Assembly (NCBI GenBank): GCA_049304095.1
Contig: JBAQNU010000029.1
Coordinates: forward strand, 98,222 to 162,221
Length of the DNA stretch: 64,000 nucleotides
Origin: Candidatus Moraniibacteriota bacterium
GTDB taxonomy: Bacteria; Patescibacteriota; Minisyncoccia; Moranbacterales; UBA2206
Direction: 5' to 3'
Shown: piece by piece, positions 1 to 64,000 of the stretch
How positions within the stretch are numbered: position 1 is the first letter of the stretch
Layout: the number at the start of each line of letters is the position of its first letter
Notes under the pieces: generated by a model
What the model saw: the letters and a program-made list of their open reading frames with translations, nothing else
Databases searched by the model: none
What the model was told of the DNA's origin: nothing
Program-made: the position numbers and the translations under genes

Positions 1-404
1 TGCTGAGCGTTGAAGAGATGGAAGAGGAGAGGCGTTTGATGTATGTTGGCATCACGCGAGCAAAAGAAAAAGTCTATTTGCTGTTCACTAAGATGCGAAC
101 AATCTATGGCTCAACGCAAATCAACGCGCCATCAAGATTTTTGGATGATATTCCGGTGGAGCTTTTGGAAAATGTCCAGGAGTCCATGTTTAATGCTTGC
201 GCGAATCATTACGCAACTGCCCATAAAAAAACTATTCTCACTGAAATGAAAGCCTGCTACAAAGGTGGAGAACGCATTTCTCACGAAAAATTTGGTGAAG
301 GACTGGTGATTTCTTCTCAGGGCGACATTATCACCGTAGCTTTTAAGGCGGTGGGACTGAAAAAGCTGGATAGCTCTTTGGCGCCAATTAGAAAGATTGA
401 ATAA
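1..404 (+). CDS. UvrD/PcrA-type DNA helicase, C-terminal fragment (gene begins upstream of window)
   Basis: ORF is open to the window edge. It contains the helicase motif VI-like LMYVGITRAKEKVYLLF. Confidence 0.6.
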   Translation, partial: LSVEEMEEERRLMYVGITRAKEKVYLLFTKMRTIYGSTQINAPSRFLDDIPVELLENVQESMFNACANHYATAHKKTILTEMKACYKGGERISHEKFGEGLVISSQGDIITVAFKAVGLKKLDSSLAPIRKIE

Positions 405-430
405 AAGATATAAACTAAAAAATCAAAAAA

Positions 431-462
431 ACATCCTGTTGCAATCACTCGGGATGTTTTTT
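431..462. terminator. bidirectional terminator between convergent genes
   Basis: CATCC...GGATG hairpin with an A-run upstream and a T-run downstream. Confidence 0.5.
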
Positions 463-480
463 GATAGACAATAGAGAGGG

Positions 481-1692
481 TTATTTAATAAATCCCTTGA
501 TTACTCGATTACTTTTGGCAATTGTGCGAGTGGATTTTTTAGCCCAACCAGCATAGTTCATTTCAGAAACAGTGAAGCTATCGGAGCTTACGCTAGTGAC
601 AAGCGCCACATGTCCCCACCAAGATTCGGAAGAAACCATAATTGAACCAACGGTGGGAGTTTTGCTGGTGGCGTAACCTGCCGCCTTAGCATGATAGAGC
701 CATGTTCCAGCGTTGCCACCCCAAGGCACAGTTCTTTTTTGAGCAACGTACCAGGTGCAATATCCATAGGGAAACTTGTGACTGCCAGCGCCATTACCGG
801 TAAGCGTTTTGCCGGGTGTTTCAAAGGATTCATAGGGACGAGGGGCGATGCCAAGAGTGCTAGGCACTGGTTTTGGCTTGGGCAACTCTTTTTGCCCATC
901 AGGAATGATAATTTCTTGGCCTTCCTTCACCTCGCCATCAGCGTGCAAAGAGTTAAATGCGATGATTTCTGCTTCATTAGCTTTGAATTGCTTGGCAATG
1001 CTATCAATGTCATCACCCTTTTTGACTGTATAGGAAAGCCCAGAAAGGGGCAAAATAAAGATTTTATCTCCTGGCATAATAGAATCGACATTGTCGAGTT
1101 CATTGGCCCATAAAATAGTATTTATGCTGATGCGGTTGGCTGTAGCAATTGAACCGATTGTGTCTCCCGGTTTTACCTCATAGATAATCACGCCACCGTC
1201 TTCCTCGGGGTCTTTGAGTACGGGACTATTTCCGGATACTAAAGAATTTCCTTCCATAAGAAGTGGATCAGAAGAAGAGTCATTATTATTCATCAAATTG
1301 GGGTTTGGCACGGTACAGGCTTCATTTAAGGGTGCAAGCGCCAGGGAGGTTTTGCGTTCAGCATTCAAAAAGAGTCTATCTTCCAATGGATTGGAATAGT
1401 TATCTTCGCTCCCGAAATAGCCAAAAAGGAATCCACTCGTTTCTCGTCCGGAAGCCAAGTTGGTGGCAGACACCAAAAGGGCACAAGAAACAACAACGAC
1501 AAAAGAAGCATAATTGCGAAAAATATGCAGAATTTTTATTGTGCGGTGCTCTTTGATTGAGCGCACAATATCGATTTGCGCTCGATGAATGGCAGTAATT
1601 ATATTTTTCAGAGTTTCTCGACAAAAAAAGTTTCTCGGTATTGTCCTCGTAAGCTTACTGATATAATTAACCTTTCCATGCGGTTTTAGCAA
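481..1692 (-). CDS. membrane-anchored peptidoglycan hydrolase: N-terminal TM, two LysM repeats, C-terminal CHAP amidase domain
   Basis: Two LysM-like repeats (YEVKPGDTIGSIA..., YTVKKGDDIDSIA...). A CHAP-like Cys/His region (YGYCTWYVAQKR ... WGHVALV). A hydrophobic segment near the N-terminus. Confidence 0.65.
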   Translation of the reverse strand: MLKPHGKVNYISKLTRTIPRNFFCRETLKNIITAIHRAQIDIVRSIKEHRTIKILHIFRNYASFVVVVSCALLVSATNLASGRETSGFLFGYFGSEDNYSNPLEDRLFLNAERKTSLALAPLNEACTVPNPNLMNNNDSSSDPLLMEGNSLVSGNSPVLKDPEEDGGVIIYEVKPGDTIGSIATANRISINTILWANELDNVDSIMPGDKIFILPLSGLSYTVKKGDDIDSIAKQFKANEAEIIAFNSLHADGEVKEGQEIIIPDGQKELPKPKPVPSTLGIAPRPYESFETPGKTLTGNGAGSHKFPYGYCTWYVAQKRTVPWGGNAGTWLYHAKAAGYATSKTPTVGSIMVSSESWWGHVALVTSVSSDSFTVSEMNYAGWAKKSTRTIAKSNRVIKGFIK

Positions 1693-1819
1693 GAATTTAG
1701 CGCTCCTTTTGGGGAATATTGAGCCAAACCTTAAGACTAAAACCTTAATTTTTATCTAAAGGAAAGTATAGCGCGAAGAGCCATTTTTGTCAATCGGGAT
1801 TTTGCTGTAGAATAGGGTT

Positions 1820-2761
1820 ATGGATATCAAGGCATTGAAGACCGAATTTCTGGAATATATGGAAATTGAACGGTCGCGATCACAAAAAACGATTGAAAAC
1901 TATGATCACTATCTTAGTCGCTTTTTGGAATGGGCCAAAATTTCCCATCCCACTCAGATTACGGCGGAATTGGTCCGAAATTTTCGAGTCTATCTCAACC
2001 GCTACGAAGACGCCAATGGTCAAAAACTAAAAAAAGTCACCCAAGGGTTCTATGTAATCGCCCTGCGTAGCTTTTTGAAGTTTTTGGCGAAAAGGGACAT
2101 TTCCACTTTGCAAGCGGAAAAAATCGAAATTGGCAAAACCAGCGCGCGTGAAGTGGAGTTTTTGGAGATGAACGAAGTAGAGCGAATTTTGGCCGAGGCA
2201 GATGGAGCAGACCTCAGAAGTCTTCGTGATCGGGCCATTTTGGAACTTTTATTTTCCGCCGGTCTTCGGGTTTCAGAGTTGACCAATATTAATAGAGAAA
2301 GAATCGATCTTAAAGGACGAGAGCTCAGCGTGCGAGGCAAAGGCGACAAAGTGCGTGTGGTTTTCATTTCTGACTCGGCAGCGCAAGCGATTGCGAAATA
2401 TCTAGACAAGAGGACAGATGTCGATCCAGCGCTTTTTGTGCGTGATATTGCTGGTCTCAAGAAATTTGAAGGCAAAAACGCTAAAAATAAAGATATTTCT
2501 ACTGATTTGCGTCTAACGCCACGGTCAATCCAAAGAATTGTGAAATATTATGCAACTAAGGCAGGAATCGTCAAAGACGTCCATCCGCACACCCTGCGCC
2601 ATTCGTTCGCCACAGATTTATTAATCAATGGCGCTGATATCCGCTCAGTTCAAGCCATGCTTGGACATTCTTCCATCACCACGACGCAAGTTTATACCCA
2701 TGTTACTAACAAGCAACTGAAAGAAGTCCACGAGGCGTTTCATTCGCGGAGGAAGAAATAA
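1820..2761 (+). CDS. tyrosine site-specific recombinase, XerC/XerD family
   Basis: C-terminal catalytic motifs HTLRHSFATDLL ... GHSSITTTQVYTHV. Length 313 aa. Confidence 0.8.
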   Translation: MDIKALKTEFLEYMEIERSRSQKTIENYDHYLSRFLEWAKISHPTQITAELVRNFRVYLNRYEDANGQKLKKVTQGFYVIALRSFLKFLAKRDISTLQAEKIEIGKTSAREVEFLEMNEVERILAEADGADLRSLRDRAILELLFSAGLRVSELTNINRERIDLKGRELSVRGKGDKVRVVFISDSAAQAIAKYLDKRTDVDPALFVRDIAGLKKFEGKNAKNKDISTDLRLTPRSIQRIVKYYATKAGIVKDVHPHTLRHSFATDLLINGADIRSVQAMLGHSSITTTQVYTHVTNKQLKEVHEAFHSRRKK

Positions 2762-2764
2762 GTT

Positions 2765-3541
2765 CTAATTCAAATGCGTAGGTTCTTGATCTGCCGTAAT
2801 TGCCTTCCACATAAATTCAAAAAGTTCCTTATGCAAGCGGATGATATTTTTGTTTTCGATTACCATTGCTATAACCGGCAAGGTGGTTTGGTGGATGAGG
2901 ATTTTGCTTGGTGTAATGGTAATGGAAGCCGAGAGCTGCATATCTTGTGGAAAAATTTTTATCTGCAAATTATATATCGCTTCGTTTTGTTTATATTTTC
3001 TGGCAATTTCCGAATCTTGGAGTAAAAGACGGTTATTGAGCTTTTTTTGTGCGCGTTTTTCCACAAAATTTTCAAAAAATCTTTGGTCTTCTGACATCCA
3101 CTTGGCGGAATCGCTGATAACCCAATAATCCTCTCCGAATTTCACTTCATCTAGGAGATCTAGATGGATATTTTTCACCGCTTCCACGCCTTCGTAGTAT
3201 TTAATTAGACTGCTTCCACCTTCTGCGCTATAGAGCGCCTTGAAATCAACTAATGATTCTTGAAGCTCTTTTTTCTTATTATCCATTATTCTTTCCAATT
3301 TTTCCGGATTTTCCGCAGAAAAAAGGGTTTTCCAGCCGATCTGCTCAACTTTCATGAGGCCTAATTGCTTTAATGATTCAACCGCCGAATAAACGGTGGT
3401 TCTTTTGACTTCTGAGGCCTTGGAAATGGCTAGAATAGTGGTTTTTCCCAAAGAAAGCGCGCTCAAATAAACTAGCGCTTCATTATCGCTAAGCCCTAAA
3501 TTAAGCAGTACTTTGTATAGTTTATTGTCCATATTTGGCAT
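2765..3541 (-). CDS. TrmB-like HTH transcriptional regulator (paralog 1 of 5)
   Basis: N-terminal wHTH pattern LGLSDNEALVYLSALSLG...ISKASEVKRTTVY shared with four other ORFs in the window. Divergent from the small-ORF module. Confidence 0.6.
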   Translation of the reverse strand: MPNMDNKLYKVLLNLGLSDNEALVYLSALSLGKTTILAISKASEVKRTTVYSAVESLKQLGLMKVEQIGWKTLFSAENPEKLERIMDNKKKELQESLVDFKALYSAEGGSSLIKYYEGVEAVKNIHLDLLDEVKFGEDYWVISDSAKWMSEDQRFFENFVEKRAQKKLNNRLLLQDSEIARKYKQNEAIYNLQIKIFPQDMQLSASITITPSKILIHQTTLPVIAMVIENKNIIRLHKELFEFMWKAITADQEPTHLN

Positions 3542-3543
3542 TA

Positions 3544-3560
3544 TGTCCGATAATCGGACA
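3544..3560. promoter_or_regulatory. perfect 8-bp inverted repeat TGTCCGAT-A-ATCGGACA immediately upstream of the TrmB-like start; candidate operator
   Basis: Palindrome read directly. Sits in the divergent promoter region. Confidence 0.4.
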
Positions 3561-3665
3561 ACTATTATTATCCTATATTAAAGTAAAAAATTAGTCAATA
3601 TATTTCTTTGTCGACATAAGTGACACAAGGGCGGTTTTGGTATATACTACGCTGTTAAGATAAAA

Positions 3666-3722
3666 CACCAAAAAAAAGACCAACCCAATCTTAACAAAAT
3701 CTAACCATTAACAAAAAAACCT
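3666..3722 (+). promoter_or_regulatory. conserved 5-prime leader (GTTAAGAT...ATCTTAAC stem, CTAACCATTAAC box), copy 1
   Basis: Same leader upstream of 5766 and 23398(-). Preceded by a TATACT -10 box. Confidence 0.5.
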
Positions 3723-3932
3723 ATGCAAATGCTATTAAACAACGGAGTGGTGATAAATGGTGCCCCAGTGATGTCAGAAAGAGCTAGAAAGTACCTTAGT
3801 CAGTTTTGGAGCTTTCCCTCAAAAGAAGAAATTGAGAAAGAAAAAGAAAAATACTACGTTTTTGACTATAAAGGAGAATGGACAAACAAAAGAGAAGAAA
3901 ACGTTAATGATGAACTAGAGATTCTCATATAG
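3723..3932 (+). CDS. conserved small protein (69 aa), family with 5766..5969 and 23195..23398
   Basis: Three paralogs (MxMLLNNG..ENAP..SE..RKYLxQFW..PSKEE). Third-position synonymous differences between copies indicate a coding constraint. No obvious SD. Confidence 0.55.
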   Translation: MQMLLNNGVVINGAPVMSERARKYLSQFWSFPSKEEIEKEKEKYYVFDYKGEWTNKREENVNDELEILI

Positions 3933-3940
3933 ATTCTAGT

Positions 3941-3996
3941 GGAAGACAAAAAAAAGAATTTCTGTCTTCCCTAGAGTTTATCTAAATCATTAGATA
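3941..3996 (+). promoter_or_regulatory. two conserved hairpins (GGAAGACA...TGTCTTCC and TATCTAA..TTAGATA) between small ORF and cargo; attenuator/terminator-like
   Basis: The same paired hairpins occur after the other two small-ORF copies. Compensatory changes preserve the stem. Confidence 0.45.
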
Positions 3997-4104
3997 GCTC
4001 AATAGTTATTTAAAAATTTAATATTCAGCTAAGACCTAGATTCGCATAGTGCGGATTCATTAGATGCTAAATTGGCTGAGAAAAATTAAAAAAGGAGAAG
4101 AAAA

Positions 4105-4503
4105 ATGAAAAAAGAAATCATCGATTTTATCAGAGCTATTGCAAATGTGCGTAGAAATCATGGAAATTGCACGTGTTTTGAGGCTGCAGCCGTGTTTCCC
4201 TATTTTATGGCCATATCGCAGGAGGATATTGATTTTTACAACCAGAAACTGATGGAGATCCTTCGCGCCGAAGGACTATTCAAAGAGTATCCTCATCTTG
4301 AAAAAGAAATGGAAGAGGATTTTGAATATTTAGGTGTAAATACAACCGAACATCCAATAATGGGCAGGGTAAGAAGTTGCTTTCTTCGGAATAAAAATGA
4401 GGTGGACGAAAAGGCAAAAAATGATTTTCATCTTTTTACTAATCCTTATTGTGCTGAGATGGACACGTTGATATTGAGGCTTATCCAAGTTTTTTCCAGC
4501 TAA
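4105..4503 (+). CDS. hypothetical protein (variable cargo of module 1)
   Basis: ORF with an AAGGAG SD. No recognisable domain. Confidence 0.45.
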   Translation: MKKEIIDFIRAIANVRRNHGNCTCFEAAAVFPYFMAISQEDIDFYNQKLMEILRAEGLFKEYPHLEKEMEEDFEYLGVNTTEHPIMGRVRSCFLRNKNEVDEKAKNDFHLFTNPYCAEMDTLILRLIQVFSS

Positions 4504-4669
4504 AACCACCAAAGCCGAATTTGTTAACACACAAATTCGGCTCCATTTTTGAAATCATTTCATTGACCACAAAAAACAAAGCGGAAAGCTTATCACAGCT
4601 CTCCGCTTTTTTTCTTTTTAATCTAAATCGTGGGACCAGCCCCGCCTCGGCGGGACGACCAAGAGATTA

Positions 4670-4746
4670 TGGTGGGACCAGCTGGATTCGAACCAGCGAC
4701 CAAGAAATTATGAGTTTCCTGCTCTAAACCGCTGAGCTATGGTCCC
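4670..4746 (-). tRNA. tRNA-Met/Ile2 (anticodon CAT), CCA encoded
   Basis: Cloverleaf read from sequence: GGGACCATAGCTCAGCGG...CTCATAA...GGTTCGAATCC...CCA. Confidence 0.8.
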
Positions 4747-4768
4747 GAATTAGCGAACTAGATTTAGT

Positions 4769-5557
4769 CTATCCTTTGTTCGTGATTATGTCTAGACTTG
4801 GTGTGGGATATTGTTTTAATTTGATTTCTGGCAGATTGTCCCAGGCCAATTCAAAGATCCATCTTAGAGTGTTATTGATTTCTGCGCTTTCTATGATTAC
4901 CGCCATCTGTTCTTTACTGGAGATGAGAGCGACTTTTTGATGACCATAGATATCAACTTCGACCGAGAATGGATAGCGGTCTTTTTTAATTAGCTTGCAA
5001 GACCGCAGATGCTGTTGATCCCGGGTGATGATACTCTCAGACAGATATTTTGTTTCTGGCAGAATCGCCCGGACGCGGATATTTTTTTTGACTCGTTTTT
5101 TAATATACCACTCAATCCAATCTTCACCCAGAATATTCCTCACATCTTCTGATCCGAAAGCGAGAATTTCTCCGGAATAGCGTAGCGCGTCATCATAGGC
5201 CTCCATCAAGCCTTCTTTCCCTTCATAAAATTTAATCTTTGGCTTCATCCCGCGGACGTTATAGATGGATTTTAGTTGTGGTAGGATTTCTGAAAACAAA
5301 GCCTCTTTCTTTTCCAGATCCTTTTTGATTTTTTCTGGATCTTCGCCGATAAATAGTCTTTTGGCGCCATTTAGCGTTTCTGCCACCAACCCGGCATTTT
5401 TGAGATCCAAGAGAATGTCATAGGCGGTTGTTCTTTTGATATTGGCCTTTTTGGAAATATCAATGACACTGGCTCCGCCCAATTCCAAGGCTGCGAGATA
5501 TACATCGGCTTTTCGACCAGTGAGCCCAAATTGTTCAAGAGTTTGTTTAGTGTCCAT
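4769..5557 (-). CDS. TrmB-like HTH transcriptional regulator (paralog 2)
   Basis: N-terminal LGGASVIDISKKANIKRTTAY wHTH. Paralogous to 2765..3541. Confidence 0.6.
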   Translation of the reverse strand: MDTKQTLEQFGLTGRKADVYLAALELGGASVIDISKKANIKRTTAYDILLDLKNAGLVAETLNGAKRLFIGEDPEKIKKDLEKKEALFSEILPQLKSIYNVRGMKPKIKFYEGKEGLMEAYDDALRYSGEILAFGSEDVRNILGEDWIEWYIKKRVKKNIRVRAILPETKYLSESIITRDQQHLRSCKLIKKDRYPFSVEVDIYGHQKVALISSKEQMAVIIESAEINNTLRWIFELAWDNLPEIKLKQYPTPSLDIITNKG

Positions 5558-5676
5558 ATAGCCTCATTTTAGCATATGTCGATAGTTTCCGTCAACATTT
5601 GAGAATGGTAATATCAACAAAAAGGCTTTAATAAAGAATATTATTGAAAATAACCGATAATGCTTGACGTGTATAA

Positions 5677-5705
5677 TTGACAATTGCGCCATTTCGCAGT
5701 ATAAT
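5677..5705 (+). promoter_or_regulatory. sigma70-like promoter TTGACA-17-TATAAT for small-ORF module 2
   Basis: Hexamers read directly. Leader follows. Confidence 0.5.
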
Positions 5706-5707
5706 GG

Positions 5708-5765
5708 GCTGTTAAGATAAAAAGCCAAGGCTAATCTTAACAAGCTAACCATTAACCAAAAATCT
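5708..5765 (+). promoter_or_regulatory. conserved 5-prime leader, copy 2
   Basis: GTTAAGATAAAAAGCCAAGGCTAATCTTAACAAGCTAACCATTAACC. Confidence 0.5.
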
Positions 5766-5969
5766 ATGAAAATGCTTTTGAATAATGGAACCGTAATTGA
5801 AAATGCTCCAGCTGTATCAGAAAAAACCAGAAAGTATCTCAATCAGTTCTGGAAGCTTCCCTCTAAAGAAGAAGTAGAAAAGAAAAAAGAGCAATATTAT
5901 GTTTCTGAGTATAAGGGAAAATGGAAAAAAGAGAAGGAAGTCGTAGTTGAACAAGAAATCACAATATAG
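5766..5969 (+). CDS. conserved small protein (67 aa), near-identical to 23195..23398
   Basis: 3 nt differences over 204 nt versus copy 3. Confidence 0.55.
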   Translation: MKMLLNNGTVIENAPAVSEKTRKYLNQFWKLPSKEEVEKKKEQYYVSEYKGKWKKEKEVVVEQEITI

Positions 5970-5978
5970 GTTCTAGCT

Positions 5979-6030
5979 GGAGACAGAAATGTTTTCTGTC
6001 TTCTCTAGAGTTTATCTAAAGTTTTGGATA
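5979..6030 (+). promoter_or_regulatory. paired conserved hairpins after small ORF (copy 2)
   Basis: GAGACAGAAA...TTTCTGTCTTC then TATCTAAAG..TTGGATA. Confidence 0.45.
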
Positions 6031-6080
6031 GCTCGTGCAGTTCTTTTAAAATCACCTACCTCAAAAAAAGGAAATGAAAT

Positions 6081-6437
6081 ATGAAAAAGTTTACTCTTAT
6101 TATTGGTCCAGTGGGGATTTTCGATCGAAAGACAGAAAAACTTCGGAAAAAAGCGGAATCAGTAGTAAAAATTCATTATGATGGGTCAATAATTGAAGAC
6201 CATGGGTCTAGGCGCTGGATGGGCCATAACTGGATGACTTGGCAAAAAGAAGAGATTAAAAGTCTCATAATTGAACCGATTGTGGTGTTTGTGGGTTTTG
6301 CGAGTTGTTCTTGCTGTACGAAGTATGAAACATGGGACATGGTAGTTGAATTAAGTAAGGATTTGAAAAAAATGGGGAAAAGAGTTTCTTTTATTGATAA
6401 CAATAATAATAAATCTGTATTTAGAAAGAGGAGGTGA
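6081..6437 (+). CDS. hypothetical protein (variable cargo of module 2)
   Basis: ORF with an SD. Cys-rich CSCC motif. No recognised domain. Confidence 0.4.
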   Translation: MKKFTLIIGPVGIFDRKTEKLRKKAESVVKIHYDGSIIEDHGSRRWMGHNWMTWQKEEIKSLIIEPIVVFVGFASCSCCTKYETWDMVVELSKDLKKMGKRVSFIDNNNNKSVFRKRR

Positions 6438-6682
6438 TTGAAAAATAAAGGTTTTTGGGAAGTTTATCCTTGGCCACCACGGCCAAAAAACTTCCCACAT
6501 TTTCTCGAGTTCGTCTGAAGTTTCAGGCGGATTCAAGCGAAATGAAGTTCATTAAAAATCAAATATCAGCTAAGGCCCTCTCCAGAATTATTTCGGAGGC
6601 TGTCAGGCAGTAATGTCTGATGTATCAAAGAGTGGAGCTACACTGGCTGAAAAATAGTTTTTGTAGAAAAAGGAGTTTGAAA

Positions 6683-7129
6683 ATGAGTGGAAGAGACAAA
6701 ATTACAGAACAGTTGGCCTCTAATGGTGTAAGTATGGATGAGATTCGGAGTAACTTTGAAGGTCTTATTAGGTGTTATCGCAACAATGAGTTTAGGAGCG
6801 ATTACTCCTTCGTGGAAATAAAAGTGGTAGAGAAAAAAGAATTTGGGTGGGTAGTTTTAATTGAAGATTACTCAAACCAAACATCATGCACTGTTGTAAG
6901 GTCTGAGCTGTTTGTCGTAAGCGAGGGAAAAATAATATCAAAAAGCAAACGAGTTTTTGTGGGGGTATGGAATAAGTGTCCAAAAGAGTGGACACTGGAA
7001 TCGATTTCAGAAACCGATGACGCTTTCATCGTTATCGGGAAGCCTTTTGGAAAGGAGGTGTTGAAAAAATCGGATAAGTTTTTTCCGCGTTGCCCACTTT
7101 CAGGCAAGTGGGAAGAGTTCTTTGTTTAA
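6683..7129 (+). CDS. hypothetical protein
   Basis: ORF. Start chosen at the ATG after the AAAGGAG SD. Confidence 0.4.
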   Translation: MSGRDKITEQLASNGVSMDEIRSNFEGLIRCYRNNEFRSDYSFVEIKVVEKKEFGWVVLIEDYSNQTSCTVVRSELFVVSEGKIISKSKRVFVGVWNKCPKEWTLESISETDDAFIVIGKPFGKEVLKKSDKFFPRCPLSGKWEEFFV

Positions 7130-7254
7130 CTACAAACCGACTTCGAGCCAAGTCGTAAAACATGGCTTTTTTTATTTGTAATAAAACGAAAAAACACCCC
7201 ACATAATATTGAGTGCATAAATAATTATGACTGCAAGTGAAGTGAATTTTTTTG

Positions 7255-7328
7255 TGGTCACTAGTGGACTCGAACCACTGGCCTTCACAATGTCAATGTG
7301 ACGCTCTAACCAACTGAGCTAAGCGACC
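7255..7328 (-). tRNA. tRNA-Val (GAC), no encoded CCA
   Basis: GGTCGCTTAGCTCAGTTGGTTAGAGCGTCACATTGACATTGTGAAGG...GGTTCGAGTCC. Confidence 0.8.
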
Positions 7329-7375
7329 AAACTTTTCAAATAAACGCTTTGCCTACCGACAGACAGGTAATCAAC

Positions 7376-7410
7376 TGCTTGCCTGCCGGAGCTTTGGCAT
7401 AGGCAGGAGC
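7376..7410. repeat. GC-rich hairpin element (CCTGCC...GGCAGG family) inserted in a partial tRNA D-arm copy
   Basis: TAGCTC-[hairpin]-CAGTTG flanks. Same family at 14241, 15096, 15402, 31696 and 44299. Confidence 0.55.
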
Positions 7411-7419
7411 TATACGCCC

Positions 7420-8415
7420 CTATTCTTCCGTTTCAATTGTTTTTATCGTTTCTGTTACTGGCAAAATTGCTGCTTCTTCCTCTAGAACTTCCTCTTCGGC
7501 TAATTTTTCTTTCACTTTCGGCTTAGCGATAACATGAAAAAATAGAACCCAGGCAACTTCGGAAAAAGCTAGAAAGAAAGAATAAAACAAAATCAGGGTC
7601 AAGATGAAAAGCAAAATGGCGCTGATTGCGGTAATGGCTATGCCAATTTTGTGAAGAATTAAATAGAAAAGAAGTCCAATGAGGCCAAAAATAATCAGGA
7701 AAGCGAGGAGGAGAGCGATAATGGCAAAGAAAGAGAGGATGCCTAGAGGGATAAAGAGCAGAGACATTATGATGCTTGCAAGAATATTTTTTTTGAAAAG
7801 GGCGTAGGCATTTTCCGCCGCAAGCCATGGCCGCAGATCCGCGAGTGTGGCATAGAGACAGGCGTAGGTCTGGATATATTTATAGATTACAAGAAGCGGA
7901 ATAATAATCAAAACGGCCAAGATTGCCAGAGGAATGGCAATGAAATAGGTTTTGCTGAGAAAAAGGATGATAACCGGAACAATGAGAATTAGAAGACAAA
8001 AAGCGAGAGCTAGGCAGGAGAACAGGGTGATTTTGAAATTGGGCCAAAAGTATTTTCGACCATCTTTCCAGCCTGTGGCAAATGACGTTGGCTCTTTTTT
8101 GAGCAGTCTCTGGGTGGATTTAATAATTGCACCTTTGCCAATGAGGGAAAGAAAAATGGCGATGATGAAAACGACAAAAGCCACTATTCCCAAAATAGCG
8201 ATTAATTTGGCATGAGTAGCAATGAATTCTTGTGGTTGAAAAACTTGTCCGAACTTTTGCCAATCGATTGGGCTTTTTCCGTCACTTTTTTGAAAGTAAT
8301 CAGGATTGGAGATGCCGGTTAGGAGCATAAAAAAACCAAACCACCACAAAAAGCGGTTTTTCCAGGTGATTTTTAGGGCGTCACGGAAAATTTTTAGGTA
8401 ATCGATGTTTGACAT
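7420..8415 (-). CDS. polytopic membrane protein, hypothetical
   Basis: Multiple hydrophobic helices. Acidic C-terminus. Confidence 0.5.
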   Translation of the reverse strand: MSNIDYLKIFRDALKITWKNRFLWWFGFFMLLTGISNPDYFQKSDGKSPIDWQKFGQVFQPQEFIATHAKLIAILGIVAFVVFIIAIFLSLIGKGAIIKSTQRLLKKEPTSFATGWKDGRKYFWPNFKITLFSCLALAFCLLILIVPVIILFLSKTYFIAIPLAILAVLIIIPLLVIYKYIQTYACLYATLADLRPWLAAENAYALFKKNILASIIMSLLFIPLGILSFFAIIALLLAFLIIFGLIGLLFYLILHKIGIAITAISAILLFILTLILFYSFFLAFSEVAWVLFFHVIAKPKVKEKLAEEEVLEEEAAILPVTETIKTIETEE

Positions 8416-8419
8416 AATT

Positions 8420-10339
8420 TTAATTTGTTTTCACTTCCACTGCCTCAACCTTGTCTTCCTGTCTAAGCTCAGTTTTTGCTTCAGTTGATTCTGTGATAAT
8501 TTCATCCTCGGCTTTTTTTATCGGGGCAATTCCCATAATTTCATTAAACTCAGCTTGTTCGATTGTTTCTTTTTCCAAAAGAACAGTTGAAATCTTGTCG
8601 AGCAACGCTTTCTTTTCAGTGAGGATTTTTTCGGCTACCAAATAGGCATCATTGATGAATTTGGTTACCTGATTGTCAATCTCACGGGAAGTTTCCTCAG
8701 AATAATTTTTTTCTTCATGCATTTCTTTGCCCAAAAAGACCATCTCTTCTTTGTGGCCAAATGTTCGTGGTCCAAGTTCGCTCATTCCATAGCGAGTGAC
8801 CAAATTTCTGGCAATTGCTGTTGCTCGCTCCAGGTCATTGGACGCACCAGTGGTGATGTCGCCAAAAGTCAATCTTTCGCTGAGATAGCCTCCCAAGAAA
8901 ACAGAAAGCTCATCGATGAAATAGTTTCTGGAGTGGAGCGTTTTGTCTTTAGTTGGAGCATTCAACGTGTAGCCGCCAGCATTACCACGAGAAATGATGG
9001 AAATTTTTTGCACCGGATCAGCGTGTTTCAGAGTTGAAGCGACAAGGGCGTGTCCAGCTTCATGATAGGCAATGATTTTTTTCTCATCTTCATCAATGCG
9101 ACGACTTTTTCTTTCCGGTCCCAAAATGACTTTTTCGATTGATTCGGCTAGTTCGGTCATGCCAATCGTTTTTTTGCCACGTCTGGCGGAAAGAATGGCG
9201 GCCTCATTGAGCAGATTGGCGAGGTCTGCACCAGAAAAGCCAGGAGTCCTTTGAGCGATAACTCGCAAATCAATGTCTTTCACGAGCGGTTTGTTTTTAG
9301 AATGAATCTTGAGGATAGCCGTTCTCTCTTCGATGTCTGGCAAATCCATCACCACACGACGATCAAAACGACCGGGACGAAGCAGCGCTGGATCAAGCAC
9401 GTCAGGGCGGTTCGTTGCAGCAATCACAATCACATTAGTATTAGTATCAAAACCATCCATTTCAACGAGAATTTGATTTAAAGTTTGTTCGCGCTCGTCG
9501 TGTCCCCCACCAAGTCCTGCTCCACGGTGCCTTCCAACAGCGTCGATTTCATCAATGAAGACTATGGCCGGAGCGTTTTTCTTAGCTTGCTTGAAAAGAT
9601 CACGCACACGAGATGCTCCCACTCCCACAAACATTTCCACGAATTCTGAACCGGAAATGTTGAAAAATGGCACATTAGCTTCCCCCGCGACAGCTTTGGC
9701 AATAAGCGTTTTGCCTGTTCCTGGAGAGCCCAGAAGAAGGACTCCTTTGGGGATTTTTGCGCCAAGGCTCAAGAACTTTTTGGGAGTTTTGAGAAATTCC
9801 ACGATTTCATAAAGCTCTTCTTTAGCTTCCTTGGCTCCCGCGACGTCGTTAAACACGACGCGATTTTTTTTGTCTTTTGGGTCAATCATGCGCGCTTTGG
9901 ACGTTCCAAAAGAGAGGGCTTGATTATTGCCTCTTTGTGCTTGACGGAGCATAAACCAAATAAATCCGCCAATAAGAAGGAAGGGCAAAAGAAAAGGCAA
10001 GATAGCGCCAAGCCAAACGGTGGAAGTTGAGTCGCCTTTAACTGTAACGTTAATAGCTTTTAGTTTTTCTGGATCAACCCCATAGTTTTTGAGTGTCTCA
10101 GTGATCCCCGCTTCCTTTTCTTTGGTAGTCTTCTCTGTTTTACCGTCATTCATGGTAATGGTCAGCTCATCATTGGTGACAGAAATCTCTTTCACTTGTC
10201 CGCTATTAATCTGTGTTACCAGTGCGGAGAGTGAGATGTCGGTCGGTTTTTTTTCTGGAGAACCGAGGAGCGTGAAGATTCCTGCTACGAAAAGAAAAAC
10301 AACTAAAACCAGACTGATATTTCTGAGTAAATTTTTCAT
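8420..10339 (-). CDS. ftsH: ATP-dependent zinc metalloprotease FtsH
   Basis: Walker [26 protein letters not shown] zinc motif. N-terminal TM. Confidence 0.9.
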
Positions 10340-10371
10340 AATGTTTTTTAAGTTAGATATAAAAAGTTAAT

Positions 10372-11316
10372 TTAGTCCAATTTAATCTTATCACCATATC
10401 GAGTCATTTTCAATCCCGCGCCGGAAACGACTTGGTTTTTGTTTTTCGTGCTTCGGAGGGCCTTTAGGATTTCTTCAATTTGGTTAAAATTTTCCGAGGT
10501 GTTTTTTAACATTTTTCGTGACAATGCTTTTTGCAAAATTCTTTTTTGAATTGCAACTGGTAATCTTAGGATACTTTTCACTGAGAGATCTTGATTTTTC
10601 TTCCAAGCTTTTTCGGCTAGTTCTTCAATTACCGCATAATCTTCCCCAAAAGTTTTGGCGCTCTTTGCGAGCACTTGTTTTAAATTTGGGTTATAATTTT
10701 TTTCGAGATACGGAATTAGTTTATTTCTAATCTTATTACGCAGATAAATTGATTCTTTATTGGTCTTATCGATTCGATAAGTTAATTTGTTTGATTTTAA
10801 ATAATCAATAATTTCTTTTCTGCTTGTCTCAAGTAATGGACGAATAATTCTATTATTCTTGGGTTGCATAGCGGAAAGACCAGAGAGACCCGTTCCACGA
10901 ATGAGACGCATGAGCACAGTTTCTGCTTGATCATCAGCGTTATGGGCAACTACAATCAGATCAAACTTTCTTTTTTCTCGTACCTTTTCAAAAAAAGCAT
11001 AACGAATATCACGCAACTTTTCTTCAGACTTATTTTTTTCTCTAACTTTAGCTTTGAGAATTTCCAGCGGTAAACTATATTTATTGACTAATTTTTTCAC
11101 AAACTGTTCGTCTTTCTCGCTATCTTTCCCGCGCAAGCCATAATTAATATGCGCGATTGCCAATTCTAAATTATATTTATTTTGCAACTTGCAAAAGATA
11201 TCAAGAAGACATGTCGAGTCTGGTCCCCCAGAAACCCCCAAAACAATTTTTGCATCTCGCTCAAAAAGCGCATTGGCAAAAATAGTGTTTTGAATTTTTT
11301 TGATTAAGTTAGACAT
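10372..11316 (-). CDS. tilS: tRNA(Ile)-lysidine synthetase
   Basis: PP-loop VLGVSGGPDSTCLL. Conserved tilS-ftsH synteny. Confidence 0.8.
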   Translation of the reverse strand: MSNLIKKIQNTIFANALFERDAKIVLGVSGGPDSTCLLDIFCKLQNKYNLELAIAHINYGLRGKDSEKDEQFVKKLVNKYSLPLEILKAKVREKNKSEEKLRDIRYAFFEKVREKRKFDLIVVAHNADDQAETVLMRLIRGTGLSGLSAMQPKNNRIIRPLLETSRKEIIDYLKSNKLTYRIDKTNKESIYLRNKIRNKLIPYLEKNYNPNLKQVLAKSAKTFGEDYAVIEELAEKAWKKNQDLSVKSILRLPVAIQKRILQKALSRKMLKNTSENFNQIEEILKALRSTKNKNQVVSGAGLKMTRYGDKIKLD

Positions 11317-11893
11317 TTGTTGTAGCCTGTATTTTTCCTAATTCGTTTTTGATAATTTCAGCGACTTTTTGTATAGTTTCTTCCAGTTTACCCTCTTCAT
11401 TAATTACCTTGTAATCATAAATGTCTTGATGCTTCATCCACTCTTGCGAATATTCCATTCGTTCTTTGACATATTCCTCTGATACATCTTGCCTCCTCCT
11501 GATTCTACTCTCAAGGATTTGTAAACTAGGCGCCATAATAAAAATTGAGCGTATTTCAGGGTGAATTTTTTTGACAGTCATTACCCCTTGCCATTCTATT
11601 TTCCAAACAGTTATTTTGCCAGTTTTTTTAACGCGCTCGATCTCATCTTTGGTTACCCCGTAATAGTTTCCATTGTATTGCTTGGCCCATTCAATAAACT
11701 CATTACTCTCTATTTTGTTAATAAATTTTTCCTCAGATACAAACCAATAGGGAGTTCCATTTGATTCATTTGGCCGCATGGCCCTACTCGTAGTATTTAC
11801 GATTCTTTCGATAGGAAGGATTTTTTGCAAACCTTCCATAACTGAATCTTCTCCAGCGCCAGATGGCCCAGATATGATAAAAATATTTGACAT
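11309..11893 (-). CDS. gmk: guanylate kinase
   Basis: P-loop ISGPSGAGEDS. NMP-binding region TTSRAMRPNESNGTPYWF. Confidence 0.7.
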   Translation of the reverse strand: MSNIFIISGPSGAGEDSVMEGLQKILPIERIVNTTSRAMRPNESNGTPYWFVSEEKFINKIESNEFIEWAKQYNGNYYGVTKDEIERVKKTGKITVWKIEWQGVMTVKKIHPEIRSIFIMAPSLQILESRIRRRQDVSEEYVKERMEYSQEWMKHQDIYDYKVINEEGKLEETIQKVAEIIKNELGKIQATTNV

Positions 11894-11920
11894 AGTTTTG
11901 AAAAATAAATTATAGCAAAT

Positions 11921-13309
11921 TTATTCTGTGCTTTCTTTTTCTTTCTTCTCTTTTTTGACTTTCTTCACTTTCTTCTCGACTGGTTTTTCAGTTTCCTCTT
12001 TAGTTTCTTCTGCCTCAGTTTCTTTGACAACTTTCTCTTTCTTGGCTTTCCTTTCTTTTTTTACAGGCTCAGTTGTCTCTGGGGCAGTTACTTTCTCAGT
12101 GGTGAGGACCAATCCCATGCGGTGACTTTGTGGTTCAATAGAAAGAATTTTCCAAGCATATTCTCCTCCAATTTTAATCAAATCATTAATATTTTTTCCG
12201 GGATTTCGCTCTAGCATTTCACTGATGTGAGCCAGGCCGTGAATATCCTCATCAAGATAGACAAAAGCGCCAAAGTGATTTATTTTGTGCACTTTTCCGC
12301 TCACAACGTCCCCGATGCTATATTTCTTGGCCACCTCACTCCATGGATCAGCTTGTAAGGCGCGAATAGAAAGAGAAATTTTGTCATTATCAATGCCGAT
12401 AATTTTTGCACTTACCTTATCCCCCACTTTCACGATAGTTCGGGGATTTTCAATTAACTGCCATGCCAGTTCTGAGATGTGTACCAAGCCTTCGATTTTT
12501 TCCTCCAACCCTTCTGCTTTTTTGCCGTTAGAGAATTTGACAAAAGCACCAAAGTCAACCACTCCGGAAATTTCACCAGAGATCACATCGCCAACCTTAA
12601 AATTAGAAATGGCTTCTTTTTCTTTTTCACTCTGCGCGGCTTTTTCACTGGCAATCAATTTTTCTGCCTCTCGGTCAATATCCAAAATACAAACTTCCAT
12701 TTCTTTGCCGACTAATTTCTTGAGCAGGTTGAGAATTTTGTTCTTGTCACCATCTTCTACACGAGGATAATTTTGACTAGCTAGTTGTGAAACTGGCAAA
12801 AATCCAGCAATGCCGTTGATTTCCACCAAGAGTCCTCCCTTATTAGCGCTAATAACCTTAGTCTTAATTTTTTCTCCAGAATCTTTTTTCCGCTCAATAT
12901 CTTCCCAGGCTTTTTCATAGGACGCTTCACGAATGGAAAGTTCGATGTAGCCTTCTTCATTTTCCAGTTCCGTTACAGTCGCAGAAACTTTGTCTCCCAA
13001 TTTCATCTTCTGGGTGCCCATGCCATCTTTAATTTCCTTTCCCATCACAATGCCCGTTCCGAATGGTCCGAGATCAAGATAGATTTCACTAGAAGAAATT
13101 TCAAGCACTTTTCCAAAGATGGTGTCACCAACAACTGGAAACTCAATAGAGTTCTCAGCTAAAAGTTTTTCCATGAAAGACATCTCTGTTTCTTTTTCCA
13201 CGGCCACAGGCGTAGTCTTTTTAGTTTTCACTGGAGTAGTGTCGATCTTTTGATCACTGTCAGCAAGCTTGTCTACTTCGCTAGCTAATTTGCTTAGAAT
13301 ATCACTCAT
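11921..13309 (-). CDS. rpsA: 30S ribosomal protein S1 (four S1 domains, Lys/Glu-rich tail)
   Basis: Repeated GDxVxGKV...GLxHISE S1 signatures. Confidence 0.8.
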   Translation of the reverse strand: MSDILSKLASEVDKLADSDQKIDTTPVKTKKTTPVAVEKETEMSFMEKLLAENSIEFPVVGDTIFGKVLEISSSEIYLDLGPFGTGIVMGKEIKDGMGTQKMKLGDKVSATVTELENEEGYIELSIREASYEKAWEDIERKKDSGEKIKTKVISANKGGLLVEINGIAGFLPVSQLASQNYPRVEDGDKNKILNLLKKLVGKEMEVCILDIDREAEKLIASEKAAQSEKEKEAISNFKVGDVISGEISGVVDFGAFVKFSNGKKAEGLEEKIEGLVHISELAWQLIENPRTIVKVGDKVSAKIIGIDNDKISLSIRALQADPWSEVAKKYSIGDVVSGKVHKINHFGAFVYLDEDIHGLAHISEMLERNPGKNINDLIKIGGEYAWKILSIEPQSHRMGLVLTTEKVTAPETTEPVKKERKAKKEKVVKETEAEETKEETEKPVEKKVKKVKKEKKEKESTE

Positions 13310-13534
13310 TTGATTATATTTTTCGCAGCCGACATTAAAGCTACGGGATAATGATTAAAAATGTCAAAAAATTTATTAAAATAAAAAAATTTCCCGTGTG
13401 TTGAGGAAATAATTAAGAAAATGCCACGAAAGGCAAGAAAGCCGAGAATTAAAGCATTCCCCTATTCAATTTTCTTAAATATTTAACTCTACTAAACAGC
13501 CTAGCAGGCTTTTTGAGTTTTGGCAAGTCTTTTG

Positions 13535-13578
13535 TATAAAAAATAATTGGCACACGCGAGTTGCTCTGCGTGTGCCAA
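13535..13578 (-). terminator. rho-independent terminator (11-bp stem TTGGCACACGC...GCGTGTGCCAA plus T-run on minus strand)
   Basis: Perfect hairpin read directly, immediately downstream of 13592..13948(-). Confidence 0.6.
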
Positions 13579-13591
13579 TGGGCGGGAGTTT

Positions 13592-13948
13592 TTAAGCCCC
13601 ACCAGGATAATAACCCGCCAAATTTGCGAAATCTTTTTCTTTTTGGGTGGCATCGGGAAACAGGCAGTTGTCAATGTTTATCGCCTCTATAATTAGAGGC
13701 TCTGCCTGGTTCCAGATGGCAGGCGGAATTTCCACGAGATGTGTGCAGGAGCCATCACAAGCCATAATGCTGGTCTCACGCGTTGGACCGCCTTGGCCAG
13801 GGGGTTTGCCGCGCTCACCGGTTAGTTTTGTGTGGATATGAAAGCTTATACCTGAAAATAGCTTCACACACCAGGCTTGAGTGTGATCAAGATATCCTCC
13901 TGGCCCAACTCGACCGCAGTCTTTGTCGTAAAAAAGTAATCCTTTCAT
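13592..13948 (-). CDS. hypothetical protein, GC-rich relative to surroundings
   Basis: Strong SD (AGGGGGGG) and its own terminator. Composition differs from neighbours. Confidence 0.45.
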   Translation of the reverse strand: MKGLLFYDKDCGRVGPGGYLDHTQAWCVKLFSGISFHIHTKLTGERGKPPGQGGPTRETSIMACDGSCTHLVEIPPAIWNQAEPLIIEAINIDNCLFPDATQKEKDFANLAGYYPGGA

Positions 13949-14052
13949 TAAGCCCCCCCTTTTTTTTATTGTAAATATTTTGAGCTGGTTCAGCTCGGCT
14001 ATAGACTAACTATATAATTAAGCGCATTATTGCGAAAAAGTCAAGTCTTTTG

Positions 14053-14124
14053 TGCCCTCAGTAGGAATCGAACCTACATCTCATCCTTAGGACGGATTTG
14101 CTCTATCCATTGAGCTATGAAGGC
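14053..14124 (-). tRNA. tRNA-Arg (CCT)
   Basis: GCCTTCATAGCTCAATGGATAGAGC...GTCCTAA...GGTTCGATTCC. Confidence 0.7.
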
Positions 14125-14145
14125 TTGGATACTATGGATGTTCTC

Positions 14146-14222
14146 TGGTGGACGATACTGGGTTCGAACCAGTGACCTTACGAATGTGAATCGTACGCTC
14201 TAACCAACTGAGCTAATCGTCC
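14146..14222 (-). tRNA. tRNA-Val (CAC), CCA encoded
   Basis: GGACGATTAGCTCAGTTGGTTAGAGCGTACGATTCACATTCGTA...CCA. Confidence 0.8.
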
Positions 14223-14240
14223 GAATAGTAGAGGATGAAA

Positions 14241-14276
14241 CTGCTTGCCTGCCGGAGCTTCAGCGCAGGCAGGAGC
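14241..14276. repeat. GC-rich hairpin element (CTGCTTGCCTGCCGGAGCTTCAGCGCAGGCAGG) inside a duplicated tRNA-Val 5-prime fragment
   Basis: Flanked by a second copy of AGCTAATCGTCC (the tRNA 5-prime end). Confidence 0.55.
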
Positions 14277-14292
14277 TAATCGTCCAACTCTG

Positions 14293-14365
14293 TGGACCTG
14301 AGGAGGATCGAACTCCTTGCCTCTTCCATGCCATGGAAGCGCTCTACCAATTGAGCTACAGGCCC
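14293..14365 (-). tRNA. tRNA-Ala (GGC)
   Basis: GGGCCTGTAGCTCAATTGGTAGAGCGCTTCCATGGCATGGAAG...GGTTCGATCC. Confidence 0.75.
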
Positions 14366-14497
14366 GACTTGCTAAAATATAAATAAAGAATATTGCTCAT
14401 CAATCATAACAGTTAATATGAGATAGTCAATTTAAAGCTCAGTTTGCGGTTATGGGCAAAAAATACTACACTACTAATAATTATCCTGGCTACTATT

Positions 14498-16276
14498 ATG
14501 GCAAATCTAACTGAAAAGATAGGAAATATCTGGAGGGAAATCAAAAACCAGCCAAAAGACATTTGGTTCTTCTGTTTGTTTTTATTGACTTTTCCTCTGA
14601 GTATAAGAAAAGTGATGATGCAATTTCCCATCAAAGGTGCTTTTAATGAATATGCCAGTGCATATATCTACTTGTCGGATTTGTTTTTTCTTCTGACAAT
14701 GCTAGTCGGGTTGTTTCTTATAATACGCAACAAAAAGCAAGATATGTCAAGTAGTAAGGGGAACTTTTTGACACTTATCCACAGGTTATTCTGTGACAAA
14801 GCTGTGGATAACTCTAATACGCCAGGAGTATCACTAAGAAAAATAACTTTAATTAAAGCCATAAATCCATATTTTCGTGCAATTTTTCTGGGCCTAATCT
14901 TTATAATGCTGTTTGATCATTACTTATGGGATATCTGGCAGGGGCAAGTTCTGTTTTGGGTGGTTTGCGGATTTTTAGTGGGCATTGAGTTTCTAAAATG
15001 TTCCACCCCGAAGAATTCCAAATTGTTCCACGTGGAACATTCTGGAATCACGTGGCAGACGTGGGACAATTTAGGATACAATGGAGTCGCAAAATGTTCC
15101 ATGCCTGCCTATCGGAGCCTCGGCGCAGGTAGGTGGAACATTTTCAGGAAAAGTATTTTCATAATCCCCCTTATTTTAGTTATTTGCTCATTTGTCTCAG
15201 TAAATTGGTCAGAAAATCAGCTAATTAGTCTATATCGATCATTTCGCTTGCTTGAGTTATATCTGTTGTTCATATATATTTCTTTGCGTTTTGTGCCTTA
15301 TTGTGTTGGATGTTTTGCAAAATGTTCCACCCTCCTACGTCAAGACTCCGGCGGGCAGGCGCGGAACAATTATGCAGCTGGAGATTCTGAAAATGCTCCG
15401 CGCCTGCCTGCCGAAGTTTTAGCGCAGGTAGGTGGAGCATTCGGCATTATTATGTTTACAGGAGCGATTCAATCTGTGGTTGGTGTTGTTCAGGTTATTA
15501 TACAACATTCAGTTGGATTATTTTGGCTAAGAGAAAGCATTGTTGCGCCAAACATTGCCGGCGTGGCAAAGATTATTATCAATCATCAAGCCTATATTAG
15601 AGCTTATGGCTTATTCCCGCACCCCAATATTCTGGGTGGATTTTTGTTTTTTTCGATTATAATCACATTGCTTTGCCAAAAAATGTTCCACGTGGAACAT
15701 TTCAAGGAGCAAGATAGTATGAATTGTTCCACGTGGAACATTTCCGGGGGGGATTTTTGGAAAATTGTTCCACGTGGAACAATTTGGAATTATTTAATTT
15801 GGCTTGCTTTGATTATTCAGATTACTGGAATTATTTTTTCTTTCTCTAAATCAGCTATCTTGGCGCTAATAGTTGCTGTTATATATATAATTGTTCCACG
15901 TGGAACATTTCAGGTGGTTAATTTGAAAAAATTGTTCCACGTGGAACAATTTAGGATGCTTCTAATCGCAGGACTTGTCATATTAGGCGGACTGTTTTTC
16001 TTTAGAGTTGAAGTTTATGACTTGTTCGCAAAATCTTTTCAGGAAAGAAAACTCTATATGTTCATCTCAGAGCAGATCATCGCCGATAGTCCAATAGTTG
16101 GTGTCGGGACGGGACAGTTTATTGTGAATGCAGAAAAGTTATTTCCTAATCTTGAAGTCTGGCAATACCAGCCGGTGCATAATGTGTTTCTTTTAATTTG
16201 GTCAGAATGGGGGATTGTCGGGTTGGTTTTGTTTATTTTGTTTTTGTGGAAATTGCTCCACTTTAAAAAATATTAA
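14498..16276 (+). CDS. O-antigen ligase/polymerase-like (Wzy_C family) polytopic membrane protein carrying multiple in-frame palindromic-repeat insertions
   Basis: C-terminal signature GVGTGQF...HNVFLLIWSEWGIVGL and SKSAILALIVAVI. At least 7 perfect 18-bp palindromes translated in all three frames (LFHVEH, CSTWN, VPRGT) without breaking the ORF. ATG at 14498 preferred over the TTG at 14444. Confidence 0.55.
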   Translation: MANLTEKIGNIWREIKNQPKDIWFFCLFLLTFPLSIRKVMMQFPIKGAFNEYASAYIYLSDLFFLLTMLVGLFLIIRNKKQDMSSSKGNFLTLIHRLFCDKAVDNSNTPGVSLRKITLIKAINPYFRAIFLGLIFIMLFDHYLWDIWQGQVLFWVVCGFLVGIEFLKCSTPKNSKLFHVEHSGITWQTWDNLGYNGVAKCSMPAYRSLGAGRWNIFRKSIFIIPLILVICSFVSVNWSENQLISLYRSFRLLELYLLFIYISLRFVPYCVGCFAKCSTLLRQDSGGQARNNYAAGDSENAPRLPAEVLAQVGGAFGIIMFTGAIQSVVGVVQVIIQHSVGLFWLRESIVAPNIAGVAKIIINHQAYIRAYGLFPHPNILGGFLFFSIIITLLCQKMFHVEHFKEQDSMNCSTWNISGGDFWKIVPRGTIWNYLIWLALIIQITGIIFSFSKSAILALIVAVIYIIVPRGTFQVVNLKKLFHVEQFRMLLIAGLVILGGLFFFRVEVYDLFAKSFQERKLYMFISEQIIADSPIVGVGTGQFIVNAEKLFPNLEVWQYQPVHNVFLLIWSEWGIVGLVLFILFLWKLLHFKKY

Positions 16277-16295
16277 ATTGTTCCACGTGGAACAA
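15023..16295. repeat. array of palindromic units TTGTTCCACGTGGAACAA (perfect copies near 15023, 15684, 15724, 15766, 15891, 15933, 16278; degenerate or nested copies near 14996, 15093, 15318, 15405)
   Basis: Read directly. Irregular spacing. Some copies split at their centre by a GC hairpin element. Confidence 0.85.
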
Positions 16296-16383
16296 TTTGA
16301 TTTAAGATCCTCTTATCCCGAGGGGCGAAGTGGATATTGCGAATAATTTGACAAATAGATTATTTTATTATGTAATATTAAAA

Positions 16384-16420
16384 TAAAAAAAGCCCCGAAC
16401 TGAATGTTGCCAGTTCGGGA
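16384..16420 (-). terminator. rho-independent terminator (CCCGAACTG...CAGTTCGGG)
   Basis: Hairpin plus T-run on the minus strand after 16426..16875. Confidence 0.55.
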
Positions 16421-16425
16421 CCGCC

Positions 16426-16875
16426 CTACATATAAATGTATTCAGGGTAGCTTAATTCGTATTTGATATTGCACAGTATTTGTGCAATATCTTTGGCTGA
16501 GTTTGCCTTAAACTCAACCAATTCATAGTGATTGTCATCCCAGTTTGAAACTACAAATTTCCAATCAGCGCGTTTTTTCAGTATAGCATCTAATTTTCCC
16601 CTTATCGCTTTTAGCATCGGTGGGAACGCTTTTTCGGTTGAGGTGTATTCAATAACACGCAGGTTCCCATCTCGAAACCTTTTGGTTTTCTCTACTTGCT
16701 TGAATAATGAATCGATCGTTTTTGGGTCTCCATTGCTACTAGAAAGAGTGATCTTTCCATCTTGCTCATCTATGGTGAAATGGGCAACTATGTATCTTTG
16801 GTCGTCAGGATTGCGTCTCCATTCGCATGTCGTTACCGCTACATTAAATCCTACTTCTACTGTTAATTCACTCAT
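16426..16875 (-). CDS. hypothetical protein (cargo expressed from a leader related to the small-ORF modules, no small ORF)
   Basis: Start chosen at the ATG after the GGGGAGGAGG SD. Upstream TTGACA-17-TATACT followed by GTTGTTAAGAT...CTAACCAT motifs. Confidence 0.45.
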   Translation of the reverse strand: MSELTVEVGFNVAVTTCEWRRNPDDQRYIVAHFTIDEQDGKITLSSSNGDPKTIDSLFKQVEKTKRFRDGNLRVIEYTSTEKAFPPMLKAIRGKLDAILKKRADWKFVVSNWDDNHYELVEFKANSAKDIAQILCNIKYELSYPEYIYM

Positions 16876-17124
16876 GATTCCTCCTCCCCGATATTTAGCT
16901 TTGGCCTCGGGTGCGGGCAAGTATATTGCTATTTATTTGTTAAGGTTCAGTTTTGTCAGATGGTTAGTTTTTACTAATTCATCTTAACAACGTAGTATAG
17001 CAAGTTTTTGGCAAAATGTCAATAATCACGTCAATATAATTTATTATTTAACTGAAAAAGCCTAATATAACGCTAACATATTGACTATTTTTGTGGCTAT
17101 GCTATAATGTAAATGTTGACATAA

Positions 17125-17901
17125 TTGGCGACAAGTAATATTATGCTTGAAAAAGAACTGCAAAATGCTGGTTTAAGCGAGCGAGAATCTAAGGTATATT
17201 TGACTTGTCTTGAAATGGGGGAGACGAGCATCGCAAAATTGGCCAAAAAAGCCCAAATAAAGAGGACAACAGTCTATCTTTTAATTGGATCTCTGCAAGA
17301 AAAGGGCCTTATTGGCCTCATCAAGAAAGGCAATAAGACTTTGTATATTTCGGAGGATCCACGTAAAATTGCAGAAAAGATGGAGCAGAGGAAGTCAGCT
17401 ATTGAAAAGATTTTGCCAGAATTATTGTCGATGACGAATTTTACTAACATAAAACCGCGTATAAAGTATTTTGAAGAAAAGCGGGCGGTTGAAGATGTAT
17501 ATCGAGATACGCTGCTATATCCTGATCAAGAAATACTTTCTTGGTTTCCCGCCCTGCTTGTCCAGGATGATAAAGATTTTTTTAATGATTATTATATTAA
17601 AAAAAGACTAGAGAAAAAGATTTGGGTGAAGGCGATTGCGCCTGACACTGTGGATATGCGAGAATATTTCAATCGCGACAAAACAGAATTGCGTCAAACA
17701 AAACTAATTTCTCAAGATATCTTTAATATTGAAGTTGGAATTTTGCTTTATGGAAAAAGTAAAGTAGGAATTGTATCCTATGAAGAAGGCATGGGACTTA
17801 TCATTGAAAGCCCAAAAATTTATAAAAGCTTAAGAAATATTTTTGACCTGGCGTGGAATTCGTTGCCGGAAAATAAACAACAGCAATCTATTGTTGAATA
17901 A
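17125..17901 (+). CDS. TrmB-like HTH transcriptional regulator (paralog 3)
   Basis: N-terminal LSERESKVYLTCLEMGETSIAKLAKKAQIKRTTVY. Confidence 0.6.
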   Translation: MATSNIMLEKELQNAGLSERESKVYLTCLEMGETSIAKLAKKAQIKRTTVYLLIGSLQEKGLIGLIKKGNKTLYISEDPRKIAEKMEQRKSAIEKILPELLSMTNFTNIKPRIKYFEEKRAVEDVYRDTLLYPDQEILSWFPALLVQDDKDFFNDYYIKKRLEKKIWVKAIAPDTVDMREYFNRDKTELRQTKLISQDIFNIEVGILLYGKSKVGIVSYEEGMGLIIESPKIYKSLRNIFDLAWNSLPENKQQQSIVE

Positions 17902-17928
17902 AAAAGACACCTCATGGTGTCTTTTTCG
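17901..17928 (+). terminator. rho-independent terminator (AGACACC-TCAT-GGTGTCT TTTTT)
   Basis: Read directly. Confidence 0.6.
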
Positions 17929-17949
17929 GTGTCTAAGTTGTGGATAAGT

Positions 17950-20394
17950 CTATAAAACTGTGGTTGCGCTCACTTTATCCCCAGCTTGTGGTCGCATAAC
18001 TCGCACTCCTTGCGTGGCACGGCCGAGGGCGGAGATGCTTTTCAAGGGAATGCGGATAATTTGACCTTTGTCGGAAGTGAGGATGAGGTCGTCTTCGAGA
18101 TTGTCGACGTTCACGATGTTGGCACCGACTAGTTTCCCCGTTTTTGTGGTCACGGATGCGGTTTTAATTCCGGATCCACCACGTTTTTGAATTTTGTAAT
18201 ATTTGATTTCTGATCGTTTTCCATAGCCATTTTCGGTGATGACTAGCAGTTGATTGCCTTTTTGACCCTTGAAAAGCACATCCATGCCTACGACGAGATC
18301 ATCTTTTTTCAGTTTGATGCCACGCACGCCAGTCGCGGAACGACCCATGGAGCGGACATCACTTTCTTTGAAGTGGATGGCTTGGCCAAGGGAAGTAGAA
18401 ATAACCACTTCGTCAGTGCCGGTGGTAGCGCTTACCCAACGCAAGGCGTCGCCCTTGTCGAGTTTTATAGCAATGAGACCAGAACGGCGCACATTTTCAA
18501 ACTCTTCCATGGTTGTTTTTTTGACTGTGCCCATTTCAGTAGCCATAAAAAGATATTTATAGCTATCGTCTTTGCTTCCGGCGATGATGGCAGTCACTTT
18601 TTCTTCTTGAGAGAGTTGCAGGAAATTGACAATTGATTGGCCTTTGGAGATGCGGGAAGATTCGGGGAGTTCATAGGCCTTGGTTTGAAAAACCTTTCCA
18701 TTGTTGGTGAAAAAGAGTAAATTGTCATGCGTCATTACGCCTAGTAGTTTTTCAATTTCGTCTCCTTCTTTAGTGGTTGCGCCAATCACGCCTTTTCCGC
18801 CCCGTTTTTGGACCTTATAGACTGTTGGGTTCATCCGTTTAATATAACCCTCTTTGGAAATGGTAATAATCGCTTCTTCGTTGGGCACCAAATCTTCTTG
18901 ACGAAATTCAGTCAGGCCGGTTTTTATGATTTTCGTGCGACGCTCGTCCCCGAATTTTTCCTTGACACGTGCCAGTTCGTCTTTGACAAGCGAGAGGATT
19001 TTCTTTTCGCTTTTGAGAATGGCTTCTAGTTCTGCGATCAGTTTCAATTTTTCAGCTAACTCGTCTTCGATTTTCTTTTGTTCCAAGCCAGATAGGGTTT
19101 GCAGTTTCATTTCAAGAATGGCGGTGGATTGACGGTCAGATAGCTTAAATTTTTTCATGAGGTTCACATGCGCCTCTTCTTTGGTTTTGGATTTTTTGAT
19201 TGTTTCAATGACAGCATCGATGTGATCAAGAGCAATTTTTAGCCCTTCGAGGATGTGGGCCCTATCTTTGGCTTTTTCCAAATCAAAACGAGTGCGACGG
19301 GTAACCACTTCTTTTCTGTGTTTAATATAATATTCAAAAATAGATTTCAAATTAAGCACAGTTGGTTCGATGCCATCAACTAATGCGAGCATATTGACGC
19401 CAAAGTTTTTTTGCAAATCAGTTAGTTCATAAAGTTTGTTCAGAACTTTTTGTGGGTAGGCGTCTTTTTTTAGTTCAATTACGAGGCGCACTCCGTCTTT
19501 GTCTGATTCGTCGCGAATGTCGCGAATACCGACAATTTTTCCTTCTTTGACAAGGTCTGCCATGCGTTCGATCATAGTGGATTTGTTGGTGGCATAGGTC
19601 ATTTCAGTCACAATAATTTGAAAAGCGCCAGCTTTAGTTTCATGGATGTCAGCTTTGGCGCGGGTGAGAATCTTTCCACGACCAGTTCTGTAAGCTTCAA
19701 TAATATCCTTTTTATTGTAGATTATTCCGCCAGTGGGGAAATCTGGGCCTTTGACAAACTCACAAAGATCTTCCACGGTGGCAGTGGGGTTGTCAATCAA
19801 ATGATCAATGCCTTCAATTAGTTCAAAGAGATTGTGTGGAGGAATATTTGTGGCCATACCAACGGCGATTCCCATTGAGCCATTTAGAAGCAATTGAGGC
19901 AAGTTGGAAGGAAGAACAGACGGTTCTTTGTGTTGTCCATCAAAGTTTGGCACAAAATCAACCGTGTTTTTTTCAATGTCTGTGAGCATTTCTTCTGCAA
20001 TGGAAGACAGTTTAGCTTCAGTATAACGATAAGCCGCGGCCGAGTCGCCGTCCATTGAGCCAAAGTTTCCTTGTCCCTTGACTAGGGGATAGCGCAAAGA
20101 AAAATCTTGCGCCATGCGCACCATTGAATCATAGACTGCCACGTCGCCGTGTGGGTGATATTTTCCCAGCACTTCTCCAACCACGGTGGCGGATTTGCGG
20201 AATTTGGCGTTAGCACGAAGGCCTGTGTTCCACATCGAGTAGAGAATTCGACGATGAACTGGCTTCATGCCGTCCCGGACATCGGGAAGCGCGCGAGCCA
20301 CAATCACACTCATGGCATAATCCAAATAGGATTGTTGAATTTCTTCGGTTATTTCGCGGGGTTGAATATTTTCCAGTTCAATTTTCATTTCCAT
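17950..20394 (-). CDS. gyrA: DNA gyrase subunit A
   Basis: Active-site region [26 protein letters not shown]. GyrA-box QRGGKG. C-terminal beta-pinwheel repeats. Confidence 0.9.
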
Positions 20395-20425
20395 ATTAGT
20401 ATTGGCTTAGTGTTATTTATAAAAA

Positions 20426-20722
20426 TTAGTTTGACGGAGCGGGAGCGTTTTCAGGTTTAAAGGCTTTATTGAGGTCATCGAGGGATTTTTTTGTTTCTTT
20501 TGTGGCATCCTCGAGGGATTTTTTCTGCAACTCAAAATCATTGAGAATGGCTTGATTTTTCAGTTTTTGGGCACGATCGTCCTTTTTTGTCCCGGCGAAA
20601 AAAGAAAAAAACCAAATCAGGAGCACAAAGACGAGCGAAATGGCCATGAGCGCATAAATATAGCGCAACTTAATATGTTCCGGTTGGCGTCTAATTTCTT
20701 CGATTTTTCGCTCAATATTCAT
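20426..20722 (-). CDS. small membrane protein, hypothetical
   Basis: Single TM plus a charged coiled tail. Confidence 0.4.
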   Translation of the reverse strand: MNIERKIEEIRRQPEHIKLRYIYALMAISLVFVLLIWFFSFFAGTKKDDRAQKLKNQAILNDFELQKKSLEDATKETKKSLDDLNKAFKPENAPAPSN

Positions 20723-20733
20723 CTTGGCCTGGC

Positions 20734-21393
20734 TTATTCGATACCCATTATGACAATTTCCATATTCTTTCCTTCAAAATCCTTGCTTTTCAGATTTAGT
20801 TTTGAGGGTCTTTCTTTTACGCAATAGCCCATTTCAGCGCAGAATTTGCTTTCATCTTCAATGTCCGCCGTTGTGCCTTTCAGTTTGAAATGGATGGGGA
20901 TAATGATATTTGGTTCAATTTTTTTGATTAGTTCAATGGCTTTTTTGTGGTCAATCGTATAATTTCCACCGATAGGAATCATGAGCACATTGACCGTGCC
21001 GATTTTTTCTAGTTGTTTTTCTGTGAGGTCAGAGCCGAGATCGCCAAGATGGCAGATTTTGATTTCTTCACTATCAACGAGATAGATTGTGTTTAGGCCT
21101 TTATCTTTGCCAGCATTGGCATCGTGATATGAGGGGATACCAATAATGTTAATGCCTCGAACGGAATATTCTCCTGGCAGGTCAATGACACGTGGTTCGC
21201 CTTTGAGCGCCTCGACATTATTGTGGTCTGGATGATTGTGCGAAACTAGCACAACATCAGCTTGCCCTTGGGGTGGGCGAAGACCAATCGATTTGTCAAA
21301 CGGATCAATAAAAAGATTAACTTCTTCTTGACCACGCCCTGCGGGTTTAATGGAAATCTTAAAGCAAGAGTGGCCATAGTATTGGATATTCAT
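20734..21393 (-). CDS. metallo-beta-lactamase fold hydrolase
   Basis: VVLVSHNHPDHNN motif. Confidence 0.7.
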   Translation of the reverse strand: MNIQYYGHSCFKISIKPAGRGQEEVNLFIDPFDKSIGLRPPQGQADVVLVSHNHPDHNNVEALKGEPRVIDLPGEYSVRGINIIGIPSYHDANAGKDKGLNTIYLVDSEEIKICHLGDLGSDLTEKQLEKIGTVNVLMIPIGGNYTIDHKKAIELIKKIEPNIIIPIHFKLKGTTADIEDESKFCAEMGYCVKERPSKLNLKSKDFEGKNMEIVIMGIE

Positions 21394-21499
21394 AGTTTTT
21401 TGTTGAAAGTTGGTTAAATAATTTCGTCACAAACACGCAAAATCTAGACCAAGTCTAGTTTACTTATATATATTAGCATGAGAGAAATTGTCTGTCGAG

Positions 21500-21555
21500 T
21501 GGATAAAATAAAAAAAGCCATGTTTAGAGACTTGGCTTGAAGTCTTTTTTGTCTA
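21500..21555 (-). terminator. repeated terminator-containing element (AGACTT-CAAGCC-AAGTCT ... AGCCATGTTTAGAGACTTGGCT), copy 1
   Basis: Near-identical to 22598..22655. Confidence 0.45.
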
Positions 21556-21726
21556 CACCTCCTTTTTGGGTGTTTTGGTCAGATGGCGACCAAGGCCGTG
21601 CGAGAGATTTCGCGTGATGATCGCAATAACAGCGTGTTTCAGGCTGTTTTTTCGCATATTTTTATATGCTTCGCGAGCATCCTCTTCGGAACCATTTCTG
21701 ATTTTGTCGAAGAGCTCATCATCCAT
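21556..21726 (-). CDS. possible small ORF (57 aa) overlapping the stop of 21719..22504
   Basis: Read by hand (MDDELFDKIRNGSEEDAREAYKNMRKN...). AGGAGG-like SD. Below the size cut of the ORF track. Confidence 0.25.
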
Positions 21727-22504
21727 TTTCTATCACCTCCTTTCCGAGTAAGTATGCAATTCTTGGTGAATATTTCTCTTCAACCATTCTAATATATTTC
21801 TCATCTCTTGTCAGGAGATGGAGAAAATACATTGATCTGGCTGTTGGGCGAACGGCTAGGGTTTCCTGCGCCAGTCTGATTGCCTCTTGTTCTTCGTTCA
21901 CCAAAAGCAAATAGCTGGATAGGTTTTCTTTGGTGGCAATCATTCCTGGGCAAATCTTTTCCGCTTCGGCTAGAATCCTTATTTTGCAATAGGGATTTTT
22001 TTCCAGCCAAGCCTGGGAGATCATTCTTGAAGCTGTAACTGCTTCCCAAAAAGGAAGCGCCTTAATCTTTGGGTGAGAAACGTTCCTTTCGAATGGAATG
22101 GAAAGTGGTTCAAATTGTTTTCCATCAACGACGAGCACACTGTGTGGCTCCTCATACATCAGGAGCTCCTCGAAAAAGGAATCTGGCTGGTCAGGGTTTC
22201 CCCGAAGCATATCCAAAAGGATATTGCGAAAAAAATCCTCCAGTACTTCGCCAAACATGATTTTGGCATTCGGGAATTCTTTTTCCACAACCGCTCCGGC
22301 TTGAGCCACCTTTCCCAGACAACCGCGATTATCTAGGCTCAGGTTGTAATTTGCAATCTGGTGCTGGTCGATACTTTGACCAGTGGAAAAATCAAAAGGG
22401 AAATTTTTCAGTAGCGCAAACGCGGCGCTGAAATTTTTTTCATATTTTTTTCCTTCGACTAGTCTGTGAGCGATTTCCCGGACTTCCTGAACTATTTTTA
22501 ACAT
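21719..22504 (-). CDS. hypothetical protein
   Basis: ORF only. Confidence 0.4.
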   Translation of the reverse strand: MLKIVQEVREIAHRLVEGKKYEKNFSAAFALLKNFPFDFSTGQSIDQHQIANYNLSLDNRGCLGKVAQAGAVVEKEFPNAKIMFGEVLEDFFRNILLDMLRGNPDQPDSFFEELLMYEEPHSVLVVDGKQFEPLSIPFERNVSHPKIKALPFWEAVTASRMISQAWLEKNPYCKIRILAEAEKICPGMIATKENLSSYLLLVNEEQEAIRLAQETLAVRPTARSMYFLHLLTRDEKYIRMVEEKYSPRIAYLLGKEVIENG

Positions 22505-22597
22505 ACCGCACCCCCTTCGTTGAATTTTGTAGGAACTTCAAAGCCAAGGCTTCGACTCAATATGGTAGCATTATTTGTTTGGATTGTCCAGCCAGTA

Positions 22598-22655
22598 AAA
22601 TAAAAAAAGCCATGTTTAGAGACTTGGCTTAAAGTCTTTTTGTTTACAATTCCTT
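22598..22655 (-). terminator. repeated terminator-containing element, copy 2
   Basis: Near-identical to 21500..21555. Immediately downstream of 22678..23094(-). Confidence 0.45.
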
Positions 22656-22677
22656 TTAAGCTTGTAAAGTGTTATTT

Positions 22678-23094
22678 TTAAACCTCAAGTTCGTTTTCTC
22701 CGAATCCGAAGCGAATGAAAAGTTTTCCTTCTGCTTTTCGTATAGAGGTTACTTTTGTAGACATGCGAAACCCAATCACTCCGTCATGGGTGGTTCTATA
22801 CAGACACATCCCGTACCGATCTCCAATGACACGAGGGTCGTTTCCTGATAAATCTACAACAACCGCGAACCTTGTGGAATAGTCTTCGGTTGATCCTCCA
22901 GATCTTCCACTAAAACAATTGGTGGACCATGCTTGTTTTGCAACAACCATGATGTCATCTTCTCTGCTCACTTGATACATACCGCCGTTGTCGGTGCCGA
23001 ATAATCCCCTGACAAATGCTGCGGTTGCAGTGTCTGTCAGTTTTTCTGCGGCACTTTCCAAGTCCGCCAATCTTACTTGTTCCGATGTTTCCAT
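22678..23094 (-). CDS. hypothetical protein (variable cargo of module 3), GC-rich
   Basis: ORF with a GAGGAG SD. Follows the conserved hairpins. Confidence 0.4.
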   Translation of the reverse strand: METSEQVRLADLESAAEKLTDTATAAFVRGLFGTDNGGMYQVSREDDIMVVAKQAWSTNCFSGRSGGSTEDYSTRFAVVVDLSGNDPRVIGDRYGMCLYRTTHDGVIGFRMSTKVTSIRKAEGKLFIRFGFGENELEV

Positions 23095-23133
23095 CTTTTA
23101 TCTCCTCATTCTAAGTTTTTAAATAACCAGCCT

Positions 23134-23186
23134 ATCTAACCAATTTAGATAAACTCTAGAAAAGACAGAAAACATTTCTGTCTCCA
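23134..23186 (-). promoter_or_regulatory. paired conserved hairpins after small ORF (copy 3)
   Basis: TATCTAACCAATTTAGATA and AGACAGAAAACATTTCTGTCT. Confidence 0.45.
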
Positions 23187-23194
23187 GCTAGAAC

Positions 23195-23398
23195 CTATAT
23201 TGTGATTTCTTGTTCAACTACGACTTCCTTCTCTTTTTTCCATTTTCCCTTATACTCAGAAATATAATATTGCTCTTTTTTCTTTTCTACTTCTTCTTTA
23301 GAGGGAAGCTTCCAGAACTGATTGAGATACTTTCTGGTTTTTTCCGATACAGCTGGAGCATTTTCAATTATGGTTCCATTATTCAAAAGCATTTTCAT
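23195..23398 (-). CDS. conserved small protein (67 aa), copy 3
   Basis: Near-identical to 5766..5969. Confidence 0.55.
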   Translation of the reverse strand: MKMLLNNGTIIENAPAVSEKTRKYLNQFWKLPSKEEVEKKKEQYYISEYKGKWKKEKEVVVEQEITI

Positions 23399-23478
23399 AG
23401 ATTCTTGGTTAATGGTTAGTTTTGTTAAGATTAGCCTTGGCTTTTTTGGCTTTTTATCTTAACAACGTAGTATACACC
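23399..23478 (-). promoter_or_regulatory. conserved 5-prime leader, copy 3 (with a 9-bp AAAAAAGCC duplication)
   Basis: Reverse complement matches the copy 2 leader. Confidence 0.5.
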
Positions 23479-23656
23479 AATTTAAGCTAATCGTCAACAA
23501 ATATGCCTAAAAATGGTGGAAATAATCTACTAAAAATAGTCATATTAAGCTTAAAATAAAGCAACAAGTATTTTGATAACAGAATAGTTGTCAAAAACGT
23601 TGACTATTATGCTAAATCGTGCTAAAATAGGAACATAAGCAATAAATCGCGCAATT

Positions 23657-24436
23657 ATGGAACATTTGATTGAACCACTGAAAAACTTAGGACTAAGCGA
23701 AAAAGAAGTGCTGGTCTATCTGGCATTACTTCAACTTGGCTCAGCGACGCCCTATCAGGTTGCCAAAAAATCGGGGATTAAAAGGCCAACAGCCTATGTG
23801 ATTGCGGAAGAATTGGTAAAAAAAGGTTTGGTTGTGCATATTCCTGGCGAAGAAAAAAAGCGCTATATTGCCAAAAACCCGGATGCTTTTTTTGAAGAGC
23901 AAGAAGAAAAACTGGCAATGGCGAGAAAAATCTTGCCAGAACTGCGCTCATATCAGAAAAATGTGGCGGAAAAACCGAGCATATTGTATTTCGAAGGGCT
24001 TGAGGGATTGCATCAAGCCTATGAGTATCGGCAGAAAGAGCTGCATGGAAGGGAGATCGTGGGATTTTTTGCATCTAATGAGGACTCAACGCCTGAAGTG
24101 ACGCAGTATTTTGTGAAATGGAATGAATATCGAGAAAAACATAATACGCCGGTGCGGGGAATTACAGTCGATGCGCCGGAGCTTTTGCCTTATGCTAAAT
24201 TTTTTGGAGAAGGCGTGGGAGCTATGACACTTAAATTTTTGCCTCGCAATATGTATGGTTCTAAAATTTCCATCGAATCTTGTGATAATCAATTTGTGCG
24301 CATATTCCTTTTTGAAAGCGTGGAAACGCTAATTATTGAGTCGCCAAAATTTGCAGTGGCCGTAAAAGAAATCTTTGAATTAGTCTGGAAATCGACGGAG
24401 GGGAAATATGAAAAGCCGGCGACGTGGGTTAGGTAG
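23657..24436 (+). CDS. TrmB-like HTH transcriptional regulator (paralog 4)
   Basis: LGLSEKEVLVYLALLQLGSATPYQVAKKSGIKRPTAY. Confidence 0.6.
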   Translation: MEHLIEPLKNLGLSEKEVLVYLALLQLGSATPYQVAKKSGIKRPTAYVIAEELVKKGLVVHIPGEEKKRYIAKNPDAFFEEQEEKLAMARKILPELRSYQKNVAEKPSILYFEGLEGLHQAYEYRQKELHGREIVGFFASNEDSTPEVTQYFVKWNEYREKHNTPVRGITVDAPELLPYAKFFGEGVGAMTLKFLPRNMYGSKISIESCDNQFVRIFLFESVETLIIESPKFAVAVKEIFELVWKSTEGKYEKPATWVR

Positions 24437-24481
24437 AAATCAAAATTCGCCATTTCCTTTATTTTTTGCTAGACTAGCGGT

Positions 24482-25972
24482 ATGCAAAAAGAAAAAAAGT
24501 TAAATTTTGATATCCCTGCGCATATCCTTTTGGTGATGGAGAAATTGGAAGTAGCGGGATTTGAGGCGTATGTCGTGGGTGGTTGCGTGCGGGATTTGTT
24601 ATTGGGAAAAGCGCCAAAAGATTGGGACGTGGCGACCAATGGGAAACCAGAAGAGGTGCAAGAAATTTTCCCTGATAGCGTCTATGAAAATGAATTTGGA
24701 ACTGTTGGGATTAAAATCAGAAATCAAGACGCAGACGAAAAAGAAATTGTTGAAGTGGTTGAGGTGACGACATATCGCATTGAGTCAAAGTATTCAGATA
24801 AACGGCATCCAGATGCGGTGAAATTTGCAAAGACTCTCGAGGAAGATTTGTCTAGGCGCGATTTTACGATTAATGCGTTGGCGATCAAAAATCAAAAAGA
24901 GAATTTTGAGCTAGTAGATTTATTCTCTGGGCAAGATGATTTGAAAAATAAATTGATTCGGGCGGTGGGGGATGCTAACGAAAGATTTAATGAAGATGCT
25001 CTGCGTATGATGCGGGCGGTTCGGTTTTCGGTAACGCTGGGTTTTGCGATTGAAGAAAAAACATTTTTGGCAATTAGGAAAAATGCTGAGAATTTAAAAC
25101 ATATTTCACCTGAGCGAATCCGGGATGAATTTGTAAAAATTATTTTATCACCAACGCCAGCGAAGGGAATTGAACTTCTGCAAGAAACGGGAATTCTCCA
25201 AATAATTTTGCCGGAAATTGAAAGTGGCATTGGTGTGACGCAAAGTCATCATCATTATTATGGACCATACAATACCGTTTACAAACATCTCGTGGCATCA
25301 TTGGAAAAATGTCCATCGCCGAAGTTGGAAGTGCGCTTGGCGGCACTTCTGCATGATGTGGGAAAGCCGAAATCTAAACGCGGCGAAGGCGAAAATGCCA
25401 CGTTCTATAACCATGAATATATTGGAGAAAAATTAACCAAAAATATTTTGGAGCGCTTGCGTTTTTCGCGGCGCGTAATTGACAAAGTGACGTTACTCGT
25501 GCGCAATCACATGTTCTATTATAACGTCGATGAAGTCGGCGAAGCAGGTGTGCGGAGAGTTGTGCAAAAAATTGGCTTGGAAAATATCACAGATCTAATT
25601 GATGTGCGTATTGCTGACCGGCTCGGTAGTGGTGTGCCAAAAGCAGTGCCCTATAAACTCAGACACTTTCAGTTTATGGTAGAAAAAGTTTCGCATGATC
25701 CAATCTCAGTGAAACAGTTAAAGTTAAACGGCAATGATTTAATGACCGAACTTAGTGTGGAACCAGGACCAAAGATCGGGGCAATTTTGGCCGTGCTTCT
25801 TTCGCAAGTTATTGATGAGCCGAAACTGAATGAAAAGAAAAAGCTGTTGGCGCTGGCAAAAAAATTAGCAAAAAGCAAAGTCGAAGATCTGCGCAAGATG
25901 GCGGAAGATAAAATTAAGGCTGAGCAGAAAAAAGAAGAGGAACTGATCAAAAAAAAGCATAGGGTTTCGTGA
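24482..25972 (+). CDS. cca: CCA-adding tRNA nucleotidyltransferase (class II NTase head plus HD domain)
   Basis: GGCVRDLLLG...DWDVAT head motif. LLHDVGKP HD motif. Confidence 0.75.
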   Translation: MQKEKKLNFDIPAHILLVMEKLEVAGFEAYVVGGCVRDLLLGKAPKDWDVATNGKPEEVQEIFPDSVYENEFGTVGIKIRNQDADEKEIVEVVEVTTYRIESKYSDKRHPDAVKFAKTLEEDLSRRDFTINALAIKNQKENFELVDLFSGQDDLKNKLIRAVGDANERFNEDALRMMRAVRFSVTLGFAIEEKTFLAIRKNAENLKHISPERIRDEFVKIILSPTPAKGIELLQETGILQIILPEIESGIGVTQSHHHYYGPYNTVYKHLVASLEKCPSPKLEVRLAALLHDVGKPKSKRGEGENATFYNHEYIGEKLTKNILERLRFSRRVIDKVTLLVRNHMFYYNVDEVGEAGVRRVVQKIGLENITDLIDVRIADRLGSGVPKAVPYKLRHFQFMVEKVSHDPISVKQLKLNGNDLMTELSVEPGPKIGAILAVLLSQVIDEPKLNEKKKLLALAKKLAKSKVEDLRKMAEDKIKAEQKKEEELIKKKHRVS

Positions 25973-25993
25973 AATTTTTTTAAAATAAAATCA

Positions 25994-26659
25994 ATGGCTT
26001 CTCAAATCGCGCATATTGTTTATGCGAAAAAATATTTTGAGTCGATTGATAACGGAAAGACCGATCCGGATTTTTTGGATGAAACAAAAATACTTGGGGC
26101 GCAAAAAATTAATCGTGATGAGTTTATTCTTGGTGTTGTTTTTCCAGATATCAGAAGGATTGAGCCAAGCATCAAAAGAGGGGAAACGCATTTGAAATTT
26201 CCGGTGGTCAATTTGGATTTTTCAGGTCTCACCTCCTTTGAAGCTGGTTGGAAATTTCATCTCTATTGTGATATGCGTCGAGAAGAACTTCTTAATAAAC
26301 GTAGTTTCTATGAGCTAGAAAATACAGAAAAATTGGCGCATATGCCGGCAAAGCTCTTGGAAGATGAGCTTCTATATGACAGTTATAATAATTGGGAAAA
26401 ATTAGTGAGCTATTTTCGCAATCCGCCGCTAATTGAGCTGGGTACTTTAGTTGATAGAAAGACCTTTGTTTTGTGGTATGCAATTTTGGCTAAATATATT
26501 GAAGAAAAAGTAACCATAAAAACGATGCGTGTTTTTCTCTCTAAGCAACCTAAATTTGTCAAAGAGATAGATACTCTGATAGAAACTGTCATAGCACTTA
26601 AGAAAAATAGTTTAATAGGGAAAACTCTAGTAACGGTTAAAGATGAAATTATTAAATAA
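25994..26659 (+). CDS. hypothetical protein
   Basis: ORF only. Confidence 0.4.
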
Positions 26660-26669
26660 CTACAAAATT

Positions 26670-28340
26670 ATGAAAACAGACATTCAAATTGCAAAAGAGT
26701 CAAAGATGGAACCGATCGAAAGTGTGGCGGATAAAATTGGTCTTGCGAAAAGTGATCTGGAATTGTATGGAGACCATAAAGCTAAACTGAAACCACAGCT
26801 ATGGGAAAAAATTAAAAAGCAAAAAAATGGAAAGCTAATTTTGGTGACAGCAATCAGCCCAACTCCTGCCGGAGAGGGAAAAACGACGACTTCGATAGGC
26901 CTCGCAATGGCGATGAATCGGTTGGGAAAAAAAACAATGCTGGCTCTGCGCGAGCCGTCACTTGGACCGTGCATGGGCGTGAAGGGTGGTGCGGCTGGTG
27001 GAGGATACGCGCAGGTGATGCCGATGGAAGAAATCAATTTGCATTTTACGGGCGATTCGCATGCGATTACCACTGCCAATAATTTACTCTCGGCCATTAT
27101 TGATAATCACATTTTTCAAGGCAACGAGTTGCAAATTGACGCGCGGCAAATTCTGTGGAAGCGGGCAATGGATCTCAATGACCGGACGTTGCGAAGCATG
27201 GTGGTTGGCTTGGGTGGAAAATCACAGGGCGTGCCACGGGAAGAAAGTTTTAATATTACCGTTGCATCAGAGATTATGGCCATTCTTTGTCTTAGTGATA
27301 ATTTAGCCGATCTCAAAAAACGATTAGGAAATATTTTGGTGGCTTATACTTTTTCTGGTGAACCGGTTTATGCGCGTTCTCTGAAAGTTGTCGGAGCGCT
27401 CACAGCAATTCTGAAAGACGCGCTCAAGCCAAATCTTGTGCAAACATTGGAACATACGCCAGCCATTATTCATGGCGGACCGTTTGCCAACATTGCACAC
27501 GGATGCAACAGTATTTTGGCAACACGCTATGGATTAAAATTGGGTGACTATCTCGTGACAGAAGCCGGTTTTGGCGCAGATCTTGGAGCGGAGAAATTTT
27601 TCAATATCAAGTGTCGCGTCGCGGGACTGAAGCCGGATGCGGTCGTGATTGTGGCGACAGTGCGGGCACTGAAATATTCTGGTGGAATGGAGAAAGAAGC
27701 TCTTGTGATGCCAAGTCTACCGCACCTTAAAAAAGGTTTTGCTAATCTGGAAAAACATGTGGAAAATTTGAAAAAATTTGGCGTGCCGGTGGTGGTCGCT
27801 GTAAATGTTTTTCCGACTGATACGCAAAAAGAATTGAAATTGCTCGAACAGATGGTGAAGAAGCTGGGCGCTGCCTACGCGCTTTCGCACGTTTGGGAAA
27901 GGGGCGGAGCAGGTGGAGAAGATTTAGCCGAAGTTGTTTTGGAAACGCTGGCCAAGAAAAAAGCGAATTTCAAAGTGCTCTATTCTGAGCAGTCGCATAT
28001 CAAAGTGAAAATTGAAACTATCGCGCAAAAAATTTATGGCGCGAAAAATGTGGAGTTCAGCGCCAAAGCCCAAAAACAAATGGAAAAATTAGAAAAAGAT
28101 AAATTGGACAAATTACCAATCTGCATCGCGAAAACCCAATATTCTTTTTCCGATGATCCAAAACTCTTGGGACGACCGAAGGGCTTTACTTTGAACATTC
28201 GAGAACTGAGAATTTCCAACGGCGCCGGATTCATCGTGGCAATCGCCGGAGAAATTATGACCATGCCAGGACTACCAAAAGTGCCTGCAGCGGAAAAGAT
28301 TGATGTGAGTGAAGATGGGGAGATTGAGGGGTTGTTTTAG
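26670..28340 (+). CDS. fhs: formate--tetrahydrofolate ligase
   Basis: [15 protein letters not shown] and the rest of the Fhs signature. Start at the internal ATG to avoid overlap. Confidence 0.9.
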
Positions 28341-28716
28341 AATATACTATTGACAGTAACAGATCTATTATGTAAAGTGTAAGCAATGATTGTGTGAAAG
28401 CCTCCCTTTGTAACACTGGCCCTAGTGTTTGGCGGTGGGTCACTTTTTACAGGTGGCATGGTCGATCGAAGCATGATCGCGGGAGACGAGAGGGCTTCAT
28501 TATAAACCCAGACCGATAGCTAAGGTTAGTTAGGAGGTATTTCGCCTGGTGCGAAGTCTAGAACCGAAGCTTCGGGTGCTCAGTAACGGCGCGGTAGCGC
28601 AATCATTTTCTCAAAGGCCCTGCTCTATAAATTAGTGCGGGTCTTGTTCTTTTATTAGTGTAAGTTGAAGTTAAAATTAACTTTGATTATCCACGAAAAA
28701 CAATGGGAGGAGATTA

Positions 28717-28916
28717 TGAAAAAATTTGTGGGGTATAGTTTGGCAAGTTCTTATGTGGATGGTTCGGATGTTCGCATAGACAAGATGGATGGGACATCTG
28801 TTATTATCATTGGTGATTCCTTTGATATTTCAAAAGATCCAGTAATCGGAAAAACAAGGGACGGCGCGGATGTAGAAATCTATGAAGCCGACATAGATAA
28901 TGTTGTTCGCATCTAG
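28717..28916 (+). CDS. small hypothetical protein
   Basis: ATG preceded by a GGGAGGAG SD. Confidence 0.3.
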
Positions 28917-28986
28917 TCTCTCAAAGAAAGTGTGTGTACCCTCTTGTCTGATTAAATTCGGCCAAGAGGTATTTTTTTTGAAAATT

Positions 28987-30165
28987 TTATATATATGTAG
29001 AATTTATCAATTCTTCTGGCAGATAGTCTTGCTCACGACTATCTTCGAGTGGGGTGTATTTGTAGCCTTTGCTATAGCCCAATTCTTTCATCAGTTTTGT
29101 TGGGGCATTTCGCAGATGCAGTGGGACTGGGAGATTGCCGAATTTTTCCACGTCTTTTTTGGCTCGGCCATAGGCCTCGTAGGCGGTGATGTCTTTTTTG
29201 GATTTCGCCATATAGATCACGCATTGAGTGAGGTGGACGTTGCATTCCGGATAGCCCAGCTTGTGGCAAGCATCAAAAACGGCATTGGCCAAAAGCAGGG
29301 CGGTGTTGTTGGCGAGGCCAATGTCTTCGCTGGCAAAACGGACGAGGCGTCGGGCGATATAGAGTGGATCTTCTCCGCCTTCAATCATGCGCGCGAGCCA
29401 ATAGACGGAAGCATCGGGGTTTCCGCCGCGCATCGATTTGTGGAGAGCGGAAATAATATTGTAGTGTTCTTCGCCGGATTTATCATAAAGCAGATGGGAT
29501 TTTTGCAGGACTTCTTTCACGAGTTCCGGGGTGATATTTTCCGTCTGGTTGACGCAAGCCTCGAGAGTGTTGAGCGCCATGCGCGCATCGCCATTGGAAA
29601 GATTCGCAAGTAACGTTATCGTGTCAGAAGCTATTTTAATTTTTTTCTCAGTTTTGATTTTTTCTAGTGCGCGTTCGATTATTTTTTTCAAATCAGTCGG
29701 CGTCAGTTTTTCCAAAACAAAAACACGAGTGCGGGAAACTAAAGCGGAGTTGACTTCGAAACTGGGGTTTTCGGTGGTGGCGCCGATGAGGGTTATCGTG
29801 CCATTTTCAACATAAGGAAGGAGCGCATCTTGCTGGGCTTTGTTCCAGCGATGGATTTCATCAATGAACAGAATCGTTTTTTTGTTTTGGAGTTTATTCT
29901 CATTGGCTTTGGCAATAATTTCCAAGAGCATTTTTTTGCCGGACGAAACGGCGCTGATTTTGAGAAATTCTGATTTGGTGGCAGTGGCGATGATGTGGGC
30001 GAGAGTGGTTTTTCCGGAACCGGGCGGACCCCAAAGAATCATCGAAGGAATGGAGTCATTTTCAATGGCACGAAAAAGATAGGAAGTTTTTCCGATGAGT
30101 TTTTCTTGGCCGAAAAAATCAGCGAGATTTTGGGGACGGATGAGATCGGGGAGTGGGGTAGGCAT
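28987..30165 (-). CDS. rarA: replication-associated recombination protein A (AAA+ ATPase)
   Basis: LWGPPGSGKTTLA Walker A. LFIDEIHRWNKAQQDALLPYVE. Confidence 0.85.
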   Translation of the reverse strand: MPTPLPDLIRPQNLADFFGQEKLIGKTSYLFRAIENDSIPSMILWGPPGSGKTTLAHIIATATKSEFLKISAVSSGKKMLLEIIAKANENKLQNKKTILFIDEIHRWNKAQQDALLPYVENGTITLIGATTENPSFEVNSALVSRTRVFVLEKLTPTDLKKIIERALEKIKTEKKIKIASDTITLLANLSNGDARMALNTLEACVNQTENITPELVKEVLQKSHLLYDKSGEEHYNIISALHKSMRGGNPDASVYWLARMIEGGEDPLYIARRLVRFASEDIGLANNTALLLANAVFDACHKLGYPECNVHLTQCVIYMAKSKKDITAYEAYGRAKKDVEKFGNLPVPLHLRNAPTKLMKELGYSKGYKYTPLEDSREQDYLPEELINSTYI

Positions 30166-30253
30166 AGTTTTTTGATTAATTTATAGAGTTAGTATATCAC
30201 TTTTTATATTTTCTTTGCAAGCTAAGTTTTTGGTATGTGCTATAATGAGTTAT

Positions 30254-31093
30254 ATGACAAAAATAATCGATGGGAAGAAAATATCAGAAGAAATAAAAGA
30301 AGAGCTGAAAAGCGAAGTTTTGGCTTTGGCGAAGAAGGGAATCGTGCCAGGACTCGCGGTGATTTTGGTTGGTGAGGATAGTGCTTCGCAAATTTATGTC
30401 AAAAATAAAGAACGCGTGGCGAAAGAGGTTGGAATAAATTCGGAAGTGATGAGATTGCCCGTTTCGACTTCACAGGAAGAATTGGAAAAAATAATTTTGC
30501 AATATAATGCTGATGAGAAAATTCATGGGATTTTGGTTCAATTGCCATTGCCAGAAAAAATTGATGCGAAAAGAATTATCAATTTGATTGATCCGAAAAA
30601 AGATGTGGATTGTTTTCATCCTGAAAATGTGGGACGGATGATGATTGGGGACGCGCGGTTTTTGCCTTGTACGCCGGCGGGAATTTTGGAACTCCTCGAT
30701 CGAAGTGAAATTTTAGTCGAAGGAAAAAATGTTACGATTGTGGGGAGGAGTAATATTGTGGGAAAACCACTAGCGGTGATGCTTATCAATCTTGGAGCAA
30801 CGGTGACGGTTTGCAATTCAAAAACTAAAAACTTGGGTGAAATTTGCGCGCAGGCGGATGTTTTGGTTTCGGCGACAGGGCGCGCGGGACTGATTTGTGC
30901 TGAGATGGTAAAACAGGATGCGGTGGTTGTGGACGTAGGAATTAACCGTAATGTCGATGGGAAATTAGTGGGTGATGTGGATTATGTCAATGTTTGTAAT
31001 AAAACACATTGTATTACACCAGTGCCGGGCGGAGTGGGGCCGATGACGATTATGATGCTCATGCGAAATACAATAATAGCTTCCAAGCTTTAA
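30254..31093 (+). CDS. folD: bifunctional methylenetetrahydrofolate dehydrogenase/cyclohydrolase
   Basis: FolD-like throughout (…HGILVQLPLP…GRSNIVGKP…PVPGGVGPMT). Confidence 0.85.
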   Translation: MTKIIDGKKISEEIKEELKSEVLALAKKGIVPGLAVILVGEDSASQIYVKNKERVAKEVGINSEVMRLPVSTSQEELEKIILQYNADEKIHGILVQLPLPEKIDAKRIINLIDPKKDVDCFHPENVGRMMIGDARFLPCTPAGILELLDRSEILVEGKNVTIVGRSNIVGKPLAVMLINLGATVTVCNSKTKNLGEICAQADVLVSATGRAGLICAEMVKQDAVVVDVGINRNVDGKLVGDVDYVNVCNKTHCITPVPGGVGPMTIMMLMRNTIIASKL

Positions 31094-31102
31094 TTAAAAA
31101 AT

Positions 31103-31396
31103 ATGCAAATAGAAATTAAAAATGTATTAGGTAATCCGGTAAATAACTTGCGCCGGTTGGGGTATGCGTTTCAGCGGCATGAGGGTGATGAGATGAGTTT
31201 TGTGCGTCCAATGGCCGCGGCTGGTTATCCCAGATTTCATATGTATGTCAAAATGAATGGCACAGATATGCTAATCAACATTCATCTTGACATGAAAAAA
31301 GAAACTTATGGCGATGATACGCGTCATCATGGAGAATATGGCAACGATGGAGCATTGAAAGAAGAAGTGCGAAGACTTAAGACACTTTTGGAGTAG
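31103..31396 (+). CDS. hypothetical protein
   Basis: ORF only. Confidence 0.35.
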   Translation: MQIEIKNVLGNPVNNLRRLGYAFQRHEGDEMSFVRPMAAAGYPRFHMYVKMNGTDMLINIHLDMKKETYGDDTRHHGEYGNDGALKEEVRRLKTLLE

Positions 31397-31445
31397 TTGG
31401 GTTGCTAAAATCGTTTTTACGTCGTATGATGAATTGTGCGTGGAG

Positions 31446-31529
31446 GGGCGAATGGCGAAATTGGCAGACGCGCTAGCTTCAGGTGCTAGTCCTAGCAATA
31501 GGGTGGAGGTTCAAGTCCTCTTTCGCCCA
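31446..31529 (+). tRNA. tRNA-Leu (CAG), long variable arm
   Basis: GGGCGAATGGCGAAATTGGCAGACGCGCTAGCTTCAGGTGCTAG...GGTTCAAGTCC. Confidence 0.8.
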
Positions 31530-31553
31530 CAAGAGCACGGAAAATGGAATAAT

Positions 31554-31637
31554 GCCCAGATGGCGGAATTGGTATACGCGCCAGTCTTAGGAACTGGTTC
31601 TCGCAAGGGATTGGAGGTTCGAGTCCTCTTCTGGGCA
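31554..31637 (+). tRNA. tRNA-Leu (TAG)
   Basis: GCCCAGATGGCGGAATTGGTATACGCGCCAGTCTTAGGAACTGG...GGTTCGAGTCC. Confidence 0.8.
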
Positions 31638-31695
31638 CAATTAAGTTAAGTCACGCGTCCCGCCGAGGCGGGATTCTCGCAAGGGATTGGAGGTT

Positions 31696-31756
31696 CCCTG
31701 CCTACGCTGAAGCTTCTACCTTCGTTGAAACTTCGGTAGACAAGTCGGCAGGCAAG
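31696..31756. repeat. GC-rich hairpin element inserted in the T-loop of a duplicated 3-prime half of tRNA-Leu(TAG)
   Basis: TTCTCGCAAGGGATTGGAGGTTC-[element]-GAGTCCTCTTCTGGGCACAA duplicates the tRNA 3-prime half. Preceded by the GTCCCGCCGAGGCGGG hairpin. Confidence 0.6.
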
Positions 31757-31782
31757 GAGTCCTCTTCTGGGCACAATATGTT

Positions 31783-32742
31783 ATGCAAAAAATAATCATC
31801 ACAAAAGAAATTGCCGGTGAGCGGTTGGATAAATTCCTTAGTAGTGGGAATTTTTTTGATGGTCGTGTCACTCGGAGTGAACTTTCTCGGCAGATTAAAG
31901 CTGGGACAATTTTGGTGAACGAGGGAATGATAAAATCAGGTTATATCCTCAAAAATAATGATGTGATTACTTTTGATTTCAAATTCAGCGAGGAGAAAGT
32001 ACTTTTGCCAAAAATTAAAAAAGCATTGTCGATAATTTTTACTGACGAAAATATTATTGTGATTGACAAACCGGCTGGGATGCAAGTGCACCCGGATGAC
32101 ACGCGAAAAGAGGAAACTTTGGTGAATTATTTGGTGGCGCAGTTTCCCGAAATCGAAACTGTTTGTGATGACACTAAGGAAGGAAGATTGCGACCGGGAA
32201 TTGTGCATCGATTAGACAAAGATACGAGCGGAGTTATTGTGGTGGCGAGAAATATGAAAGCATTTACCGAACTGAAACGTCAATTTCAAGACAAAGAAGT
32301 AGAAAAAAAGTATCAAGCGATTGTGTATGGCGTGCCTGATCCGGCGGAGGGTGTGATTGAAAAAGCCTTGGCTCGTTCGGCAGATTATCGTCGGCAAGTG
32401 GTGGCAGGACGAAAAACTAAGACAAAAATTCGCGAAGCAGTGACGGAGTATCGAACGCTAAAAACTCTGGGAGATGATTTTGCTCTTCTGGAGCTTTACC
32501 CAAAAACTGGTCGGATGCATCAAATTCGGGTGCACTTGACTTCAATTGGGCATCCGATTGTGGGGGATAAGAAATATTTTTTGCGAGGCATCGAGAGGCT
32601 CGACTTTGCCAGAAGACAGCTTCTCCACGCGCAATCGATCAAATTCACACTTTTTGGTAATGCTTATGAATTCGATTCCCCACTTCCGCAGGATTTTTTG
32701 GATTTTGACCGATTCCTTGACGAAACCGCTGGAAAGAGATAG
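31783..32742 (+). CDS. rluD: RluA/RluD-family 23S rRNA pseudouridine synthase (S4 domain N-terminal)
   Basis: HRLDKDTSGVIVVARN catalytic motif. Confidence 0.8.
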   Translation: MQKIIITKEIAGERLDKFLSSGNFFDGRVTRSELSRQIKAGTILVNEGMIKSGYILKNNDVITFDFKFSEEKVLLPKIKKALSIIFTDENIIVIDKPAGMQVHPDDTRKEETLVNYLVAQFPEIETVCDDTKEGRLRPGIVHRLDKDTSGVIVVARNMKAFTELKRQFQDKEVEKKYQAIVYGVPDPAEGVIEKALARSADYRRQVVAGRKTKTKIREAVTEYRTLKTLGDDFALLELYPKTGRMHQIRVHLTSIGHPIVGDKKYFLRGIERLDFARRQLLHAQSIKFTLFGNAYEFDSPLPQDFLDFDRFLDETAGKR

Positions 32743-32848
32743 TATAAAAAAGCGAAAAATCACGCCAGTAGGCGCAATTTTTGGTGAAGTTTGAAAGGCT
32801 GTTTTTGGCCTATTTTAATTTAAAGTAATAATTTGCTATAATAACCGT

Positions 32849-33301
32849 ATGGAAAAGAAGATTATCGAGTTCAATAAGACTCAAAGAGCATTAAAAGACA
32901 CGCAGGAATTTCACAGTGGAGATGTTGTAAAGGTGTTTTTGCGGATCAAGGAAGGCGCGAAAGAAAGAACGCAAATTTTTGAGGGACTCATTATCGCGAT
33001 TAAAGGCGGACAAAGCTCTTCCCCAACTATTACTGTGCGCAAAGTGACGCATGATGTGGGAGTGGAAATGATTGTGCCGATTGGTTCCAAGAATGTGGAA
33101 AAAATTGAGCTAGTGAAGCGGGCCAAGGTACGTCGCGCAAAGTTGTATTATGTTCGAACACTCACGACCAAGCAAAGTCGCATGAAATACAAGGACATTA
33201 AAGATGTAAATAAGAAAGATAAGCCAAAGGTAGGGGCTGTAAAAAAAGAAGCAGTTGTGGCTGAGAAAGTAGAGGAAAAAGTTGAAAAAGCTAAAGCCTA
33301 A
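32849..33301 (+). CDS. rplS: 50S ribosomal protein L19 with Lys-rich C-terminal extension
   Basis: FHSGDVVKVFLRIKEG...RTQIFEG L19 signature. Confidence 0.8.
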   Translation: MEKKIIEFNKTQRALKDTQEFHSGDVVKVFLRIKEGAKERTQIFEGLIIAIKGGQSSSPTITVRKVTHDVGVEMIVPIGSKNVEKIELVKRAKVRRAKLYYVRTLTTKQSRMKYKDIKDVNKKDKPKVGAVKKEAVVAEKVEEKVEKAKA

Positions 33302-33311
33302 ATAGTTTTTC

Positions 33312-33405
33312 GCGCCTTCGTGGTGGAATTGGTATACACACATGCAAGAGGCGCTGGGTCGCAAGCCCGCCGCGGCGGGGGGTTCGAGTCGCGTGTCTTG
33401 AGGGA
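33312..33405 (+). pseudogene. tRNA-like remnant (tRNA-Leu-type D-arm and T-loop) disrupted by a CCCGCCGCGGCGGG hairpin
   Basis: TGGTGGAATTGGTATACAC and GGTTCGAGTC present, but no foldable anticodon or T stems. Confidence 0.3.
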
Positions 33406-33459
33406 GACTTTAGTTGGGATGAGAAAATGAATTGGCTTGTGGTATAATAAAAGCTCAAG

Positions 33460-33543
33460 GGGCGGATGGCGGAATTGGTATACGCGCAAGCTTGAGGTGC
33501 TTGTGGGAGCAATCCCTTGGAGGTTCGAGTCCTCTTTCGCCCA
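33460..33543 (+). tRNA. tRNA-Leu (GAG)
   Basis: GGGCGGATGGCGGAATTGGTATACGCGCAAGCTTGAGGTGCTTG... Confidence 0.8.
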
Positions 33544-33550
33544 CAATCCT

Positions 33551-33623
33551 GGATCCTTAGCTCAATGGCTAGAGCACCTCGTTTACACCGAGGGGGTTAT
33601 AGGTTCGAGTCCTATAGGGTCCA
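33551..33623 (+). tRNA. tRNA-Val (TAC)
   Basis: GGATCCTTAGCTCAATGGCTAGAGCACCTCGTTTACACCGAGG...GGTTCGAGTCC. Confidence 0.8.
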
Positions 33624-33627
33624 CAGA

Positions 33628-33950
33628 GCCGAGTTAGCTCAGTGGTAGAGCAGAGGACTGATTTTCGGTCCGCTCTGAAGTAATTCAGAGATGAGAATTG
33701 GATGAATTCGAGGAAGCCTAAAACTAATTTTATTAGAAATGGTAATCTCGAGCTAAGCTTCAAAGGGCGTAAGGTTTTGAAGAAAGTGTAGAGACTAGCA
33801 AGTGAGTCCCAACAATAATCTTGCATTAGCGTCCGATATCCTATTTTGCTAAGTAGCAAAAGGATAATGAAATAGTCCGATCCTTGGGGAAACTCAAGAA
33901 AAATGAGTAGGAAAATCCTTGTGTCCCCGGTTCAATCCCGGGACTCGGCA
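33628..33950 (+). tRNA. tRNA-Phe (GAA) interrupted by a ~251-nt intron between positions 33 and 34
   Basis: Exons GCCGAGTTAGCTCAGTGGTAGAGCAGAGGACT / GAAAATCCTTGTGTCCCCGGTTCAATCCCGGGACTCGGCA closely match a canonical bacterial tRNA-Phe. Confidence 0.7.
33660..33910 (+). other. putative group I self-splicing intron in the tRNA-Phe anticodon loop
   Basis: 5-prime exon ends in U paired with a G of the internal guide GGUCC (P1 GGACU/GGUCC). Intron ends in G. R-like AGAGACUAGC and S-like AAUAGUCCG elements. No ORF. Confidence 0.55.
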
Positions 33951-33954
33951 CGGA

Positions 33955-33982
33955 TTGCATAAAATTGAACCTGTGGTATAAT
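33955..33982 (+). promoter_or_regulatory. promoter TTGCAT-16-TGgTATAAT (extended -10)
   Basis: Read directly upstream of 34011. Confidence 0.45.
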
Positions 33983-34010
33983 TTATCTATTAGCCATAGG
34001 TTCAATTTTT

Positions 34011-34694
34011 ATGAGAAAAGATAAAGTCAAAGCGCTAGCGCTTAGAAAAAAAGGTTTTAGCTATAATGAAATTAGCAAAAAACTAGAAGTTCCTAAAAGC
34101 ACGCTAAGTTATTGGTTGGCAGATGTAGTAATTTCACAAAAAGCGAAAAACAGAATTGCAAGTAGGGTTTTTGCAGGAAGTGTGAAGGGGCTGATTGAGA
34201 GAAATAAAAATCAAACGGCACTAGCGAAAGAAAGAGCAAAAGCTATTCGAGAAATTGCAAAGAAAGAAGTTAGAAATTTAATGAAAAACAAATTATTTTT
34301 GGTGGGCATTTCCCTGTATTGGGCGGAGGGATATAAAAAGGGTGCTTATGGAAGTAAATGGAAAGCAGTGGATTTTGCCAATTCCGATCCTGAGTTAGTG
34401 AAAATAATGATGAATTTTTTCAGAAAAGTTTGCAGAGTAGAAAGTGAAAAGATAAAAGTTCAGCTAATTGCTCATAAAAATATTGATATGGACGAAGCGG
34501 TGAGCTATTGGTCTGGGCTTATGAAATTATCGAAAAGTCAGTTCATGAAAACAAGTTGTGCGGTGAGTAGCGCGAGCAAAGGCAAGAGAAACAAAAACAG
34601 TTTGACGCACGGAACAGTTCATATTAGGATAAATGATGTAAGGCTATTTTTTCGGATTATTGGCTGGATCGATGGATTGAAGTTGTATATATAG
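34011..34694 (+). CDS. HTH-containing protein with a single LAGLIDADG-like motif (LFLVGISLYWAEGY); candidate free-standing homing endonuclease
   Basis: N-terminal HTH (GFSYNEISKKLEVPKSTLSYWL). Motif resembles the LAGLIDADG core. Position next to the intron-containing tRNA. Confidence 0.35.
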   Translation: MRKDKVKALALRKKGFSYNEISKKLEVPKSTLSYWLADVVISQKAKNRIASRVFAGSVKGLIERNKNQTALAKERAKAIREIAKKEVRNLMKNKLFLVGISLYWAEGYKKGAYGSKWKAVDFANSDPELVKIMMNFFRKVCRVESEKIKVQLIAHKNIDMDEAVSYWSGLMKLSKSQFMKTSCAVSSASKGKRNKNSLTHGTVHIRINDVRLFFRIIGWIDGLKLYI

Positions 34695-34742
34695 CTTATA
34701 GTTATTGTTTTTGGCGGGCTTGCCCGCCGAAGCGTAGCATAG

Positions 34743-34814
34743 GCGGGTATCGTATAGTGGCTAATATACGTCCTTGCCAAGGACGAGCGACGGGTTCGAT
34801 TCCCGTTACCCGCT
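34743..34814 (+). tRNA. tRNA-Gly (GCC), discriminator U
   Basis: GCGGGTATCGTATAGTGGCTAATATACGTCCTTGCCAAGGACG...GGTTCGATTCC. D-stem has a G10-U25 wobble. Confidence 0.7.
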
Positions 34815-34953
34815 CAAGATGGCAGAAGCGACTCTTTTTTGGGTCGTTTTTGCTTTAGATAAGTCAAAAGTATCCAGTTCGAGAAAAGTCGAGGACGGTC
34901 CTCGATTTTTTATACTGCTTTACGCTAGATTTATGCTATAATTGACCAAATAT

Positions 34954-35568
34954 ATGAAAATACTGATAGCAACCCATAATCAATCAAAGTTCAAGAGATA
35001 TAAAAAAATCTTAGAAGCTATCGATTTTATCGAGCCAGTGTCATTGGCTGATTTGGGTATTACTGAAAAAGTTGAAGAAAATTATTTAACAAATGTTGAA
35101 AATGCCTTGTTTAAAGCTAGAAGTTATGGAAAAATGTCTGGCCTTATAACTGTGGCAGTGGATGAGGCTTTGATGACAAATTTCTTGCCAGACAATGAAC
35201 AGCCAGGCGTTTATGCCAGAAGATTTGCCAAAGACAAGAAAGAATTAACCGATGTTGAGCTGATTGATGTTTGGAAAGAAATATTTAAACTATACCCACA
35301 AGAGGACAAACAATTTATTTGGAATTTTGCAGTGGCCTATTTTAATCCACGCAATAATTCGGAAGGCGTAGAATGCATTGAAGGAATATCGCATATTGCA
35401 AAATACTTTTCTGCTCTCAAGACAAGTGGTTATCCGATGTCGACATTGTTATCTTCAGCAAAAGACGGAAGGCCGTATATTGAAATGAGCCAAGATGAAA
35501 AATATAAAAAAGACAAGATTAATTTCAAACACTTCATCAGAATATTTAAGGAATGGTTAGAAAAATAA
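34954..35568 (+). CDS. rdgB: non-canonical purine NTP pyrophosphatase (Ham1/RdgB family)
   Basis: KILIATHNQSKFKRYKKIL, YLTNVENALFKAR and PGVYARRFA align with the RdgB motifs. Stop is 4 nt before the RT start. Confidence 0.65.
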   Translation: MKILIATHNQSKFKRYKKILEAIDFIEPVSLADLGITEKVEENYLTNVENALFKARSYGKMSGLITVAVDEALMTNFLPDNEQPGVYARRFAKDKKELTDVELIDVWKEIFKLYPQEDKQFIWNFAVAYFNPRNNSEGVECIEGISHIAKYFSALKTSGYPMSTLLSSAKDGRPYIEMSQDEKYKKDKINFKHFIRIFKEWLEK

Positions 35569-35572
35569 ATAT

Positions 35573-37072
35573 ATGGCAAAAAATGTATTAAATTTAAATC
35601 AAAAAAGTGCAAAAAAATTCTTTCTTAGTCAAGAATGTTATTTGAACATCGAATTGCCGCCATATTTTAAGTTTGATGAGTTGCTTGCAGAAGTTGACAA
35701 CGAATCAAATTCGTTGATATTAAGCGAAAAAGATTTAAAGAAAGCGAAGAAAAATGAAACAATAAATCATATTTTATATGGCAACAAGGATGGTAAATAT
35801 GCTTGGAGAAAATATGAAATTATAAACCCACTGATGTATGTATCGCTGGTAAACGTTATTACAGAAAAGGATAATTGGGATTTTTTAAAAAATAGATTTA
35901 ATGAATTTCAAAAAGATAGCAATATAGAATGCGAAAGCATCCCAGTTTTAGCTGGCACTAAATCAAAACAAAGAGCATCTCAGATTTTACGCTGGGTCAA
36001 TAGAATTGAAAAAAGGTCACTTGCACTAGCGTTGGAATATAAGTATTTATATCAAACAGATATTTCTGATTGTTATGGTTCTATATATTCTCATTCATTG
36101 CCTTGGGCCATACATACCAAAGAAACATCGAAAAATAATAGGGGCTTCAATGGTTTGTTTGGAAATAAGATTGACCAGCACATACAAGCTATGTCTTATG
36201 GAGAAACAAATGGCATACCGCAAGGGAGCACTTTAATGGACTTTATAGCAGAAATTGTTCTTGGTTATGCGGATATGCAATTGTCAGATAAATTAAAAAA
36301 AGAATTAAGGGAAAAGAAGTTTCATATTTTGAGATATAGAGATGATTATAGAATTTTTGTAAACGATGTTGCTGACGGGGACATTATTTTAAAGTGCTTG
36401 AGTGAAGTTTTATTAAACTTAGGATTCAGATTGAATGCCAATAAAACATCCTTTAGTGATGATGTTATTGGCGGGTCAATAAAAAAAGATAAAATTGACG
36501 AATTACGAATAGAGGAAACACCGAAAAAGTTATCCAAAAAGGGACTACTTAGACAATTGCTTATAATTCAACAACTGGGTAAGCAATTTCCTAATTCTGG
36601 AACAGTAGTTAGGCGACTCTCTCACATTTTGGATAATGTTAAACCAAAGGATTTTTATTTGCAAGAGAAAATAATAGTAAGTGTGCTTGCTGATATAGCC
36701 TATAACAACCCAAACTCCTTTCCTCTTGTGGCTGGTTTAGTTTCAAGCTGTATCGCCAAGGTATCAAAAAAAGAGAAAGGGGAGCTGTTAATTTCAATAC
36801 AAAAAAAGGTTTGCTTGCTTCCAAATGCTGGCCTTTTGGAAATATGGACGCAAAGGATAGCTCTTGGAATAAAACTTAAATTGGAATTAAATGAAAAACT
36901 TTGTTGTTGTGTTTACGACTCAAATTTTAAGATATTCGAAACGAATTGGATAGAATATCCCAGAATTAAGGCTATTATAGACGACGGTTCTTATGTTGAT
37001 ATGGATAAAATAGAGAAACTTAAGCCGATAATAAGCAATAAAGAAGTCCAAATATTTACTTATGGCGGTTAA
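35573..37072 (+). CDS. reverse transcriptase, defence-associated/Abi-UG type (RT domain plus alpha-helical C-terminal extension)
   Basis: RT motif A DISDCYGSIY, motif B-prime GIPQGSTLMDFIAEIVL, motif C RYRDDYRIF and a downstream NANKTSF. No retron VTG. No DGR SQ motif. Confidence 0.75.
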   Translation: MAKNVLNLNQKSAKKFFLSQECYLNIELPPYFKFDELLAEVDNESNSLILSEKDLKKAKKNETINHILYGNKDGKYAWRKYEIINPLMYVSLVNVITEKDNWDFLKNRFNEFQKDSNIECESIPVLAGTKSKQRASQILRWVNRIEKRSLALALEYKYLYQTDISDCYGSIYSHSLPWAIHTKETSKNNRGFNGLFGNKIDQHIQAMSYGETNGIPQGSTLMDFIAEIVLGYADMQLSDKLKKELREKKFHILRYRDDYRIFVNDVADGDIILKCLSEVLLNLGFRLNANKTSFSDDVIGGSIKKDKIDELRIEETPKKLSKKGLLRQLLIIQQLGKQFPNSGTVVRRLSHILDNVKPKDFYLQEKIIVSVLADIAYNNPNSFPLVAGLVSSCIAKVSKKEKGELLISIQKKVCLLPNAGLLEIWTQRIALGIKLKLELNEKLCCCVYDSNFKIFETNWIEYPRIKAIIDDGSYVDMDKIEKLKPIISNKEVQIFTYGG

Positions 37073-37135
37073 TTTCAGATAAATCCTTTGTTCATAAGCC
37101 CAGTTCTAACCGTATTAACTAAGTAGCTCAGATAA

Positions 37136-37172
37136 AACAAAAATCTCCATCAATGGAGATTTTTGTTTTTTT
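37136..37172 (+). terminator. rho-independent terminator (AAATCTCCAT-CAA-TGGAGATTT TTGTTTTTTT)
   Basis: Read directly after the RT gene. Confidence 0.65.
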
Positions 37173-37346
37173 GCGGTAGTTTTTCGAAATGGAGATGGTC
37201 TTATTCAAAAAAATGCTTTTCCGTTGGCATGTTAATTCGGCCTAGGACCGTCTTCGATTTTTTGACTAAAGTTGACTTTTCTACATATCAATCCCATTTC
37301 CACAAGTGTATTATAAAAAATTAGCTCCCAATGTTATAATTGAATT

Positions 37347-38087
37347 ATGAATATGGCAATAAATTGTGGCTTTGAGGATAAGGGAGAAACAACCTGGTTT
37401 TTTCGACTAAGTCATAATGAGAAACGTGAATTATTTTTTTGGATACTGTGGGATAAAATAAAACCCTCTTATTTTTTTGATGGGCTAGATAATAGCGAGC
37501 AGGATATAAAAAATATCGATCATATCTCATTCCATAAGGACGGAACAATTCATATTCGATTTTATGATCAGTCGAGTAATGCTGAAAAGATTATTCATAC
37601 AAAACTCGTGAATACTATCCTAGGAATGGAACAAGATAAATATGGACCTCTTTTGACAATATCCATCTATGACTCAAATCTATTTAAAAAATTTATTGGA
37701 AAAGATAATCCAGTGGTTTTTAATAAATTTCAGCATACTCAATTGAAATGGGATATTGAGGGAATTGAAAAATTCAGCCTTGTGTTCTTTTTGGTTGGTG
37801 GACATATAAATCACAGATTGATGTTGGAGAAAAATTTCCCCGGTATGTTTAATATGGGTGCCTCCCCGTATTTAATGAACTTCTTTGGAGATGATAGCAA
37901 GCTTGAGATGGAAAATGGAGAAGTTAGAAAAGTTAATGATCTAGGGTTATTGGTGGCGTTTACAACAAAAACCATTCCGCGACCTCCCAAAGAAGCTATA
38001 ACCGGCACAAGGAAGTTTGATTGGATTGAAATTCCATTAGGCATAAATATAACTCCCTCTGATGAAAAAATAAGGAGAATGACTTAA
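37347..38087 (+). CDS. hypothetical protein, third gene of the AT-rich RT island
   Basis: ORF only. AT-rich. Confidence 0.4.
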   Translation: MNMAINCGFEDKGETTWFFRLSHNEKRELFFWILWDKIKPSYFFDGLDNSEQDIKNIDHISFHKDGTIHIRFYDQSSNAEKIIHTKLVNTILGMEQDKYGPLLTISIYDSNLFKKFIGKDNPVVFNKFQHTQLKWDIEGIEKFSLVFFLVGGHINHRLMLEKNFPGMFNMGASPYLMNFFGDDSKLEMENGEVRKVNDLGLLVAFTTKTIPRPPKEAITGTRKFDWIEIPLGINITPSDEKIRRMT

Positions 38088-38330
38088 TTTATTTGTTGCT
38101 TATGCCTATTTTCCGTATTTCTTTGTCTAAATTACAACAAATAAAGGTTAAATTGTATTTTTCCTTAATTAGTTCGTGGTAAGAATTCACCGCTCTTAAA
38201 AAACAAAAAGTTCTTCCTTGTGGAGAGTTTTTTGTTTGCTAGAATATATTCCAAACTTTGACCTTCTATCTATTTATGCTATGGTGGAAGGGCAACGGGG
38301 GTAAATATCTCCAATTTAAGAAGCTAATGG

Positions 38331-40334
38331 TTGGGAGATATGAAGAAATATACACTTGGGTATTATCTTAGAGAGATTTTTTGGGGTGTCGTGGGCGCTC
38401 TTTTCATGGTGTTTTTAGGCATAATGATTGCCACTTTTTTTATCTATAAAAACCAAACTCCCAGCGTGGGAGAGATTTCCAGTTATCGGCCACCACAAAC
38501 TTCAGTTATATATGATCGCACGGGAAAAATCGTGCTCTACAAAATTCATGGTGAAGAGAATCGCAAGGTGCTCTCTCATGATGAAATTCCTGATGTGGTG
38601 CGAATTGCTACAATTGCGACGGAAGATAAAAATTTCTATGCGCATTTTGGAATCGATTTTTTGTCGATTTTGCGAGCATTGCGAACGAATGTGGAAAAAG
38701 GAGAAATTTCCCAAGGCGGTTCAACCATCACGCAACAACTGGCGCGCAATGTTTTTCTCACACGGGAAAAAACACTACGCAGAAAATTCATGGAAACGCT
38801 AATTGCCTTCAAGATTGAAAAGAATTTTTCTAAAGATGAAATTTTAGACCGCTATCTCAATCAAGTGCCGTATGGTTCCAATGCCTATGGCATTTCTGCT
38901 GCAGCGGAAATATTTTTTGGCAAAAGCGCGAAAGATTTGACACTTTCCGAAGCGGTTTTTCTAGCTGCACTTCCTAAAGCCCCGACGTATTATTCACCCT
39001 ATGGAGACAACACCAGTGAACTGGTTACGCGTTATCGAAATATCCTAGATCAAATTGCGCAACTGAAAAAAGTCTCTACAGCTGAAATTGAAGAAGCCAA
39101 GAAAACCAATATTTTGGCGAAAGTTGAACCATTTCGCGAGCCGATTCTTGCCCCACATTTTGTGTTTTATGTAACAGCGCAACTGGAGGAAAAATATGGA
39201 CGTGATTTTTTGGAGCGCGGGGGACTTAGGATTATTACAACCTTGGATTATGATCTACAAAAGATTGGTGAAAAAATCGTGGCAGAAGGCGGTGCGCGTA
39301 ATGTTTCTTATGGTGCAGACAATGCGGCATTAGTGGCAGTTAATCCGAAAAGCGGAGAAACGCTTGTTATGGTAGGTAGTCGTGATTTTTTCAATCCCGC
39401 CATCGATGGGCAAGTAAATGTGGCAGTTCGTCTGCGTCAACCAGGCTCATCATTCAAACCAATTGTTTATGCAACAGCGTTTGAAAAAGGTTATCAGCCA
39501 GAAACACTGATTGCTGATGTGCCTACGAATTTTGGACCAGATGGTGGAGGGCTAGACTATATTCCCCAAAACTATGATGGAAAATTTCACGGTGTACTTC
39601 CAATGCGAAAAACTCTCGCCATGTCACTCAATATTCCCGCAATCAAAACGCTTTCGCTCGTAGGGATCGATAGTGCGATTGATATGGCGCATCGTTTGGG
39701 AATTACAACTCTAAATGACCGCAAACGCTACGGACTTTCTATGGCAATTGGTGGGGCGGAGGTGAAGCTAGTTGATATGGCTAGTGCTTTTAGTGTTTTC
39801 GCAACAGAAGGAGAAAAACACCCACAGCATGCAATTTTGGAAATTATAGATAGTCTCGGAGAAACTTATTTTGATACAACGCAAAGTTCTCGTGTGGTTG
39901 ATCAGGAAGTAGCCCGAAAAATTAATTCTATTCTTTCAGATAATGATGCTCGCTCAGCTATTTTTGGAGCAAATAGTCCACTGCATATTCCCGGGCGCAC
40001 AGTGGCGGCAAAAACAGGAACATCTCAGGATTTTCGTGACGCATGGACCGTTGGTTATACGCCAGACATCGCCGTGGGTGTTTGGGCGGGGAATAATGAT
40101 TCAAGTCCAATGCGCGCCGGATCTGACGGCGTGTTTGTGGCAGCTCCGATTTGGCGCAGTTTTATGGACGCAGTTTTGTCGCGCTATCCAAATGAAAATT
40201 TTACAGGCTATCAGACGGTGCTCAAGGACGATAAAGTTGTTCTAAGTCAAGATCAGGTTGATCAGCTGGCCCAGGATCAAAAAAACGCGGAGAAAGAGCA
40301 AAGAAAAGCCGATAAGAAGAAAAAGAAGCATTAA
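38331..40334 (+). CDS. mrcA: class A penicillin-binding protein (glycosyltransferase GT51 plus transpeptidase)
   Basis: GT51 motifs ATIATEDKNFYAHFGID and GGSTITQQLARN. Transpeptidase SxxK (GSSFKP). Confidence 0.85.
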   Translation: MGDMKKYTLGYYLREIFWGVVGALFMVFLGIMIATFFIYKNQTPSVGEISSYRPPQTSVIYDRTGKIVLYKIHGEENRKVLSHDEIPDVVRIATIATEDKNFYAHFGIDFLSILRALRTNVEKGEISQGGSTITQQLARNVFLTREKTLRRKFMETLIAFKIEKNFSKDEILDRYLNQVPYGSNAYGISAAAEIFFGKSAKDLTLSEAVFLAALPKAPTYYSPYGDNTSELVTRYRNILDQIAQLKKVSTAEIEEAKKTNILAKVEPFREPILAPHFVFYVTAQLEEKYGRDFLERGGLRIITTLDYDLQKIGEKIVAEGGARNVSYGADNAALVAVNPKSGETLVMVGSRDFFNPAIDGQVNVAVRLRQPGSSFKPIVYATAFEKGYQPETLIADVPTNFGPDGGGLDYIPQNYDGKFHGVLPMRKTLAMSLNIPAIKTLSLVGIDSAIDMAHRLGITTLNDRKRYGLSMAIGGAEVKLVDMASAFSVFATEGEKHPQHAILEIIDSLGETYFDTTQSSRVVDQEVARKINSILSDNDARSAIFGANSPLHIPGRTVAAKTGTSQDFRDAWTVGYTPDIAVGVWAGNNDSSPMRAGSDGVFVAAPIWRSFMDAVLSRYPNENFTGYQTVLKDDKVVLSQDQVDQLAQDQKNAEKEQRKADKKKKKH

Positions 40335-40354
40335 TAATGTGTTTTTGTCGTAGC

Positions 40355-40377
40355 AAAGCCCTTTTGGGGCTTTTTTG
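40355..40377 (+). terminator. rho-independent terminator (AGCCC-TTTT-GGGGCT TTTTT)
   Basis: Read directly. Confidence 0.6.
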
Positions 40378-40550
40378 ACTTTTATGGCTTATTCAAGCTA
40401 AATCAGCCTAAAAGTCAAAAGCCAGATGGCTTATTTAAGCCAAAAAATCGCTGTAACACTTGACTTTTGGACGATTATTTGCTATGATACTAGGTCAATC
40501 TGAAAAAGGGTCCTAGAGCCCGATTGACGCTTAACAATTAAAGTTTATAT

Positions 40551-41120
40551 ATGCGTATTAGCACGAAATTGGCTATTGTAGCTGGTTTTGCTGTCATTTC
40601 TAGTTTTGGATTGATGGTGGAAACAGTGAAAGCTGACGAGTCTAATCAAACAAAAATAAACTTCAATATCGTAGAAAATATCCTCACACTTGGTCAGACT
40701 AATGTTTGTATGGCCGAAGAACTCGCTCCAACAGTGGAAGCTGTAGAAAAAGAGAAGGTGGAGGAGGTAAAAATAGAAGAAAAAGTTATAATTGAAACTA
40801 AAAAAGTACCTAATAATAGCAATCTTCCCAAGGGAAAGTTCATCATCAATGCTTCAGCATATACTGCTGCGGCGGATGAATGTGGTAAAAGTGATGGAAT
40901 CACTGCTTCGGGAAAGAAAGTAAAAGAAAACGAAACGATCGCTTGTCCCAAGAACTTTGCTTTTGGTACAAAGGTGAATATTGAAGGCTATGGAACCTAT
41001 ATTTGCCAGGATCGTGGAAGTGCAATCAAAGGTAATAAGATTGACATCTATATGGAAACAAAAGCCGAGGCCTTTGCTTTCGGTAGACGAAACTTAGTGG
41101 CTGAGATTGTGATTGAATAA
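40551..41120 (+). CDS. secreted 3D-domain (MltA-like) protein
   Basis: Signal/TM N-terminus. C-terminal 3D-like region TKVNIEGYGTYICQDRGSAIKGNKIDIY. Confidence 0.55.
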   Translation: MRISTKLAIVAGFAVISSFGLMVETVKADESNQTKINFNIVENILTLGQTNVCMAEELAPTVEAVEKEKVEEVKIEEKVIIETKKVPNNSNLPKGKFIINASAYTAAADECGKSDGITASGKKVKENETIACPKNFAFGTKVNIEGYGTYICQDRGSAIKGNKIDIYMETKAEAFAFGRRNLVAEIVIE

Positions 41121-41124
41121 AAAA

Positions 41125-41157
41125 AGAGCACCCCGAGCAATCGGGGTGCTTTTTTTG
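41125..41157 (+). terminator. rho-independent terminator (AGCACCCCGA-GCAA-TCGGGGTGCT TTTTTTG)
   Basis: Read directly. Confidence 0.7.
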
Positions 41158-41271
41158 TTTTCGATTTTTCTAATAAAAAAACCCCTTCACTATGATTAGC
41201 AAAGAGGTTTGGAGCGGTGGGATTTGGGGGATATGTTGAGAAGTTTGGTGAGGCGCGGAGTCTGAAAAGAA

Positions 41272-41982
41272 TTAGGCGACCTTTCGGAAAAGTACAGAAT
41301 GAATTTTTATGCCGTTGATTTCATCTTCCGGGCAATTTTCCATGTAGTCGACGACCTTCAGAGATGGAAACTCAGCGATGAGTTTTTCGATTGTGAAACA
41401 GCGCATATAATGTTTGTCCCACAGACAGAAATCTTTGCCTTTTTTGACTTTGAATTTTTCTGGCAAAGGATCGGCGAATTGCGAGCTGATTAGATATCCG
41501 CCGACTTCGAGATGATCCAATATATTCTTTTTGTATGCAGTCAAATAGGCGCGTCTGATATGGTCCATTACAGACCAGTCAATTATCACATCGAATTTAC
41601 AAGGCCCAAATAATTCAGTAATTGTATTCGGTACTGACATATCTCGGTAATCAAGATACAGTTTATCATCTTTGCAATATTTCTCGAACTTAATTTTGCA
41701 GTGGTCCAAGGCGATTTTTGAAATATCAATTCCAAATACAAAGTGCCCCTGATTTAAGAAATATGTTGCATTACGTCCGTCAGCACCAATCCCAATGTCT
41801 AGAATTTCTCTGTAATATTGAGGATTCTTTGGTCGAATTTTCTTGGATAGCGTTACCATCGACGGGCTGGGAGTTGTTGCCCAGCCATATCCTCTCTCGA
41901 GTCGTGTTTCTGGATCCCGATACGCTTCGTCGTAAAAATCTTTTTCATTTTTAAGGTGCTTTGGTTTCATTTTAGTCATCAT
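41272..41982 (-). CDS. class I SAM-dependent methyltransferase
   Basis: Motif I ILDIGIGADG. Confidence 0.6.
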   Translation of the reverse strand: MMTKMKPKHLKNEKDFYDEAYRDPETRLERGYGWATTPSPSMVTLSKKIRPKNPQYYREILDIGIGADGRNATYFLNQGHFVFGIDISKIALDHCKIKFEKYCKDDKLYLDYRDMSVPNTITELFGPCKFDVIIDWSVMDHIRRAYLTAYKKNILDHLEVGGYLISSQFADPLPEKFKVKKGKDFCLWDKHYMRCFTIEKLIAEFPSLKVVDYMENCPEDEINGIKIHSVLFRKVA

Positions 41983-42400
41983 CCTTTCCGCCGTCTCTGG
42001 CGATTACATCCGTAAGTTTCAATTCGGGAAAGAGGTTCTGATAGAAGGTCAAGATTTCACCCTTGATTTCATTGAGAACTTTTTGAGGTGCTCGGCCATA
42101 GCGTGCAGAGTAATCATGAATTAGTAACGTGTTCTCATAGCAATCTACGCTTCCTCCACCTATGGTGCGTTCGATGCAATGATTAATAAAATACCGACGA
42201 TGTACCACGGCTTCTTTCATGTTCTTGTGATATATGTCTGCATATCCATCTTTTGACCAAATAATTTTTGGTGCCAACAATACTAACGGTGGCTGATCTT
42301 CCATGAAAAACAAGAGATATTTATCTGGCATTTTAGGAAATGGGTCGCATTCTTTTGCAAACCGCCAAAAGTCATCCGGCGCTAATCTAATAATATCCAT
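41972..42400 (-). CDS. hypothetical protein co-transcribed with the methyltransferase (11-nt overlap)
   Basis: ORF. Overlapping stop/start. Confidence 0.4.
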   Translation of the reverse strand: MDIIRLAPDDFWRFAKECDPFPKMPDKYLLFFMEDQPPLVLLAPKIIWSKDGYADIYHKNMKEAVVHRRYFINHCIERTIGGGSVDCYENTLLIHDYSARYGRAPQKVLNEIKGEILTFYQNLFPELKLTDVIARDGGKDDD

Positions 42401-42491
42401 ATTCTGTGCTCCTTTTTTAAGGTTCTATAATTTGTCTCCCTGAAATTATTTCTCAGCTTGACTCCAGAGTATATCACGCTGAAAGATAAGT

Positions 42492-42511
42492 GTCAACAAA
42501 ATATTGTTGAC
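42492..42511. promoter_or_regulatory. inverted repeat GTCAACA-AAATAT-TGTTGAC overlapping the -35 of a TTGACA-17-TATAAT promoter (42507..42535); candidate operator
   Basis: Read directly in the divergent region between 41972..42400(-) and the TrmB-like gene. Confidence 0.45.
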
Positions 42512-42650
42512 AGCAATGAGAAATTGATGTATAATGGGTCTAGGATAAGCGAAATTTGGTTTTGGTGTCACTTTGTGGTTGACGGGCGTTAGGTGACTAT
42601 TCGGCGATGTAGTGCATAATAGGCATAATTTTTTATTAAAAAATATTTTT

Positions 42651-43397
42651 ATGGAACAAGAACTATTAGCTTTGGGGCTGACTTGGAATGAAGTTAAAGC
42701 ATATAAGAGTCTTATGAAACTGGGCGAGACGCAAGTTGGTGGAATTATCACTGATCTCAAGATTCATCGCCAGATTGCCTATAACGCCCTTGACGCACTG
42801 GAAAAGCGCGGGATGGTGACGAAAACGAGCAAGAACAAAGTTCAACATTATAAAATAGTCGATCCAGAAGTGATTGTGGAAAATGTCAAAAAGCAGGAAG
42901 TTTTGGCAGAAAGGTTGGCGCGGACGATCAAGCACGAGATGAAAAAAAGTCGGCATGAGCATGAAATTAGTCTCTATAATGGCCGAGAAGCGGCTCGGCG
43001 ATTTTTTATCCAGTCATTTAAGAAATTCCCAGTTAGCGCTACTACCTACATCATGGGGGTGCCCGTTAATGACTATACTGAAGCAATGGGGGCGGATTTT
43101 CTGGCTGGCCCCTATAATAAGATTCGCAATCAGAGAGATATCCGTTCTCGATTACTGGTAAGTGAGAGAATGCGTGAGGAAAACAAGGACTATGAAAAGC
43201 TAGTTAATCCGGTTTTGCGCGAGACACGCTATTTGCCCTATCAAGTACTCAATCCAATCTCCACTCTCATTTGGGAGGATCACATTTCTTTTATTTCTAT
43301 AAAGCCAGAATTCTTTATTATTGATATTTTGAGCCAAGCTTTTCGGGACTCGTATAAGGAGCATTTTGATATGCTCTGGAAGATGGCGAAAAAATAG
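42651..43397 (+). CDS. TrmB-like HTH transcriptional regulator (paralog 5, most divergent)
   Basis: LGLTWNEVKAYKSLMKLGETQVGGI..IHRQIAY. Same overall length and layout. Confidence 0.45.
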   Translation: MEQELLALGLTWNEVKAYKSLMKLGETQVGGIITDLKIHRQIAYNALDALEKRGMVTKTSKNKVQHYKIVDPEVIVENVKKQEVLAERLARTIKHEMKKSRHEHEISLYNGREAARRFFIQSFKKFPVSATTYIMGVPVNDYTEAMGADFLAGPYNKIRNQRDIRSRLLVSERMREENKDYEKLVNPVLRETRYLPYQVLNPISTLIWEDHISFISIKPEFFIIDILSQAFRDSYKEHFDMLWKMAKK

Positions 43398-43443
43398 AGC
43401 TTTTTGTTGACTTTAACGTCTTGGCTTGGTAGTATTTACCTAT

Positions 43444-43514
43444 GGTCCGGTGGCCGAGCGGTTAGGCAAAGGTCTGCAAAACCTTTTACAACAGTTCAAC
43501 TCTGTTCCGGACCT
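43444..43514 (+). tRNA. tRNA-Cys (GCA), discriminator U
   Basis: GGTCCGGTGGCCGAGCGGTTAGGCAAAGGTCTGCAAAACCTT...GTTCAACTC. Confidence 0.8.
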
Positions 43515-43581
43515 CAAATTTTTCTAAAAGCTATTGTTATGGTATACTTATGGAGTGATACTAACTAATAAGTATACCACT

Positions 43582-44052
43582 ATGAGAAAAAGAAGTTGGA
43601 CAGAGGACGAATTAAAAAAAGCAGTTAAATTATCCACAAGCGTTAGGCAGGTTTTAAAAAGATTAAAGCTGAAAGAAGCGGGTGGAAACTATTCTCAAGT
43701 AAAAAAGTTTTTAGAACTATATAAAATAAACACAAAGCATTTCACGGGAAAGGGCTGGAATAAAGGAATGCAAGGAATAGGAAAGCCCCGGAGAAAGTTA
43801 GAGGAAATTCTAAAAAAGAACACTGACTTTCAAAGCTTTAAATTAAAGAAAAGATTATTTTTTGCAAAACTAAAGCCAAAACATTGTGAGGAGTGTGGGT
43901 GGCATGAGATGTCTGATGATGGTAGATTGCCACTAGAACTTGATCACATCAATGGCGACAGTAAAGACAATCGATTGGAAAACTTGCGAGTGCTTTGTCC
44001 TAATTGCCATAGTCTAAAACCAACACACAGAGGAAGAAATCGAAAAAAATAA
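43582..44052 (+). CDS. HNH endonuclease located between two tRNA genes
   Basis: ELDHINGDSKDNRLENLRVLCPNCH HNH motif. Confidence 0.7.
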   Translation: MRKRSWTEDELKKAVKLSTSVRQVLKRLKLKEAGGNYSQVKKFLELYKINTKHFTGKGWNKGMQGIGKPRRKLEEILKKNTDFQSFKLKKRLFFAKLKPKHCEECGWHEMSDDGRLPLELDHINGDSKDNRLENLRVLCPNCHSLKPTHRGRNRKK

Positions 44053-44056
44053 TTTT

Positions 44057-44139
44057 GGGCGAGTGGTGAAATGGTATACACTCGACACTTAAAATGTCGC
44101 GGAGCTTGCTCCATGAGGGTTCGAGTCCCTCCTCGCCCA
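44057..44139 (+). tRNA. tRNA-Leu (TAA)
   Basis: GGGCGAGTGGTGAAATGGTATACACTCGACACTTAAAATGTCG...GGTTCGAGTCC. Continuous, no intron. Confidence 0.8.
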
Positions 44140-44177
44140 CAGTGAGTTTAGTATTGAAAAATCGCCGATGAGGCGAT

Positions 44178-44789
44178 TTATTTTTCTTCTTTTTCAATTT
44201 TTGCAATAATCTTCGGAATCCGTTTGAAATCTTTGATCAGTGTTTCGCGCATTCCGCCATTATAGAGCGCCGCGGCGGGGTGGTAGAGAGTATAGAAAAC
44301 CTGCCTACCGGCAGGCAGGCCTGGCTTGCCCATGCCTTCAATTTCTCGGCGCATGGCTTTGCCGTGGACTTCGGAAATCTTGAATCCGGGTAAAAATCTT
44401 TCCATGGAATGGCGGCCGAGAGTGACGATTAATTTTGGCTGGATGATTTCAATTTGCGCAAGAAGCCATGGCCAGCAAGTGGAGATTTCTTCGGGCAGTG
44501 GGTCGCGATTTTCCGGTGGGCGACATTTACAGACATTGGCGATGTAGACGTCTTCGCGTTTGAGCTTGATCGCGTCCAGCATTTCGTTCAAGAATTTTCC
44601 AGCTGATCCAATAAAAGGCATGCCAGTTTCGTCCTCTTTTTTTCCAGGCGCTTCGCCAATAAACATAATTTTCGCGCTCTCTGATCCAGCGCCAGGGACG
44701 ACCTGAATGCAACCTTTGCGCAAAGCACATTTGGTGCAGGCGAACATTTCCGCGTTTAGTTTTTCGAGTTGGTCTTTTTTGGATTCCAT
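44178..44789 (-). CDS. uracil-DNA glycosylase, family 4 (Fe-S)
   Basis: CTKCALRKGC...IMFIGEAPGKKEDETGMPFIGSAGKFL. Confidence 0.8.
   Translation of the reverse strand: MESKKDQLEKLNAEMFACTKCALRKGCIQVVPGAGSESAKIMFIGEAPGKKEDETGMPFIGSAGKFLNEMLDAIKLKREDVYIANVCKCRPPENRDPLPEEISTCWPWLLAQIEIIQPKLIVTLGRHSMERFLPGFKISEVHGKAMRREIEGMGKPGLPAGRQVFYTLYHPAAALYNGGMRETLIKDFKRIPKIIAKIEKEEK
44299..44318. repeat. GC hairpin element copy (CCTGCCTACCGGCAGGCAGG) lying in-frame inside the UDG gene
   Basis: Encodes the GKPGLPAGRQV segment of the ORF. Confidence 0.4.
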
Positions 44790-45093
44790 ATATTTTTCTG
44801 ATTATGACAAAAATCTTTGAAGACATTATACGCCCAATTGTCATCCTCGCGAAGGCGGGGATCTAGTCACTAATCTATCTTAGGATATGAGTCGTTATGT
44901 TTAGAATAGTTTCGAGGGAACGGGTGTATTTTTAAAAGGCTTAGTATTTTTGCCTGTTGAAATACAGAAATAATGATTATTTTCTAAGTCTATCCACTGG
45001 ATTCCCGCCTGCGCGGGAATGACAAGTTAGTTAGGTTTGTTTTTTTGCAGCCTTATGTCATTTGCGTATTTGCAAGAATGACGCACGTGATAT

Positions 45094-45597
45094 TTATTTC
45101 AAATCATGAACTCTCAATAATTTAAAACCATCATTTTCCGTATCCCACACTGCAAATGTTGGCAAATAAATTTCTCCGGCAACATTGCCGGGATTGAGCA
45201 TTTTGCAATTGCCAATCATTTCTTCCCAGGGTTTGTGCGTGTGGCCATGGAAAACAAAATTATATTTTCCGGACTCGGCTAATTTTCTGGCTTCTCGTGG
45301 GAAATGCACAAAGGCAATGGATTTTCCGTCGATTTTGGCTTCGCCGAAATTTTTGTACATAAAAGTATTGCGATATTTGGAAGTTGAGTCAAGTTCGCGC
45401 AGTTCAGTATAATCGGCGTTGCCGAAAGTATAATATATAACGCCTGAAAAATTATCATTCATGAGCTCTAGAATTTCTCTGGAAGCCAAATCGCCACAAC
45501 AAATGAGCGTTTCAATTTTTTGCTCGGCGCAATAACGTAAAACTTTGTCTAAATTTATTTCATTATTATGGATGTCGGAGGTGATGGCGATTTGCAT
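45094..45597 (-). CDS. metallophosphoesterase (YfcE-like)
   Basis: DIHNN, GDL and GHTH motifs. Confidence 0.7.
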   Translation of the reverse strand: MQIAITSDIHNNEINLDKVLRYCAEQKIETLICCGDLASREILELMNDNFSGVIYYTFGNADYTELRELDSTSKYRNTFMYKNFGEAKIDGKSIAFVHFPREARKLAESGKYNFVFHGHTHKPWEEMIGNCKMLNPGNVAGEIYLPTFAVWDTENDGFKLLRVHDLK

Positions 45598-45729
45598 AGC
45601 ATTTTATTTATAGTTTAGGCTATTTGAATTGTAGCAGGGTTTGAAAACGGTAACAATATGGACATTTTGGGCAAATAAAAAACCAGTCAAAGCGGGACTG
45701 GCACCGGTAAGAGTTGATTGATTTATTGC

Positions 45730-46251
45730 TTAAGTCAATAATAATTCAAAAAACTGGCAATGAACACAAGAAAATGTGTTGACTTTAATTTTGATGGCAA
45801 AATCAATGCATTCTCTCACATCGCTGTCCTCACATATCTTGCATCGATGAAGATCTTCTTCATCACCGATGAAAGGACGGGATAGTTTAATTATCGTTAT
45901 TTTCCTTCCGGCTGGGGTGATGGTGGTATATTCTTCCAGAAGTTTAAATTCGCGATTCCTATTCTTATTCTGTCCTTTTCTTTCCTTTTTAATATCACCT
46001 AATGTTGGTAGCGGCGTTAGTTTTGGAGGGATTCTGGGGTTGGGTCGTAAAATAGCTTGGGCGTCCCTTTTTGCTTTTATCCAGGAATCAGCACTAAATC
46101 CAAGCGACTCAATCCAAGCTGTCGGTGTTTTTTTGCCACTTTTTGCAAAAAGCAAATCATCCGTTTTGTTCATCCAAAAACGCGGATCTTTGGTCATTTC
46201 TAATGATTCTCTGACCCGCTTCTTGTCACCATCAGTCAATTCTTCAACCAC
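45730..46251 (-). CDS. hypothetical protein
   Basis: ORF only. Cys-x2-Cys pairs near the C-terminus. Confidence 0.35.
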   Translation of the reverse strand: MVEELTDGDKKRVRESLEMTKDPRFWMNKTDDLLFAKSGKKTPTAWIESLGFSADSWIKAKRDAQAILRPNPRIPPKLTPLPTLGDIKKERKGQNKNRNREFKLLEEYTTITPAGRKITIIKLSRPFIGDEEDLHRCKICEDSDVRECIDFAIKIKVNTFSCVHCQFFELLLT

Positions 46252-46330
46252 TGCACACCTCCTTTTGTCGGTAGGATTAATTTTATTCTAAAGAACTGAT
46301 TTATTAGCTTAAGGCAAAAACTATTTTTAG

Positions 46331-47152
46331 TCAACCTCTAAATTTATTAAGAAGGTTAACATCTTCTATTATTTTATCGTGTTCAGTTTCCAAAATCATA
46401 TCAATGTTATTCTTACTTGCAAATGCGACAATATCGAGGAAAGCCTTCTCTCCAATCCTGCCTTCTCCGATATGGGCGTGGCGGTCGCGCTTGGAATCAA
46501 ATTCGGTCAAACTGTCGTTGGCGTGGATTAGTTTTATATTTTCCAAGCCTAACTCTTGGTCGATTCTTGCAATTGTTTTTTTGAAATCTTGCCAATCATA
46601 GCCAGAAGCGAAAGAATGTTGAGTGTCGAGACAAATTCCGGCGATGGATTTATTGTTTATGCCATCAATAATGGTTTTCAAATCTGCTAGTGAACTGCCG
46701 ATGATTTCTCCGGCTCCGGCGCTGTTTTCCAAAAGCAACTTTGTCGATCCAGAATAATTTTCTAGAGTCTTTTTTAACATGTCAATCACTTTTTGGATTG
46801 ATTCGTCGTGCGTCATGCCTTTAGCGGAGCCAAGATGTGTCATTACATATTTTGCACCAATCAGTGTGCCACGCTCCAATTCGTCTCGAACGATACTTAC
46901 CGAACCGTAGCGGATTTTGTTATCTAGTGAAGCGAAGTTGATATAATACGGTGTGTGAATGAAAGTATTTTGTATTTTAAATTTTTTGGATAAAGTTTTA
47001 AATTCATTACAAATTTCTGGTGTGAGTTCAGGCGCTTTTCCGCCACGTGGTGAGCGAGTGAAAATTTGCATCACTTCGCAACCCAAAACGCTTGCGCGTT
47101 CTGGTGCGTTTTGGATTCCGCCAGCGATGGAGATGTGGGCGCCTATGTTCAT
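46331..47152 (-). CDS. nfo: endonuclease IV (AP endonuclease family 2)
   Basis: IGAHISIAGG ... FIHTPYYINFAS ... HLGS ... HANDS. Confidence 0.8.
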   Translation of the reverse strand: MNIGAHISIAGGIQNAPERASVLGCEVMQIFTRSPRGGKAPELTPEICNEFKTLSKKFKIQNTFIHTPYYINFASLDNKIRYGSVSIVRDELERGTLIGAKYVMTHLGSAKGMTHDESIQKVIDMLKKTLENYSGSTKLLLENSAGAGEIIGSSLADLKTIIDGINNKSIAGICLDTQHSFASGYDWQDFKKTIARIDQELGLENIKLIHANDSLTEFDSKRDRHAHIGEGRIGEKAFLDIVAFASKNNIDMILETEHDKIIEDVNLLNKFRG

Positions 47153-47218
47153 GTGCGTTAGTGGGCTATTTTGTTATGGTTTTATTTTAGCACAAAGTAC
47201 GAGTAGCAAAAAAGTTGC

Positions 47219-47345
47219 TCAAATTTTTAATTTTGTAATTTTTAAATAATATTTAATTTTTTAATGGCTAAACTAAGATAGCTGTTGATTCGGGTAATTT
47301 AAAACATTGAAAATTATTTGAAAAATTAAAAATTATAAAATTAAA
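47219..47345. repeat. AT-rich intergenic element, copy A (shares CATTGAAAATTATTT-AAAAATTAAAAAT with 62082..62190)
   Basis: About 30-bp near-identical core plus flanking AATTTTTAATTTT similarity. Confidence 0.5.
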
Positions 47346-47349
47346 AATT

Positions 47350-48309
47350 CTACTCTATCTTCCACCCATTTTCCGTCTCGACAATTTTACCTTTAATTTC
47401 AAAGCCGGATGCGAGGGTGTGGCCGCCTCCGCCGAACTGGGCGGCGAGAGTGGAAACATTGACGCCTTTATATTTCTCAGAGCGAAGACTGCCCTTGATG
47501 ATGCCGTCGCCTCGTTCAGAAAGAATGAGGGCGAATTTTGTGCCGGGGACGGTGTTGAGGATGGTGGCGACTTGAGCGATGTCTTCACTAGTTGCGCCAA
47601 AATCAGCCAAATCTTTTTGAGTCAGCACTGAAACAATCATGCCGTTACTTTCATTGATACGTGCCCGCTCAAAGGCGCGACCCCATAATTTCAAAGTGGA
47701 GATTTTTTTGCTATTAAATGTGGCGTTGATGATTTTGCTCATGGGAGCGCCTTTTTTCATGAGCGCGGAGATGATTTCCAGAACGTGAGAAGTGGTGTTG
47801 GAATGTTGGAGCATGCCGGTGTCGTTTAGAATGCCGAGCATCAGATAGGTGGATATGCTTTGCGTGATTTCAATGTCTTGCGAGCTCAAGAAATTGTAGA
47901 TTAACTCACAAACGGAAGAATATTCGGAATCGATAATGGTGATGTCAGCGCTAAGTGTAATATCAGGATGATGATCGATGACAGCGGTAATTTGATCTGG
48001 ATTGAGACGAGAAAAAATTTTTTCAAAACCACGTTCCACGCTATCCGCAGCGATGATTAGTTTATATTTTTTCAAATCCAATTTTTCTGGGTCGAGGAAT
48101 ATTTCGCTGGAAAAGGATGCGAGGTAATCAGGGAGTGGGTCGTAGCAGGCAATGTCAGCAGTTTTGCCAAGTTTTTTGATATATTCTTTGAGCGCCAAAA
48201 CTGACCCGACGGTGTCTCCGTCGGGGCGCGAATGAGCAAAGAGTAGGATTGAATCACAGCCCTTGATTGCGTAGTTTAGGGTGTGAAATTCATGAAAGAA
48301 ATTTTGCAT
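47350..48309 (-). CDS. nrnA: DHH/DHHA1 phosphoesterase (NrnA-like bifunctional oligoribonuclease/pAp phosphatase)
   Basis: FAHSRPDGDTVGS DHH motif. GGGH DHHA1 motif. Confidence 0.75.
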   Translation of the reverse strand: MQNFFHEFHTLNYAIKGCDSILLFAHSRPDGDTVGSVLALKEYIKKLGKTADIACYDPLPDYLASFSSEIFLDPEKLDLKKYKLIIAADSVERGFEKIFSRLNPDQITAVIDHHPDITLSADITIIDSEYSSVCELIYNFLSSQDIEITQSISTYLMLGILNDTGMLQHSNTTSHVLEIISALMKKGAPMSKIINATFNSKKISTLKLWGRAFERARINESNGMIVSVLTQKDLADFGATSEDIAQVATILNTVPGTKFALILSERGDGIIKGSLRSEKYKGVNVSTLAAQFGGGGHTLASGFEIKGKIVETENGWKIE

Positions 48310-48343
48310 AGAAAAAGCAGGAATTTTGAGTGCCAGGTGTGAA

Positions 48344-48676
48344 TTATAGTTCTTTCAGTATCTTCTCAATTTTATCCGCTTTAGTCTCAGTAAAGTCTTT
48401 GATAAACATGATGCGGGGAGTGGGCTTGATGCGCAGTTTTTGGTTTAAATTGTGTTGAAAGAGGTGTAGCTCTTTTTCTAGCGTCTTTGTCGCATAATCA
48501 AACTCACTCTCTGGAAAAACACTGACGAACACTCGAGTATAGCGGAGATCACAGCTTGTGTCAACCTTGGCAACCGTCAAGAAAACCCCACTTTTTAGGG
48601 AGAGTTCTCGAAGAATCGTGTCATTGACATATTTCTTCACTAGTTCATTGACTTTTAGGACGCGGTTTTCGGACAT
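48344..48676 (-). CDS. rbfA: ribosome-binding factor A
   Basis: RbfA-like KH fold sequence downstream of infB. Confidence 0.7.
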   Translation of the reverse strand: MSENRVLKVNELVKKYVNDTILRELSLKSGVFLTVAKVDTSCDLRYTRVFVSVFPESEFDYATKTLEKELHLFQHNLNQKLRIKPTPRIMFIKDFTETKADKIEKILKEL

Positions 48677-48835
48677 AGGCTAGGTTGATTTTATGACTTG
48701 TTCATTTGCCTTGGAAAATTATTAAAAGCGACGTTTTCTCATTTTGGTCAGTTTTCTGCTGGTTTATCAGGGGATTGGGGCGCTAAAAAAGATGACCGGT
48801 AATAATTTCCCCAAGGCAAACACGCAGGTTTCTTT

Positions 48836-50617
48836 TTATAATACTTTCTTTTTTAGGCTTTCTTTGAAAGAAATCAAAGTGTCATCAACTTTAATTTTAG
48901 TTTCTCCAATAAACGTGATGCCACATTCGTTGGGTGCAGTGCAGTCGTTGACATTAACTTTGTTGGATTGCAGATTTCCCATTGAACCCTTACCAATAAT
49001 CACGTCTTTTCTTTCTACTTCCAGGAGAGAGTTGTTTTCAACGCGTCCGGTTGTGACTCGCCCACCAATGATCATGTCGTTCTTGCCAGTCTTGAAAATG
49101 GCTAGCACTTTCATCTTGCCAAAATCTTCTCTTTCAAATTCATCGGGAAGCATGGCGATGAGACGAGCTTTTATGTCATCGATCAATTCATAGATAATTT
49201 TGTAGTTTTTCACTTCTACATCAGTCCCTTCGGCCATTCTCTTGGCCACAGGAGTAAACTCCACGTTAAAGCCAAAGATAATTGATTTGGAGCTTGCTGC
49301 GAAGCGTACATCGGATTCAGTAATGTTTCCCACTCCAGTGCCAACATAGTCAATGGCGACTTTGTCTGACTTAATCTCCCCGAGTATTTGCTGGATAGCT
49401 TCCAAGGATCCTGCCACATCTGCCTTGATAATTATATTTAATTTTTCCGTGTTGCCACTATTGAGGCCAGAATAGATTTTTTCCGTGTTTAGGCCACTGC
49501 CACTTTCGGCGTGAGAAAATATTTTAGTTTCATTTAATTTTGTCTGCCCGATGGATTTAGAGGCAACTACTTGCAAGATATCATTTGAATTGGGCGTAGC
49601 GCGAAGGCCAATGAGACTGACTGGTGTTCCCGGTAAGGCTTGCGAAATTCTTTTCCCAGTAAAATCTTCCAAGCGGCGGACGCGTCCAAAAGTGGCTCCG
49701 GCAATCACATCTTGACCTTCCTTGAGAACGCCGGTTTTCACGAGAACTGTCGAGACGGGTCCTTTGTGGGGATCAAGATGCGCTTCCAGGATGATACCCA
49801 GTGCGGTTCTTTCGTTATTTGCTTTGAAGTCTTCCACTTCGGCGATGAGGAGAATGTTATCCAAAAGATCATCAATACCAATGTTTTGTTTGGCGCTGAC
49901 CTTGGAAGACAAGACTTGCCCACCCCACTCTTCAAGTAGGATGCCATTTTCAGCCAATTCTTGTTTGACACGTTGCACGTTCACGCCCGGTTTGTCAATT
50001 TTATTGATTGCCACGACAACGGGAATTTTTTTAGCTAAGAGATATTCAATAACTTCTTTGGTCTGCGGTCGCACTCCGTCGTCCGCTGCCACAACCAAAA
50101 CGGCAATATCAGCCAGACTTACTCCGCGTTCGCGCATAGCGGAGAAAGCAGCATGTCCTGGTGTGTCAATGAAAGTGATTAGTTGCCCTTTTTTCTTAAC
50201 TTGATAGGCACTGATGTGTTGAGTGATTCCACCGGACTCTTTCATAGCTACACTAGTTTTGCGAATCGTGTCAAGGAGCGTTGTTTTGCCATGATCAACG
50301 TGGCCCAAGATTGTGACAACTGGAGGACGGGCTTTGAGATTTTCTCCGGATTCAATTTCTTTCTTGCAAAGCTCCAGGAGGTTTTCTAGCGTCATGGCGT
50401 TTCCGGTATCGCTAGCTTCTGGAGTCGTTTCGTAACCAAGGTCTCCTGCGATAATGGACGCGGTTTCAAAGTCAATCTTTTCGTTAATAGTAGCAAAAAT
50501 GCCATTTTTGATCAGTTCTGTGATGACGGTGCTCACAGGCAAACCCAAGAGCTCACTGAATTTTTTCAGTGTGACCGAAGGAGGAAGAATTATTTTTTTG
50601 GGGGAAATTTCAGGCAT
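48836..50617 (-). CDS. infB: translation initiation factor IF-2 (short N-terminus)
   Basis: GHVDHGKTTLLD G1 motif. DTPGH motif. C-terminal beta-barrel domains. Confidence 0.9.
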   Translation of the reverse strand: MPEISPKKIILPPSVTLKKFSELLGLPVSTVITELIKNGIFATINEKIDFETASIIAGDLGYETTPEASDTGNAMTLENLLELCKKEIESGENLKARPPVVTILGHVDHGKTTLLDTIRKTSVAMKESGGITQHISAYQVKKKGQLITFIDTPGHAAFSAMRERGVSLADIAVLVVAADDGVRPQTKEVIEYLLAKKIPVVVAINKIDKPGVNVQRVKQELAENGILLEEWGGQVLSSKVSAKQNIGIDDLLDNILLIAEVEDFKANNERTALGIILEAHLDPHKGPVSTVLVKTGVLKEGQDVIAGATFGRVRRLEDFTGKRISQALPGTPVSLIGLRATPNSNDILQVVASKSIGQTKLNETKIFSHAESGSGLNTEKIYSGLNSGNTEKLNIIIKADVAGSLEAIQQILGEIKSDKVAIDYVGTGVGNITESDVRFAASSKSIIFGFNVEFTPVAKRMAEGTDVEVKNYKIIYELIDDIKARLIAMLPDEFEREDFGKMKVLAIFKTGKNDMIIGGRVTTGRVENNSLLEVERKDVIIGKGSMGNLQSNKVNVNDCTAPNECGITFIGETKIKVDDTLISFKESLKKKVL

Positions 50618-50655
50618 AAATTAAATTAAAAAATGATTTGAATTAGCTTTATAGG

Positions 50656-51162
50656 TTATTTTTTCTCCAATGCCGCCATCTTCACAACTTGCTTTTCTTC
50701 CTCAGAAAGCGGGAAGTCTGGGGAATCGCCATTGGTTAAGGCTTTGGAATAGACGCGGGTGCCTTCTTTGGTGTAGAGGGCGGTAATGGTGAGGCCATTA
50801 TTTTTTCCATCCAGTAGGGCAATGGAGAAGCTTTGATTCCCCCCAACATCCTTGAAGGGATTGAAGCGGATGGCGGCAAATTTGTGGAGACTGCGCAGGG
50901 CTAGGGTGTTTATGGTGTTGGAAATCGCATAGAGCTCCTGGATGTCTTTGTCGAGAACTTTGAGATTCTTGGCTTGAGCCAGAAGAATTTCCTCCAGATC
51001 AGTCGCTTTTTTCCCTCGAAAGAATTCTCGACTGAATGTGCCTAGGCGATTGAGTTTTAATTGTATAAAAATATTCCAAATGCCAAGTAAAAGCAGAATA
51101 ACAAAAAATCCAAGCAGGAGAGCAAAGGAATTTTTTTCAATTAGGAGGTTAAGGTTTTCCAT
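50656..51162 (-). CDS. membrane-anchored hypothetical protein
   Basis: N-terminal TM. No recognised catalytic motif. Confidence 0.4.
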   Translation of the reverse strand: MENLNLLIEKNSFALLLGFFVILLLLGIWNIFIQLKLNRLGTFSREFFRGKKATDLEEILLAQAKNLKVLDKDIQELYAISNTINTLALRSLHKFAAIRFNPFKDVGGNQSFSIALLDGKNNGLTITALYTKEGTRVYSKALTNGDSPDFPLSEEEKQVVKMAALEKK

Positions 51163-51287
51163 AAATGAGGCTTTTTTCCTTGTTTTTACTTATTTTAGGC
51201 TAGCATCAAAACGCTCCGTTGTAAAGCTGTTGTGATTTTTCCCAATTTATTGTAAGATGGAAGTAGTTAAAATTTTTATAAAACAAA

Positions 51288-51842
51288 ATGGAAGATAATA
51301 ATATTGCCTTTGGTGTTAAATTTATTAATCCCCAGGAGATTATTGCCACATTGGAAATTGAGGCGGGAATGAATGTCGCTGATTTTGGTTGCGGAACGGG
51401 CTACTTTACTTTTCCATTAGCCGAGCGCGTAGGGCAGACTGGTCGCGTGTATGCGCTGGATATCCTCAAAGACAAATTGGAAACAGTTGAATCGGAAGCG
51501 AAAATCTTAGGCCTGGGCAATATCTTACCCAAAAGAGTCAATTTGGAAGCAATTGGCGGATCAAAACTAACTGATGCCAGCTTGGACTGGGTATTTTTGG
51601 TGACAATGCTTTTTCAAAATAAGGACAAGGAAGTGATTATCAAGGAAGCAAAACGGGTGTTGAAGACTGGAGGCAAGATTTTGGTTATTGAATGGAACAA
51701 GAAAGACGCTTCTATTGGTCCGGCAAATAATTTGCGCGTGGCGGAAGATGAAATATCGACACTCTTTCAAGCAAACGGCCTCACCATGCTTAGCGAGATA
51801 AAAATTAGCGACTTTCATTTTGGCTTAATTTTTCAAAATTAA
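51288..51842 (+). CDS. class I SAM-dependent methyltransferase
   Basis: VADFGCGTGYFT motif I. Confidence 0.7.
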   Translation: MEDNNIAFGVKFINPQEIIATLEIEAGMNVADFGCGTGYFTFPLAERVGQTGRVYALDILKDKLETVESEAKILGLGNILPKRVNLEAIGGSKLTDASLDWVFLVTMLFQNKDKEVIIKEAKRVLKTGGKILVIEWNKKDASIGPANNLRVAEDEISTLFQANGLTMLSEIKISDFHFGLIFQN

Positions 51843-51918
51843 AAAATTAGGAGTTACGCGTTTTACCTCGTAGTCAATACGGCTGACTCGGATAAATGTG
51901 TAAGTCATAACAATAAGT

Positions 51919-53298
51919 ATGCGAAACAAATGGAAAATCTTTTTAGGCGGACTTTTGGCACTGAGTTTTTTTGTGCTCATTTCCGGTTGTGGTTGCAAGC
52001 CAGTGACGCAAAAATATACGGTAGATCTGGAAGTCTGGGGACCAGTGGATGATACGGATAGCTATGCGGAGATTTTCAATAACTATCGAAAGCTCAATCC
52101 TAACGTAGGCAATATTGTTTATAAAAAACAAAGAATTGAAACTTACCAGCAGGATTTGATTGATGCCCTGGCTTCAGGCAATGGTCCGGATATATTTTTG
52201 ATGCACAATGACTGGCTGGCCAATTTTTCTAACAAAATCGCCCCTGCGCCAAAAGATATTTTGACTGAGCAAAAATTCCGTCAAAATTTTGTGGATGTGG
52301 CGGTAACCAACTTTGTTTCAGAGGGAAATATTTTTGCTGTTCCGCTTTCGGTCAATTCGCTTGCGCTTTTCTATAATAAAGACTTGTTTAATGCGGCTGG
52401 CATTGCATTGCCTCCTCAAACTTGGGATGAATTTGTGGAAGATGCTGTGAAGCTAACAAGGATTAACTCAAATGGAGAATTAACGCAAGCTGGCGCAGCA
52501 ATTGGCACGGCCTACAACATTAATCGTTCAACGGACATCCTCAATCTTTTGATGTTGCAAAATGGCCTCTCTATGGTGGACGCCACGGGTCGGTTGAATT
52601 TTGGTCGGGAAGCGGGAGCAAAAACGGCATTGGAATTCTATGCGCAGTTTGCCAAAAGCAATTCGGGAAAATATGTTTGGAATCCGACACTGCACAATTC
52701 CATTGATGCTTTTTCGGAAGGGATGCTTGGCATGATGCTCAACTATTCCTGGCAGATAGCGACGCTTCGTAATAAATCACCCAAACTTAATTTTGCTGTT
52801 TCCGGCGCGCCTCAATTTCCCGGAGTTACTCCTGTGAACTTTGCTAATTATTGGGCCTATGGCGTGGCGAAAAATAAAGCGACAAATGCAAATGCTGCCC
52901 CCACGCAAGCAGCGCCAGTGTCAAATGATTTGCGCATTGCTGAGGCTTGGAAGTTTTTGACTTATCTCACCACCAAAGGTGAACCGCAGACAGCTCAGGC
53001 GACCGCGACAACTGGAGTGGGACGCGTGTTTGATCCGAATTTTGATCCGGCCGAAAACTATTTGAAAAAAACCAATCAGCCTTCAGCGCGTCGAGATTTG
53101 ATTGAACGGCAAAAAAGTGATCCAGAATTGGGTGTATTTGCGCAGGGTAACCTCATCGCCAAGGATTGGCAAAAAGACAACCCGCTACTTGTGGAAACAG
53201 TTTTTGCTGAGATGATTGACGCAGTAAATCGCGGAATGCTTTCCATTTCCGACGCCGTGAGTGGCGCGGAAAAGAAATTGACAAAAACAGGTTATTAA
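51919..53298 (+). CDS. lipoprotein, ABC-transporter solute-binding protein family 1 (sugar-type)
   Basis: Lipobox LISGCGC. SBP-like composition. Confidence 0.55.
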   Translation: MRNKWKIFLGGLLALSFFVLISGCGCKPVTQKYTVDLEVWGPVDDTDSYAEIFNNYRKLNPNVGNIVYKKQRIETYQQDLIDALASGNGPDIFLMHNDWLANFSNKIAPAPKDILTEQKFRQNFVDVAVTNFVSEGNIFAVPLSVNSLALFYNKDLFNAAGIALPPQTWDEFVEDAVKLTRINSNGELTQAGAAIGTAYNINRSTDILNLLMLQNGLSMVDATGRLNFGREAGAKTALEFYAQFAKSNSGKYVWNPTLHNSIDAFSEGMLGMMLNYSWQIATLRNKSPKLNFAVSGAPQFPGVTPVNFANYWAYGVAKNKATNANAAPTQAAPVSNDLRIAEAWKFLTYLTTKGEPQTAQATATTGVGRVFDPNFDPAENYLKKTNQPSARRDLIERQKSDPELGVFAQGNLIAKDWQKDNPLLVETVFAEMIDAVNRGMLSISDAVSGAEKKLTKTGY

Positions 53299-53317
53299 AT
53301 TTTTTAGGTTAAACAAA

Positions 53318-54085
53318 ATGCAAAATAAAAAATATTTTTTTGGTTTGGCGGTTTCGATGGTTGCTTTTTTGGGAGTTTTTGGATTGAGGAGCGAGGCTGG
53401 AGCGGCAAATGTTGGATGTTATGATGCTATTGCTGGATCTTGCAATGAATTAGATAAAAGCGGGGGTGCTACATGTAGCTCTCCTGCTACCTGGTGCGCG
53501 AGTGATGCCAGGTGTAACGGTACTGTCTGTGCTTCAACCACCATCCCAACTTCTGGTACTCAGACTCCGACCGAATTTACCAATCCACTCGGATTTAGTT
53601 CAATCGACGGTGTGCTGACGAGTCTTTTGGGATCGCTTAAGGGTTTTGTGGTAATTTTGGCGATTATTTTTATTGTAATCGGCGGAATTATGTATATGCT
53701 GTCCGCCGGAGATCCAAAGATGGTCGAGCAAGCAAAAAAAAGCTGGCTCTATGCGGTGATTGGTCTGGCTATTGTGGTTGCAGCGCCGACATTTCTCAAA
53801 CAAGTGCAAGAAATTTTGGGTGGAACTTTGACCGGTGGAGGAATCGAAACTGCGCGTAGCGTGAAAGATATTGCTAATGGAATTTTGAAATTTCTCTTGT
53901 CGATTACGGGAATCATTGCTATAATCAGTTTAGTGATTGCTGGTGGAATGTATATGACAGCTTATGGCGAAGAAAAACAAATCACCACAGCAAAAAGTAT
54001 TGGAAAGTGGGCGATTGTGGGCATCGTTGTGGCGCTCGGTTCGCTCACCATCATCCAGCAAGTTTCCAAATTGATTACTGGTTAG
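53318..54085 (+). CDS. TrbC/VirB2-like (T4SS-pilin-type) membrane protein with Cys-rich N-terminal domain and two pilin-like modules
   Basis: Signal peptide. Cys-rich ectodomain. Duplicated motif LxxIxGxIAIIxxVIAGxMYMxAxGEEKxxxxAK. Confidence 0.5.
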   Translation: MQNKKYFFGLAVSMVAFLGVFGLRSEAGAANVGCYDAIAGSCNELDKSGGATCSSPATWCASDARCNGTVCASTTIPTSGTQTPTEFTNPLGFSSIDGVLTSLLGSLKGFVVILAIIFIVIGGIMYMLSAGDPKMVEQAKKSWLYAVIGLAIVVAAPTFLKQVQEILGGTLTGGGIETARSVKDIANGILKFLLSITGIIAIISLVIAGGMYMTAYGEEKQITTAKSIGKWAIVGIVVALGSLTIIQQVSKLITG

Positions 54086-54131
54086 AGTTAGGGATAAAAA
54101 TAAAATTATAAAATAGAATGGAGGTGTTGAA

Positions 54132-54491
54132 ATGAAAAACAAAATTAAATTAGCAGGTTATTCAGTGCTTTCTGTTGCGATGACTTTTCCAGCTGTTGCT
54201 TTTGGCGCTTTTGATCCGAACGTTGGTGGTGCTACTGGTTTGCCAAAAAGCTCTCTGATGGATATTATCAGCAACATCATGCAATGGCTTCTCACAGCAG
54301 TGGGTATTGCTGGCGTGATTGGATTTGTGATTGCAGGCCTTCTCTACCTCACCGCAGCGGGAGATGAAAAGAAAATCGCAACAGCCAAACAAGCCATGCT
54401 CGCTTCTATTATCGGTGTGATCGTGGCGATTGCTGGAGTTGTTGCTCTCAACGTGGCGAAAAGTTTGCTCGGAGGAACGCAAAATTTCTAA
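54132..54491 (+). CDS. TrbC/VirB2-like pilin paralog
   Basis: Signal peptide plus ISNIMQWLLTAVGIAGVIGFVIAGLLYLTAAGDEKKIATAKQAM. Confidence 0.5.
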   Translation: MKNKIKLAGYSVLSVAMTFPAVAFGAFDPNVGGATGLPKSSLMDIISNIMQWLLTAVGIAGVIGFVIAGLLYLTAAGDEKKIATAKQAMLASIIGVIVAIAGVVALNVAKSLLGGTQNF

Positions 54492-54515
54492 CAAATATTT
54501 TTTTGAAATTTCAAA

Positions 54516-54548
54516 AACCACTCCAAGATCGGGGTGGTTTTGTTTTTG
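54516..54548 (+). terminator. rho-independent terminator
   Basis: CCACTCC...GGGGTGG followed by a T-run. Confidence 0.5.
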
Positions 54549-54595
54549 ATTTTTTTTGTGCTATAATTTTTGTATAATAAATTAAACTTAAAAAA

Positions 54596-54961
54596 ATGAC
54601 AAAAAAAATCATTTCCACAATTAGTCTGGGCGCAACATTTTTATTTGTGTCTGCGCAAAAAGTTTTTGCTGATTGGGCTGCTGGCATGAATGCAGCAGGA
54701 AGTTATGGTCTTCCAGAGGCGAGACTTTCTACGATCATTGCTAATATTCTCGATTGGCTGCTCACAATTGTGGGTGTGGTGGGGGTAATTGGTTTTGTGA
54801 TTGCTGGCATCATGTATCTCACGGCTAATGGAGATGAGAAAAAAATCGGGGACGCTAAAAAAGCCATGATGGCTTCCATCTATGGAGTGCTTGTAGCGAT
54901 TTGTGGCATGGTGGTGCTTTGGGCAGCGACAAATATATTGAGTGGAACACCTTTATTTTAA
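54596..54961 (+). CDS. TrbC/VirB2-like pilin paralog
   Basis: IANILDWLLTIVGVVGVIGFVIAGIMYLTANGDEKKIGDAKKAM. Confidence 0.5.
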   Translation: MTKKIISTISLGATFLFVSAQKVFADWAAGMNAAGSYGLPEARLSTIIANILDWLLTIVGVVGVIGFVIAGIMYLTANGDEKKIGDAKKAMMASIYGVLVAICGMVVLWAATNILSGTPLF

Positions 54962-54975
54962 GTTCTAAAAACAAT

Positions 54976-55659
54976 ATGCAAAACAAAACAAAAATATTAT
55001 TCAGTTCAGTCGCGATTTTTATGTTCAGTTTTCTTTTGGCGGGAGAAGTGATGGCCGGTTCTTGTGAGGACATTACCGGACAACTTTGCAAAGCTAATGA
55101 CTGTGACTCCTATGGCATGGATGTTGCCACCCCTGCTTCTGCTTTCACTTGCGATCCCAGTTTTGTTTGTTGCAAACCAAGGCCCAGCAACACAGGCGTT
55201 CAAGATTATTGTGTTAATTTAGCCGATGGCGAGGCTTGCCTTACATTTAATAGCGAACCGGGCACTTGTAGGAATAAAACGTGTATTGCTACTGATGGAG
55301 GAGATGGTGGTGCTGGCGGAGAGGATAATAGTGGCGACAGTAGCGGTGGTGGTGGAGGAGGTAATGGTGCCTCTGGTTGGAGTTCAAATGATTTGCGCAT
55401 TTTTAATTTGCCAGAAGCGCCGGTTTATATGATTATAACTAATATTCTCGACTGGCTACTCACGATTGTGGGAGTTATCGCGCTCATTACGCTTGTTATT
55501 GCTGGTATGCAATATTTCTTTGTGGCGACAGATGAAAAAATGCTAGAGACAGCTAAAAAAACCATGCGCGCAGCAATTATTGGAATTGTTGTGGCTCTTT
55601 CTGGCATGGTGGTAATTTATGCGGTGGAAGGCATTCTCACGGCGCAGCCACTTTTTTAA
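54976..55659 (+). CDS. TrbC/VirB2-like pilin paralog with Cys-rich plus Gly-rich ectodomain
   Basis: Start at MQNKTKI. 12 Cys then a GGDGGAGGEDNSGDSSGGGGGGNG linker. C-terminal pilin module. Confidence 0.5.
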   Translation: MQNKTKILFSSVAIFMFSFLLAGEVMAGSCEDITGQLCKANDCDSYGMDVATPASAFTCDPSFVCCKPRPSNTGVQDYCVNLADGEACLTFNSEPGTCRNKTCIATDGGDGGAGGEDNSGDSSGGGGGGNGASGWSSNDLRIFNLPEAPVYMIITNILDWLLTIVGVIALITLVIAGMQYFFVATDEKMLETAKKTMRAAIIGIVVALSGMVVIYAVEGILTAQPLF

Positions 55660-55670
55660 TCTTAAAAAAT

Positions 55671-56405
55671 ATGCAAAACAAAACAAAAATATTTTTAGTG
55701 GTGATGGGGGTTTTGGGGTTTGGAGTTTTTTGGAGTGGGGATGTGCTTGCAGCTGATTGTGTTTGTGGAAGTGCTAATAACCAATCATCTGTAAATGCCC
55801 CGACAACTAATCTTTGTTCCACTGGAACGGCATCCTCTATTGATACCGAGGATGCTATTAGGTGGGAGTGGACTTGTATTGGAGACTCTTGTGGAACAGT
55901 TAGTTGTTCTGCGACAAAAGCGGTAGATCTGAACGCCTGTGCTTGTGGAAGCGCAAATGGACAGTCATTTGCTACGACGCCAACAAGCAATCTTTGTTCC
56001 ACTGGAACAACTTCTTCTGTTACTGGATCAGGACCTTGGACTTGGAGTTGCACGGGAAGTTGTGGTGCTTCTGCTAGTTGTTCTGCTAACAAAACTGGCA
56101 CAACACCAACTCCCGGAACTGGAATAGAAATCCCGACTGATACAGGGCTTCCAGCTAATACTGGTCTAGTGAAAGGAATTCTCACTAATGTGGCTAATTG
56201 GCTTTTGGGCATTATTGGTATTATTGCTATTATTGGTTTTGTAATTTCTGGATTGCAATATTTTCTAGTTGCAACAGACGAGAAAATGCTCGAAACGGCC
56301 AAAAAAACCGCCCAAGCTTCGGCAATCGGAATCGCCGTGGCGCTTTCGGGTTATATTGTCATCGCCGCGATTGAAAAAATCCTCAAAGGCACGAGTTTGT
56401 TTTAG
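55671..56405 (+). CDS. TrbC/VirB2-like pilin paralog with an internal tandem Cys-rich repeat
   Basis: Two ~50-aa repeats (CVCGSANNQS...LCSTGTASS... / CACGSANGQS...LCSTGTTSS...). C-terminal pilin module. Confidence 0.5.
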   Translation: MQNKTKIFLVVMGVLGFGVFWSGDVLAADCVCGSANNQSSVNAPTTNLCSTGTASSIDTEDAIRWEWTCIGDSCGTVSCSATKAVDLNACACGSANGQSFATTPTSNLCSTGTTSSVTGSGPWTWSCTGSCGASASCSANKTGTTPTPGTGIEIPTDTGLPANTGLVKGILTNVANWLLGIIGIIAIIGFVISGLQYFLVATDEKMLETAKKTAQASAIGIAVALSGYIVIAAIEKILKGTSLF

Positions 56406-56429
56406 TTTTTTAACTTTTTTAGGAATTAA

Positions 56430-56467
56430 AAAAGACCGTTGCATTTGTGCATTACGGTCTTTTTTAT
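56430..56467. terminator. bidirectional rho-independent terminator (AGACCGT...ACGGTCT)
   Basis: Hairpin flanked by an A-run and a T-run between convergent genes. Confidence 0.6.
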
Positions 56468-56495
56468 CACCTCCTTTCAATGAAGTTTGTGATTG

Positions 56496-57668
56496 TTATT
56501 TTCTTGTGAGAATAATTTCTCTTGTGCCAGGCGGAGGGAAAAAGCACTGTGTTGTTTCTTGCAACACAAGCATCTCTCCTCCTGTAGCTCGGGTTCCTGT
56601 TTCAAGTATTTCTCGAACACGGGTTTCCCTGGGATGCACTTTCCATTCGCCTACTTGAATCCTTTCGGAGTAGGGTTTGTTGCCATTGACAGGTATTATA
56701 TATCTGTCAATCCTGCTTCTACCTCCAGGCTGAGCGATACCTTGATGAGCGGTGCTCGGATTTTTTTTCTGCATTTCGACTTGGAGACGCAGTTCTTCCA
56801 GGCGTTGTTTTCTGGCGATTTCATCAGCCTCGAGTTTTGCTTTAGCCGCCTCAGCTGCGTCAGTCTTGGCTTTCTCGCCACTAATAATCTTCAAGAAGTT
56901 TTCCCAAGCTTTTTCTGAAGCTATTTTTGTTTCATCAGACACGCCGGGGGTCAACTTCTTTGGAAAACGATAAGAAATCTCATCTATCATTCCGTTTCCA
57001 AGAAAGGCAAGAAGAATGAAGAATGAAATACCGTAAAATATTTTGCTCCGTTTCCAGACTGCGAAAATGAATGTCGCAAGGAATAAAACGAAAATTCCAT
57101 AGAGACGTTCATTTTTTAGACCTTCGACCGTTGGGAAAAATGCTTTTCCAATAATGCCCATGTCGCTGACTTGATGTTCTTGATAAAAAAGAAACATCCA
57201 AGCAACAATCAAGATACCAGACGAAAATCCCAAAAACGACTTCATTCGTCCATTGGTAGTAGCATCAATTTGGATCATGCCATAAATACCAGCAGCCGCG
57301 AAAAGTGGCAGGCCGACGACAGCCCAATTGAATACGCTGTCGATTTTTCCGATCAGGATGATTAAAATCAATCCTGCCATGGCCGCTAAAGACCATGCTA
57401 GATATGGGCGGTCTCTCGAAATGACGGCGGCGGTAATCAGCCCGCCGATCATCAAAATCCAGATTCCGTTGTCAACTGATCCAGCTCCTGCTGATGTGCC
57501 AGAAGCACAAGAGCGGAAACCGGTGATCGCAATTAAGGAAAAAAACAACATAGTGCAGATCCTCGTAATCGTGTCTGCAGAAAGACCAGTTAAAGTTGCA
57601 ATGCGGTTACGTGCTACAAACACACCAACCAGGATAGTCAGTACAACTATTACTATAAAAGTTACCAT
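56496..57668 (-). CDS. polytopic membrane protein with charged/coiled C-terminal domain (possibly a T4SS VirB6/TrbL-like partner)
   Basis: About 8 TM helices then EAAKAKLEADEIARKQRLEELRLQ. Confidence 0.35.
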   Translation of the reverse strand: MVTFIVIVVLTILVGVFVARNRIATLTGLSADTITRICTMLFFSLIAITGFRSCASGTSAGAGSVDNGIWILMIGGLITAAVISRDRPYLAWSLAAMAGLILIILIGKIDSVFNWAVVGLPLFAAAGIYGMIQIDATTNGRMKSFLGFSSGILIVAWMFLFYQEHQVSDMGIIGKAFFPTVEGLKNERLYGIFVLFLATFIFAVWKRSKIFYGISFFILLAFLGNGMIDEISYRFPKKLTPGVSDETKIASEKAWENFLKIISGEKAKTDAAEAAKAKLEADEIARKQRLEELRLQVEMQKKNPSTAHQGIAQPGGRSRIDRYIIPVNGNKPYSERIQVGEWKVHPRETRVREILETGTRATGGEMLVLQETTQCFFPPPGTREIILTRK

Positions 57669-57690
57669 GAAAAGCCTCCTTTTCTTGATT

Positions 57691-58404
57691 TTAGCTTAAA
57701 ATCCAGATTATAAATTGAATAACTGCCCATGGGACCATAACTGTTCCAATGAGAATCTCAATCCGAAATTTTTTCAAAACGTGAATTTTTGGCAAGAGAT
57801 TTCTGCGGAGTGCACGTTTTTTTTGTCTTTCATAAACCGTTCCTTCCGCGTTATCACCTGTTACTTTTTCTGCTAATAATTCGGACAAAAAAGCTTCGGC
57901 AGAATCATTGATGGTTATCTTCTGGAAAGACAACCTTTCTGTCTGTTTGGCTTCAGGCGAGGGATTTTTGCTTTGCTCTATGAATCTTCTCCGAAGTCCA
58001 ACTAGATTAATGATATATCGAATGGGATCATAGATGCCTTCTTTGTCTAGATTCTCTTCGAACTCTTCTGCTACGGTTTTTGCATCTGGTTCTGGATGAG
58101 AGTCTTTTATTTGGCTATACTCATCATCATCATCGTGAGTCATACCTGGAAAAGCTTCCATAAGCCAGATTGGCATTTGTTTTTCTGATGTTTCTCCTGG
58201 TTGCTGTTGATTGCCTCCTTGGTTTGGTCTTCTGAGACCAAGGGTAACCAGGAAAAGCAACATTGCATTTTCCATGGCCTCCATGATAATTGGCGTGATC
58301 CATCTTTTCTTGGTTGGCGCTTCGGGCTGATTTGCCTTAGACGTAGCTTCTGCGGGATTTTCCTCTGCCGGTTTTCCTGTATCCTTCTGATTTTTTCTAG
58401 CCAT
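57691..58404 (-). CDS. hypothetical protein with C-terminal TM anchor
   Basis: ORF only. Confidence 0.35.
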   Translation of the reverse strand: MARKNQKDTGKPAEENPAEATSKANQPEAPTKKRWITPIIMEAMENAMLLFLVTLGLRRPNQGGNQQQPGETSEKQMPIWLMEAFPGMTHDDDDEYSQIKDSHPEPDAKTVAEEFEENLDKEGIYDPIRYIINLVGLRRRFIEQSKNPSPEAKQTERLSFQKITINDSAEAFLSELLAEKVTGDNAEGTVYERQKKRALRRNLLPKIHVLKKFRIEILIGTVMVPWAVIQFIIWILS

Positions 58405-58795
58405 GGTTGATTCTCCTTTTTCTGTAGTTGATATATAAAATTGTCAAAGAACCCGGTAATTTGGGCTCTTTTCTTTTCTTGAGCCTAAGTCGGCGTGACT
58501 ATCACGTCAACTGTATATCTTAGCACAAAACGGGAGAAAAGTCAAATTGACGTAGCGTAGTATGCAAATTTAGGTCTTGGATAAGCCATAAAAAAGTCGG
58601 GGATTTTTAGTGAAAAGGTGTTTTGGGCTTTTGTTGAGCCAAAGTTTGGGAAAAACGAGCCAAGTGGATGGAAAATAGTAAAAATGGCTAGAAATAAGCA
58701 ATATCACGCAAAAAGAATCAAAACGAGGCTTGAATTAGTAAGAAAGGTTGCACCCGATCTACATTTAAGGCAAATCAATGTTCATTTCGGTTGAT

Positions 58796-58825
58796 TTGAC
58801 AAAAACCACTCTTGCGGGCTATAAT
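58796..58825 (+). promoter_or_regulatory. promoter TTGACA-18-TATAAT upstream of nusA
   Basis: Read directly. Confidence 0.4.
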
Positions 58826-58923
58826 GGAAACGCTATTGGATAGATTATCAGGTTCGCGGGAAGCGGACTTTTTATTTAGCCAAAATTAAGAGGAATAACA
58901 AATTAATTAAGAAATATAACTAT

Positions 58924-60231
58924 ATGGCCAGAAAAAAAGTAGTCAAAGAGGAAGAGGTGGAAAATAATGCCGGGGGGATGGGCGACTTTGGTAGTGCGAT
59001 CACTGCGCTGTGTGAAGAGAAAGGCATTTCCAAAGAAAAAGTAATTGAAACGATTTCTGCCGCCCTGGCCGCAGCTTACAAAAAAGACTATGGCAAAAAA
59101 GGACAAAACATTCGTGCGGAATTTGACGTGGTGAGTGGCGGGACCAAGTTCTATTTAGTTAAGGAAGTAGTTGACGAGACAACACGAGAATTTGCCGTGG
59201 AAAAAGATGAACTAGCCGTAGGGGATAAAGAGCAAGAGGTGAAAGCTAGAAAAGTAGAAGCAATAATGGAAGAAAATGAAGAAAAATTACCTCGTTTCAA
59301 CGCCGAGCGTGATCTGACGCTGGAAGACGCCAAGAAGATTAAGAAAAATGCGGTAGTAGGAGATATTATTGAAACAGTTTTGCCAGAAGAGAAAGATTAT
59401 GGTCGCGTCGCAGCGCAAACAGCTAAACAAGTTATTATTCAACGCATCCGCGAAGCAGAACGGGATTCGATGTTTGAAGAATATAAGAACAAAGAAGGTG
59501 AAGTGCTTTCTGGTGTGGTGCAACGCATTGAAGGGCGGAATGTTTTCATTGATTTGGGCAAATCAATTGGGGTGCTTTTTCCTCATGAGCAAGTGGAGCG
59601 GGAAAATTATCGCATCGGGCAACGATTGAAAGTCTATTTGGAAAGCGTGGACGCTGGAAACAAAGGGCCGGGACTTGTGCTTAGTCGCACTCATCCAGAA
59701 ATGGTGAGACGCATGTTCGAGTTGGAAGTGCCGGAAATTTTTGCTGGAACAGTGGTGATTAAAGAAATTGCCAGAGAAGCGGGAGAGCGCACCAAGGTTG
59801 CTGTTATGTCAACAGAAGAAGGGATTGATCCGATTGGTTCTTGTGTTGGTCAAAAAGGGACGCGTGTGCAATCGATTATTGAAGAATTGAACGGAGAAAA
59901 GCTTGATATCATTCTTTGGAATGAGGATCCAGCCAAATTTGTGGCAGCGGCGCTTAGTCCTGCCAAGGCTTTGCGAGTGGACTTGCATGAGGACGAAAAA
60001 AGAGCGGAAGTGCTTGTGCCAGAAGATCAATTATCGTTGGCTATTGGCAAACGCGGACAAAATGTGCGCCTAGCAGCCAAACTGACCGGATGGAAGTTGG
60101 ATATTTTGGGAGCGGGAGAAGTAGCTGAAAATAGCGAAGAAAAAGTGGATGAATTAAGTGAGGCAGAGGAAGTGATTGAAGAGAAAACAGAAGAAAAAGC
60201 TGCTGAAGATAGAATCGAAACAGAAGAATAA
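58924..60231 (+). CDS. nusA: transcription termination/antitermination factor NusA
   Basis: N-terminal domain plus S1 and KH domains (GSCVGQKGTRVQSI...GKRGQNVRLA). Confidence 0.85.
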   Translation: MARKKVVKEEEVENNAGGMGDFGSAITALCEEKGISKEKVIETISAALAAAYKKDYGKKGQNIRAEFDVVSGGTKFYLVKEVVDETTREFAVEKDELAVGDKEQEVKARKVEAIMEENEEKLPRFNAERDLTLEDAKKIKKNAVVGDIIETVLPEEKDYGRVAAQTAKQVIIQRIREAERDSMFEEYKNKEGEVLSGVVQRIEGRNVFIDLGKSIGVLFPHEQVERENYRIGQRLKVYLESVDAGNKGPGLVLSRTHPEMVRRMFELEVPEIFAGTVVIKEIAREAGERTKVAVMSTEEGIDPIGSCVGQKGTRVQSIIEELNGEKLDIILWNEDPAKFVAAALSPAKALRVDLHEDEKRAEVLVPEDQLSLAIGKRGQNVRLAAKLTGWKLDILGAGEVAENSEEKVDELSEAEEVIEEKTEEKAAEDRIETEE

Positions 60232-60252
60232 ATAATTTAAAATTATAAAACT

Positions 60253-60783
60253 ATGAATCTATGGCATGATGTTCCCCTTGGGGAAAAAGCTCCGGAGCAG
60301 TTTAATGTAATTATTGAAATTCCAAAAGGGTCGAAGAATAAATACGAGATTGATAAAAAGACCGGTCTTATCAAATTGGATCGCGCGATGAAATCGGCGC
60401 AAGATTATCCATTTGACTATGGTTTTGCTCCGCAAACCTTGTGGGATGACAATGACGCGCTAGATGTGATTGTGCTTTCAACTTATCCACTAATAACTGG
60501 AATTTTAGTGGAAGTGCGACCGGTGGCAGTGATGCGGATGACTGACTCAGGAGAGAGTGATGATAAGATTGTTGCGGTACCAGTGTCTGATCCTCGTTGG
60601 GCGGAAGCGCATGATTTGGCTGATCTTAACAAACATTCTATGAAAGAATTCAAACATTTTTTTGAAACCTATAAATCAATTGATGGAAAAGTGGTGGAAA
60701 TTACCAATATCGAAGGCAAAGAAAAAGCCATGGAAGCAGTGAAGCGAAGCGTGGAATTATATCAGACTAAATTTGCTAAATAA
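60253..60783 (+). CDS. ppa: inorganic pyrophosphatase
   Basis: IIEIPKGSKNKYEID...DNDALDVIVL. Confidence 0.85.
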   Translation: MNLWHDVPLGEKAPEQFNVIIEIPKGSKNKYEIDKKTGLIKLDRAMKSAQDYPFDYGFAPQTLWDDNDALDVIVLSTYPLITGILVEVRPVAVMRMTDSGESDDKIVAVPVSDPRWAEAHDLADLNKHSMKEFKHFFETYKSIDGKVVEITNIEGKEKAMEAVKRSVELYQTKFAK

Positions 60784-60787
60784 AACT

Positions 60788-62071
60788 ATGATCAAGAATT
60801 TACCTAAATCAAGAATAGAAATTGAGTTGACAGTTGAGTGGAAAGAATGGGAAAAATATATCGCGCCGGCTGTGGCGGAAATTTCGGCTGAGTTTAAATT
60901 TCAGGGGTTTCGTCCGGGAAAAGCGCCGCGAAATTTAGTGGAGCAAAAAGTAGGCAAAGAAATGATATTGAATAATGCAGCGGAAAAGGCGATTGGAAAA
61001 AGTTATGCTGATTATATATTGCATGAGAAGATTGCCGTAATCGGGCACCCAGACGTTACGATTGATAAGATCTTGGAAAACGAAGACTTGGTTTTCAAAG
61101 CGGTGGTAGCAGTGATGCCAAAAATTGCGGTAAAACCGGCGTATAAAGAAGCCATAAAAAAAATCAACGAAGCTTATGCAAAAAAAACAGTCGAAGTTGG
61201 TGAGGATGAGCTGAGTTTGGAAATTGATAAATTAGCAGCTAGTCGGGTGAAATTGGTTACTGTTCGACGCGCCGCAGCAAATAATGATAGTGTGGAAGTG
61301 GATTTTTCGGTCAGCATTGACGGCAAGGTAATTGAAGGTGGGGAGAGCAAAAATCACGCACTGATTATTGGCAAGGGTGTGTTTATTCCTGGCTTTGAAG
61401 AAAATTTGATTGGCACTCGCGAAGGAGAGGAAAAAGAATTTTCTTTGTCTTTTCCGGTCGACTATTTCAAAAAAGATTTGGCAGGAAAAGAAGCCAATTT
61501 CAAAGTGAAGATGAATTTGGTGCAAGAGAGACAATTGCCGGAAATTAATGATCAATTTGCGGTTTCTCTGGGAAATTTCAAAAACCTAGAAGAGCTCAAG
61601 AAAAATATTAAAGAAGGCATGGAACATGAAAACGAGCATAAGATCAAGGAAGAAAAAAATACCAAATATTTGGACGAAATCGTGAAAAATGTCGAAGGCG
61701 AAATTCCTGATGCACTGCTTGCTGATGAAACAAATCGGATGATGCAGGAGTTCTCTGGACAAATTCAAGCTGCTGGAATGACCTTGGACGATTATTTGGC
61801 TAAGTTGAAAAAGACCAAAAAAGACCTGGAAAAAGAATGGTCTGGTCAAGCGGAAAAGCGCGTTAAATCAGCCCTAGCACTCAAGGAAATTGCCAAGATG
61901 GAAGAAGTGAAAGTGGAAACGACAGAAGTGGAGGCGGAGATGAACAAAACTGTGCAGTATTACAAAAATGTCAAAGACTTTGAAAAAACTGTTGATATGC
62001 AACGGCTCTATAGCTATGTGAAGGGAACACTGGAGAATGATAAAGTTTTTGAGATACTTGAGAAGTTATAA
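60788..62071 (+). CDS. tig: trigger factor
   Basis: N-terminal ribosome-binding region FQGFRPGKAP. Followed by clpP. Confidence 0.85.
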   Translation: MIKNLPKSRIEIELTVEWKEWEKYIAPAVAEISAEFKFQGFRPGKAPRNLVEQKVGKEMILNNAAEKAIGKSYADYILHEKIAVIGHPDVTIDKILENEDLVFKAVVAVMPKIAVKPAYKEAIKKINEAYAKKTVEVGEDELSLEIDKLAASRVKLVTVRRAAANNDSVEVDFSVSIDGKVIEGGESKNHALIIGKGVFIPGFEENLIGTREGEEKEFSLSFPVDYFKKDLAGKEANFKVKMNLVQERQLPEINDQFAVSLGNFKNLEELKKNIKEGMEHENEHKIKEEKNTKYLDEIVKNVEGEIPDALLADETNRMMQEFSGQIQAAGMTLDDYLAKLKKTKKDLEKEWSGQAEKRVKSALALKEIAKMEEVKVETTEVEAEMNKTVQYYKNVKDFEKTVDMQRLYSYVKGTLENDKVFEILEKL

Positions 62072-62081
62072 TAATTAGAAT

Positions 62082-62190
62082 TTTTAATTTTTAATTTTAT
62101 AATTTTTTAAAAAATGTTTTAATTTTAAAATTAACTCATTGAAAATTATTTAAAAATTAAAAATCAAAAAATTTAAAAATTGTTACAATA
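62082..62190. repeat. AT-rich intergenic element, copy B
   Basis: CATTGAAAATTATTTAAAAATTAAAAAT core. Confidence 0.5.
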
Positions 62191-62192
62191 AT

Positions 62193-62789
62193 ATGGGTAA
62201 AGTAGTTACAAATCAATATTTCATCCCAACAGTGATTGAAAAAACTAGCCATGGTGAGCGGTCCTATGATATTTATTCAAGGCTTTTGCGTGACCGCATC
62301 ATCTTTTTGGGTAGTGAGATTGATGATGGCCTGGCCAATAGCATTATTGCGCAGTTACTTCTGCTGGATTCGCAAAGCTCCAAAGAGGATATCAAAATCT
62401 ATATCAACTCTCCAGGCGGATCAGTCAGCGCGGCTCTGGCGATCTATGACACAATGCAATATGTCAAGGCGGATATCTCCACGATTTGCGTGGGTATCGC
62501 TGCCAGCGCTGCGGCTTTGCTTTTGGCAAGTGGCGCCAAAGGCAAGCGTATTGCACTGCCGAACAGTGAAGTTCTGATTCATCAAGTGATGGGAGGGACG
62601 CAAGGTCAGGCAACTGATATTGACATTCACGCGCGGCACATTTTGAAAATGAAAGATCGCCTAAATGAAATCCTGGCCGAGCACACCGGACAAAAGCGCA
62701 CAAAAATTGCTTTGGACGTGGAAAGAGATTATTTCATGAGCGCGCTGGAAGCTAAAAAATATGGGATTGTGGATAAAGTTATCAAATAA
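62193..62789 (+). CDS. clpP: ATP-dependent Clp protease proteolytic subunit
   Basis: [20 protein letters not shown]. Catalytic Ser context. Confidence 0.9.
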
Positions 62790-62829
62790 CGGCGATTAGA
62801 AGTTAGCAAGCAAGCTAGATTAATATAAA

Positions 62830-62855
62830 AAACGCAGGTAACTGCGTTTTTTTAT
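62830..62855 (+). terminator. rho-independent terminator (ACGCAG-GTAA-CTGCGT TTTTTT)
   Basis: Read directly. Confidence 0.7.
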
Positions 62856-62892
62856 TGGACCTTGTTATTTGCTGGTGCGGCTCATTTTTTGG

Positions 62893-64000
62893 CTACTGCT
62901 TGCTACTAATCAATAGTGGCAATAGGCTCTCTCCTGTTATCTCTTTTGGTTTTTCAATCTTGAATAGATCTAAAATGGTTGGTGCGATGTCGCTGAGTAG
63001 TCCTCCAACCTTGAAATCAGAAGAATCTCGGGGTTTTTCTCGGTGGTTTTCGCTTGTGACAAACCAAAGAGGAACGGGATTGGTGGAATGTTCGGTGTCG
63101 TTTTCTCCAGTTTTAAGGTTAACCATTTCTTCCACGTTACCATGATCAGCAGTAATTAAAAGACATCCATCTTTTAAAAGTACAGCGCTAATGAGTTCCG
63201 CTAGGCACTTGTCAATTGTTTCCACGGCAATGGTGGCTGCTTTCTCATTTCCCGTGTGTCCAACAATATCAGCATTAGCATAGTTCAGGAGAATGAAATC
63301 ATATTTTTCTCTTTGCACAAAATCAATCACTTTTTCAGTTAGTTCGTGTGCGCTCATTTCTGGCGCCCCGTCAAAACGAGGAACATCTTTGGAGGGGATA
63401 ATGACACGATCTTCCCCGGGAAAAGCTTCTTCTTCTCCGCCATTAAAAAAATAGGTAACGTGGGCAAATTTTTCCGTTTCCGCAATGCGTAGTTGGGTTA
63501 GTTTGTTTTTGGAAAGTATTTTTCCAAGACAAGTGGAGACTTCGATGACGGGAAAGGCAATCTCAACAGGCAAGTCGCTCTCATATTGCACCATGGTGAC
63601 AAAAAAAAGATTTTCGAGAGGCTTTTTTTCGAATTTATTGAAACCAGGCAGCACAAAAGCCTTGGTGATTTGGCGAGCCCTGTCTTCCCTGAAGTTGAAA
63701 AAGATAATAGCATCATTGTCTTTGACGCGGCCAATTGGTTGGCCATTTTTGACAACAACAGCTGGCAAAATGTATTCGTCAAGCACTTCTTTTTTATAGG
63801 ATTGGTCCAGATATTTGATGGGATCTTCAATTTGCTCTCCGATGCCACTAACCATCGCGTCATAGGCCAGTTTTACTCGATCCCAATTATTATTGCGATC
63901 CATGGCGTAGTAGCGACCGCCGATGGTGGCAATTTGACCGAGTGATTCTTTAGCTAGGCGTTCTTGCAACTCCCGGATAGATTGTGCTCCGGACGTTGGT
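62893..64000 (-). CDS. gpmI: 2,3-bisphosphoglycerate-independent phosphoglycerate mutase, C-terminal part (N-terminus beyond window end)
   Basis: ADHGN...HSTNPVP and GGRYYAMDRD-type regions. ORF is open to the window edge. Confidence 0.75.
   Translation of the reverse strand, partial: PTSGAQSIRELQERLAKESLGQIATIGGRYYAMDRNNNWDRVKLAYDAMVSGIGEQIEDPIKYLDQSYKKEVLDEYILPAVVVKNGQPIGRVKDNDAIIFFNFREDRARQITKAFVLPGFNKFEKKPLENLFFVTMVQYESDLPVEIAFPVIEVSTCLGKILSKNKLTQLRIAETEKFAHVTYFFNGGEEEAFPGEDRVIIPSKDVPRFDGAPEMSAHELTEKVIDFVQREKYDFILLNYANADIVGHTGNEKAATIAVETIDKCLAELISAVLLKDGCLLITADHGNVEEMVNLKTGENDTEHSTNPVPLWFVTSENHREKPRDSSDFKVGGLLSDIAPTILDLFKIEKPKEITGESLLPLLISSKQ

Follow-up and report, generated by a model that had tools for sequence, protein, structure and literature searches.

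The window analysed here, a 64-kb stretch of DNA from Candidatus Moraniibacteriota (candidate phyla radiation, CPR), contains three copies of a previously undescribed, lineage-specific operon leader, as detected with a covariance model; the genome contains four. In this leader module, a sigma70-type promoter is followed by a 5' RNA hairpin, a small protein gene, two further hairpins, the first of which begins within the stop codon, cargo genes that have ribosome-binding sites of their own, and a unit-specific terminator. Every copy is divergent from its own TrmB-family regulator, and about 30 copies occupy this same relative position. The unit of the third copy consists of the following features:

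23657..24436, plus strand: reg3, TrmB-family winged-helix regulator, 259 aa (PF01978, 63 bits against a cut-off of 25.6)
23469..23497, minus strand: predicted promoter-like site TTGACG-17-TATACT (consensus scan)
23424..23463, minus strand: 5' leader hairpin, GUUAAGAU-loop-AUCUUAAC, at the predicted transcript start
23195..23398, minus strand: small3, conserved gene for a 67-aa protein, with no Shine-Dalgarno sequence
23152..23195, minus strand: hairpin 1, 17 bp, the first pair of which includes the last base of the stop codon
23133..23151, minus strand: hairpin 2, 6-7 bp, 96% paired, with two pairs changed on both sides
22678..23094, minus strand: cargo3a, 138 aa, with its own GAGGAG ribosome-binding site
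22596..22657, minus strand: T1, predicted unit-specific intrinsic terminator (AGCCAaGU..ACaUGGCU, then U7), just past the 138-aa ORF
21719..22504, minus strand: cargo3b, 261 aa, with a promoter-like site TGGACA-17-TACCAT at 22590-22562
21553..21726, minus strand: cargo3c, 57 aa, overlapping the end of cargo3b by 8 nt
21504..21566, minus strand: T2, second copy of the terminator element, where synteny with the relatives L001 and L002 resumes

The other two units include:

2765-3541, minus strand: reg1 (PF01978), next to the copy-1 module
3637..4020, plus strand: copy-1 module with small1 at 3723-3932, about 76% identical to copies 2 and 3, adjoining reg1
4769..5557, minus strand: reg2, TrmB-family (PF01978), 56-59% identical to the regulators of L012, L014, and L036
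6081..6437, plus strand: cargo2a, 118 aa, identical to NCBI protein WA064_05050
6683..7129, plus strand: cargo2b, 148 aa, with the true start at 6683 and not at the mechanical ORF start, 6620
7139..7177, plus strand: third copy of the terminator element, which ends the copy-2 unit after its cargo

Reg3 is 25-29% identical to reg1 and reg2 (about 28% to reg2), and its best PDB relative is TrmB 3QPH, over the N-terminal 105 residues only. All three regulators resemble the TrmB family (PF01978; TrmB, TrmBL1, and TrmBL2 of Thermococcales) in an N-terminal winged helix that scores above the Pfam cut-off and, like TrmBL2, they are about 260 aa long and divergent from the presumed target. However, they reach 20-38 bits against NCBIfam equivalog cut-offs of 500-650, and their C-terminal domain matches nothing. 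Unlike Thermococcales TrmB, they are bacterial (CPR), with three to six paralogues per small genome, nearly always accompanied by the small gene.

The small gene of the module lacks a Shine-Dalgarno sequence and encodes proteins of 66-69 aa, and the median dN/dS of 0.11 (50 codons, 17 copies) indicates that the ORF is coding. Relatives of small3 number 13 among 1.84 billion representatives and 24 in a database of 5.8 billion sequences, and all given source names are Candidatus Moraniibacteriota. Comparison of small3 to Pfam, NCBIfam, PADLOC, and PDB produced no match, comparison of the module to Rfam revealed no relatives, and the predicted model of the protein (pLDDT 67) had no fold match. 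The protein is rich in Lys, Glu, and aromatic residues and contains an invariant F-W.

Several RNA elements of the module are conserved. The promoter-like site of copy 3 ends 5 nt ahead of the conserved GTTAAGAT, a position kept in 15 module copies. The 5' hairpin has 8 bp in 15/15 copies, one compensatory pair, G.U pairs that are valid on the sense strand only, and a loop of 14 to 27 nt. In hairpin 1 (fold z-score -3.3), 98.6% of cells are paired and five pairs are changed on both sides; its U.G pair is invariant in 17/17 copies, and therefore the structure is that of the sense-strand RNA. For hairpins 1 and 2 together, 98% of cells are paired, compared to at most 54% in slid controls, and seven double-sided pair changes were observed versus 2.4 in shuffles, with none of 500 shuffles reaching the observed number. 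An extension of hairpin 2, in which GAG from the hairpin 1 base pairs with a CUC further downstream, cannot coexist with hairpin 1; this extension is invariant, shows no covariation, is disrupted in copy 3 itself, and appears upon folding in most copies if the 5' arm of hairpin 1 is kept unpaired. No covariation was found for a third pairing, UAGAUAGCU with AGUUAUUUA. The terminator scan did not flag hairpin 1, which is not followed by a canonical U-tract, and in L001 the 3' arm of hairpin 2 is wholly absent. In copies 2 and 3 the cargo begins 27-38 nt past hairpin 2, an interval in which the consensus scan found no good promoter.

The cargo genes of copy 3 follow one another in the order 138, 261, and 57 aa, and not 138, 57, and 261 aa, as an earlier sequence-only reading had it; the 138-aa ORF, which that reading called GC-rich, is barely so (45% G+C versus 41% for the window). 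Cargo3a has no protein-family match. A 137-aa homologue occupies the same locus in the distant genome L030, and L001, L002, and L016 carry other genes in its place; relative to L016, T1 is the right-hand breakpoint of this replacement. Cargo3b and cargo3c are conserved in L016 and L030, and in L011 a cargo3b homologue adjoins the gene for the CCA-adding enzyme, with no TrmB unit. The repeated terminator reported previously is real: 21504-21566 and 22596-22657 are 92% identical, zero chance matches are expected in the pattern scan, and the element was found only at unit or cargo ends, always in the sense orientation. The accompanying term "cargo operon" was, however, overstated, because the 138-aa gene is set apart from the 261/57-aa pair by a terminator and by a promoter-like site that is conserved; as a terminator copy lies directly after the 138-aa ORF, this pair is probably a separate transcription unit. 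In the copy-2 unit, the start of cargo2b is preceded by AAGGAG, 7 nt ahead of the ATG at 6683. We also observed a pair of hairpins of similar layout between cargo2a and cargo2b.

Copies 2 and 3 are nearly identical over a limited tract, which is probably a conversion tract:

5710..6020, plus strand: copy 2 side, comprising the 5' hairpin (5711-5741), small2 (5766-5969), hairpin 1 (5969-6012), and the 5' arm of hairpin 2
23144..23464, minus strand: copy 3 side, 97.7% identical to 5710-6020, with abrupt ends

Self-BLAST of the window aligned 5719-6020(+) to 23446-23144(-) with 97.7% identity over 303 nt (6 mismatches and 1 gap); inspection by eye and local alignment extended the match to the boundaries above, from TGTTAAGAT (5710 / 23464) to TTTATCTAAA (6020 / 23144), i.e., ~310 nt (311) in copy 2 and ~320 nt (321) in copy 3. 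The two sides differ by 6 substitutions and 2 indels, one of 9 nt in the leader (AAAAAAGCC) and one of 1 nt. The three differences noticed earlier in the 204-nt coding sequence were borne out; two are Val->Ile and one is synonymous. A substitution in hairpin 1 keeps the pair (G-C to G.U). The tract terminates inside the loop of hairpin 2, the 3' arm of which is, in copy 3, native copy-3 sequence. Flanking sequences on both sides do not align. It should be noted that the 9-bp difference, first read as a duplication in the copy 3 leader, is actually a deletion in copy 2, since the long form is found in the copy-3 orthologues L001, L016, and L002. The divergent flanks described by the sequence-only reading are confirmed for the regulators and the unrelated cargo ORFs. 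The promoters are alike only in the -35/-10 hexamers (TTGACA-17-TATAAT in copy 2 versus TTGACG-17-TATACT in copy 3); they are nevertheless of the same kind, and the three loci, all ancient paralogues, share one architecture. Identity extending into the flanking genes, as expected of a segmental duplication, was looked for and is absent. A distance of 17 kb separates the two copies, which lie in opposite orientations, and synteny is preserved. An exchange would have been confined to the only sequence that both units share, from the 5' hairpin to the loop of hairpin 2.

Overlapping protein-coding and RNA-structure constraints in the tract could in principle preserve such identity without recombination, by extreme purifying selection, and a false match could also arise in assembly. 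We calculated pS of 0.027 (1/37 sites) between the small genes of copies 2 and 3, compared to 0.6-0.9 for other paralogue pairs and 0.77 for the adjacent regulators, reg2 and reg3. Synonymous divergence is 0.35-0.6 between orthologues and saturated in all other paralogue pairs, which argues against purifying selection. As for an artefact, there are 8 differences between the copies, and each has flanks of its own. The left junction of copy 2 is reproduced in contig L035 (an independent assembly from another sequencing run), which equals the window exactly over reg2, the promoter, and the short-loop leader, so that this junction is not an assembly artefact; the copy-3 type occurs in L001 and L016. 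The synonymous-site comparison and L035 thus effectively refute both explanations, which we consider exceedingly unlikely.

The history of the tract was traced by comparison to relatives. The copy-3 locus is syntenic with those of L001, L002, and L016 (CCA-adding enzyme, TrmB, small gene, cargo, metallo-beta-lactamase-fold gene, and gyrA); therefore, both loci are intact and there was no crossover. The small gene and the regulator have discordant phylogenies in the window and in several relatives. For example, there are 17/777 differences between reg3 and its L016 counterpart and 19/201 in the small gene (P = 3.6e-5, excess), and 50/777 and 5/201, respectively, in the comparison to L001 (P = 0.0012, deficit). 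Since the copy-3 small gene departs from the history of reg3, the L001-like allele appears to have been imported from another strain as well. All four sampled reg3-type (copy-3) loci carry the ...KGKWKKEKE..ITI allele type, and other reg2-type loci carry ...REIHRRTDQ..P types (L012, L014, and L022) or no small gene (L036); because relatives carry its allele type at copy-3 loci, copy 2 is probably the locus with the foreign sequence. The association of type with locus is not absolute, as the copy-3 locus of the distant genome L030 has a different small-gene type. Copy 2 retains its own promoter, the diverged native 3' arm of hairpin 2, and the native downstream leader CAGTTCTTTTAAAATCACCTAC, which is also present in its orthologue L036; the last two indicate that a diverged pre-existing module was overwritten, and not that a module was inserted. 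Private changes of copy 2 are 1 substitution and 2 indels (the 9-nt loop deletion and a 1-nt gap, which is lacking in L001 and L016 too), and those of copy 3 are 5 substitutions, one common to L016. Of the two sequences, that of copy 2 is thus the less derived, and the last exchange step may have run in either direction. The comparison turned up no close relative in which the copy-2 module is intact.

Alternatively, the same allele could have been imported twice from another strain, with no exchange between copies 2 and 3 in this genome. Inter-lineage exchange is clear at these loci, the copy-3 small gene is discordant with reg3, and the copy-2 coding sequence is only 2 nt from that of L001 (2/201). 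However, the leader-loop states GCCAAGGCTAATC are shared by copies 2 and 3 and are absent in both L001 and L016, which makes the two leaders mutual closest relatives beyond the region shared with L001; one import followed by one internal conversion is also more economical, and two imports are therefore unlikely. The near-identity of the two leader modules is best explained overall, and probably, by a short, non-crossover homologous-recombination (gene-conversion) tract between old paralogues.

We also considered that the module might be a small, non-autonomous mobile element, either MITE-like or a site-specific cassette, which had entered the copy-2 locus between promoter and cargo. Its ends are loosely inverted (TTAAGATAAA at the 5' end versus the reverse complement TTTAGATAAA at the 3' end), copy 1 has a tyrosine recombinase gene (1820-2761) as its neighbour, and at the copy-2 locus of L036-L038 the cargo2a homologue directly follows the promoter and 5' hairpin, with no small gene between them. 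Yet L036 retains its own 5' hairpin and the downstream leader of the window, and the native 3' arm of copy-2 hairpin 2 fits a deletion in L036 and overwriting in the window. Flanking direct repeats, target-site duplications, and a transposase are absent; all of the about 30 copies have the same position relative to the TrmB gene, only three occur in 64 kb, and none was found in viral contigs. The encoded protein is under purifying selection, and the recombinase is kept at its site in genomes with and without copy 1, as a housekeeping Xer enzyme would be. Insertion is thus highly unlikely. The earlier suggestion that the ~330-bp module moves or recombines as a unit holds in so far as it was exchanged between loci with different regulators, promoters, and cargo, but not in the sense of mobile-element-like movement. 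Like integrons (intI, attI, and attC), these units have an array-like organisation, in which a fixed element near the promoter precedes variable cassettes that each end in one and the same hairpin-forming element. Copies 2 and 3 differ from integrons in lacking an integrase; the repeated element, about 45 nt in length, is a simple hairpin plus U7 and has no paired R/L boxes of the attC kind, and the exchange is accounted for by homology.

Textbook cases of ectopic gene conversion are tufA/tufB in Salmonella, rRNA operons, and pilS to pilE in Neisseria. The conversion proposed here has in common with them a short, non-crossover tract of near-identity in otherwise diverged paralogues, bounded by the limits of shared homology, and disagreement between gene and flank phylogenies. 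In contrast to those cases, the unit is a regulatory leader, and not a housekeeping gene or an antigen; this leader is common to operons with different regulators and cargo, and the family is not homogenised, as other genomes keep four to five divergent copies.

Regarding the function of the module, we tentatively propose a leaky terminator or attenuator combined with a trans-acting small protein, although this specific version may well be wrong. The TrmB paralogue would control the module promoter, and the 5' hairpin would protect the mRNA end. Hairpins 1 and 2, with the U-rich tract, would make the leaky terminator or attenuator, in which alternative pairings would depend on a ribosome at the end of the small ORF and set read-through into the cargo. 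The small protein would act in trans on something common to all units, as suggested by nearly identical proteins that serve loci with 28%-identical regulators, and by a relative that lost the small gene at one locus while keeping the promoter, 5' hairpin, and cargo. Leader-peptide attenuators (trp, his, and pheST type) are similar in that the upstream ORF stops at the base of a hairpin, the alternative pairings overlap, a U-rich tract is present, and the downstream genes are without their own promoter. Here, however, the ORF (66-69 codons) specifies a conserved protein, with dN/dS of 0.1, and contains no run of regulatory codons; the putative terminator departs from the canonical form, and covariation supports hairpins 1 and 2 only.

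It is also conceivable, if somewhat unlikely, that hairpins 1 and 2 are mainly a processing or stability element, a barrier to 3' exonuclease without a translation-sensing switch. Together with the 5' hairpin, they would yield a long-lived monocistronic small-gene mRNA and a small protein that greatly outnumbers the cargo proteins. A stable, covarying hairpin right after the stop codon, the 5'-terminal hairpin, alternative pairings without covariation, and the similar hairpin pair between cargo2a and cargo2b agree with such a role, which leaves unexplained the conserved U-rich AGUUAUUUAAAAA and the overlap of the hairpin 1 base with the extended hairpin 2. The stability role and the attenuator are not mutually exclusive. 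In another scheme, the small protein would bind the hairpins of its own module and thereby counteract termination or regulate cargo translation, in the style of lambda N/nut, with protein and RNA sites co-inherited as one unit. The protein gene and hairpins are indeed exchanged together, identical proteins serve loci with different regulators, and the composition of the protein with its invariant F-W would fit, as would AUCUUAACAAA after the 5' hairpin, which we take to be loosely boxA-like. We regard this scheme as decidedly unlikely, given that no RNA-binding fold or motif was detected, that L036, in which the 3' hairpins and a local small gene are missing, carries and presumably expresses the same cargo, and that the distant homologue L032 combines the protein with the TrmB gene but does not have the module hairpins.

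The strain comparison called for by the sequence-only reading revealed cargo replacement in relatives in addition to the discordance of regulator and small gene. In L001, L002, and L016, the cargo is swapped between the module end and the terminator. Between the window and L036, the regulators are 59% identical in amino acids, and cargo2b and the terminator are 98-100% identical in nucleotides, from 6620 to about 15 nt past the terminator (146/148 residues of cargo2b). The units are mosaics, in which the regulator, leader module, and cargo cassettes recombine independently, both within and between strains, and the mosaic breakpoints lie at conserved non-coding elements, namely, the leader hairpins and the terminator. 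Replacement of cassettes through homologous flanks is known from the 'minimal mobile elements' of Neisseria and from capsule-locus switching in pneumococci. As in those systems, different gene sets occupy one slot across strains, conserved flanks hold the breakpoints, and near-identical cargo occurs in otherwise diverged lineages. In contrast to those systems, natural transformation is not known from these organisms. The flanks also differ in being short and non-coding (a leader module of ~320 nt and a terminator of ~45 nt) and in being repeated at several loci per genome. Besides passing from strain to strain, cassettes could in principle be transferred from one locus to another.

The leader module, a small open reading frame (ORF) combined with RNA hairpins, is about 330 nt long and occurs three times in the window by self-comparison; a covariance model of its 3' hairpins likewise finds exactly three copies within the 64 kb. 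The features concerned are listed below, in window coordinates.

3637-4020, plus strand: module copy 1, with the small gene small1
5719-6034, plus strand: module copy 2, with small2
23112-23480, minus strand: module copy 3, with small3
5710-6020, plus strand, and 23464-23144, minus strand: near-identical tract of copies 2 and 3
6081-6437 and 6683-7129, plus strand: cargo2a and cargo2b, the genes after copy 2
7139-7177, 21504-21566 and 22596-22657: three copies of a terminator (T) element, always in sense orientation

Copies 2 and 3 share 97.7% identity over 303 nt, and each of them is about 76% identical to copy 1. As read from the alignment, the tract starts at TGTTAAGAT (5710/23464), 5 nt past the -10 hexamers (TATAAT, 5700-5705; TATACT, 23474-23469), and ends at TTTATCTAAA (6020/23144); inside it there are six substitutions and two indels, of 9 nt and 1 nt. 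The three differences in the 204-nt coding sequence that the sequence-only reading had reported were confirmed by alignment, and comprise two Val/Ile exchanges and one synonymous change. Identity does not extend into the flanking genes; such an extension is what that reading had named as counting against it: the tract ends are abrupt, the flanks are unalignable, the divergent TrmB-type regulators reg2 and reg3 are 28% identical at the protein level, and the downstream cargo ORFs are unrelated. The synonymous divergence (pS) between small2 and small3 is 0.027, versus 0.77 for reg2 and reg3 and 0.6-0.9 for the other small-gene paralogue pairs. Selection cannot explain this disparity, and the sequence must therefore have been copied recently. 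A contig from an independent assembly of another sequencing run (L035) matches the window base for base from inside reg2 through the promoter into the short-loop leader, and stops where the repeated small gene begins, as is expected at a repeat.

The two loci are separated by 17 kb and inverted relative to each other. Around copy 3, the gene order is conserved in three related loci from other assemblies (L001, L002 and L016): CCA-adding enzyme, TrmB, small gene, cargo, metallo-beta-lactamase-fold gene and gyrA. The copy-2 locus is flanked by tRNA-Met and tRNA-Val, as in the related loci L022 and L036; its native promoter (TATAAT) resembles theirs, and the 3' arm of its hairpin 2, together with the ensuing CAGTTCTTTTAAAATCACCTAC, is common to L036. 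Embedded near-identity with abrupt ends, low synonymous divergence and retained ancestral neighbours are the marks of a gene-conversion tract, and the near-identity of copies 2 and 3 thus appears to be ordinary ectopic gene conversion. Because both loci keep their ancestral neighbours, the event was of the non-crossover type. The sequence of copy 2 is native to the left and to the right of the tract, and the event therefore overwrote a diverged module that was already in place, which explains why the tract stops exactly at the limit of homology between the paralogues.

The direction of transfer is less simple than the duplication of copy 2 into copy 3 that had been proposed. All four reg3-type loci in the sample have the small-gene allele type of the tract, other types occur at reg2-type loci elsewhere, and copy 2 retains native flanks; yet copy 2 is the less derived, central sequence of the pair in per-site comparison. 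The C-terminal tail type, taken alone, would point to the opposite direction, from copy 3 to copy 2, but this is weakened by the distant genome containing L030, in which the copy-3 locus bears another tail type. The 9-nt indel, previously described as a duplication in the copy-3 leader, is a deletion in copy 2 between AAAAAGCC repeats; its long form is present in L001, L016 and L002 as well as in copy 3.

A second layer of exchange is suggested by the copy-3 locus, where the histories of the regulator and the small gene disagree. Compared to L016, the window has 17 differences in 777 positions of reg3 and 19 in 201 of the small gene (P = 3.6e-5, an excess in the small gene); compared to L001, it has 50 in 777 and 5 in 201, respectively (P = 0.0012, a deficit). 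The small gene of copy 2 differs from that of L001 at only 2 of 201 positions, the window promoter at the copy-3 locus is closer to that of L002 than to that of L016, and copies 2 and 3 have leader-loop states in common that are found in no relative. The simplest history would combine one within-genome conversion with an L001-like allele imported from another strain, and either of the two loci may have been the first to receive it.

Approximately 30 further copies of the module were recovered from other genomes, at two to six per genome, and are arranged in tandem in L007, L008 and L030. A divergent TrmB gene lies 170-520 nt upstream in practically all of them; one distant homologue came without DNA by which to judge, and another homologue (L032, 48% identity) has the TrmB partner without the module hairpins. 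The cargo is varied and includes stand-alone receiver domains, an operon of SLOG, NAPRTase and methyltransferase genes, and many orphan genes. In the window, L016, L001 and L002, it differs from the module end to the terminator between flanks that are 87-94% identical, and such differences between strains resemble cassette replacement by flanking homology. In L022, the chromosomal slot of copy 2 is filled with the receiver-domain cargo found elsewhere in the chromosome in L012 and L014. In three samples (L036-L038; L036 3999-5001), the copy-2 locus consists of the TrmB gene, the promoter, its own 5' hairpin, the downstream leader and cargo2a; it has neither the small gene nor hairpins 1 and 2, and the small gene has been naturally lost at this one locus. 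Between the window and L036, the regulators are 59% identical, and cargo2b with its terminator is 98-100% identical in DNA, in a block that stops about 15 nt beyond the terminator.

Other exchanges have different limits. A 2-kb block covering one small gene together with its cargo and the greater part of the following regulator (L007 2150-4150; L008 4390-6390) is 98-100% identical against a background of about 78% between metagenome-assembled genomes (MAGs) of different species, which indicates either recent recombination between lineages or cross-assembly. Similarity of window copy 1 to L013 and L015 is diffuse, and therefore, given this block and copy 1, module-limited tracts are not the rule. 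Taken together, the comparisons show that regulator, leader module and cargo recombine independently, the near-identical pair being the latest visible event. At the copy-1 locus, 4 nt separate the end of reg1, the regulator of copy 1, from that of a tyrosine recombinase gene (Phage_integrase and SAM-like N-terminal domains; 1820-2761, plus strand), which probably encodes a housekeeping Xer enzyme. The recombinase is conserved at this position in L013 and L015, which have copy 1, and in L022 and L036, which do not. The copy-1 unit, between this gene and tRNA-Met, is present or absent by genome. A mechanically predicted ORF at 4521-4727 was rejected as a gene, as it overlaps tRNA-Met (4670-4746, minus strand).

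The proposal that the module moves or recombines as a unit holds for recombination and does not hold for mobility. There is no target-site duplication (the flanks are GGGC...GTTT for copy 2 and ACGT...TTGG for copy 3) and there are no true terminal inverted repeats, a loose 9/10 inverted similarity being part of the two RNA hairpins; a transposon or MITE would be found in unrelated contexts, whereas the module copies stay beside divergent TrmB genes. As to integrons, no recombinase is found near copies 2 and 3, and the T element is a simple hairpin followed by U7, unlike the paired core sites of attC.

The repeated terminator-like element itself is real, with three copies in 64 kb and none expected by chance. 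It has the form AGCCAaGU..ACaUGGCU followed by U7, and it is predicted to be a Rho-independent terminator, being a G+C-containing hairpin with a U run at gene 3' ends. It follows cargo2b and, of the 138-, 261- and 57-aa ORFs after copy 3 (cargo3a, cargo3b and cargo3c), both cargo3c and cargo3a directly, so that the single cargo operon suggested for copy 3 is probably divided. Across relatives, it occurs solely after cargo and always in sense orientation; a simple terminator scan misses it because its loop is longer than 8 nt. The description of cargo3a as GC-rich was overstated (45% G+C versus 41% for the window), and a foreign origin on this ground was discarded, as a distant genome also carries a homologue of the gene in syntenic position. 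In several relatives, a REP-like hairpin, CCUGUAGAGACGC-N-GCGUCU, lies just after the T element (L002 ~7080, L011 ~5230, L016 ~5975, L025 ~2230 and L030 ~2970); the CCUGUAGAGACGC element is absent from the corresponding window sites.

The small ORF is a real gene: the median dN/dS is 0.11 over the first 50 codons of 17 copies, in which synonymous change is close to saturation. Conservation is strong over the N-terminal 45 residues (LNNG..I..AP..SEKTRKYL.QFW.FPSKEE.EKEKEKYY) and gives way to a variable tail. The family is narrow, with 13 matches in 1.84 billion cluster representatives and 24 in a database of 5.8 billion sequences, every named source being Candidatus Moraniibacteriota; the MAG to which the window belongs (WA064_ locus tags) carries a fourth gene outside the window (WA064_04575, 82% identical to small2). 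Neither the small protein nor any window cargo matched Pfam, NCBIfam or PADLOC, and a PDB sequence-profile search found no relative of the small protein. AlphaFold2 predicts a beta-hairpin and two helices, with pLDDT of 62 from a 10-sequence and 67 from a 27-sequence alignment, and Foldseek found no PDB match to the model at E<1. No relatives were found in viral contigs, and a phage origin was therefore dropped. Every small-gene copy is devoid of a Shine-Dalgarno sequence, and the cargo genes carry GGAG-type sites.

The regulators reg1-3 match the PF01978 winged helix at 49.6, 42.9 and 63.1 bits (gathering cut-off 25.6); family and PDB searches revealed nothing recognisable in their C-terminal 150 residues. 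They differ in this from TrmB/TrmBL1, which have a sugar-binding C-terminal domain: the NCBIfam equivalog models score 17-38 bits versus cut-offs of 500-650, with the alignment confined to the N-terminus. With the PADLOC defence-component models, the regulators give weak matches to Csa3/CasR-type proteins at the level of the winged helix-turn-helix. A literature search found nothing on TrmB in Parcubacteria or on a small protein in Moranbacteria. In the stretch at 28340-28660, flanked by the formate-tetrahydrofolate ligase gene and a small ORF, where L012 and L014 have a reg2-type TrmB unit, the window has about 300 nt of G+C-rich, hairpin-rich, non-coding sequence behind a TTGACA promoter-like site; an Rfam search of it gave no match even at E<1.

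Three hairpins mark the module RNA. The 5' hairpin (8 bp, GUUAAGAU...AUCUUAAC) lies at the predicted transcript start and is kept in all 15 aligned copies, with one compensatory change, several G.U pairs and a loop of 14-27 nt. Hairpin 1 (17 bp) directly follows the ORF, its first pair containing the last base of the stop codon, and hairpin 2 has 6-7 bp; a conserved U-rich AGUUAUUUAAAAA comes next. In 17 sequences, 98% of the cells of hairpins 1 and 2 are paired, versus at most 54% with slid partners, and seven pairs have changes on both sides, compared to 2.4 in shuffles (0 of 500 reached the observed value). One U.G pair does not vary among the 17 copies, and this and other wobble pairs make the structure compatible with sense-strand RNA alone. 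That the conserved palindromes are TrmB operators was rejected as the main reading in view of these sense-strand-only G.U pairs, the 14-27 nt loop and the 25-30% identity of the regulators. Hairpin 2 can be extended when a GAG at the foot of hairpin 1 pairs with a conserved CUC (invariant, in 15-16 of 17 copies), which excludes the base of hairpin 1; with the 5' arm of hairpin 1 kept open in folding, as it would be by a terminating ribosome, most copies are predicted to adopt the extended form. A third helix, between the 3' arm of hairpin 2 and the U-rich tract, was discarded, as its 84% pairing is no better than in shuffles; the competing extension and this helix, at 84-96% paired, are without informative covariation, the extension being invariant. 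Rfam searches of the window modules and 12 related loci, at gathering and permissive thresholds, gave no module match, the only hits elsewhere being tRNAs and one group I intron. This intron (33650-33899; 75 bits, cut-off 50) lies in a tRNA cluster, 26 nt past tRNA-Val(TAC) (33551-33624), and a 227-aa ORF with an N-terminal HTH (34011-34694) follows it.

Further RNA structures accompany the cargo genes. After the cargo2a stop codon (6437-6530), the hairpin pair GGGAAGUU..AACUUCCC and GUCUGAA..UUCAGGC is followed by AAGUUCAUUAAAAAU in a layout like that of hairpins 1 and 2; thus, the ORF-hairpin-hairpin-U-rich motif recurs inside the operon. A three-stem RNA occupies the 5' UTR of some cargo genes: at 6566-6650 upstream of cargo2b, as a short variant at 4021-4085 upstream of cargo1a, and in L036 (5471-5560), L010 (3434-3525), L025 (4296-4390) and L023 (4284-4400). 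P1 (UCAGCUA/UGGCUGA) closes a junction of P2 (CUCUCC/GGAGG) and P3 (GUCAG/CUGAU), with a conserved single-stranded GUAUUAAAGAGUGGAGC; four pairs have changes on both sides among five sequences, there is no Rfam match, and the element is a candidate new cis-regulatory RNA or riboswitch. Because this structure occupies the upstream part, the 169-aa ORF from 6620 most likely starts at 6683 (148 aa). Another small hairpin, (U)GCCGC-YUGUAUC-GGCGGGG and then UAGAAAUGGAG, recurs immediately ahead of the first cargo gene (L001 4760-4805, L009, L010, L012, L014, L020, L022 and L025), where it adjoins the ribosome-binding sites of cargo genes that are unrelated; it is absent from the window and has no Rfam match at the gathering threshold.

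From the gene arrangement, the divergent TrmB paralogues may control the module promoters. The small gene and the cargo probably share one transcript: in copies 2 and 3, the cargo begins only 27-38 nt past hairpin 2, the gap contains no good promoter, and in this case hairpins 1 and 2 would act within the transcript. We favour a leaky terminator or attenuator that would fold according to whether a ribosome sits at the stop codon; alongside this, the ends of the small-gene mRNA would be protected. A classical leader-peptide ORF is short and poorly conserved and has regulatory codons, unlike the module ORF, with its 66-69 codons and dN/dS of 0.11. The small protein probably works in trans on a shared target, because near-identical proteins lie beside regulators that are 28% identical and one lineage dropped its local copy and kept the cargo. 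The fullest reading, which we regard as speculative and rather unlikely, is that the leader module and the unit-specific terminator form an exchangeable-cassette system of CPR bacteria: a portable control cassette (5' stabiliser hairpin, trans-acting small protein and translation-sensing hairpin switch) would stand ahead of accessory genes controlled by TrmB paralogues, its conserved ends would also serve as homology arms that let recombination swap leaders and cargo between loci and strains without a dedicated recombinase, and the small protein would be a new RNA- or RNA-polymerase-binding regulator recognising its own hairpins.

Transposons, integrons, defence systems and classical leader peptides each depart from the unit in one or more defining features. 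The novelty lies in the unit: a small protein, RNA hairpins and a TrmB regulator form an undescribed combination, present in multiple copies in a CPR lineage, with parts that recombine independently. It should be kept in mind that, if the module is merely a stabiliser or terminator homologous among loci, the finding reduces to ordinary gene conversion. CPR bacteria have tiny genomes with few recognisable regulators, and the control of their accessory genes is almost unknown; here, a unit without Pfam, Rfam or PDB relatives precedes strain-variable genes, including those for stand-alone receiver domains, NAD salvage and methyltransferases. Three RNA elements and one regulatory protein family emerge as candidates, and the mosaic pattern offers a concrete, testable picture of how accessory genes may be rewired in an uncultivated lineage.

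Follow-up and report, generated by a model that had tools for sequence, protein, structure and literature searches.

A probably self-splicing group I intron between U33 and G34 of tRNA-Phe(GAA) in a Moraniibacteriota bacterium, and a neighbouring HTH gene with a LAGLIDADG-like domain

The DNA studied here is a 64-kb stretch (the window) from a MAG of a tiny-celled Candidatus Moraniibacteriota bacterium (Patescibacteria), in which a forward-strand tRNA array contains a split tRNA-Phe gene and, 60 nt after it, the start of an open reading frame, ORF227 (table 1). The layout of the split gene is GCCGAGTTAGCTCAGTGGTAGAGCAGAGGACT, then 251 nt, then GAAAATCCTTGTGTCCCCGGTTCAATCCCGGGACTCGGCA; ARAGORN with the option -i describes it as Phe(gaa) i(34,251) and as the sole tRNA-Phe gene of the window. 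Without -i, the same program lists 12 tRNAs in the window, and the split tRNA-Phe is not among them. Default tRNA finders thus overlook such a gene, with the practical consequence that tRNA-Phe is counted as missing in estimates of genome completeness. ARAGORN -i and Rfam found no further split tRNA and no further group I intron in the 64 kb, which also contain no second copy of ORF227. Just downstream of the tRNA array, a low-GC stretch (34–38 kb; GC 0.33–0.35 versus about 0.41) includes a gene for an AbiP2-type reverse transcriptase and beside it a 246-aa ORF (37347–38087) with no family match; the patch resembles a small Patescibacteria defence island.

Table 1. Features of the tRNA-Phe locus (window coordinates; intron numbering 1–251 corresponds to window positions 33660–33910).
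Feature	Position	Strand	Basis or remark
Promoter-like site	33419–33448	+	upstream of Leu-Val-Phe array
tRNA-Leu(GAG) and tRNA-Val(UAC)	33460–33624	+	directly upstream of tRNA-Phe, same array
tRNA-Phe(GAA) gene with intron	33628–33950	+	ARAGORN -i
tRNA-Phe 5' exon	33628–33659	+	acceptor 5' strand, D arm, anticodon stem 5' strand, C32, U33; ARAGORN
Group I intron, 251 nt, ORF-less	33660–33910	+	Rfam RF00028, covariation, MFE fold
Internal guide AUUUUC-GGUCC	33661–33671	+	sequence; P1 and P10 pairing
P2 hairpin CUCUGAA-GUAA-UUCAGAG, GNRA loop	33673–33690	+	7/7 pairs covary, 96.6% paired
P3 5' strand	33697–33704	+	partner 33830–33837 (intron 38–45 with 171–178)
P4-P5-P6 domain	33708–33787	+	93–99% paired, compensatory changes
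P4	33708–33713/33746–33751	+	intron 49–54 with 87–92
P5 and P5a cap	33717–33742	+	CC/GG within 11-nt-receptor-like (tetraloop-receptor-like) CCUAAA..AAUGG
P6/P6a	33752–33787	+	GUAA loop
P7 5' strand, G-A(bulge)-GACUA	33791–33797	+	pairs with UAGUCC 33873–33878; invariant 105/105
Extra P7.1-like hairpin, between P7 and P3'	33798–33824	+	27 nt; stem GCAAG/CUUGC covaries
P8 hairpin	33838–33865	+	covariation, MFE fold
P9 hairpin, GAAA tetraloop	33883–33898	+	93% paired, 6/6 pairs covary
tRNA-Phe 3' exon	33911–33950	+	begins at anticodon G34 A35 A36; ARAGORN
Inverted repeat	33962–34008	+	AAATTGAACCTGTGG..(TATAAT in loop)..CCATAGGTTCAATTT; ends 2 nt before ORF227 ATG
ORF227, 227 aa	34011–34694	+	N-terminal HTH, long helix, C-terminal LAGLIDADG-like domain (LFLVGISLYWAEGYK)
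tRNA-Gly(GCC)	34743–34815	+	next array tRNA; directly after tRNA-Phe in ORF-less relatives
Reverse transcriptase, 499 aa	35573–37072	+	PADLOC AbiP2 (defence-associated RT), full length, E 1.5e-177

A sequence-only reading of this locus had proposed a group I-like intron of about 251 nt at position 33/34 of tRNA-Phe(GAA), and an Rfam search, a hand-built P1–P10 structure and covariation in 105 homologues all agree with it. The covariance model RF00028 (Intron_gpI) matches 33650–33899 with 75.4 bits (E 2.4e-17; model positions 1–253 of 253) against a gathering score of 50 bits; this is the only group I match in the 64 kb. The insert contains no ORF of 60 aa or more on the + strand and ends in the expected G (omega G, 33910), both as had been noted. 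That the exons rebuild a textbook tRNA-Phe also holds, since ARAGORN folds the sequence spliced in silico into a canonical 72-nt cloverleaf tRNA-Phe(GAA). The 5' exon has the same sequence in relatives. Among relatives sampled without bias through ribosomal protein L19, which is encoded upstream in the same array, the intron is present in two (L252, L253), the tRNA-Phe at the syntenic place is intronless in two others (L255, L256), and one contig (L254) breaks within the intron. The spliced window tRNA is colinear with the intronless L256 gene and identical to it in 70 of 72 positions, including the whole anticodon arm, so the insert is a clean indel when set against a working allele.

We assembled the helices of the intron manually, guided by its Rfam alignment and its sequence; all pairs listed are canonical. 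P1 consists of exon GGACU (33655–33659) with intron G8GUCC12, which places the guide GGUCC at intron nt 8–12 and a terminal U33.G8 wobble at the splice site, as the earlier reading had it; P10 consists of six base pairs between intron nt 2–7 (AUUUUC) and GAAAAU of the 3' exon (33911–33916). As one contiguous guide forms both helices, it is complementary to the ligated anticodon loop. The R-like and S-like elements that had been pointed out, AGAGACUAGC and AAUAGUCCG, are present and together form P7 (G132-A133(bulge)-GACUA138 with U214AGUCC219), in which we take G134-C218 to be the guanosine-binding pair, by analogy with P7 of Tetrahymena. P7 is followed by an additional hairpin (intron 139–165) with a conserved 17-nt loop, UGAGUCCCAACAAUAAU; a mutual-information scan for a tertiary partner of this loop found covariation in the hairpin stem only. 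The GAAA tetraloop of P9 is a candidate for docking with the receptor-like motif in P5, and a 12-nt tail leads from P9 to G251. The helices P2, P3, P4, P5/P5a, P8 and P9 also emerge from an unconstrained MFE fold, independently of the hand-built model (z −2.41).

Introns at the 33/34 site of tRNA-Phe are common in environmental Patescibacteria, with at least 110 loci from two scans. Overall, Patescibacteria genomes and metagenomes contributed at least 119 more of them, at least 109 of these unique. When one genome of each species was scanned with a sequence pattern, at least seven further tRNA-Phe genes split at the same site emerged, in Moranbacteria/Moraniibacteriota, Saccharibacteria, unclassified Patescibacteria and one MAG labelled Bdellovibrionales. 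The pattern used in this first scan, GGTAGAGCANNNNNYTN{3,7}TTCGR, was too permissive: among the 120 matches listed, seven were Phe-intron loci and most were ordinary tRNAs of unrelated phyla. A tighter pattern applied to metagenome contigs added at least (about) 112 tRNA-Phe introns. The unique introns are mostly 205–304 nt long; one of 451 nt (L125) has enlarged P5 and P8 loops and no ORF. Three apparent introns of 800–1356 nt (L081, L099, L111) proved to be exon-matching artefacts at non-CPR loci and were discarded. The Bdellovibrionales-labelled locus (L041, CAZSCV010000004.1, labelled uncultured Bdellovibrionales) has a Patescibacteria-type tRNA-Phe intron in a Phe-Met-Gly array; either the contig is mis-binned or mis-labelled, or the intron occurs here outside Patescibacteria.

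An alignment of 105 introns together with 12 nt and 10 nt of exon (A1) was used to examine the hand-built structure. In these sequences 91.0% of cells pair, compared with 76.1% in shuffles, and double-sided changes occur in 55 of 75 pairs. The covariation score is 0.414 versus 0.157 for shuffled data (0/500), and drops to 0.05–0.12 when partners are slid by one to three columns. Compensatory changes are found in P2, P3, P4, P5, P6/P6a, the extra hairpin, P8 and P9, i.e. in helices for which the searches had not selected. Both search patterns demanded part of the guide (TTCGG, or TTCGR in the first scan), so that the conservation of P1 (90% paired) and P10 (96% paired) is partly built in and inflated. 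Both helices nevertheless track their exons: P1 follows the anticodon-stem sequence, with A-U becoming G-C or C-G along with exon changes, and P10 follows position 37, with UA becoming CG in ten genes with GAAGAG (G37). P7, being invariant, is backed by conservation rather than by covariation. Some peripheral elements differ between members of the family. A minority of Phe introns (L082, L127, L130, L174, L192, L194) has the GUGAG..CAACAAUAAUC hairpin replaced by a longer element, UCCCGUAAGGGAGUACUC..., plus a second hairpin (A1 columns about 287–345); this element resembles published Paceibacteria Asn introns, such that two versions of a peripheral domain appear to exist in the family. P9 is absent from several members.

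If the intron is functional, splicing would proceed as follows. [quoted passage not shown] An exogenous guanosine, seated in P7 at the G-C pair, would cleave after U33. With the 3' exon kept in place by the same guide through P10, the terminal G (33910) would move into the G site, and ligation would restore the anticodon loop CUGAAAA, with a junction reading ...GGACU directly followed by GAAAAUCC in the 72-nt product. We infer splicing itself from what has been established about sequence, structure, covariation and homology, and by these lines of evidence the insert is very probably a functional, self-splicing, ORF-less group I intron between U33 and G34 of tRNA-Phe(GAA).

Where exactly this intron is cut is ambiguous by one base from sequence, because intron and 3' exon both begin with G. 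[quoted passage not shown] Yet group I 5' splice sites come after a U in a U.G wobble, and U33.G8 is conserved in 105 of 105 sequences; with a cut after G34, the terminal P1 pair would become a G-C Watson–Crick pair. ARAGORN, tFind and Nakagawa et al. moreover all place the Phe intron at 33/34. We have therefore set the site at 33/34 on the strength of the wobble rule and its conservation, and regard the downstream cut as very improbable. Equally improbable is that the insert is a dead remnant and tRNA-Phe an insertion-inactivated pseudogene, with another tRNA-Phe copy in use: 64 kb of the genome were examined, but all catalytic-core elements are intact, and an intact core with invariant P7 and compensatory changes elsewhere requires selection on the RNA fold; furthermore, the gene occupies the syntenic place of the intronless tRNA-Phe of relatives, and the complete Patescibacteria genomes displayed in the supplement of Nakagawa et al. 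(PMC13011429) have one tRNA-Phe each.

How does this intron relate to those already known? The earlier view that both host and site are unusual stands only for the host, and there only in part. The 33/34 position is the classical, usual tRNA-fMet site (Nakagawa et al. 2026, mSystems, PMC13011429), and fMet.2Ug counts among four classical classes according to Williams (2020). A tRNA-Phe host is uncommon, but in their survey of 95 complete Patescibacteria genomes Nakagawa et al. had already reported a Phe(GAA) 33/34 intron in Doudnabacteria GCA_016699995.1 (Table 1/S3). The window intron shares with it host tRNA, site, absence of an ORF and guide design (complement of GAA(A/G), then G plus the complement of the anticodon-stem end). 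The Doudnabacteria intron differs in being 211 nt long and lacking P9, its exon has the anticodon stem GACGC and G37, it comes from another class of Patescibacteria, and no neighbouring ORF has been reported for it (PMC13011429), whereas the window intron has one. The core and the post-P7 hairpin loop GUGAG(Y)CCCAACAAUAAUC are common to the window intron, the Doudnabacteria Phe intron and the Asn intron shown to self-splice; the window intron is thus of an already published kind.

Nakagawa et al. demonstrated self-splicing in vitro for one Asn and one Asp intron (PMC13011429). The self-splicing tRNA-Asn(GUU) 35/36 intron of GCA_016700035.1 is homologous to the window intron in its core, has the P7.1-like hairpin with its loop as well as a GUAA L2, and with 234 nt is of similar size; it differs in host tRNA, in its site after U35 and in its guide sequence. 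Some Asn introns contain internal HNH endonuclease genes, which the window intron does not. According to the same study, nearly all Patescibacteria tRNA introns are classed as IA and none as IC, with 25 of 28 at 35/36 belonging to subgroup IA. From its homology to the Phe and Asn introns classified there and from its extra hairpin, the window intron appears to belong to this IA-classed lineage, although it has one P7.1-like hairpin in place of the P7.1/P7.2 insertion of subgroup IA. Subgroup IC3, as suggested from the sequence before, is probably wrong: IC3 introns have no extra helix between P7 and P3', where the window intron has its 27-nt covarying hairpin, which resembles that of the IA-classed Patescibacteria introns and is missing from the Anabaena IC3 intron (alignment A3). 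With the classical IC3 introns (cyanobacterial tRNA-Leu(UAA) 34/35, tRNA-fMet 33/34, Azoarcus tRNA-Ile, Agrobacterium tRNA-Arg) it has in common the insertion after a U in the anticodon loop, small size, lack of an ORF and GNRA loops L2 and L9, and with the tRNA-fMet intron even the identical 33/34 site.

Several observations hint at mobility of the intron. Between the window and loci L003, L157, L237, L252, L253 and L254 the intron is 92–100% identical, while the flanking pseudouridine-synthase and L19 genes show 66–85% nucleotide identity. Two contigs from different Moraniibacteriota MAGs (L121, GCA_049295935.1; L254, GCA_049296135.1), with L19 genes 76% identical, both terminate at one and the same intron base (window about 33754), and the 127 nt of tRNA and intron leading up to it are identical. 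Such a shared end is what assemblers produce at a repeat common to two genomes of a sample, and suggests that co-occurring lineages share the intron nearly unchanged and that the intron breaks assemblies. Selection on the ribozyme could account for part of this conservation. Peripheral helices, however, vary freely across the Phe-intron family (mean column identity 42%, A1), which makes recent lateral spread or gene conversion of the intron plausible.

The product of ORF227 belongs to a family of 2,882 50%-identity clusters (at E<=1e-10) that databases label hypothetical or 'HTH domain-containing'; some members are tandem fusions of two or three copies with 420–580 aa (P0374, P0385, P0404). 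Pfam, NCBIfam, PHROGs and PADLOC give nothing for the C-terminal domain of the window protein, which has no match to Pfam LAGLIDADG_1/2/3. A PDB sequence search with a shallow profile (A2) and Foldseek against PDB and BFVD also found no match for this domain, and hhalign against an I-CreI-family alignment was null (probability 0.2–0.4%). Across the family, LAGLIDADG_3 is the commonest weak Pfam match (3 of 37 members, best E 0.046). A profile of the C-terminal domain compared with the PDB has I-DmoI as its only near-significant match (E about 0.02), with aLYwaEGtK..vsFtNsdp.li.lm.Fl aligned to the second, catalytic LAGLIDADG motif of I-DmoI, GLYVAEGDKT..RIWNKNKALLEIVSRWL. In the family's LYWAEG motif, E106 is at least 90% conserved and G107 invariant, i.e. 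the helix–acidic residue–Gly pattern of LAGLIDADG proteins is present. Judged by these alignments, the C-terminus of ORF227 is probably a LAGLIDADG-type domain that has kept its catalytic Glu. That the protein is an active homing endonuclease directed against intronless tRNA-Phe is a good deal less certain and, on present data, rather doubtful. In phage records, neither the intron nor ORF227 was found.

The inverted repeat in front of ORF227 follows the pattern AAATTGAACC(N)GTGG-loop with TATAAT-CCA(N)(N)GGTTCAATTT. It is present in most ORF-bearing loci, and in about 20 other loci its symmetry is kept by compensatory changes. Its 3' arm, GGTTCAA, resembles a tRNA T-arm. The element could serve the HTH protein as an operator, act as a hairpin in translation or processing, or be terminator-like.

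Is ORF227 connected with the intron? In 60 of the 119 loci listed (L110, L082, L237, L241 and about 55 others), the intron-bearing tRNA-Phe has a homologue of the ORF as its immediate neighbour, in the same orientation. When the count is restricted to the 66 loci in which each flank spans at least 780 nt, the ORF is 53–96 nt downstream in 31, abuts upstream in four and is absent from 31. Arrays of Phe then Pro-UGG, Phe then Gly-GCC and Phe then Met each occur with and without the ORF, which marks the ORF227 homologue as an insertion. An ORF that is outside of but close to an ORF-less intron and is polymorphic for presence and absence corresponds to the linkage by which collaborative homing is recognized, and this pattern suggests collaborative homing of intron and ORF227.

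A different reading is that ORF227 is an HTH DNA-binding protein (a WhiA-like regulator or a domesticated LAGLIDADG protein) or an independently mobile tRNA-spacer gene, its link to the intron reflecting the ancestry of a single clade. This may well be correct. A strict tie to the intron is made less likely by paralogues of 30–34% identity in other tRNA spacers, beside intronless tRNAs (L166, L151, L208, L193, L155, L199: after Met; before Gly, Ile-UAU, Ala-GGC or Val), with stop codons of such distant paralogues often 10 nt or less from the next tRNA, and by the ORF being only about 70% identical between loci with 96–99% identical introns. Several findings, however, speak against this reading. 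All five homologues looked up starting from the ORF (57–71% identity) lie 55–62 nt after an intron-bearing tRNA-Phe. Conversely, the ORF is absent from all four informative relatives sampled via L19, including both intronless ones. Moreover, the Glu at the catalytic position is nearly invariant across the family, and the ORF comes and goes in otherwise identical arrays.

Collaborative (trans) homing of the tRNA-Phe intron with the free-standing HTH-LAGLIDADG gene about 60 nt downstream, such that the 'endonuclease-less' introns of Patescibacteria would not be immobile, is put forward as a tentative and, at present, less than likely proposal. Under collaborative homing, tRNA-Phe alleles that lack the intron would be the target of the ORF227 enzyme, with cleavage at the anticodon loop, and the ORF227 family, with its over 2,800 50%-identity clusters, would represent selfish genes associated with tRNA arrays. 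The arrangement is similar to collaborative-homing systems described in 2014 (PMC3984707) in its ORF-less intron, its linked endonuclease-like gene outside and its presence/absence polymorphism. Those known cases involve phage protein-coding genes and HNH or Endo VII-type enzymes, whereas the putative pair in the window involves a cellular tRNA gene and an HTH plus LAGLIDADG-like protein. ORFs of 87–104 aa with a GIY-YIG domain also occur in the same tRNA arrays (L256 3639–3905; L244/L245/L246 1209–1523), one of them directly after an intronless tRNA-Phe; the tRNA arrays of these bacteria seem to gather several kinds of endonuclease-like genes.

With the window intron, a class so far published for one genome gains a Moraniibacteriota member; the linked LAGLIDADG-like ORF, however, weighs more than the intron itself. 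According to the current view, the tRNA introns of Patescibacteria are mostly without homing endonucleases and are therefore rarely mobile. An endonuclease-like gene just outside of the tRNA in half of the loci would alter this view, and so would introns that are 95–99% identical amid neighbouring genes of 66–85% identity. If true, an endonuclease role would explain what the large family of 'hypothetical HTH proteins' does, and collaborative homing of this intron would be the first case known from a cellular tRNA gene.

Follow-up and report, generated by a model that had tools for sequence, protein, structure and literature searches.

The polymerase Abi-P2 of E. coli P2-like prophages, whose founding member is encoded by P2-EC30 and whose crystal structure is available (PDB code 7R08), polymerises DNA in a template-free manner (PMC9508834). 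Its priming residue, Tyr61, was identified with a Y61F mutant (PMC9508834). According to the literature, AbiP2 enzymes belong to class 1 of UG/Abi, stand alone and pass readily from one mobile element to another (PMC9226505), and E. coli Abi-P2 is active without a Cas4-like PD-(D/E)XK partner (PMC8632793, PMC9226505). AbiK from Lactococcus and DRT4/UG15 are other class 1 template-independent, protein-primed polymerases.

The window, that is the whole stretch of 64,000 nucleotides analysed here, carries a reverse transcriptase (RT) gene between a Ham1/RdgB-family gene (Ham1) and an orphan gene (ORF3); the coordinates and forward orientation of all three were confirmed (Table 1). The initial annotation regarded them as a defence island behind tRNA-Gly, in which a nucleotide-pool pyrophosphatase was coupled to the RT and ORF3 might be the effector. 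In our opinion, the RT is very probably a single-gene AbiP2-type abortive-infection polymerase which was horizontally acquired and inserted behind a resident Ham1, Ham1 and ORF3 being unrelated to it.

Table 1. Features of the region around the RT gene (positions refer to the window).
Feature	Position	Strand	Basis
tRNA-Gly(GCC)	34743..34815	+	ARAGORN, Rfam
Palindromic hairpin CGAGGAC-G-GTCCTCG (perfect), then TTTTTT; 20-bp repeat copy 1	34889..34911	+	sequence, terminator scan, pattern search
Extended -10-like promoter element TGCTATAAT	34934..34942	+	direct reading; 11 nt 5' of Ham1 ATG
Ham1/RdgB-family gene, divergent, 204 aa	34954..35568	+	Pfam, 1K7K, synteny
RT gene, assigned to AbiP2-family (class 1 UG/Abi) polymerases, 499 aa	35573..37072	+	PADLOC, PDB 7R08, P2-EC30 comparison, conservation
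Conserved 38-nt segment	37093..37130	+	matches sequence 3' of DUF3800 cargo, L086/L087
Predicted intrinsic terminator, perfect 17-bp inverted repeat, then T-run	37134..37172	+	repeat search, MFE fold
20-bp repeat copy 2, imperfect hairpin	37244..37263	+	directly left of ORF3 module
ORF3 module: promoter-like TGTTATAAT (37332-37340), ORF3 CDS, 3' tail	37309..38203	+	
ORF3, 246 aa, orphan, beta-rich	37347..38087	+	

Profile searches bore out the earlier view of the RT as a defence-type Abi/UG enzyme. The PADLOC model AbiP2 (PDLC03744) matched residues 2–497 over profile positions 4–485 of 489 with 589 bits (E 1.5e-177), far above the second-best model UG14 (182 bits), and the structure 7R08 was matched from residue 2 to 495 (32–540 of 7R08), helical domain included, with an E-value of 2.2e-77. 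The RT of P2-EC30 showed 34% identity at 99% coverage, and further matches were obtained with phrog_12132 (E 2e-82) and Pfam RVT_1 (45.5 bits, cutoff 29.6). On these grounds, the RT is classified as a full-length member of the already described AbiP2 family. It was likewise correctly distinguished from retron, DGR and group II intron RTs, as the NCBIfam group II RT model scored 42.6 bits (cutoff 300) and Rfam revealed no retron, DGR or group II RNA at the gathering threshold or E ≤ 1.

The RT motifs reported previously were located in the translated ORF at residues 163 (DISDC), 217 (QGS), 255 (YRDD) and 288 (NANKT); the protein consists of RT-like palm and fingers followed by a C-terminal helical (alpha-repeat) domain. 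Asp163 of motif A and Asp257 and Asp258 of motif C (Y255-R-D257-D258) are invariant across 26 homologues and are predicted to be the catalytic residues. Tyr31, kept in at least 90% of these homologues, is located in the sequence ELPPY and aligns with Tyr61 (ELPAY) of the 7R08 chain, which makes it the predicted priming residue. The Tyr61 of PMC9508834 presumably refers to chain numbering, because residue 46 of the chain is also a tyrosine. [quoted passage not shown] Polymerase activity, oligomeric state (trimeric assembly in AbiP2) and phage defence are thereby extrapolated from a homologue with 34% identity. Such a mechanism would need neither an ncRNA nor a partner gene.

The spacing of 4 nt (ATAT) that separates the RT start codon ATG from the Ham1 stop, on which the initial annotation had relied, is correct. 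As the sequence between both genes contains neither a promoter nor a terminator, transcripts that begin at the Ham1 promoter probably continue into the RT gene. We infer that the transcript starts at the extended -10-like element upstream of Ham1, which was passed over by a consensus promoter scan because a -35 element is absent. The 17-bp inverted repeat downstream of the RT is interpreted as the intrinsic terminator that closes the Ham1-RT unit, and the hairpin upstream of Ham1, matched by the terminator scan at 34905–34889, probably terminates transcripts of the tRNA cluster. An ncRNA template, for which the gap between RT and ORF3 (37073–37346) had been suggested as host, was searched for and rejected: in this gap and in 34815–34953, Rfam yielded no family beyond tRNA at the gathering threshold or E ≤ 1, and the fold z-score of -3.15 for the gap can be put down to the terminator hairpin of 17 bp, which dominates the MFE fold there. 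Such an RNA is also not expected, because Abi-P2 polymerises DNA template-free (PMC9508834).

The assignment of Ham1 to the Ham1/RdgB family is supported by Pfam Ham1p_like (53.8 bits, cutoff 22.5; 3e-14) and by the structure of E. coli RdgB (PDB code 1K7K; E 9e-10, catalytic Asp aligned), while all NCBIfam RdgB equivalog cutoffs were missed (55 vs 234 bits and 50 vs 145 bits). The order tRNA-Gly(GCC)-Ham1 is kept in four related Moraniibacteriota/Parcubacteria lineages, none of which carries an RT; it was found at L086/L087, L088 and L108. A wider order comprising L19, the tRNA cluster, Ham1, a 3D-domain gene, tRNA-Cys, tRNA-Leu and UDG is kept at three loci from two lineages. At L086/L087 and L088, tRNA-Leu(gag), Val(tac), Phe(gaa), Met(cat) and Gly(gcc) precede Ham1 and a variable gene, after which the 3D-domain gene, tRNA-Cys, tRNA-Leu(taa) and UDG follow, without an RT. 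Relatives devoid of an RT thus preserve Ham1 together with its neighbours, an outcome the initial annotation itself had held to speak against its proposal. Its idea that the three genes together might be an insertion relative to close relatives applies to the RT and ORF3, which are missing from the site, but not to Ham1, which is present. Synteny accordingly identifies Ham1 as a gene already resident at this position and tRNA-Gly(GCC) as its conserved upstream neighbour rather than an attachment site of an island. Ham1 is AT-rich in relatives too (GC content of 0.333 in L086, where the locus has 0.433).

Directly 3' of Ham1, the relatives possess a variable slot which contains a gene for a DUF3800 protein, Vsr, a response regulator or a 164-aa unknown protein, or is empty, and into which the RT would have been inserted as one ORF. 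In the window, L086, L090 and L102, only 4–9 nt separate the end of Ham1 from the start of the cargo. A segment of 38 nt past the RT stop is homologous to 38 nt past the DUF3800 stop in L086, and 35 of its 38 positions, with a core of 24/24, are identical to the sequence after the DUF3800 gene in L086/L087. This segment is taken to mark the right edge of the slot and could be the remnant of a C-terminus. The conserved 24-mer CCAGTTCTAACCGTATTAACTAAG was absent from viral contigs and, even with 5 mismatches, from all other loci. Inverted repeats flanking the insert were considered as a boundary signal and rejected, only a weak 27-nt pair with 74% identity being found. The closest relatives of the RT are scattered over several CPR phyla.

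A side observation concerns the genes adjacent to these relatives, which usually have a Cas4-like PD-(D/E)XK gene downstream, while the window has none. Within the subclade of the RT, 9 distinct loci have a Cas4-like PDDEXK_1 gene that follows the RT at a distance of 10–25 nt (they bear 10 identifiers, as L001 and L017 are one contig), and the more distant L018 also carries it directly downstream. The window RT nests among the PDDEXK_1 loci in a rough neighbour-joining tree without support values. No PDDEXK homologue was found in the window, and a tblastn search for a relic downstream of the RT was empty. Because the subclade loci carry this gene and the window RT is nested among them, the solo RT may be an incomplete system, i.e. 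the stranded half of an ancestral module of AbiP2-like RT and Cas4-like nuclease whose defence function was lost or altered. We consider this unlikely, as the ORF is full length with all catalytic and priming residues intact, E. coli Abi-P2 is active with no nuclease at its side (PMC8632793, PMC9226505), and the nuclease is absent also from the clade members L002, L004, L013 and L015.

A second explanation retains the resident Ham1 and the inserted AbiP2 gene and adds that their operon-like placement is functional in this lineage, the 3' end of Ham1 being a dedicated slot for defence cassettes. Co-expressed Ham1 would then block the incorporation of dITP/dXTP by the AbiP2 polymerase or control its substrate supply, and promoterless single-gene cassettes (AbiP2, DUF3800, Vsr) would be exchanged, driven by the housekeeping promoter and bounded by the 38-nt element. 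Taken jointly, these assumptions are very unlikely to hold. Ham1 could nevertheless be linked more loosely to defence regions, which would count against the single-gene AbiP2 explanation, because it shares 77% identity with its L087 counterpart whereas flanking core proteins show 45–64% (apart from the last 97 aa of the 3D protein, with 74% against L086), and because two other Ham1 relatives (L090, L106) adjoin restriction-modification genes.

It is extremely unlikely that Ham1 and the RT, with or without ORF3, constitute a new DRT-like system in which the pyrophosphatase would shape or sanitise the nucleotides available to the RT, with ORF3 as effector. The 4-nt gap without a terminator and the AT-richness of both genes fit such a system, and a template-independent polymerase might plausibly be sensitive to non-canonical dNTPs. 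The comparative data, however, largely refute this reading: neither Ham1 nor ORF3 was found within 6 kb of the RT homologue at any of 85 loci, a sample from some 3400 AbiP2 homologues, no RT was present in about 13 distinct related Ham1 loci, and Ham1 holds its position in relatives that have no RT. Equally tight spacing (4–9 nt) behind Ham1 is seen elsewhere for DUF3800, Vsr and the 164-aa ORF. ORF3 is preceded by a strong terminator, is equipped with a separate promoter-like element and is present at L092, L093 and L095 with no RT, which contradicts its proposed role as effector. A DNA copy of the ORF3 module with 96% identity exists at a different place in another genome, again with no RT nearby, and the module has homology boundaries of its own; comparison of the ORF3 fold with known folds gave no match. 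ORF3 is thus best described as a separate, independently mobile single-gene module without an RT partner. Judged by their distribution, Ham1, the RT and ORF3 are three unrelated neighbours and not a new defence system.

Several features from which an island had been deduced are real. ARAGORN confirmed tRNA-Gly(GCC) directly upstream, and 34751..38200 is the GC minimum of the window (0.315–0.34 in 1.5-kb windows; mean 0.406, sd 0.029). The only intron found, a group I intron (33650–33899; Rfam, 75 bits), is located within a split tRNA-Phe 1.7 kb upstream of the RT gene and is followed by an HTH/LAGLIDADG-like ORF (34011..34694). The 20-bp repeat (34892–34911 and 37244–37263) agrees at 18/20 positions, a match found in 0 of 100 shuffles, while a rough pair count predicts about 0.2 such pairs by chance per 3.5 kb of AT-rich DNA; it does not bracket an island, since it encloses the resident Ham1. 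That 34816–38330 was integrated at tRNA-Gly with these repeats as attachment-site scars deserves hardly any credence, for despite the adjoining tRNA, the low GC content and the shuffling result, the segment lacks an integrase or recombinase, the repeat is set off from the tRNA by 77 nt and does not overlap it, copy 1 is a terminator-like palindrome, copy 2 precedes ORF3 and leaves it with its separate boundaries (37309–38203) outside, 27 other short two-copy families with 74–88% identity occur within the same 5.2-kb region, and relatives lack the RT and ORF3 only and not the whole segment.

The single-gene AbiP2 explanation removes a false lead, namely Ham1 plus RT as a new DRT architecture. 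It would mean that protein-primed polymerases of the AbiP2 type are in circulation among the ultra-small bacteria of the CPR, whose genomes accommodate single defence genes right after conserved genes or within restriction-modification operons. The recurrent pairing of AbiP2 with a Cas4-like nuclease in a CPR subclade and the variable cargo slot behind Ham1 are modest but real leads.

Compared to E. coli RdgB, yeast Ham1 and human ITPA (dITP/XTP pyrophosphatase), the window Ham1 bears the signature of the fold family: T-x-N-x-x-K near the N-terminus, EEN..ENA..KA, the catalytic Asp (D69 in E. coli) and PG.Y.RR are aligned, whereas the motifs FGYDP and SHR are unconserved. It belongs to a divergent lineage in which 98 homologues form a smooth identity series from 81% to 41%, those with named source being nearly all from CPR taxa. 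With AbiK and DRT4/UG15, the RT has in common the RT-like core and the helical C-terminal domain, and weak PADLOC matches were obtained (AbiK, E 4e-30; Drt4, E 7e-52). Because these scores of 100–175 bits are far below the 589 bits for AbiP2, the RT is not considered a member of either group. From Abi-P2 it differs by an identity of only about 34%, by its host, Candidatus Moraniibacteriota (CPR) instead of an enterobacterial prophage, by its location behind a chromosomal Ham1 instead of the P2 hypervariable locus, and by the Cas4-like gene often found downstream in its nearest clade, which is undescribed for E. coli Abi-P2. Both proteins are nevertheless co-linear over their full length with palm, fingers and helical C-terminus, they have in common the active-site motif YRDD and, within ELP(A/P)Y, the tyrosine for priming, and both are encoded by single genes in an AT-rich, horizontally acquired variable region (PMC8632793).

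The reverse-transcriptase-like gene (RT) had been taken for a defence-type enzyme within a gene set of new architecture; the first part of this claim was supported, the second was not. The motifs DISDC, QGS, YRDD and NANKT lie where the initial annotation placed them, at residues 163, 217, 255 and 288. PADLOC assigned the protein to AbiP2 (E = 1.5e-177, residues 2-497) with 589 bits as compared to 182 bits for UG14, the second-best model, and the crystal structure of E. coli Abi-P2 (7R08) matched it end to end (E = 2.2e-77). The founding P2-EC30 RT shares 34% identity with it over 99% of the length. Abi-P2 is a trimeric polymerase whose template-independent polymerisation is protein-primed, with Tyr61 as the priming residue (Figiel et al., PMC9508834). 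A HMMER alignment placed Tyr31 of the RT (ELPPY) on Tyr61 of the 7R08 chain (ELPAY), and across 26 aligned homologues there is no variation at D163, D257 and D258, while Y31 is kept in at least 90%. Judged by these profile, structure and alignment matches, the RT is a member of the known AbiP2 family with conserved putative catalytic and priming residues. The gene is probably co-transcribed from the Ham1 promoter, and the protein would oligomerise, synthesise untemplated ssDNA primed at Tyr31 and presumably act in abortive-infection defence.

The Ham1/RdgB-like gene (Ham1), the RT and a downstream 246-aa orphan (ORF3) are present as initially annotated, all on the plus strand, with a 4-nt spacer (ATAT) from the Ham1 stop codon to the ATG of the RT. 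The proposed AT-rich stretch is real as well: 34751-38200, with a GC content of 0.315-0.34, is the lowest of the 64-kb window (mean 0.406, sd 0.029).

Features of the locus and its tRNA cluster (window coordinates)
Feature	Position	Strand	Remark
tRNA-Met(cat)	4670-4746	-	
tRNA-Phe(GAA) 5' exon	~33628-33661		split tRNA, 33628-33951
Group I intron	33650-33899		about 251 nt; Rfam RF00028, 75 bits
tRNA-Phe(GAA) 3' exon	~33913-33951		
227-aa ORF	34011-34694		N-terminal HTH, LAGLIDADG-like 'LFLVGISLYWAEGYKKG' stretch
tRNA-Gly(GCC)	34743..34815		upstream of Ham1
20-bp repeat, copy 1	34892-34911		
-10-like element through ATG, Ham1	34934-34956		
Ham1	34954..35568	+	ORF call
RT	35573..37072	+	ORF call
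38-nt element	37093-37130		L086 2635-2672; L087 7476-7513
Terminator	37134-37172		inverted repeat, perfect 17-bp stem
20-bp repeat, copy 2	37244-37263		
-10-like element through ATG, ORF3	37332-37349		
ORF3	37347..38087	+	ORF call

In 85 loci that carry RT homologues, taken with flanks of at most 6 kb, tblastn detected neither Ham1 nor ORF3 (0/85), which shows that neither is a conserved partner of these RTs. The Ham1 protein exceeds the Pfam Ham1p_like threshold and can be aligned to E. coli RdgB, whose catalytic Asp it shares; it is divergent, scoring far under the NCBIfam equivalog cutoffs. Identity to its 98 homologues falls smoothly from 81% to 41%, and those with a named source stem nearly all from Moraniibacteriota, Parcubacteria or Saccharibacteria. 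The order tRNA-Leu(gag), Val(tac), Phe(gaa), Met(cat), Gly(gcc), Ham1, variable gene, 3D-domain gene, tRNA-Cys, tRNA-Leu(taa), UDG is shared by the window, L086/L087 (Ham1 77% identical) and L088 (complete genome CP064994, 66%), and tRNA-Gly followed by Ham1 recurs in L108; no RT was found in any of these loci. They keep Ham1 among the same neighbours without an RT, an arrangement that the initial annotation had itself named as contradicting its reading, and this speaks strongly against the supposed new pairing of Ham1 with an RT. Relatives likewise have a GC-poor Ham1 (0.333 in L086 vs 0.433 for the locus).

The gene directly 3' of Ham1 varies among relatives: DUF3800 (9-nt gap), Vsr (4-nt gap), a 164-aa unknown protein (4-nt gap), a response regulator, or nothing. 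Because the 38 nt shortly after the RT stop match the 38 nt after the DUF3800 stop in L086/L087 at 35 of 38 positions, the RT ORF alone fills the slot, and the insertion boundaries, as read from this alignment, are the Ham1 stop and the 38-nt segment. Behind both cargo genes, different as these are, the element retains a 24/24 core, CCAGTTCTAACCGTATTAACTAAG; the neighbouring Ham1 coding DNA is just 76% identical. Both copies of the element read ...HK(P/S)SSNRIN* in one frame. The element may represent the remnant of a C-terminus or a functional site, and searches of viral contigs and of the other loci gave no further copy. Ham1 relatives at 75-81% identity occur inside or beside restriction-modification genes: L090 (3845-10450) carries Eco47II endonuclease, Dcm methylase, Ham1, Vsr (4 nt after Ham1) and a Ppl/AAA-like 1045-aa protein, and L106 (356-1141) an MvaI/BcnI-type endonuclease upstream. 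Defence genes seem to be drawn to the surroundings of this Ham1 lineage.

ORF3, suggested as the effector, lies beyond the terminator with its own TGTTATAAT element. A copy in L092, 96% identical at the DNA level across 37309-38203, has HU and RNase Y as neighbours and lies at the margin of an island that bears a recombinase; no RT was found there, nor near two more distant homologues. The family is tiny, with 20 homologues plus 60 representatives among 1.84 billion proteins, and searches yielded neither a domain match nor an informative match of fold. ORF3 is an orphan gene, unrelated and recently moved; its separation by the terminator, its RT-free copies and its absence from the 85 RT loci speak against a partnership. 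An extended -10-like element, TGnTATAATTGA, precedes the ATG of both Ham1 and ORF3 by only 6-11 nt, which points to 5' leaders that are very short or absent.

The 20-bp repeat said to bracket the island exists (18/20 identities; 0 matches in 100 shuffles), but the 5.2-kb region around it contains 28 short two-copy families, this one included. Between tRNA-Gly and the promoter-like TGCTATAAT of Ham1, copy 1 forms a perfect palindrome with a T-run behind it; copy 2, immediately left of the ORF3 module, is an imperfect form of it. Since the pair encloses the ancestral, resident Ham1 and excludes ORF3, it cannot mark the ends of a three-gene insertion, and we took it for a chance match or for a hairpin motif with a regulatory role.

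As AbiP2 is a multi-domain stand-alone class 1 UG/Abi protein, described as highly mobile (Mestre et al., PMC9226505), no ncRNA was expected, and Rfam revealed none beside the RT. The gap 37073-37346, formerly a candidate ncRNA host, owes its apparent structure to the terminator hairpin.

Upstream, the group I intron interrupts the anticodon loop of tRNA-Phe(GAA), which ARAGORN missed; L086 and L088 have the same tRNA without intron. The 227-aa ORF occupies the place of tRNA-Met(cat) in relatives, between tRNA-Phe and tRNA-Gly, and is possibly a free-standing homing endonuclease tied to the nearby intron.

The nearest relatives of the RT, at 61-69% identity, originate from several CPR phyla, with one further contig that was binned as Pacearchaeota. 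Full-length AbiP2-like RTs occur on contigs binned as archaea (L006, L018, L062, L075: Pacearchaeota UBA284, Promethearchaeota, Nitrosopumilaceae, Methanophagales), where MAG binning errors are possible; a 2021 review stated that Abi RTs had not been found in Archaea (PMC8632793). Clustering the neighbours of the 85 RT loci revealed adjacent type I R-M genes (HsdS in 27, HsdM in 23, HsdR in 17). AbiP2-like RTs are embedded in or right behind such operons in 27 loci (L013, L026-L084); HsdS of L013 ends 2 nt before the RT.

In the close RT clade, 8 loci have type III Mod and Res genes upstream, and in 10 (nine distinct, L001 and L017 lying on one contig) the RT is followed after 10-25 nt by a 251-aa PDDEXK_1 (Cas4-like) gene. 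This gene has a C-terminal Cys cluster (L001, L007-L012, L014, L016-L018; e.g. L001 6506-7261). That the window RT is the stranded half of such a two-gene module is a minority possibility: it nests among nuclease-linked RTs in a rough NJ tree and no PDDEXK_1 gene was found in the window, but its active site is intact and E. coli Abi-P2 functions solo. AbiP2 is listed in the literature as a stand-alone protein (PMC9226505); in the CPR subclade nearest to the window RT, the combination of an AbiP2-like RT with PDDEXK_1 is recurrent.

Follow-up and report, generated by a model that had tools for sequence, protein, structure and literature searches.

A tandem array of five VirB2/TrbC-like pilin paralogs, three of them with Cys-rich ectodomains, in a Candidatus Moraniibacteriota bacterium

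Five adjacent, co-directional ORFs (g1 to g5, positions 53318-56405, + strand, spacers of 11-104 bp) from Candidatus Moraniibacteriota bacterium, an ultrasmall member of the Patescibacteria, probably form a chromosomal array of VirB2/TrbC-like T4SS pilin paralogs, in which g2 would be the major subunit, the pilins with ectodomains would display these, and assembly would be driven by a T4SS. We put the probability of this reading at roughly 0.6. The window, that is, the whole stretch of DNA analyzed, comprises 64,000 nt of contig JBAQNU010000029.1 (GCA_049304095.1, forward strand, 98,222 to 162,221), and all coordinates are those of the window. The array and its flanks contain the following features:

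51919..53298, + strand: orphan carbohydrate-type solute-binding lipoprotein (SBP); SBP_bac_1 5.7e-31, lipobox LISGC
53318..54085, + strand: g1, tandem double pilin, 255 aa; PF18895 in two stretches, TrbC
54132..54491, + strand: g2, short pilin and candidate major subunit, 119 aa, no Cys
54514..54558, + strand: intrinsic-terminator-like hairpin immediately 3' of g2, 11-bp stem and T-run
54559..54567, + strand: extended -10-like element TGCTATAAT, 29 bp 5' of the g3 start codon, a consensus match only
54596..54961, + strand: g3, short pilin, 121 aa
54976..55659, + strand: g4, pilin with 10-Cys ectodomain, Gly/Asp-rich linker and module, 227 aa from the ATG
55671..56405, + strand: g5, pilin with two tandem 6-Cys beta repeats, disordered linker and module, 244 aa
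56428..56465, no strand assigned: hairpin between the convergent g5 and g6, flanked by an A-run and a T-run
56496..57668, - strand: g6, polytopic membrane protein with ~8 TM helices, a long helix (245-302) and a C-terminal beta domain (322-389)
57691..58404, - strand: g7, 237 aa, with two hydrophobic segments (39-57, 213-231)

The pilin module and the layout of the five proteins

Pfam profile searches assigned all five proteins to PF18895 (T4SS_pilin; gathering score 26.6 bits), with 69.7 bits for g1, 37.6 for g2, 36.1 for g3, 40.8 for g4 and 31.7 for g5. The second pilin family, PF04956 (TrbC/VirB2; 27.9 bits), was passed by g1 at 44.1 bits, while g5 stayed below it at 15.3 bits. These results confirm the original prediction, made from the sequence alone, of five consecutive pilin paralogs that share a C-terminal module of the T4SS_pilin/TrbC type. 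Among the NCBIfam profiles, g1 matched NF045849 (Mbov_0395 family, a pilin-like conjugal transfer protein of Mycoplasma ICEs) with 52.6 bits against a cut-off of 40; g2 to g4 scored under this cut-off, and g5 gave no match. A search by sequence for a relative with a solved structure found none.

The module spans about 80 aa, and all of its copies align, with 29-63% identity to that of g3; the modules of g2 and g3 are 63% identical, as are those of g4 and g5. Full-length identities among the five proteins are lower than these values because the ectodomains are unrelated. All five N-termini, as read from the sequence, have a K/N-rich n-region, a hydrophobic core and an A-x-A site, and the common layout is a Sec-type signal peptide followed by two hydrophobic helices with a short charged loop (G/T-D-E-K) between them. 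In this layout, the two termini face the exterior of the cell, as would any insert at the N-terminus. Pilins of type IV pili were rejected as an identity: their class III prepilin leader (G|F/M-T-L-x-E; PilD-cleaved) is absent from all five N-termini, and there was no T4P match in Pfam.

The ectodomains of g1, g4 and g5, with 6, 10 and 12 Cys, respectively, are inserted between the Sec signal peptide and the two-helix module. Cys-rich N-terminal domains in three genes had been predicted, correctly as to their presence and the 6 Cys of g1, but g4 has 10 Cys and not the 12 attributed to it. The first gene was also said to contain the module twice; indeed, g1 consists of a signal peptide, the 6-Cys ectodomain of ~60 aa and, with four TM helices in all, a pair of VirB2-like two-helix modules that are 36% identical to each other (E 3e-11). 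The mechanical ORF of g4 begins at TTG 54901, and its ATG start lies at 54976. The near-identical starts noticed for two of the genes are those of g4 and g5, which share 23 identical bases; the ectodomains of the two are without similarity. One search, a weak test, found no relatives of the g4 ectodomain, and in BLAST clusters it groups with only 3 other loci. For g5, the tandem Cys repeat proposed earlier was recovered as two copies of ~55-60 aa with 52% identity (E 2e-15). The AlphaFold model of this protein shows a signal helix, the two beta repeats (pLDDT 85-92), a linker and a two-helix hairpin (helices 164-200 and 205-238, 4-residue loop), the hairpin with moderate confidence only (pLDDT 70-76). 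The g5 repeat is present also in non-pilin secreted proteins.

Small size, two TM helices, a charged loop and multiple copies would also suit holins or small bacteriocin/immunity membrane proteins, which were named from the outset as examples of families whose match would refute a pilin identity. Neither PHROGs nor PADLOC gave a significant match, though, and the Pfam matches are to pilin families, above their cut-offs. Moreover, neither a signal peptide nor a large Cys-rich domain outside the cell is a feature of holins, and no lysin, toxin or phage genes adjoin the array, whose neighbors are the SBP gene, nusA and other housekeeping genes. We regard this identity as very improbable.

Related loci, ectodomain variation and expression signals

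The array was compared with 83 related loci holding 402 pilins; 80 related genome loci are almost throughout from Moranbacteria. An array of 2-9 genes is present in all 83 loci, exactly one double-module gene occurs in 66 of them, and every array conserves two to five short pilins without an ectodomain. Ectodomains longer than 40 aa are found in 131 of the 402 pilins, reaching about 350-480 aa in the largest cases. Cys makes up 7.5% of the ectodomains versus 0.65% of the modules, and 110 ectodomains have an even number of Cys, against 5 with an odd one. The high Cys share and the even counts point to ectodomains that are extracellular and disulfide-bonded.

The 131 ectodomains fall into 53 unrelated BLAST clusters, 38 of which are singletons. 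Among g1 orthologs, ectodomains of 59, 144 and 161 aa contain 6, 12 and 22 Cys, respectively. In relatives whose IF-2 is 87% identical, identity drops to 28-30% for the ectodomains of g1 and g4, which are also unequal in length and in their number of Cys, but stays at 59-77% for the membrane modules of the orthologs; for g4 and its ortholog in the close relative L002, the values are 30% and 59%. Invariant ectodomains, named from the outset as a refuting outcome, were thus not observed. All contigs that carry these particular proteins have 100% identical DNA, and the diversification originally proposed for the ectodomains is shown between species only. We hypothesize a much higher rate of change in the ectodomains than in the membrane module. 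New ectodomains may have been slotted between the conserved signal peptide and the conserved module, as the sharing of the g5 repeat with secreted proteins that are not pilins would exemplify.

Among the pilin genes of the array, g2 is the sole one with a GGAGG ribosome-binding site (upstream sequence aatGGAGGtgttgaaATG), and the spacer between g2 and g3, with the terminator-like hairpin, has a folding energy of -22.8 kcal/mol. Both signals recur elsewhere: GGAGG is found at the g2-type position in 32 of 48 loci and at no other position (0), and in 33 of the 48 a strong hairpin stands 3' of the g2-type gene, and of that gene only. Pilus operons are known in which a terminator follows the major-subunit gene. 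The conservation of both signals at the g2-type gene only suggests that this gene encodes the major subunit and the other array genes minor or display subunits.

In the mechanism that we propose, g2, being short and having the only strong ribosome-binding site and a terminator after it, would provide the abundant structural subunit, and g1, g3, g4 and g5 would be minor subunits. Of these, g1, g4 and g5 would show their disulfide-stabilized ectodomains on the filament or the cell surface, where the species-divergent domains could serve in the recognition of host-cell surfaces, and a VirB4-type T4SS with its genes elsewhere in the genome would drive assembly. A more specific version, which we advance only tentatively, is that, in the monoderm envelope of Moranbacteria, a single major g2-type pilin would make up a T4SS-type filament, which minor pilins would decorate or cap; the disulfide-rich ectodomains of these minor pilins would be exchangeable cassettes inserted between the conserved signal peptide and a conserved polymerization module. 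The array would then determine the host range of these episymbionts, and the double pilin a conserved nucleating or anchoring unit. If true, this would be a modular adhesin display on a VirB2 scaffold, without a described counterpart among T4SS pili.

Genomic context and T4SS machinery

The original prediction stated that no VirB4/VirD4 ATPase lies in the window, and the Pfam scan of the ORFs agreed: it detected no gene for VirB4, VirD4, VirB6 or any further part of the T4SS machinery in the 64 kb. The locus aside, the window has 33 non-overlapped ORFs with 200 aa or more, of which the scan covered 30; precomputed Pfam covered two of the remaining three, 46331-47152 (AP endonuclease) and 47350-48309 (DHH), but not 44178-44789 (203 aa). 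T4SS machinery within 10 kb of the array is absent in most relatives, and no conserved VirB4-like gene occurs within this distance across the 83 loci. We therefore infer T4SS dependence from family membership only.

These observations also bear on whether the proteins are pilus subunits at all. They could instead be membrane-anchored surface proteins, with the PF18895 module as a T4SS-independent anchor or oligomerization unit that displays the Cys-rich domains, and the lack of nearby machinery, in the window and in most of the 83 loci, is what such proteins would lead one to expect. In other related loci the pilin module is fused to an SLT lytic transglycosylase, a fusion with an enzyme that fits an anchor, and ectodomains of up to about 350-480 aa suit a surface anchor better than tight helical packing. 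A VirB2-type helical filament could be hard to pack if every subunit bore an ectodomain of 120-350 aa. Anchoring does not explain, however, why every array keeps two to five short members without any ectodomain, nor why one short member has expression signals like those of a major subunit. In addition, 1135 of 1948 Patescibacteria assemblies show the family linked to virB4 (PMC12102498). We consider the anchor reading rather doubtful, and the pilin reading is retained in what follows.

A methyltransferase, the SBP gene, the array, nusA, tig and clpP follow one another in the same conserved chromosomal order in 56 or more species. This shared position argues against the array being a part or remnant of an integrative conjugative element, with pilins for DNA transfer, as do a GC content (0.42-0.44) equal to that of the flanks and the lack of an adjoining relaxase, coupling protein or integrase. 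Such an origin would agree with the best NCBIfam match, to a conjugal transfer protein of Mycoplasma ICEs, and with the tyrosine recombinase and the reverse transcriptase elsewhere in the window; relaxases are, on the other hand, rare at Patescibacteria T4SS loci (PMC12102498). Overall, we find it very improbable.

A gap of 19 bp separates the end of the SBP gene from g1, with which it is probably co-transcribed, and in 56 of the 83 related loci this gene immediately precedes the array. It is context and not a proven array component. The protein resembles MalE and UgpB distantly only, and the Pfam scan of the 64-kb window found no ABC permease/ATPase partner for it. In 12 loci, the array is directly preceded by a weakly VirB6-like gene and one for a LysM-CHAP protein, which, like the SLT fusions at other loci, speaks for a T4SS link in relatives.

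On the other side, the spacer between g5 and g6 folds at -24.8 kcal/mol, and its hairpin looks like a bidirectional terminator. The about 8 TM helices and the long helix predicted for g6 are present in its AlphaFold model (pLDDT 80.5); the C-terminal beta domain, confidently modeled, had been overlooked. No Pfam or NCBIfam match was obtained for g6, Foldseek against the PDB returned weak cupin-like matches only (E at least 0.1), and the protein has only 43 representative relatives among 1.84 billion proteins. A VirB6/TrbL identity was considered and set aside, as there is no profile or fold match, and g6 is not demonstrably VirB6. A convergent multi-TM gene stands 3' of the array in about 55 loci, their homology to one another not being established. 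Upstream of g6, in the same operon, is g7, previously described as a TM-anchored acidic protein; the hydrophobic segments agree with this description, but the protein is only mildly acidic (pI 5.8). It has no family match, and its homologs are found at the loci of 6 other species and of L002. Elsewhere this position is taken by unrelated proteins, some of them SPFH/Band 7. What ties g6 and g7 to the array is their position only.

Comparison with known systems

Tandem VirB2-like arrays have already been published for Patescibacteria (Wang 2023; Quinonero-Coronel 2025; PMC12102498, PMC10633639), and the array itself is therefore a further case of a known arrangement. In PMC12102498, an array is defined as at least two VirB2-like genes in tandem or with one non-pilin gene between them, which covers the five adjacent genes of this Patescibacteria genome; 441 such arrays of 2-11 genes were reported from 383 Patescibacteria assemblies, with a within-array paralog identity of 25% on average and 54% at most for whole proteins. 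The 63% between modules in g2/g3 and g4/g5 is slightly above this maximum, but the published figure refers to whole proteins, and we count the divergence of the present paralogs as high, in line with published arrays.

For Patescibacteria, the T4SS has been found essential in the one species examined so far, and its function has been called completely unknown (PMC11665869); a 6-pilin array is essential in Southlakia epibionticum ML1 (PMC10633639, PMC12857230). The present locus and its 80-odd relatives give testable hypotheses, namely, that the g2-type protein is the structural subunit and that the pilins with Cys-rich ectodomains are candidate host-recognition subunits. If confirmed, these genes would be host-specificity markers for an abundant uncultured groundwater and freshwater lineage, and the first case of VirB2-type pilins with folded display domains. 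Were the proteins membrane anchors only, they would be an ordinary surface-protein family.

The five proteins share with Agrobacterium VirB2 and F-plasmid TraA the signal peptide, the hydrophobic two-helix hairpin and the charged loop, and g1 passes the TrbC profile. The classical VirB2/TrbC/TraA pilins differ in their long leaders, a mature form of ~70 aa and the lack of both ectodomains and tandem fusion, and in being encoded in virB/tra operons of diderm hosts. The Mbov_0395 family of Mycoplasma ICEs is matched by g1 and likewise belongs to wall-less or monoderm organisms with small genomes; the difference lies in g2 to g5, which are below its cut-off or without a match, and in a context that is not an ICE. 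Type IV pilus minor pilins, chaperone-usher tip adhesins such as FimH and PapG, and VirB5 follow the same proposed logic, in which an abundant structural subunit is accompanied by scarce ones with binding domains; neither sequence nor fold relates them to the array, and the resemblance would be functional. The multi-copy VirB2 paralogs of Bartonella and Anaplasma (cited in PMC12102498) likewise show tandem amplification and divergence of pilins in host-dependent bacteria, which was read as surface variation. There, the pilin itself varies, whereas most of the variation in the present array is found in distinct Cys-rich domains that have been inserted, and its host would be microbial rather than animal.

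The nearest likeness in kind is to the other Patescibacteria arrays, with which the locus shares PF18895/PF04956, the phylum, tandem co-directional paralogs of low identity and the lack of a relaxase. We found no published description of pilin arrays that mentions a fused double pilin or pilins with Cys-rich ectodomains. Published arrays are reported to be most abundant in Microgenomatia and Saccharimonadia, and that of ML1 lies inside a T4SS cluster; the present one, in contrast, belongs to Moranbacteria (Parcubacteria group), stands in a housekeeping neighborhood with no T4SS gene in 64 kb and, unlike published arrays as described, combines a fused double pilin with Cys-rich ectodomain pilins.

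Secreted VirB2-family proteins and their architecture

In this Candidatus Moraniibacteriota genome, five consecutive genes (g1 to g5) encode secreted two-helix membrane proteins of the VirB2 family, and two further genes (g6 and g7) converge on them from the opposite strand.

Features of the array and its immediate surroundings in the window
51919-53298 (+), orphan carbohydrate-type solute-binding protein (SBP) lipoprotein gene (SBP_bac_1), ending 19 bp before g1
53318-54085 (+), g1, 255 aa
54132-54491 (+), g2, 119 aa
54514-54558, terminator-like hairpin 3' of g2, 11-bp stem and T-run
Between this hairpin and g3 (to 54567), extended -10-like element TGCTATAAT, a consensus match
54596-54961 (+), g3, 121 aa
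54976-55659 (+), g4, 227 aa counted from ATG
55671-56405 (+), g5, 244 aa
56496-57668 (-), g6, 390 aa, convergent with g1-g5
57691-58404 (-), g7, 237 aa, convergent with g1-g5

Each of the five proteins has a K/N-rich n-region, a hydrophobic core and a site of the A-x-A type at its N-terminus. The C-terminus is formed by a module of ~80 aa in which a short charged loop separates two hydrophobic helices. The original prediction of a common C-terminal module was borne out, since all copies can be aligned, with 29 to 63% identity to that of g3 used as reference, and g1 indeed carries the module twice (36% identity between copies, E 3e-11). The proteins of g1, g4 and g5 have an additional ectodomain inserted between signal peptide and module. 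It contains 6 Cys in g1 and 10 in g4, where 12 had been predicted, and the tandem Cys repeat proposed for g5 was recovered as two copies of ~55-60 aa with six Cys each (52% identical, E 2e-15). The near-identical starts ascribed to two members are those of g4 and g5, which share 23 identical bases; the modules of this pair are 63% identical, and their ectodomains have no similarity. The AlphaFold model of g5 (mean pLDDT 74) shows a signal helix followed by two small beta repeats (pLDDT 85 to 92), which a disordered linker connects to a hairpin of helices 164-200 and 205-238. A Foldseek search of the PDB with this model gave no match below E 0.1, the similarities to Rib and cyanovirin being weak.

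The predicted identity as type IV secretion system (T4SS) pilins was upheld by profile searches, where all five proteins scored above the gathering cut-off that Pfam sets for PF18895 (T4SS_pilin). Only g1 also exceeded that of PF04956 (TrbC/VirB2), and it was likewise alone in passing the cut-off of an NCBIfam model for a Mycoplasma ICE "pilin-like conjugal transfer protein." PHROGs and PADLOC returned no match that would indicate a holin, immunity or defence protein, and readings of this sort were rejected. A T4P reading was also rejected, the class III prepilin motif being absent. Sequence searches of the PDB, for which g6, g7 and a profile of the module served as queries, gave no meaningful match, leaving the module without a sequence-related solved structure.

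Divergence of the ectodomains between species

The extracellular Cys-rich domains of the three pilins diverge strongly between species. In the closest relatives, where the background identity is 87% for IF-2 and 80% for NusA, orthologous modules are 59 to 77% identical, whereas the ectodomains of g1 (59, 144 and 161 aa long, with 6, 12 and 22 Cys) are only 28 to 30% identical and those of g4 30%. The proposed combination of a conserved module and a variable ectodomain is therefore correct between species. For g5 the ectodomains are 53 to 67% identical, and its repeat occurs also in non-pilin secreted proteins of other organisms, which points to domain shuffling. Given that housekeeping proteins of the closest relative are only 80 to 87% identical, synonymous sites are likely saturated. 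A metagenome scan gave no sequence above 65% identity; all contigs carrying an identical g2, g3 or g5 were 100% identical in DNA, and their seeming differences were gene-calling artefacts.

The comparison was extended to 83 loci, made up of the one in the window, those of two close relatives from metagenomes and 80 from species representatives, nearly all of them Moranbacteria; related loci were sought in genome contigs with an alignment of 6 closer module sequences as the query. Every locus contains a co-directional array of 2 to 9 module genes, most commonly 4 or 5, with exactly one double-module gene in 66 of them. Ectodomains of more than 40 aa between signal peptide and module were found in 131 of the 402 proteins. 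Their Cys content is 7.5% versus 0.65% for the modules, and the number of Cys per ectodomain is even in 110 and odd in 5, which is the pattern expected of extracellular disulfide-bonded domains. BLAST clustering divided the ectodomains into 53 clusters, including 38 singletons. The g1 type has no relative, while the g4 and g5 types occur in 4 and 7 loci, respectively. A homolog search with the g4 ectodomain found none, a weak negative in that the window's own protein was also missed. Several of the metagenome-assembled records (L007, L010, L021, L022, L025 and L026, among others) carry the title "uncultured Bdellovibrionales" or "Bathyarchaeia archaeon"; on loci with typical Moranbacteria pilins, these titles are probably taxonomic mislabels.

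A fixed chromosomal locus and its expression signals

The order methyltransferase, SBP gene, array, nusA, tig and clpP is found in at least 56 species, and the GC content of the array is that of its flanks. The fixed chromosomal position and matching composition argue against a mobile element, and an ICE reading is disfavoured on these grounds. The SBP gene is paired with the array in 56 of the 83 Moranbacteria loci, and an ABC permease or ATPase for it was not found in the window; this gene might be co-transcribed with g1 and g2. Two close relatives have insertions in or next to the array: L002 has a DUF559 endonuclease-like gene after the SBP gene and before the first pilin gene (6550-6900), and in L004 AAA_14/DUF4143 and Bro-N genes take the place of g4 (2081-4166). 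Elsewhere in the window, five TrmB-family regulator paralogs are scattered at 2765-3541 (-), 4769-5557 (-), 17125-17901 (+), 23657-24436 (+) and 42612-43397 (+). The stretch from 34000 to 38000 has a GC content of 0.33 to 0.35 versus about 0.41 and holds a reverse-transcriptase frame (RVT_1, 35573-37072, +) adjoining the gene of an HTH protein (34011-34694). A mobile element such as a group II intron or a retron may be present here.

Among the window's pilin genes, only g2 has a GGAGG ribosome-binding site. In the 48 loci where the double-module gene immediately precedes short pilins, GGAGG occurs in 32 at the gene that comes next (g2-type, ~118 aa) and at none of the other positions. A strong hairpin follows the g2-type gene in 33 of these 48 loci, and the median downstream hairpin is -18 kcal/mol, compared with -4 and -7 for its neighbours. 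Read from the sequence, these signals suggest an abundant major subunit beside low-abundance minor subunits.

On the 3' side of the array, ~55 loci have a convergent pair in which the gene of a multi-TM protein comes first and that of a 220-300-aa protein second; the pair is absent from ~15. Relatives of g6 amount to only 43 representatives among 1.84 billion proteins. Two starts compete for g6, as the 390-aa frame opens with an ATG after AAGGAGG and the NCBI record has a 351-aa product. Its model (pLDDT 80.5) combines approximately eight TM helices with one long helix and ends in a small beta domain. Foldseek against the PDB gave only weak cupin-like matches for this C-terminal domain, and none to VirB6 for the model. 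Conservation at the g6 and g7 positions is positional only: profile-profile comparison across loci was mostly negative or without a clear outcome (probability 27% for c83 against c17 and 9.5% for c50 against c49) and did not establish homology. Iterated HMM searches grew continually, probably in part through TM composition. We regard g6 and g7 as neighbours of the array that evolve fast.

Connection to type IV secretion and comparison with known systems

As originally stated, VirB4 and VirD4 are absent from the 64-kb window, where neither VirB6, a relaxase nor an ABC permease was found. The main rival explanation sees in the module a mere membrane anchor for surface proteins, and we consider it rather unlikely. 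Related loci lend support to a link with T4SS. In 12 loci (L008, L020, L026, L041, L045, L050, L064, L067, L068, L073, L074 and L082) the array is preceded by genes for, in this order, a Xer-like recombinase, a hydrolase of the LysM-CHAP type, a polytopic protein of ~690 aa (5068-7125, +, in L082) and a protein of ~510 aa. This array has no double-module gene and is directly followed by nusA. The polytopic protein has a Cys-rich N-terminus and weak, sub-threshold matches to VirB6/TrbL in Pfam and NCBIfam. Further support is given by a protein of ~360 aa (L007, 2374-3459, +) that is a fusion of an N-terminal T4SS_pilin module with a domain of SLT lytic transglycosylases, which have VirB1-like chemistry. 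The fusion is the first gene of the array there and also in L009, L040, L046, L055, L057 and others, with the double-module gene last. The window itself has an adjacent, divergent LysM-CHAP hydrolase (481-1692, -) and Xer-like tyrosine recombinase (1820-2761, +) resembling the pair upstream of those 12 arrays; no open frame for a VirB6-like gene runs off the left edge beside the hydrolase.

The observation made in the original prediction is confirmed, and its interpretation as T4SS pilins is supported. A T4SS encoded elsewhere would pull the g1 to g5 proteins out of the membrane and assemble them into a filament or conduit with g2 as its main constituent, and the ectodomain-bearing paralogs may act as surface-displayed recognition subunits in host contact.

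The function of patescibacterial T4SS has been described as unknown (PMC11665869). Our literature search found no description of ectodomain-bearing pilins, a fused double pilin, conserved major-subunit signals or a Moranbacteria-wide fixed locus away from virB4. In itself, the array belongs to a kind already published for Patescibacteria, where 441 VirB2-like tandem pilin arrays of 2 to 11 genes, with a mean identity of 25%, were reported from 383 assemblies (PMC12102498).
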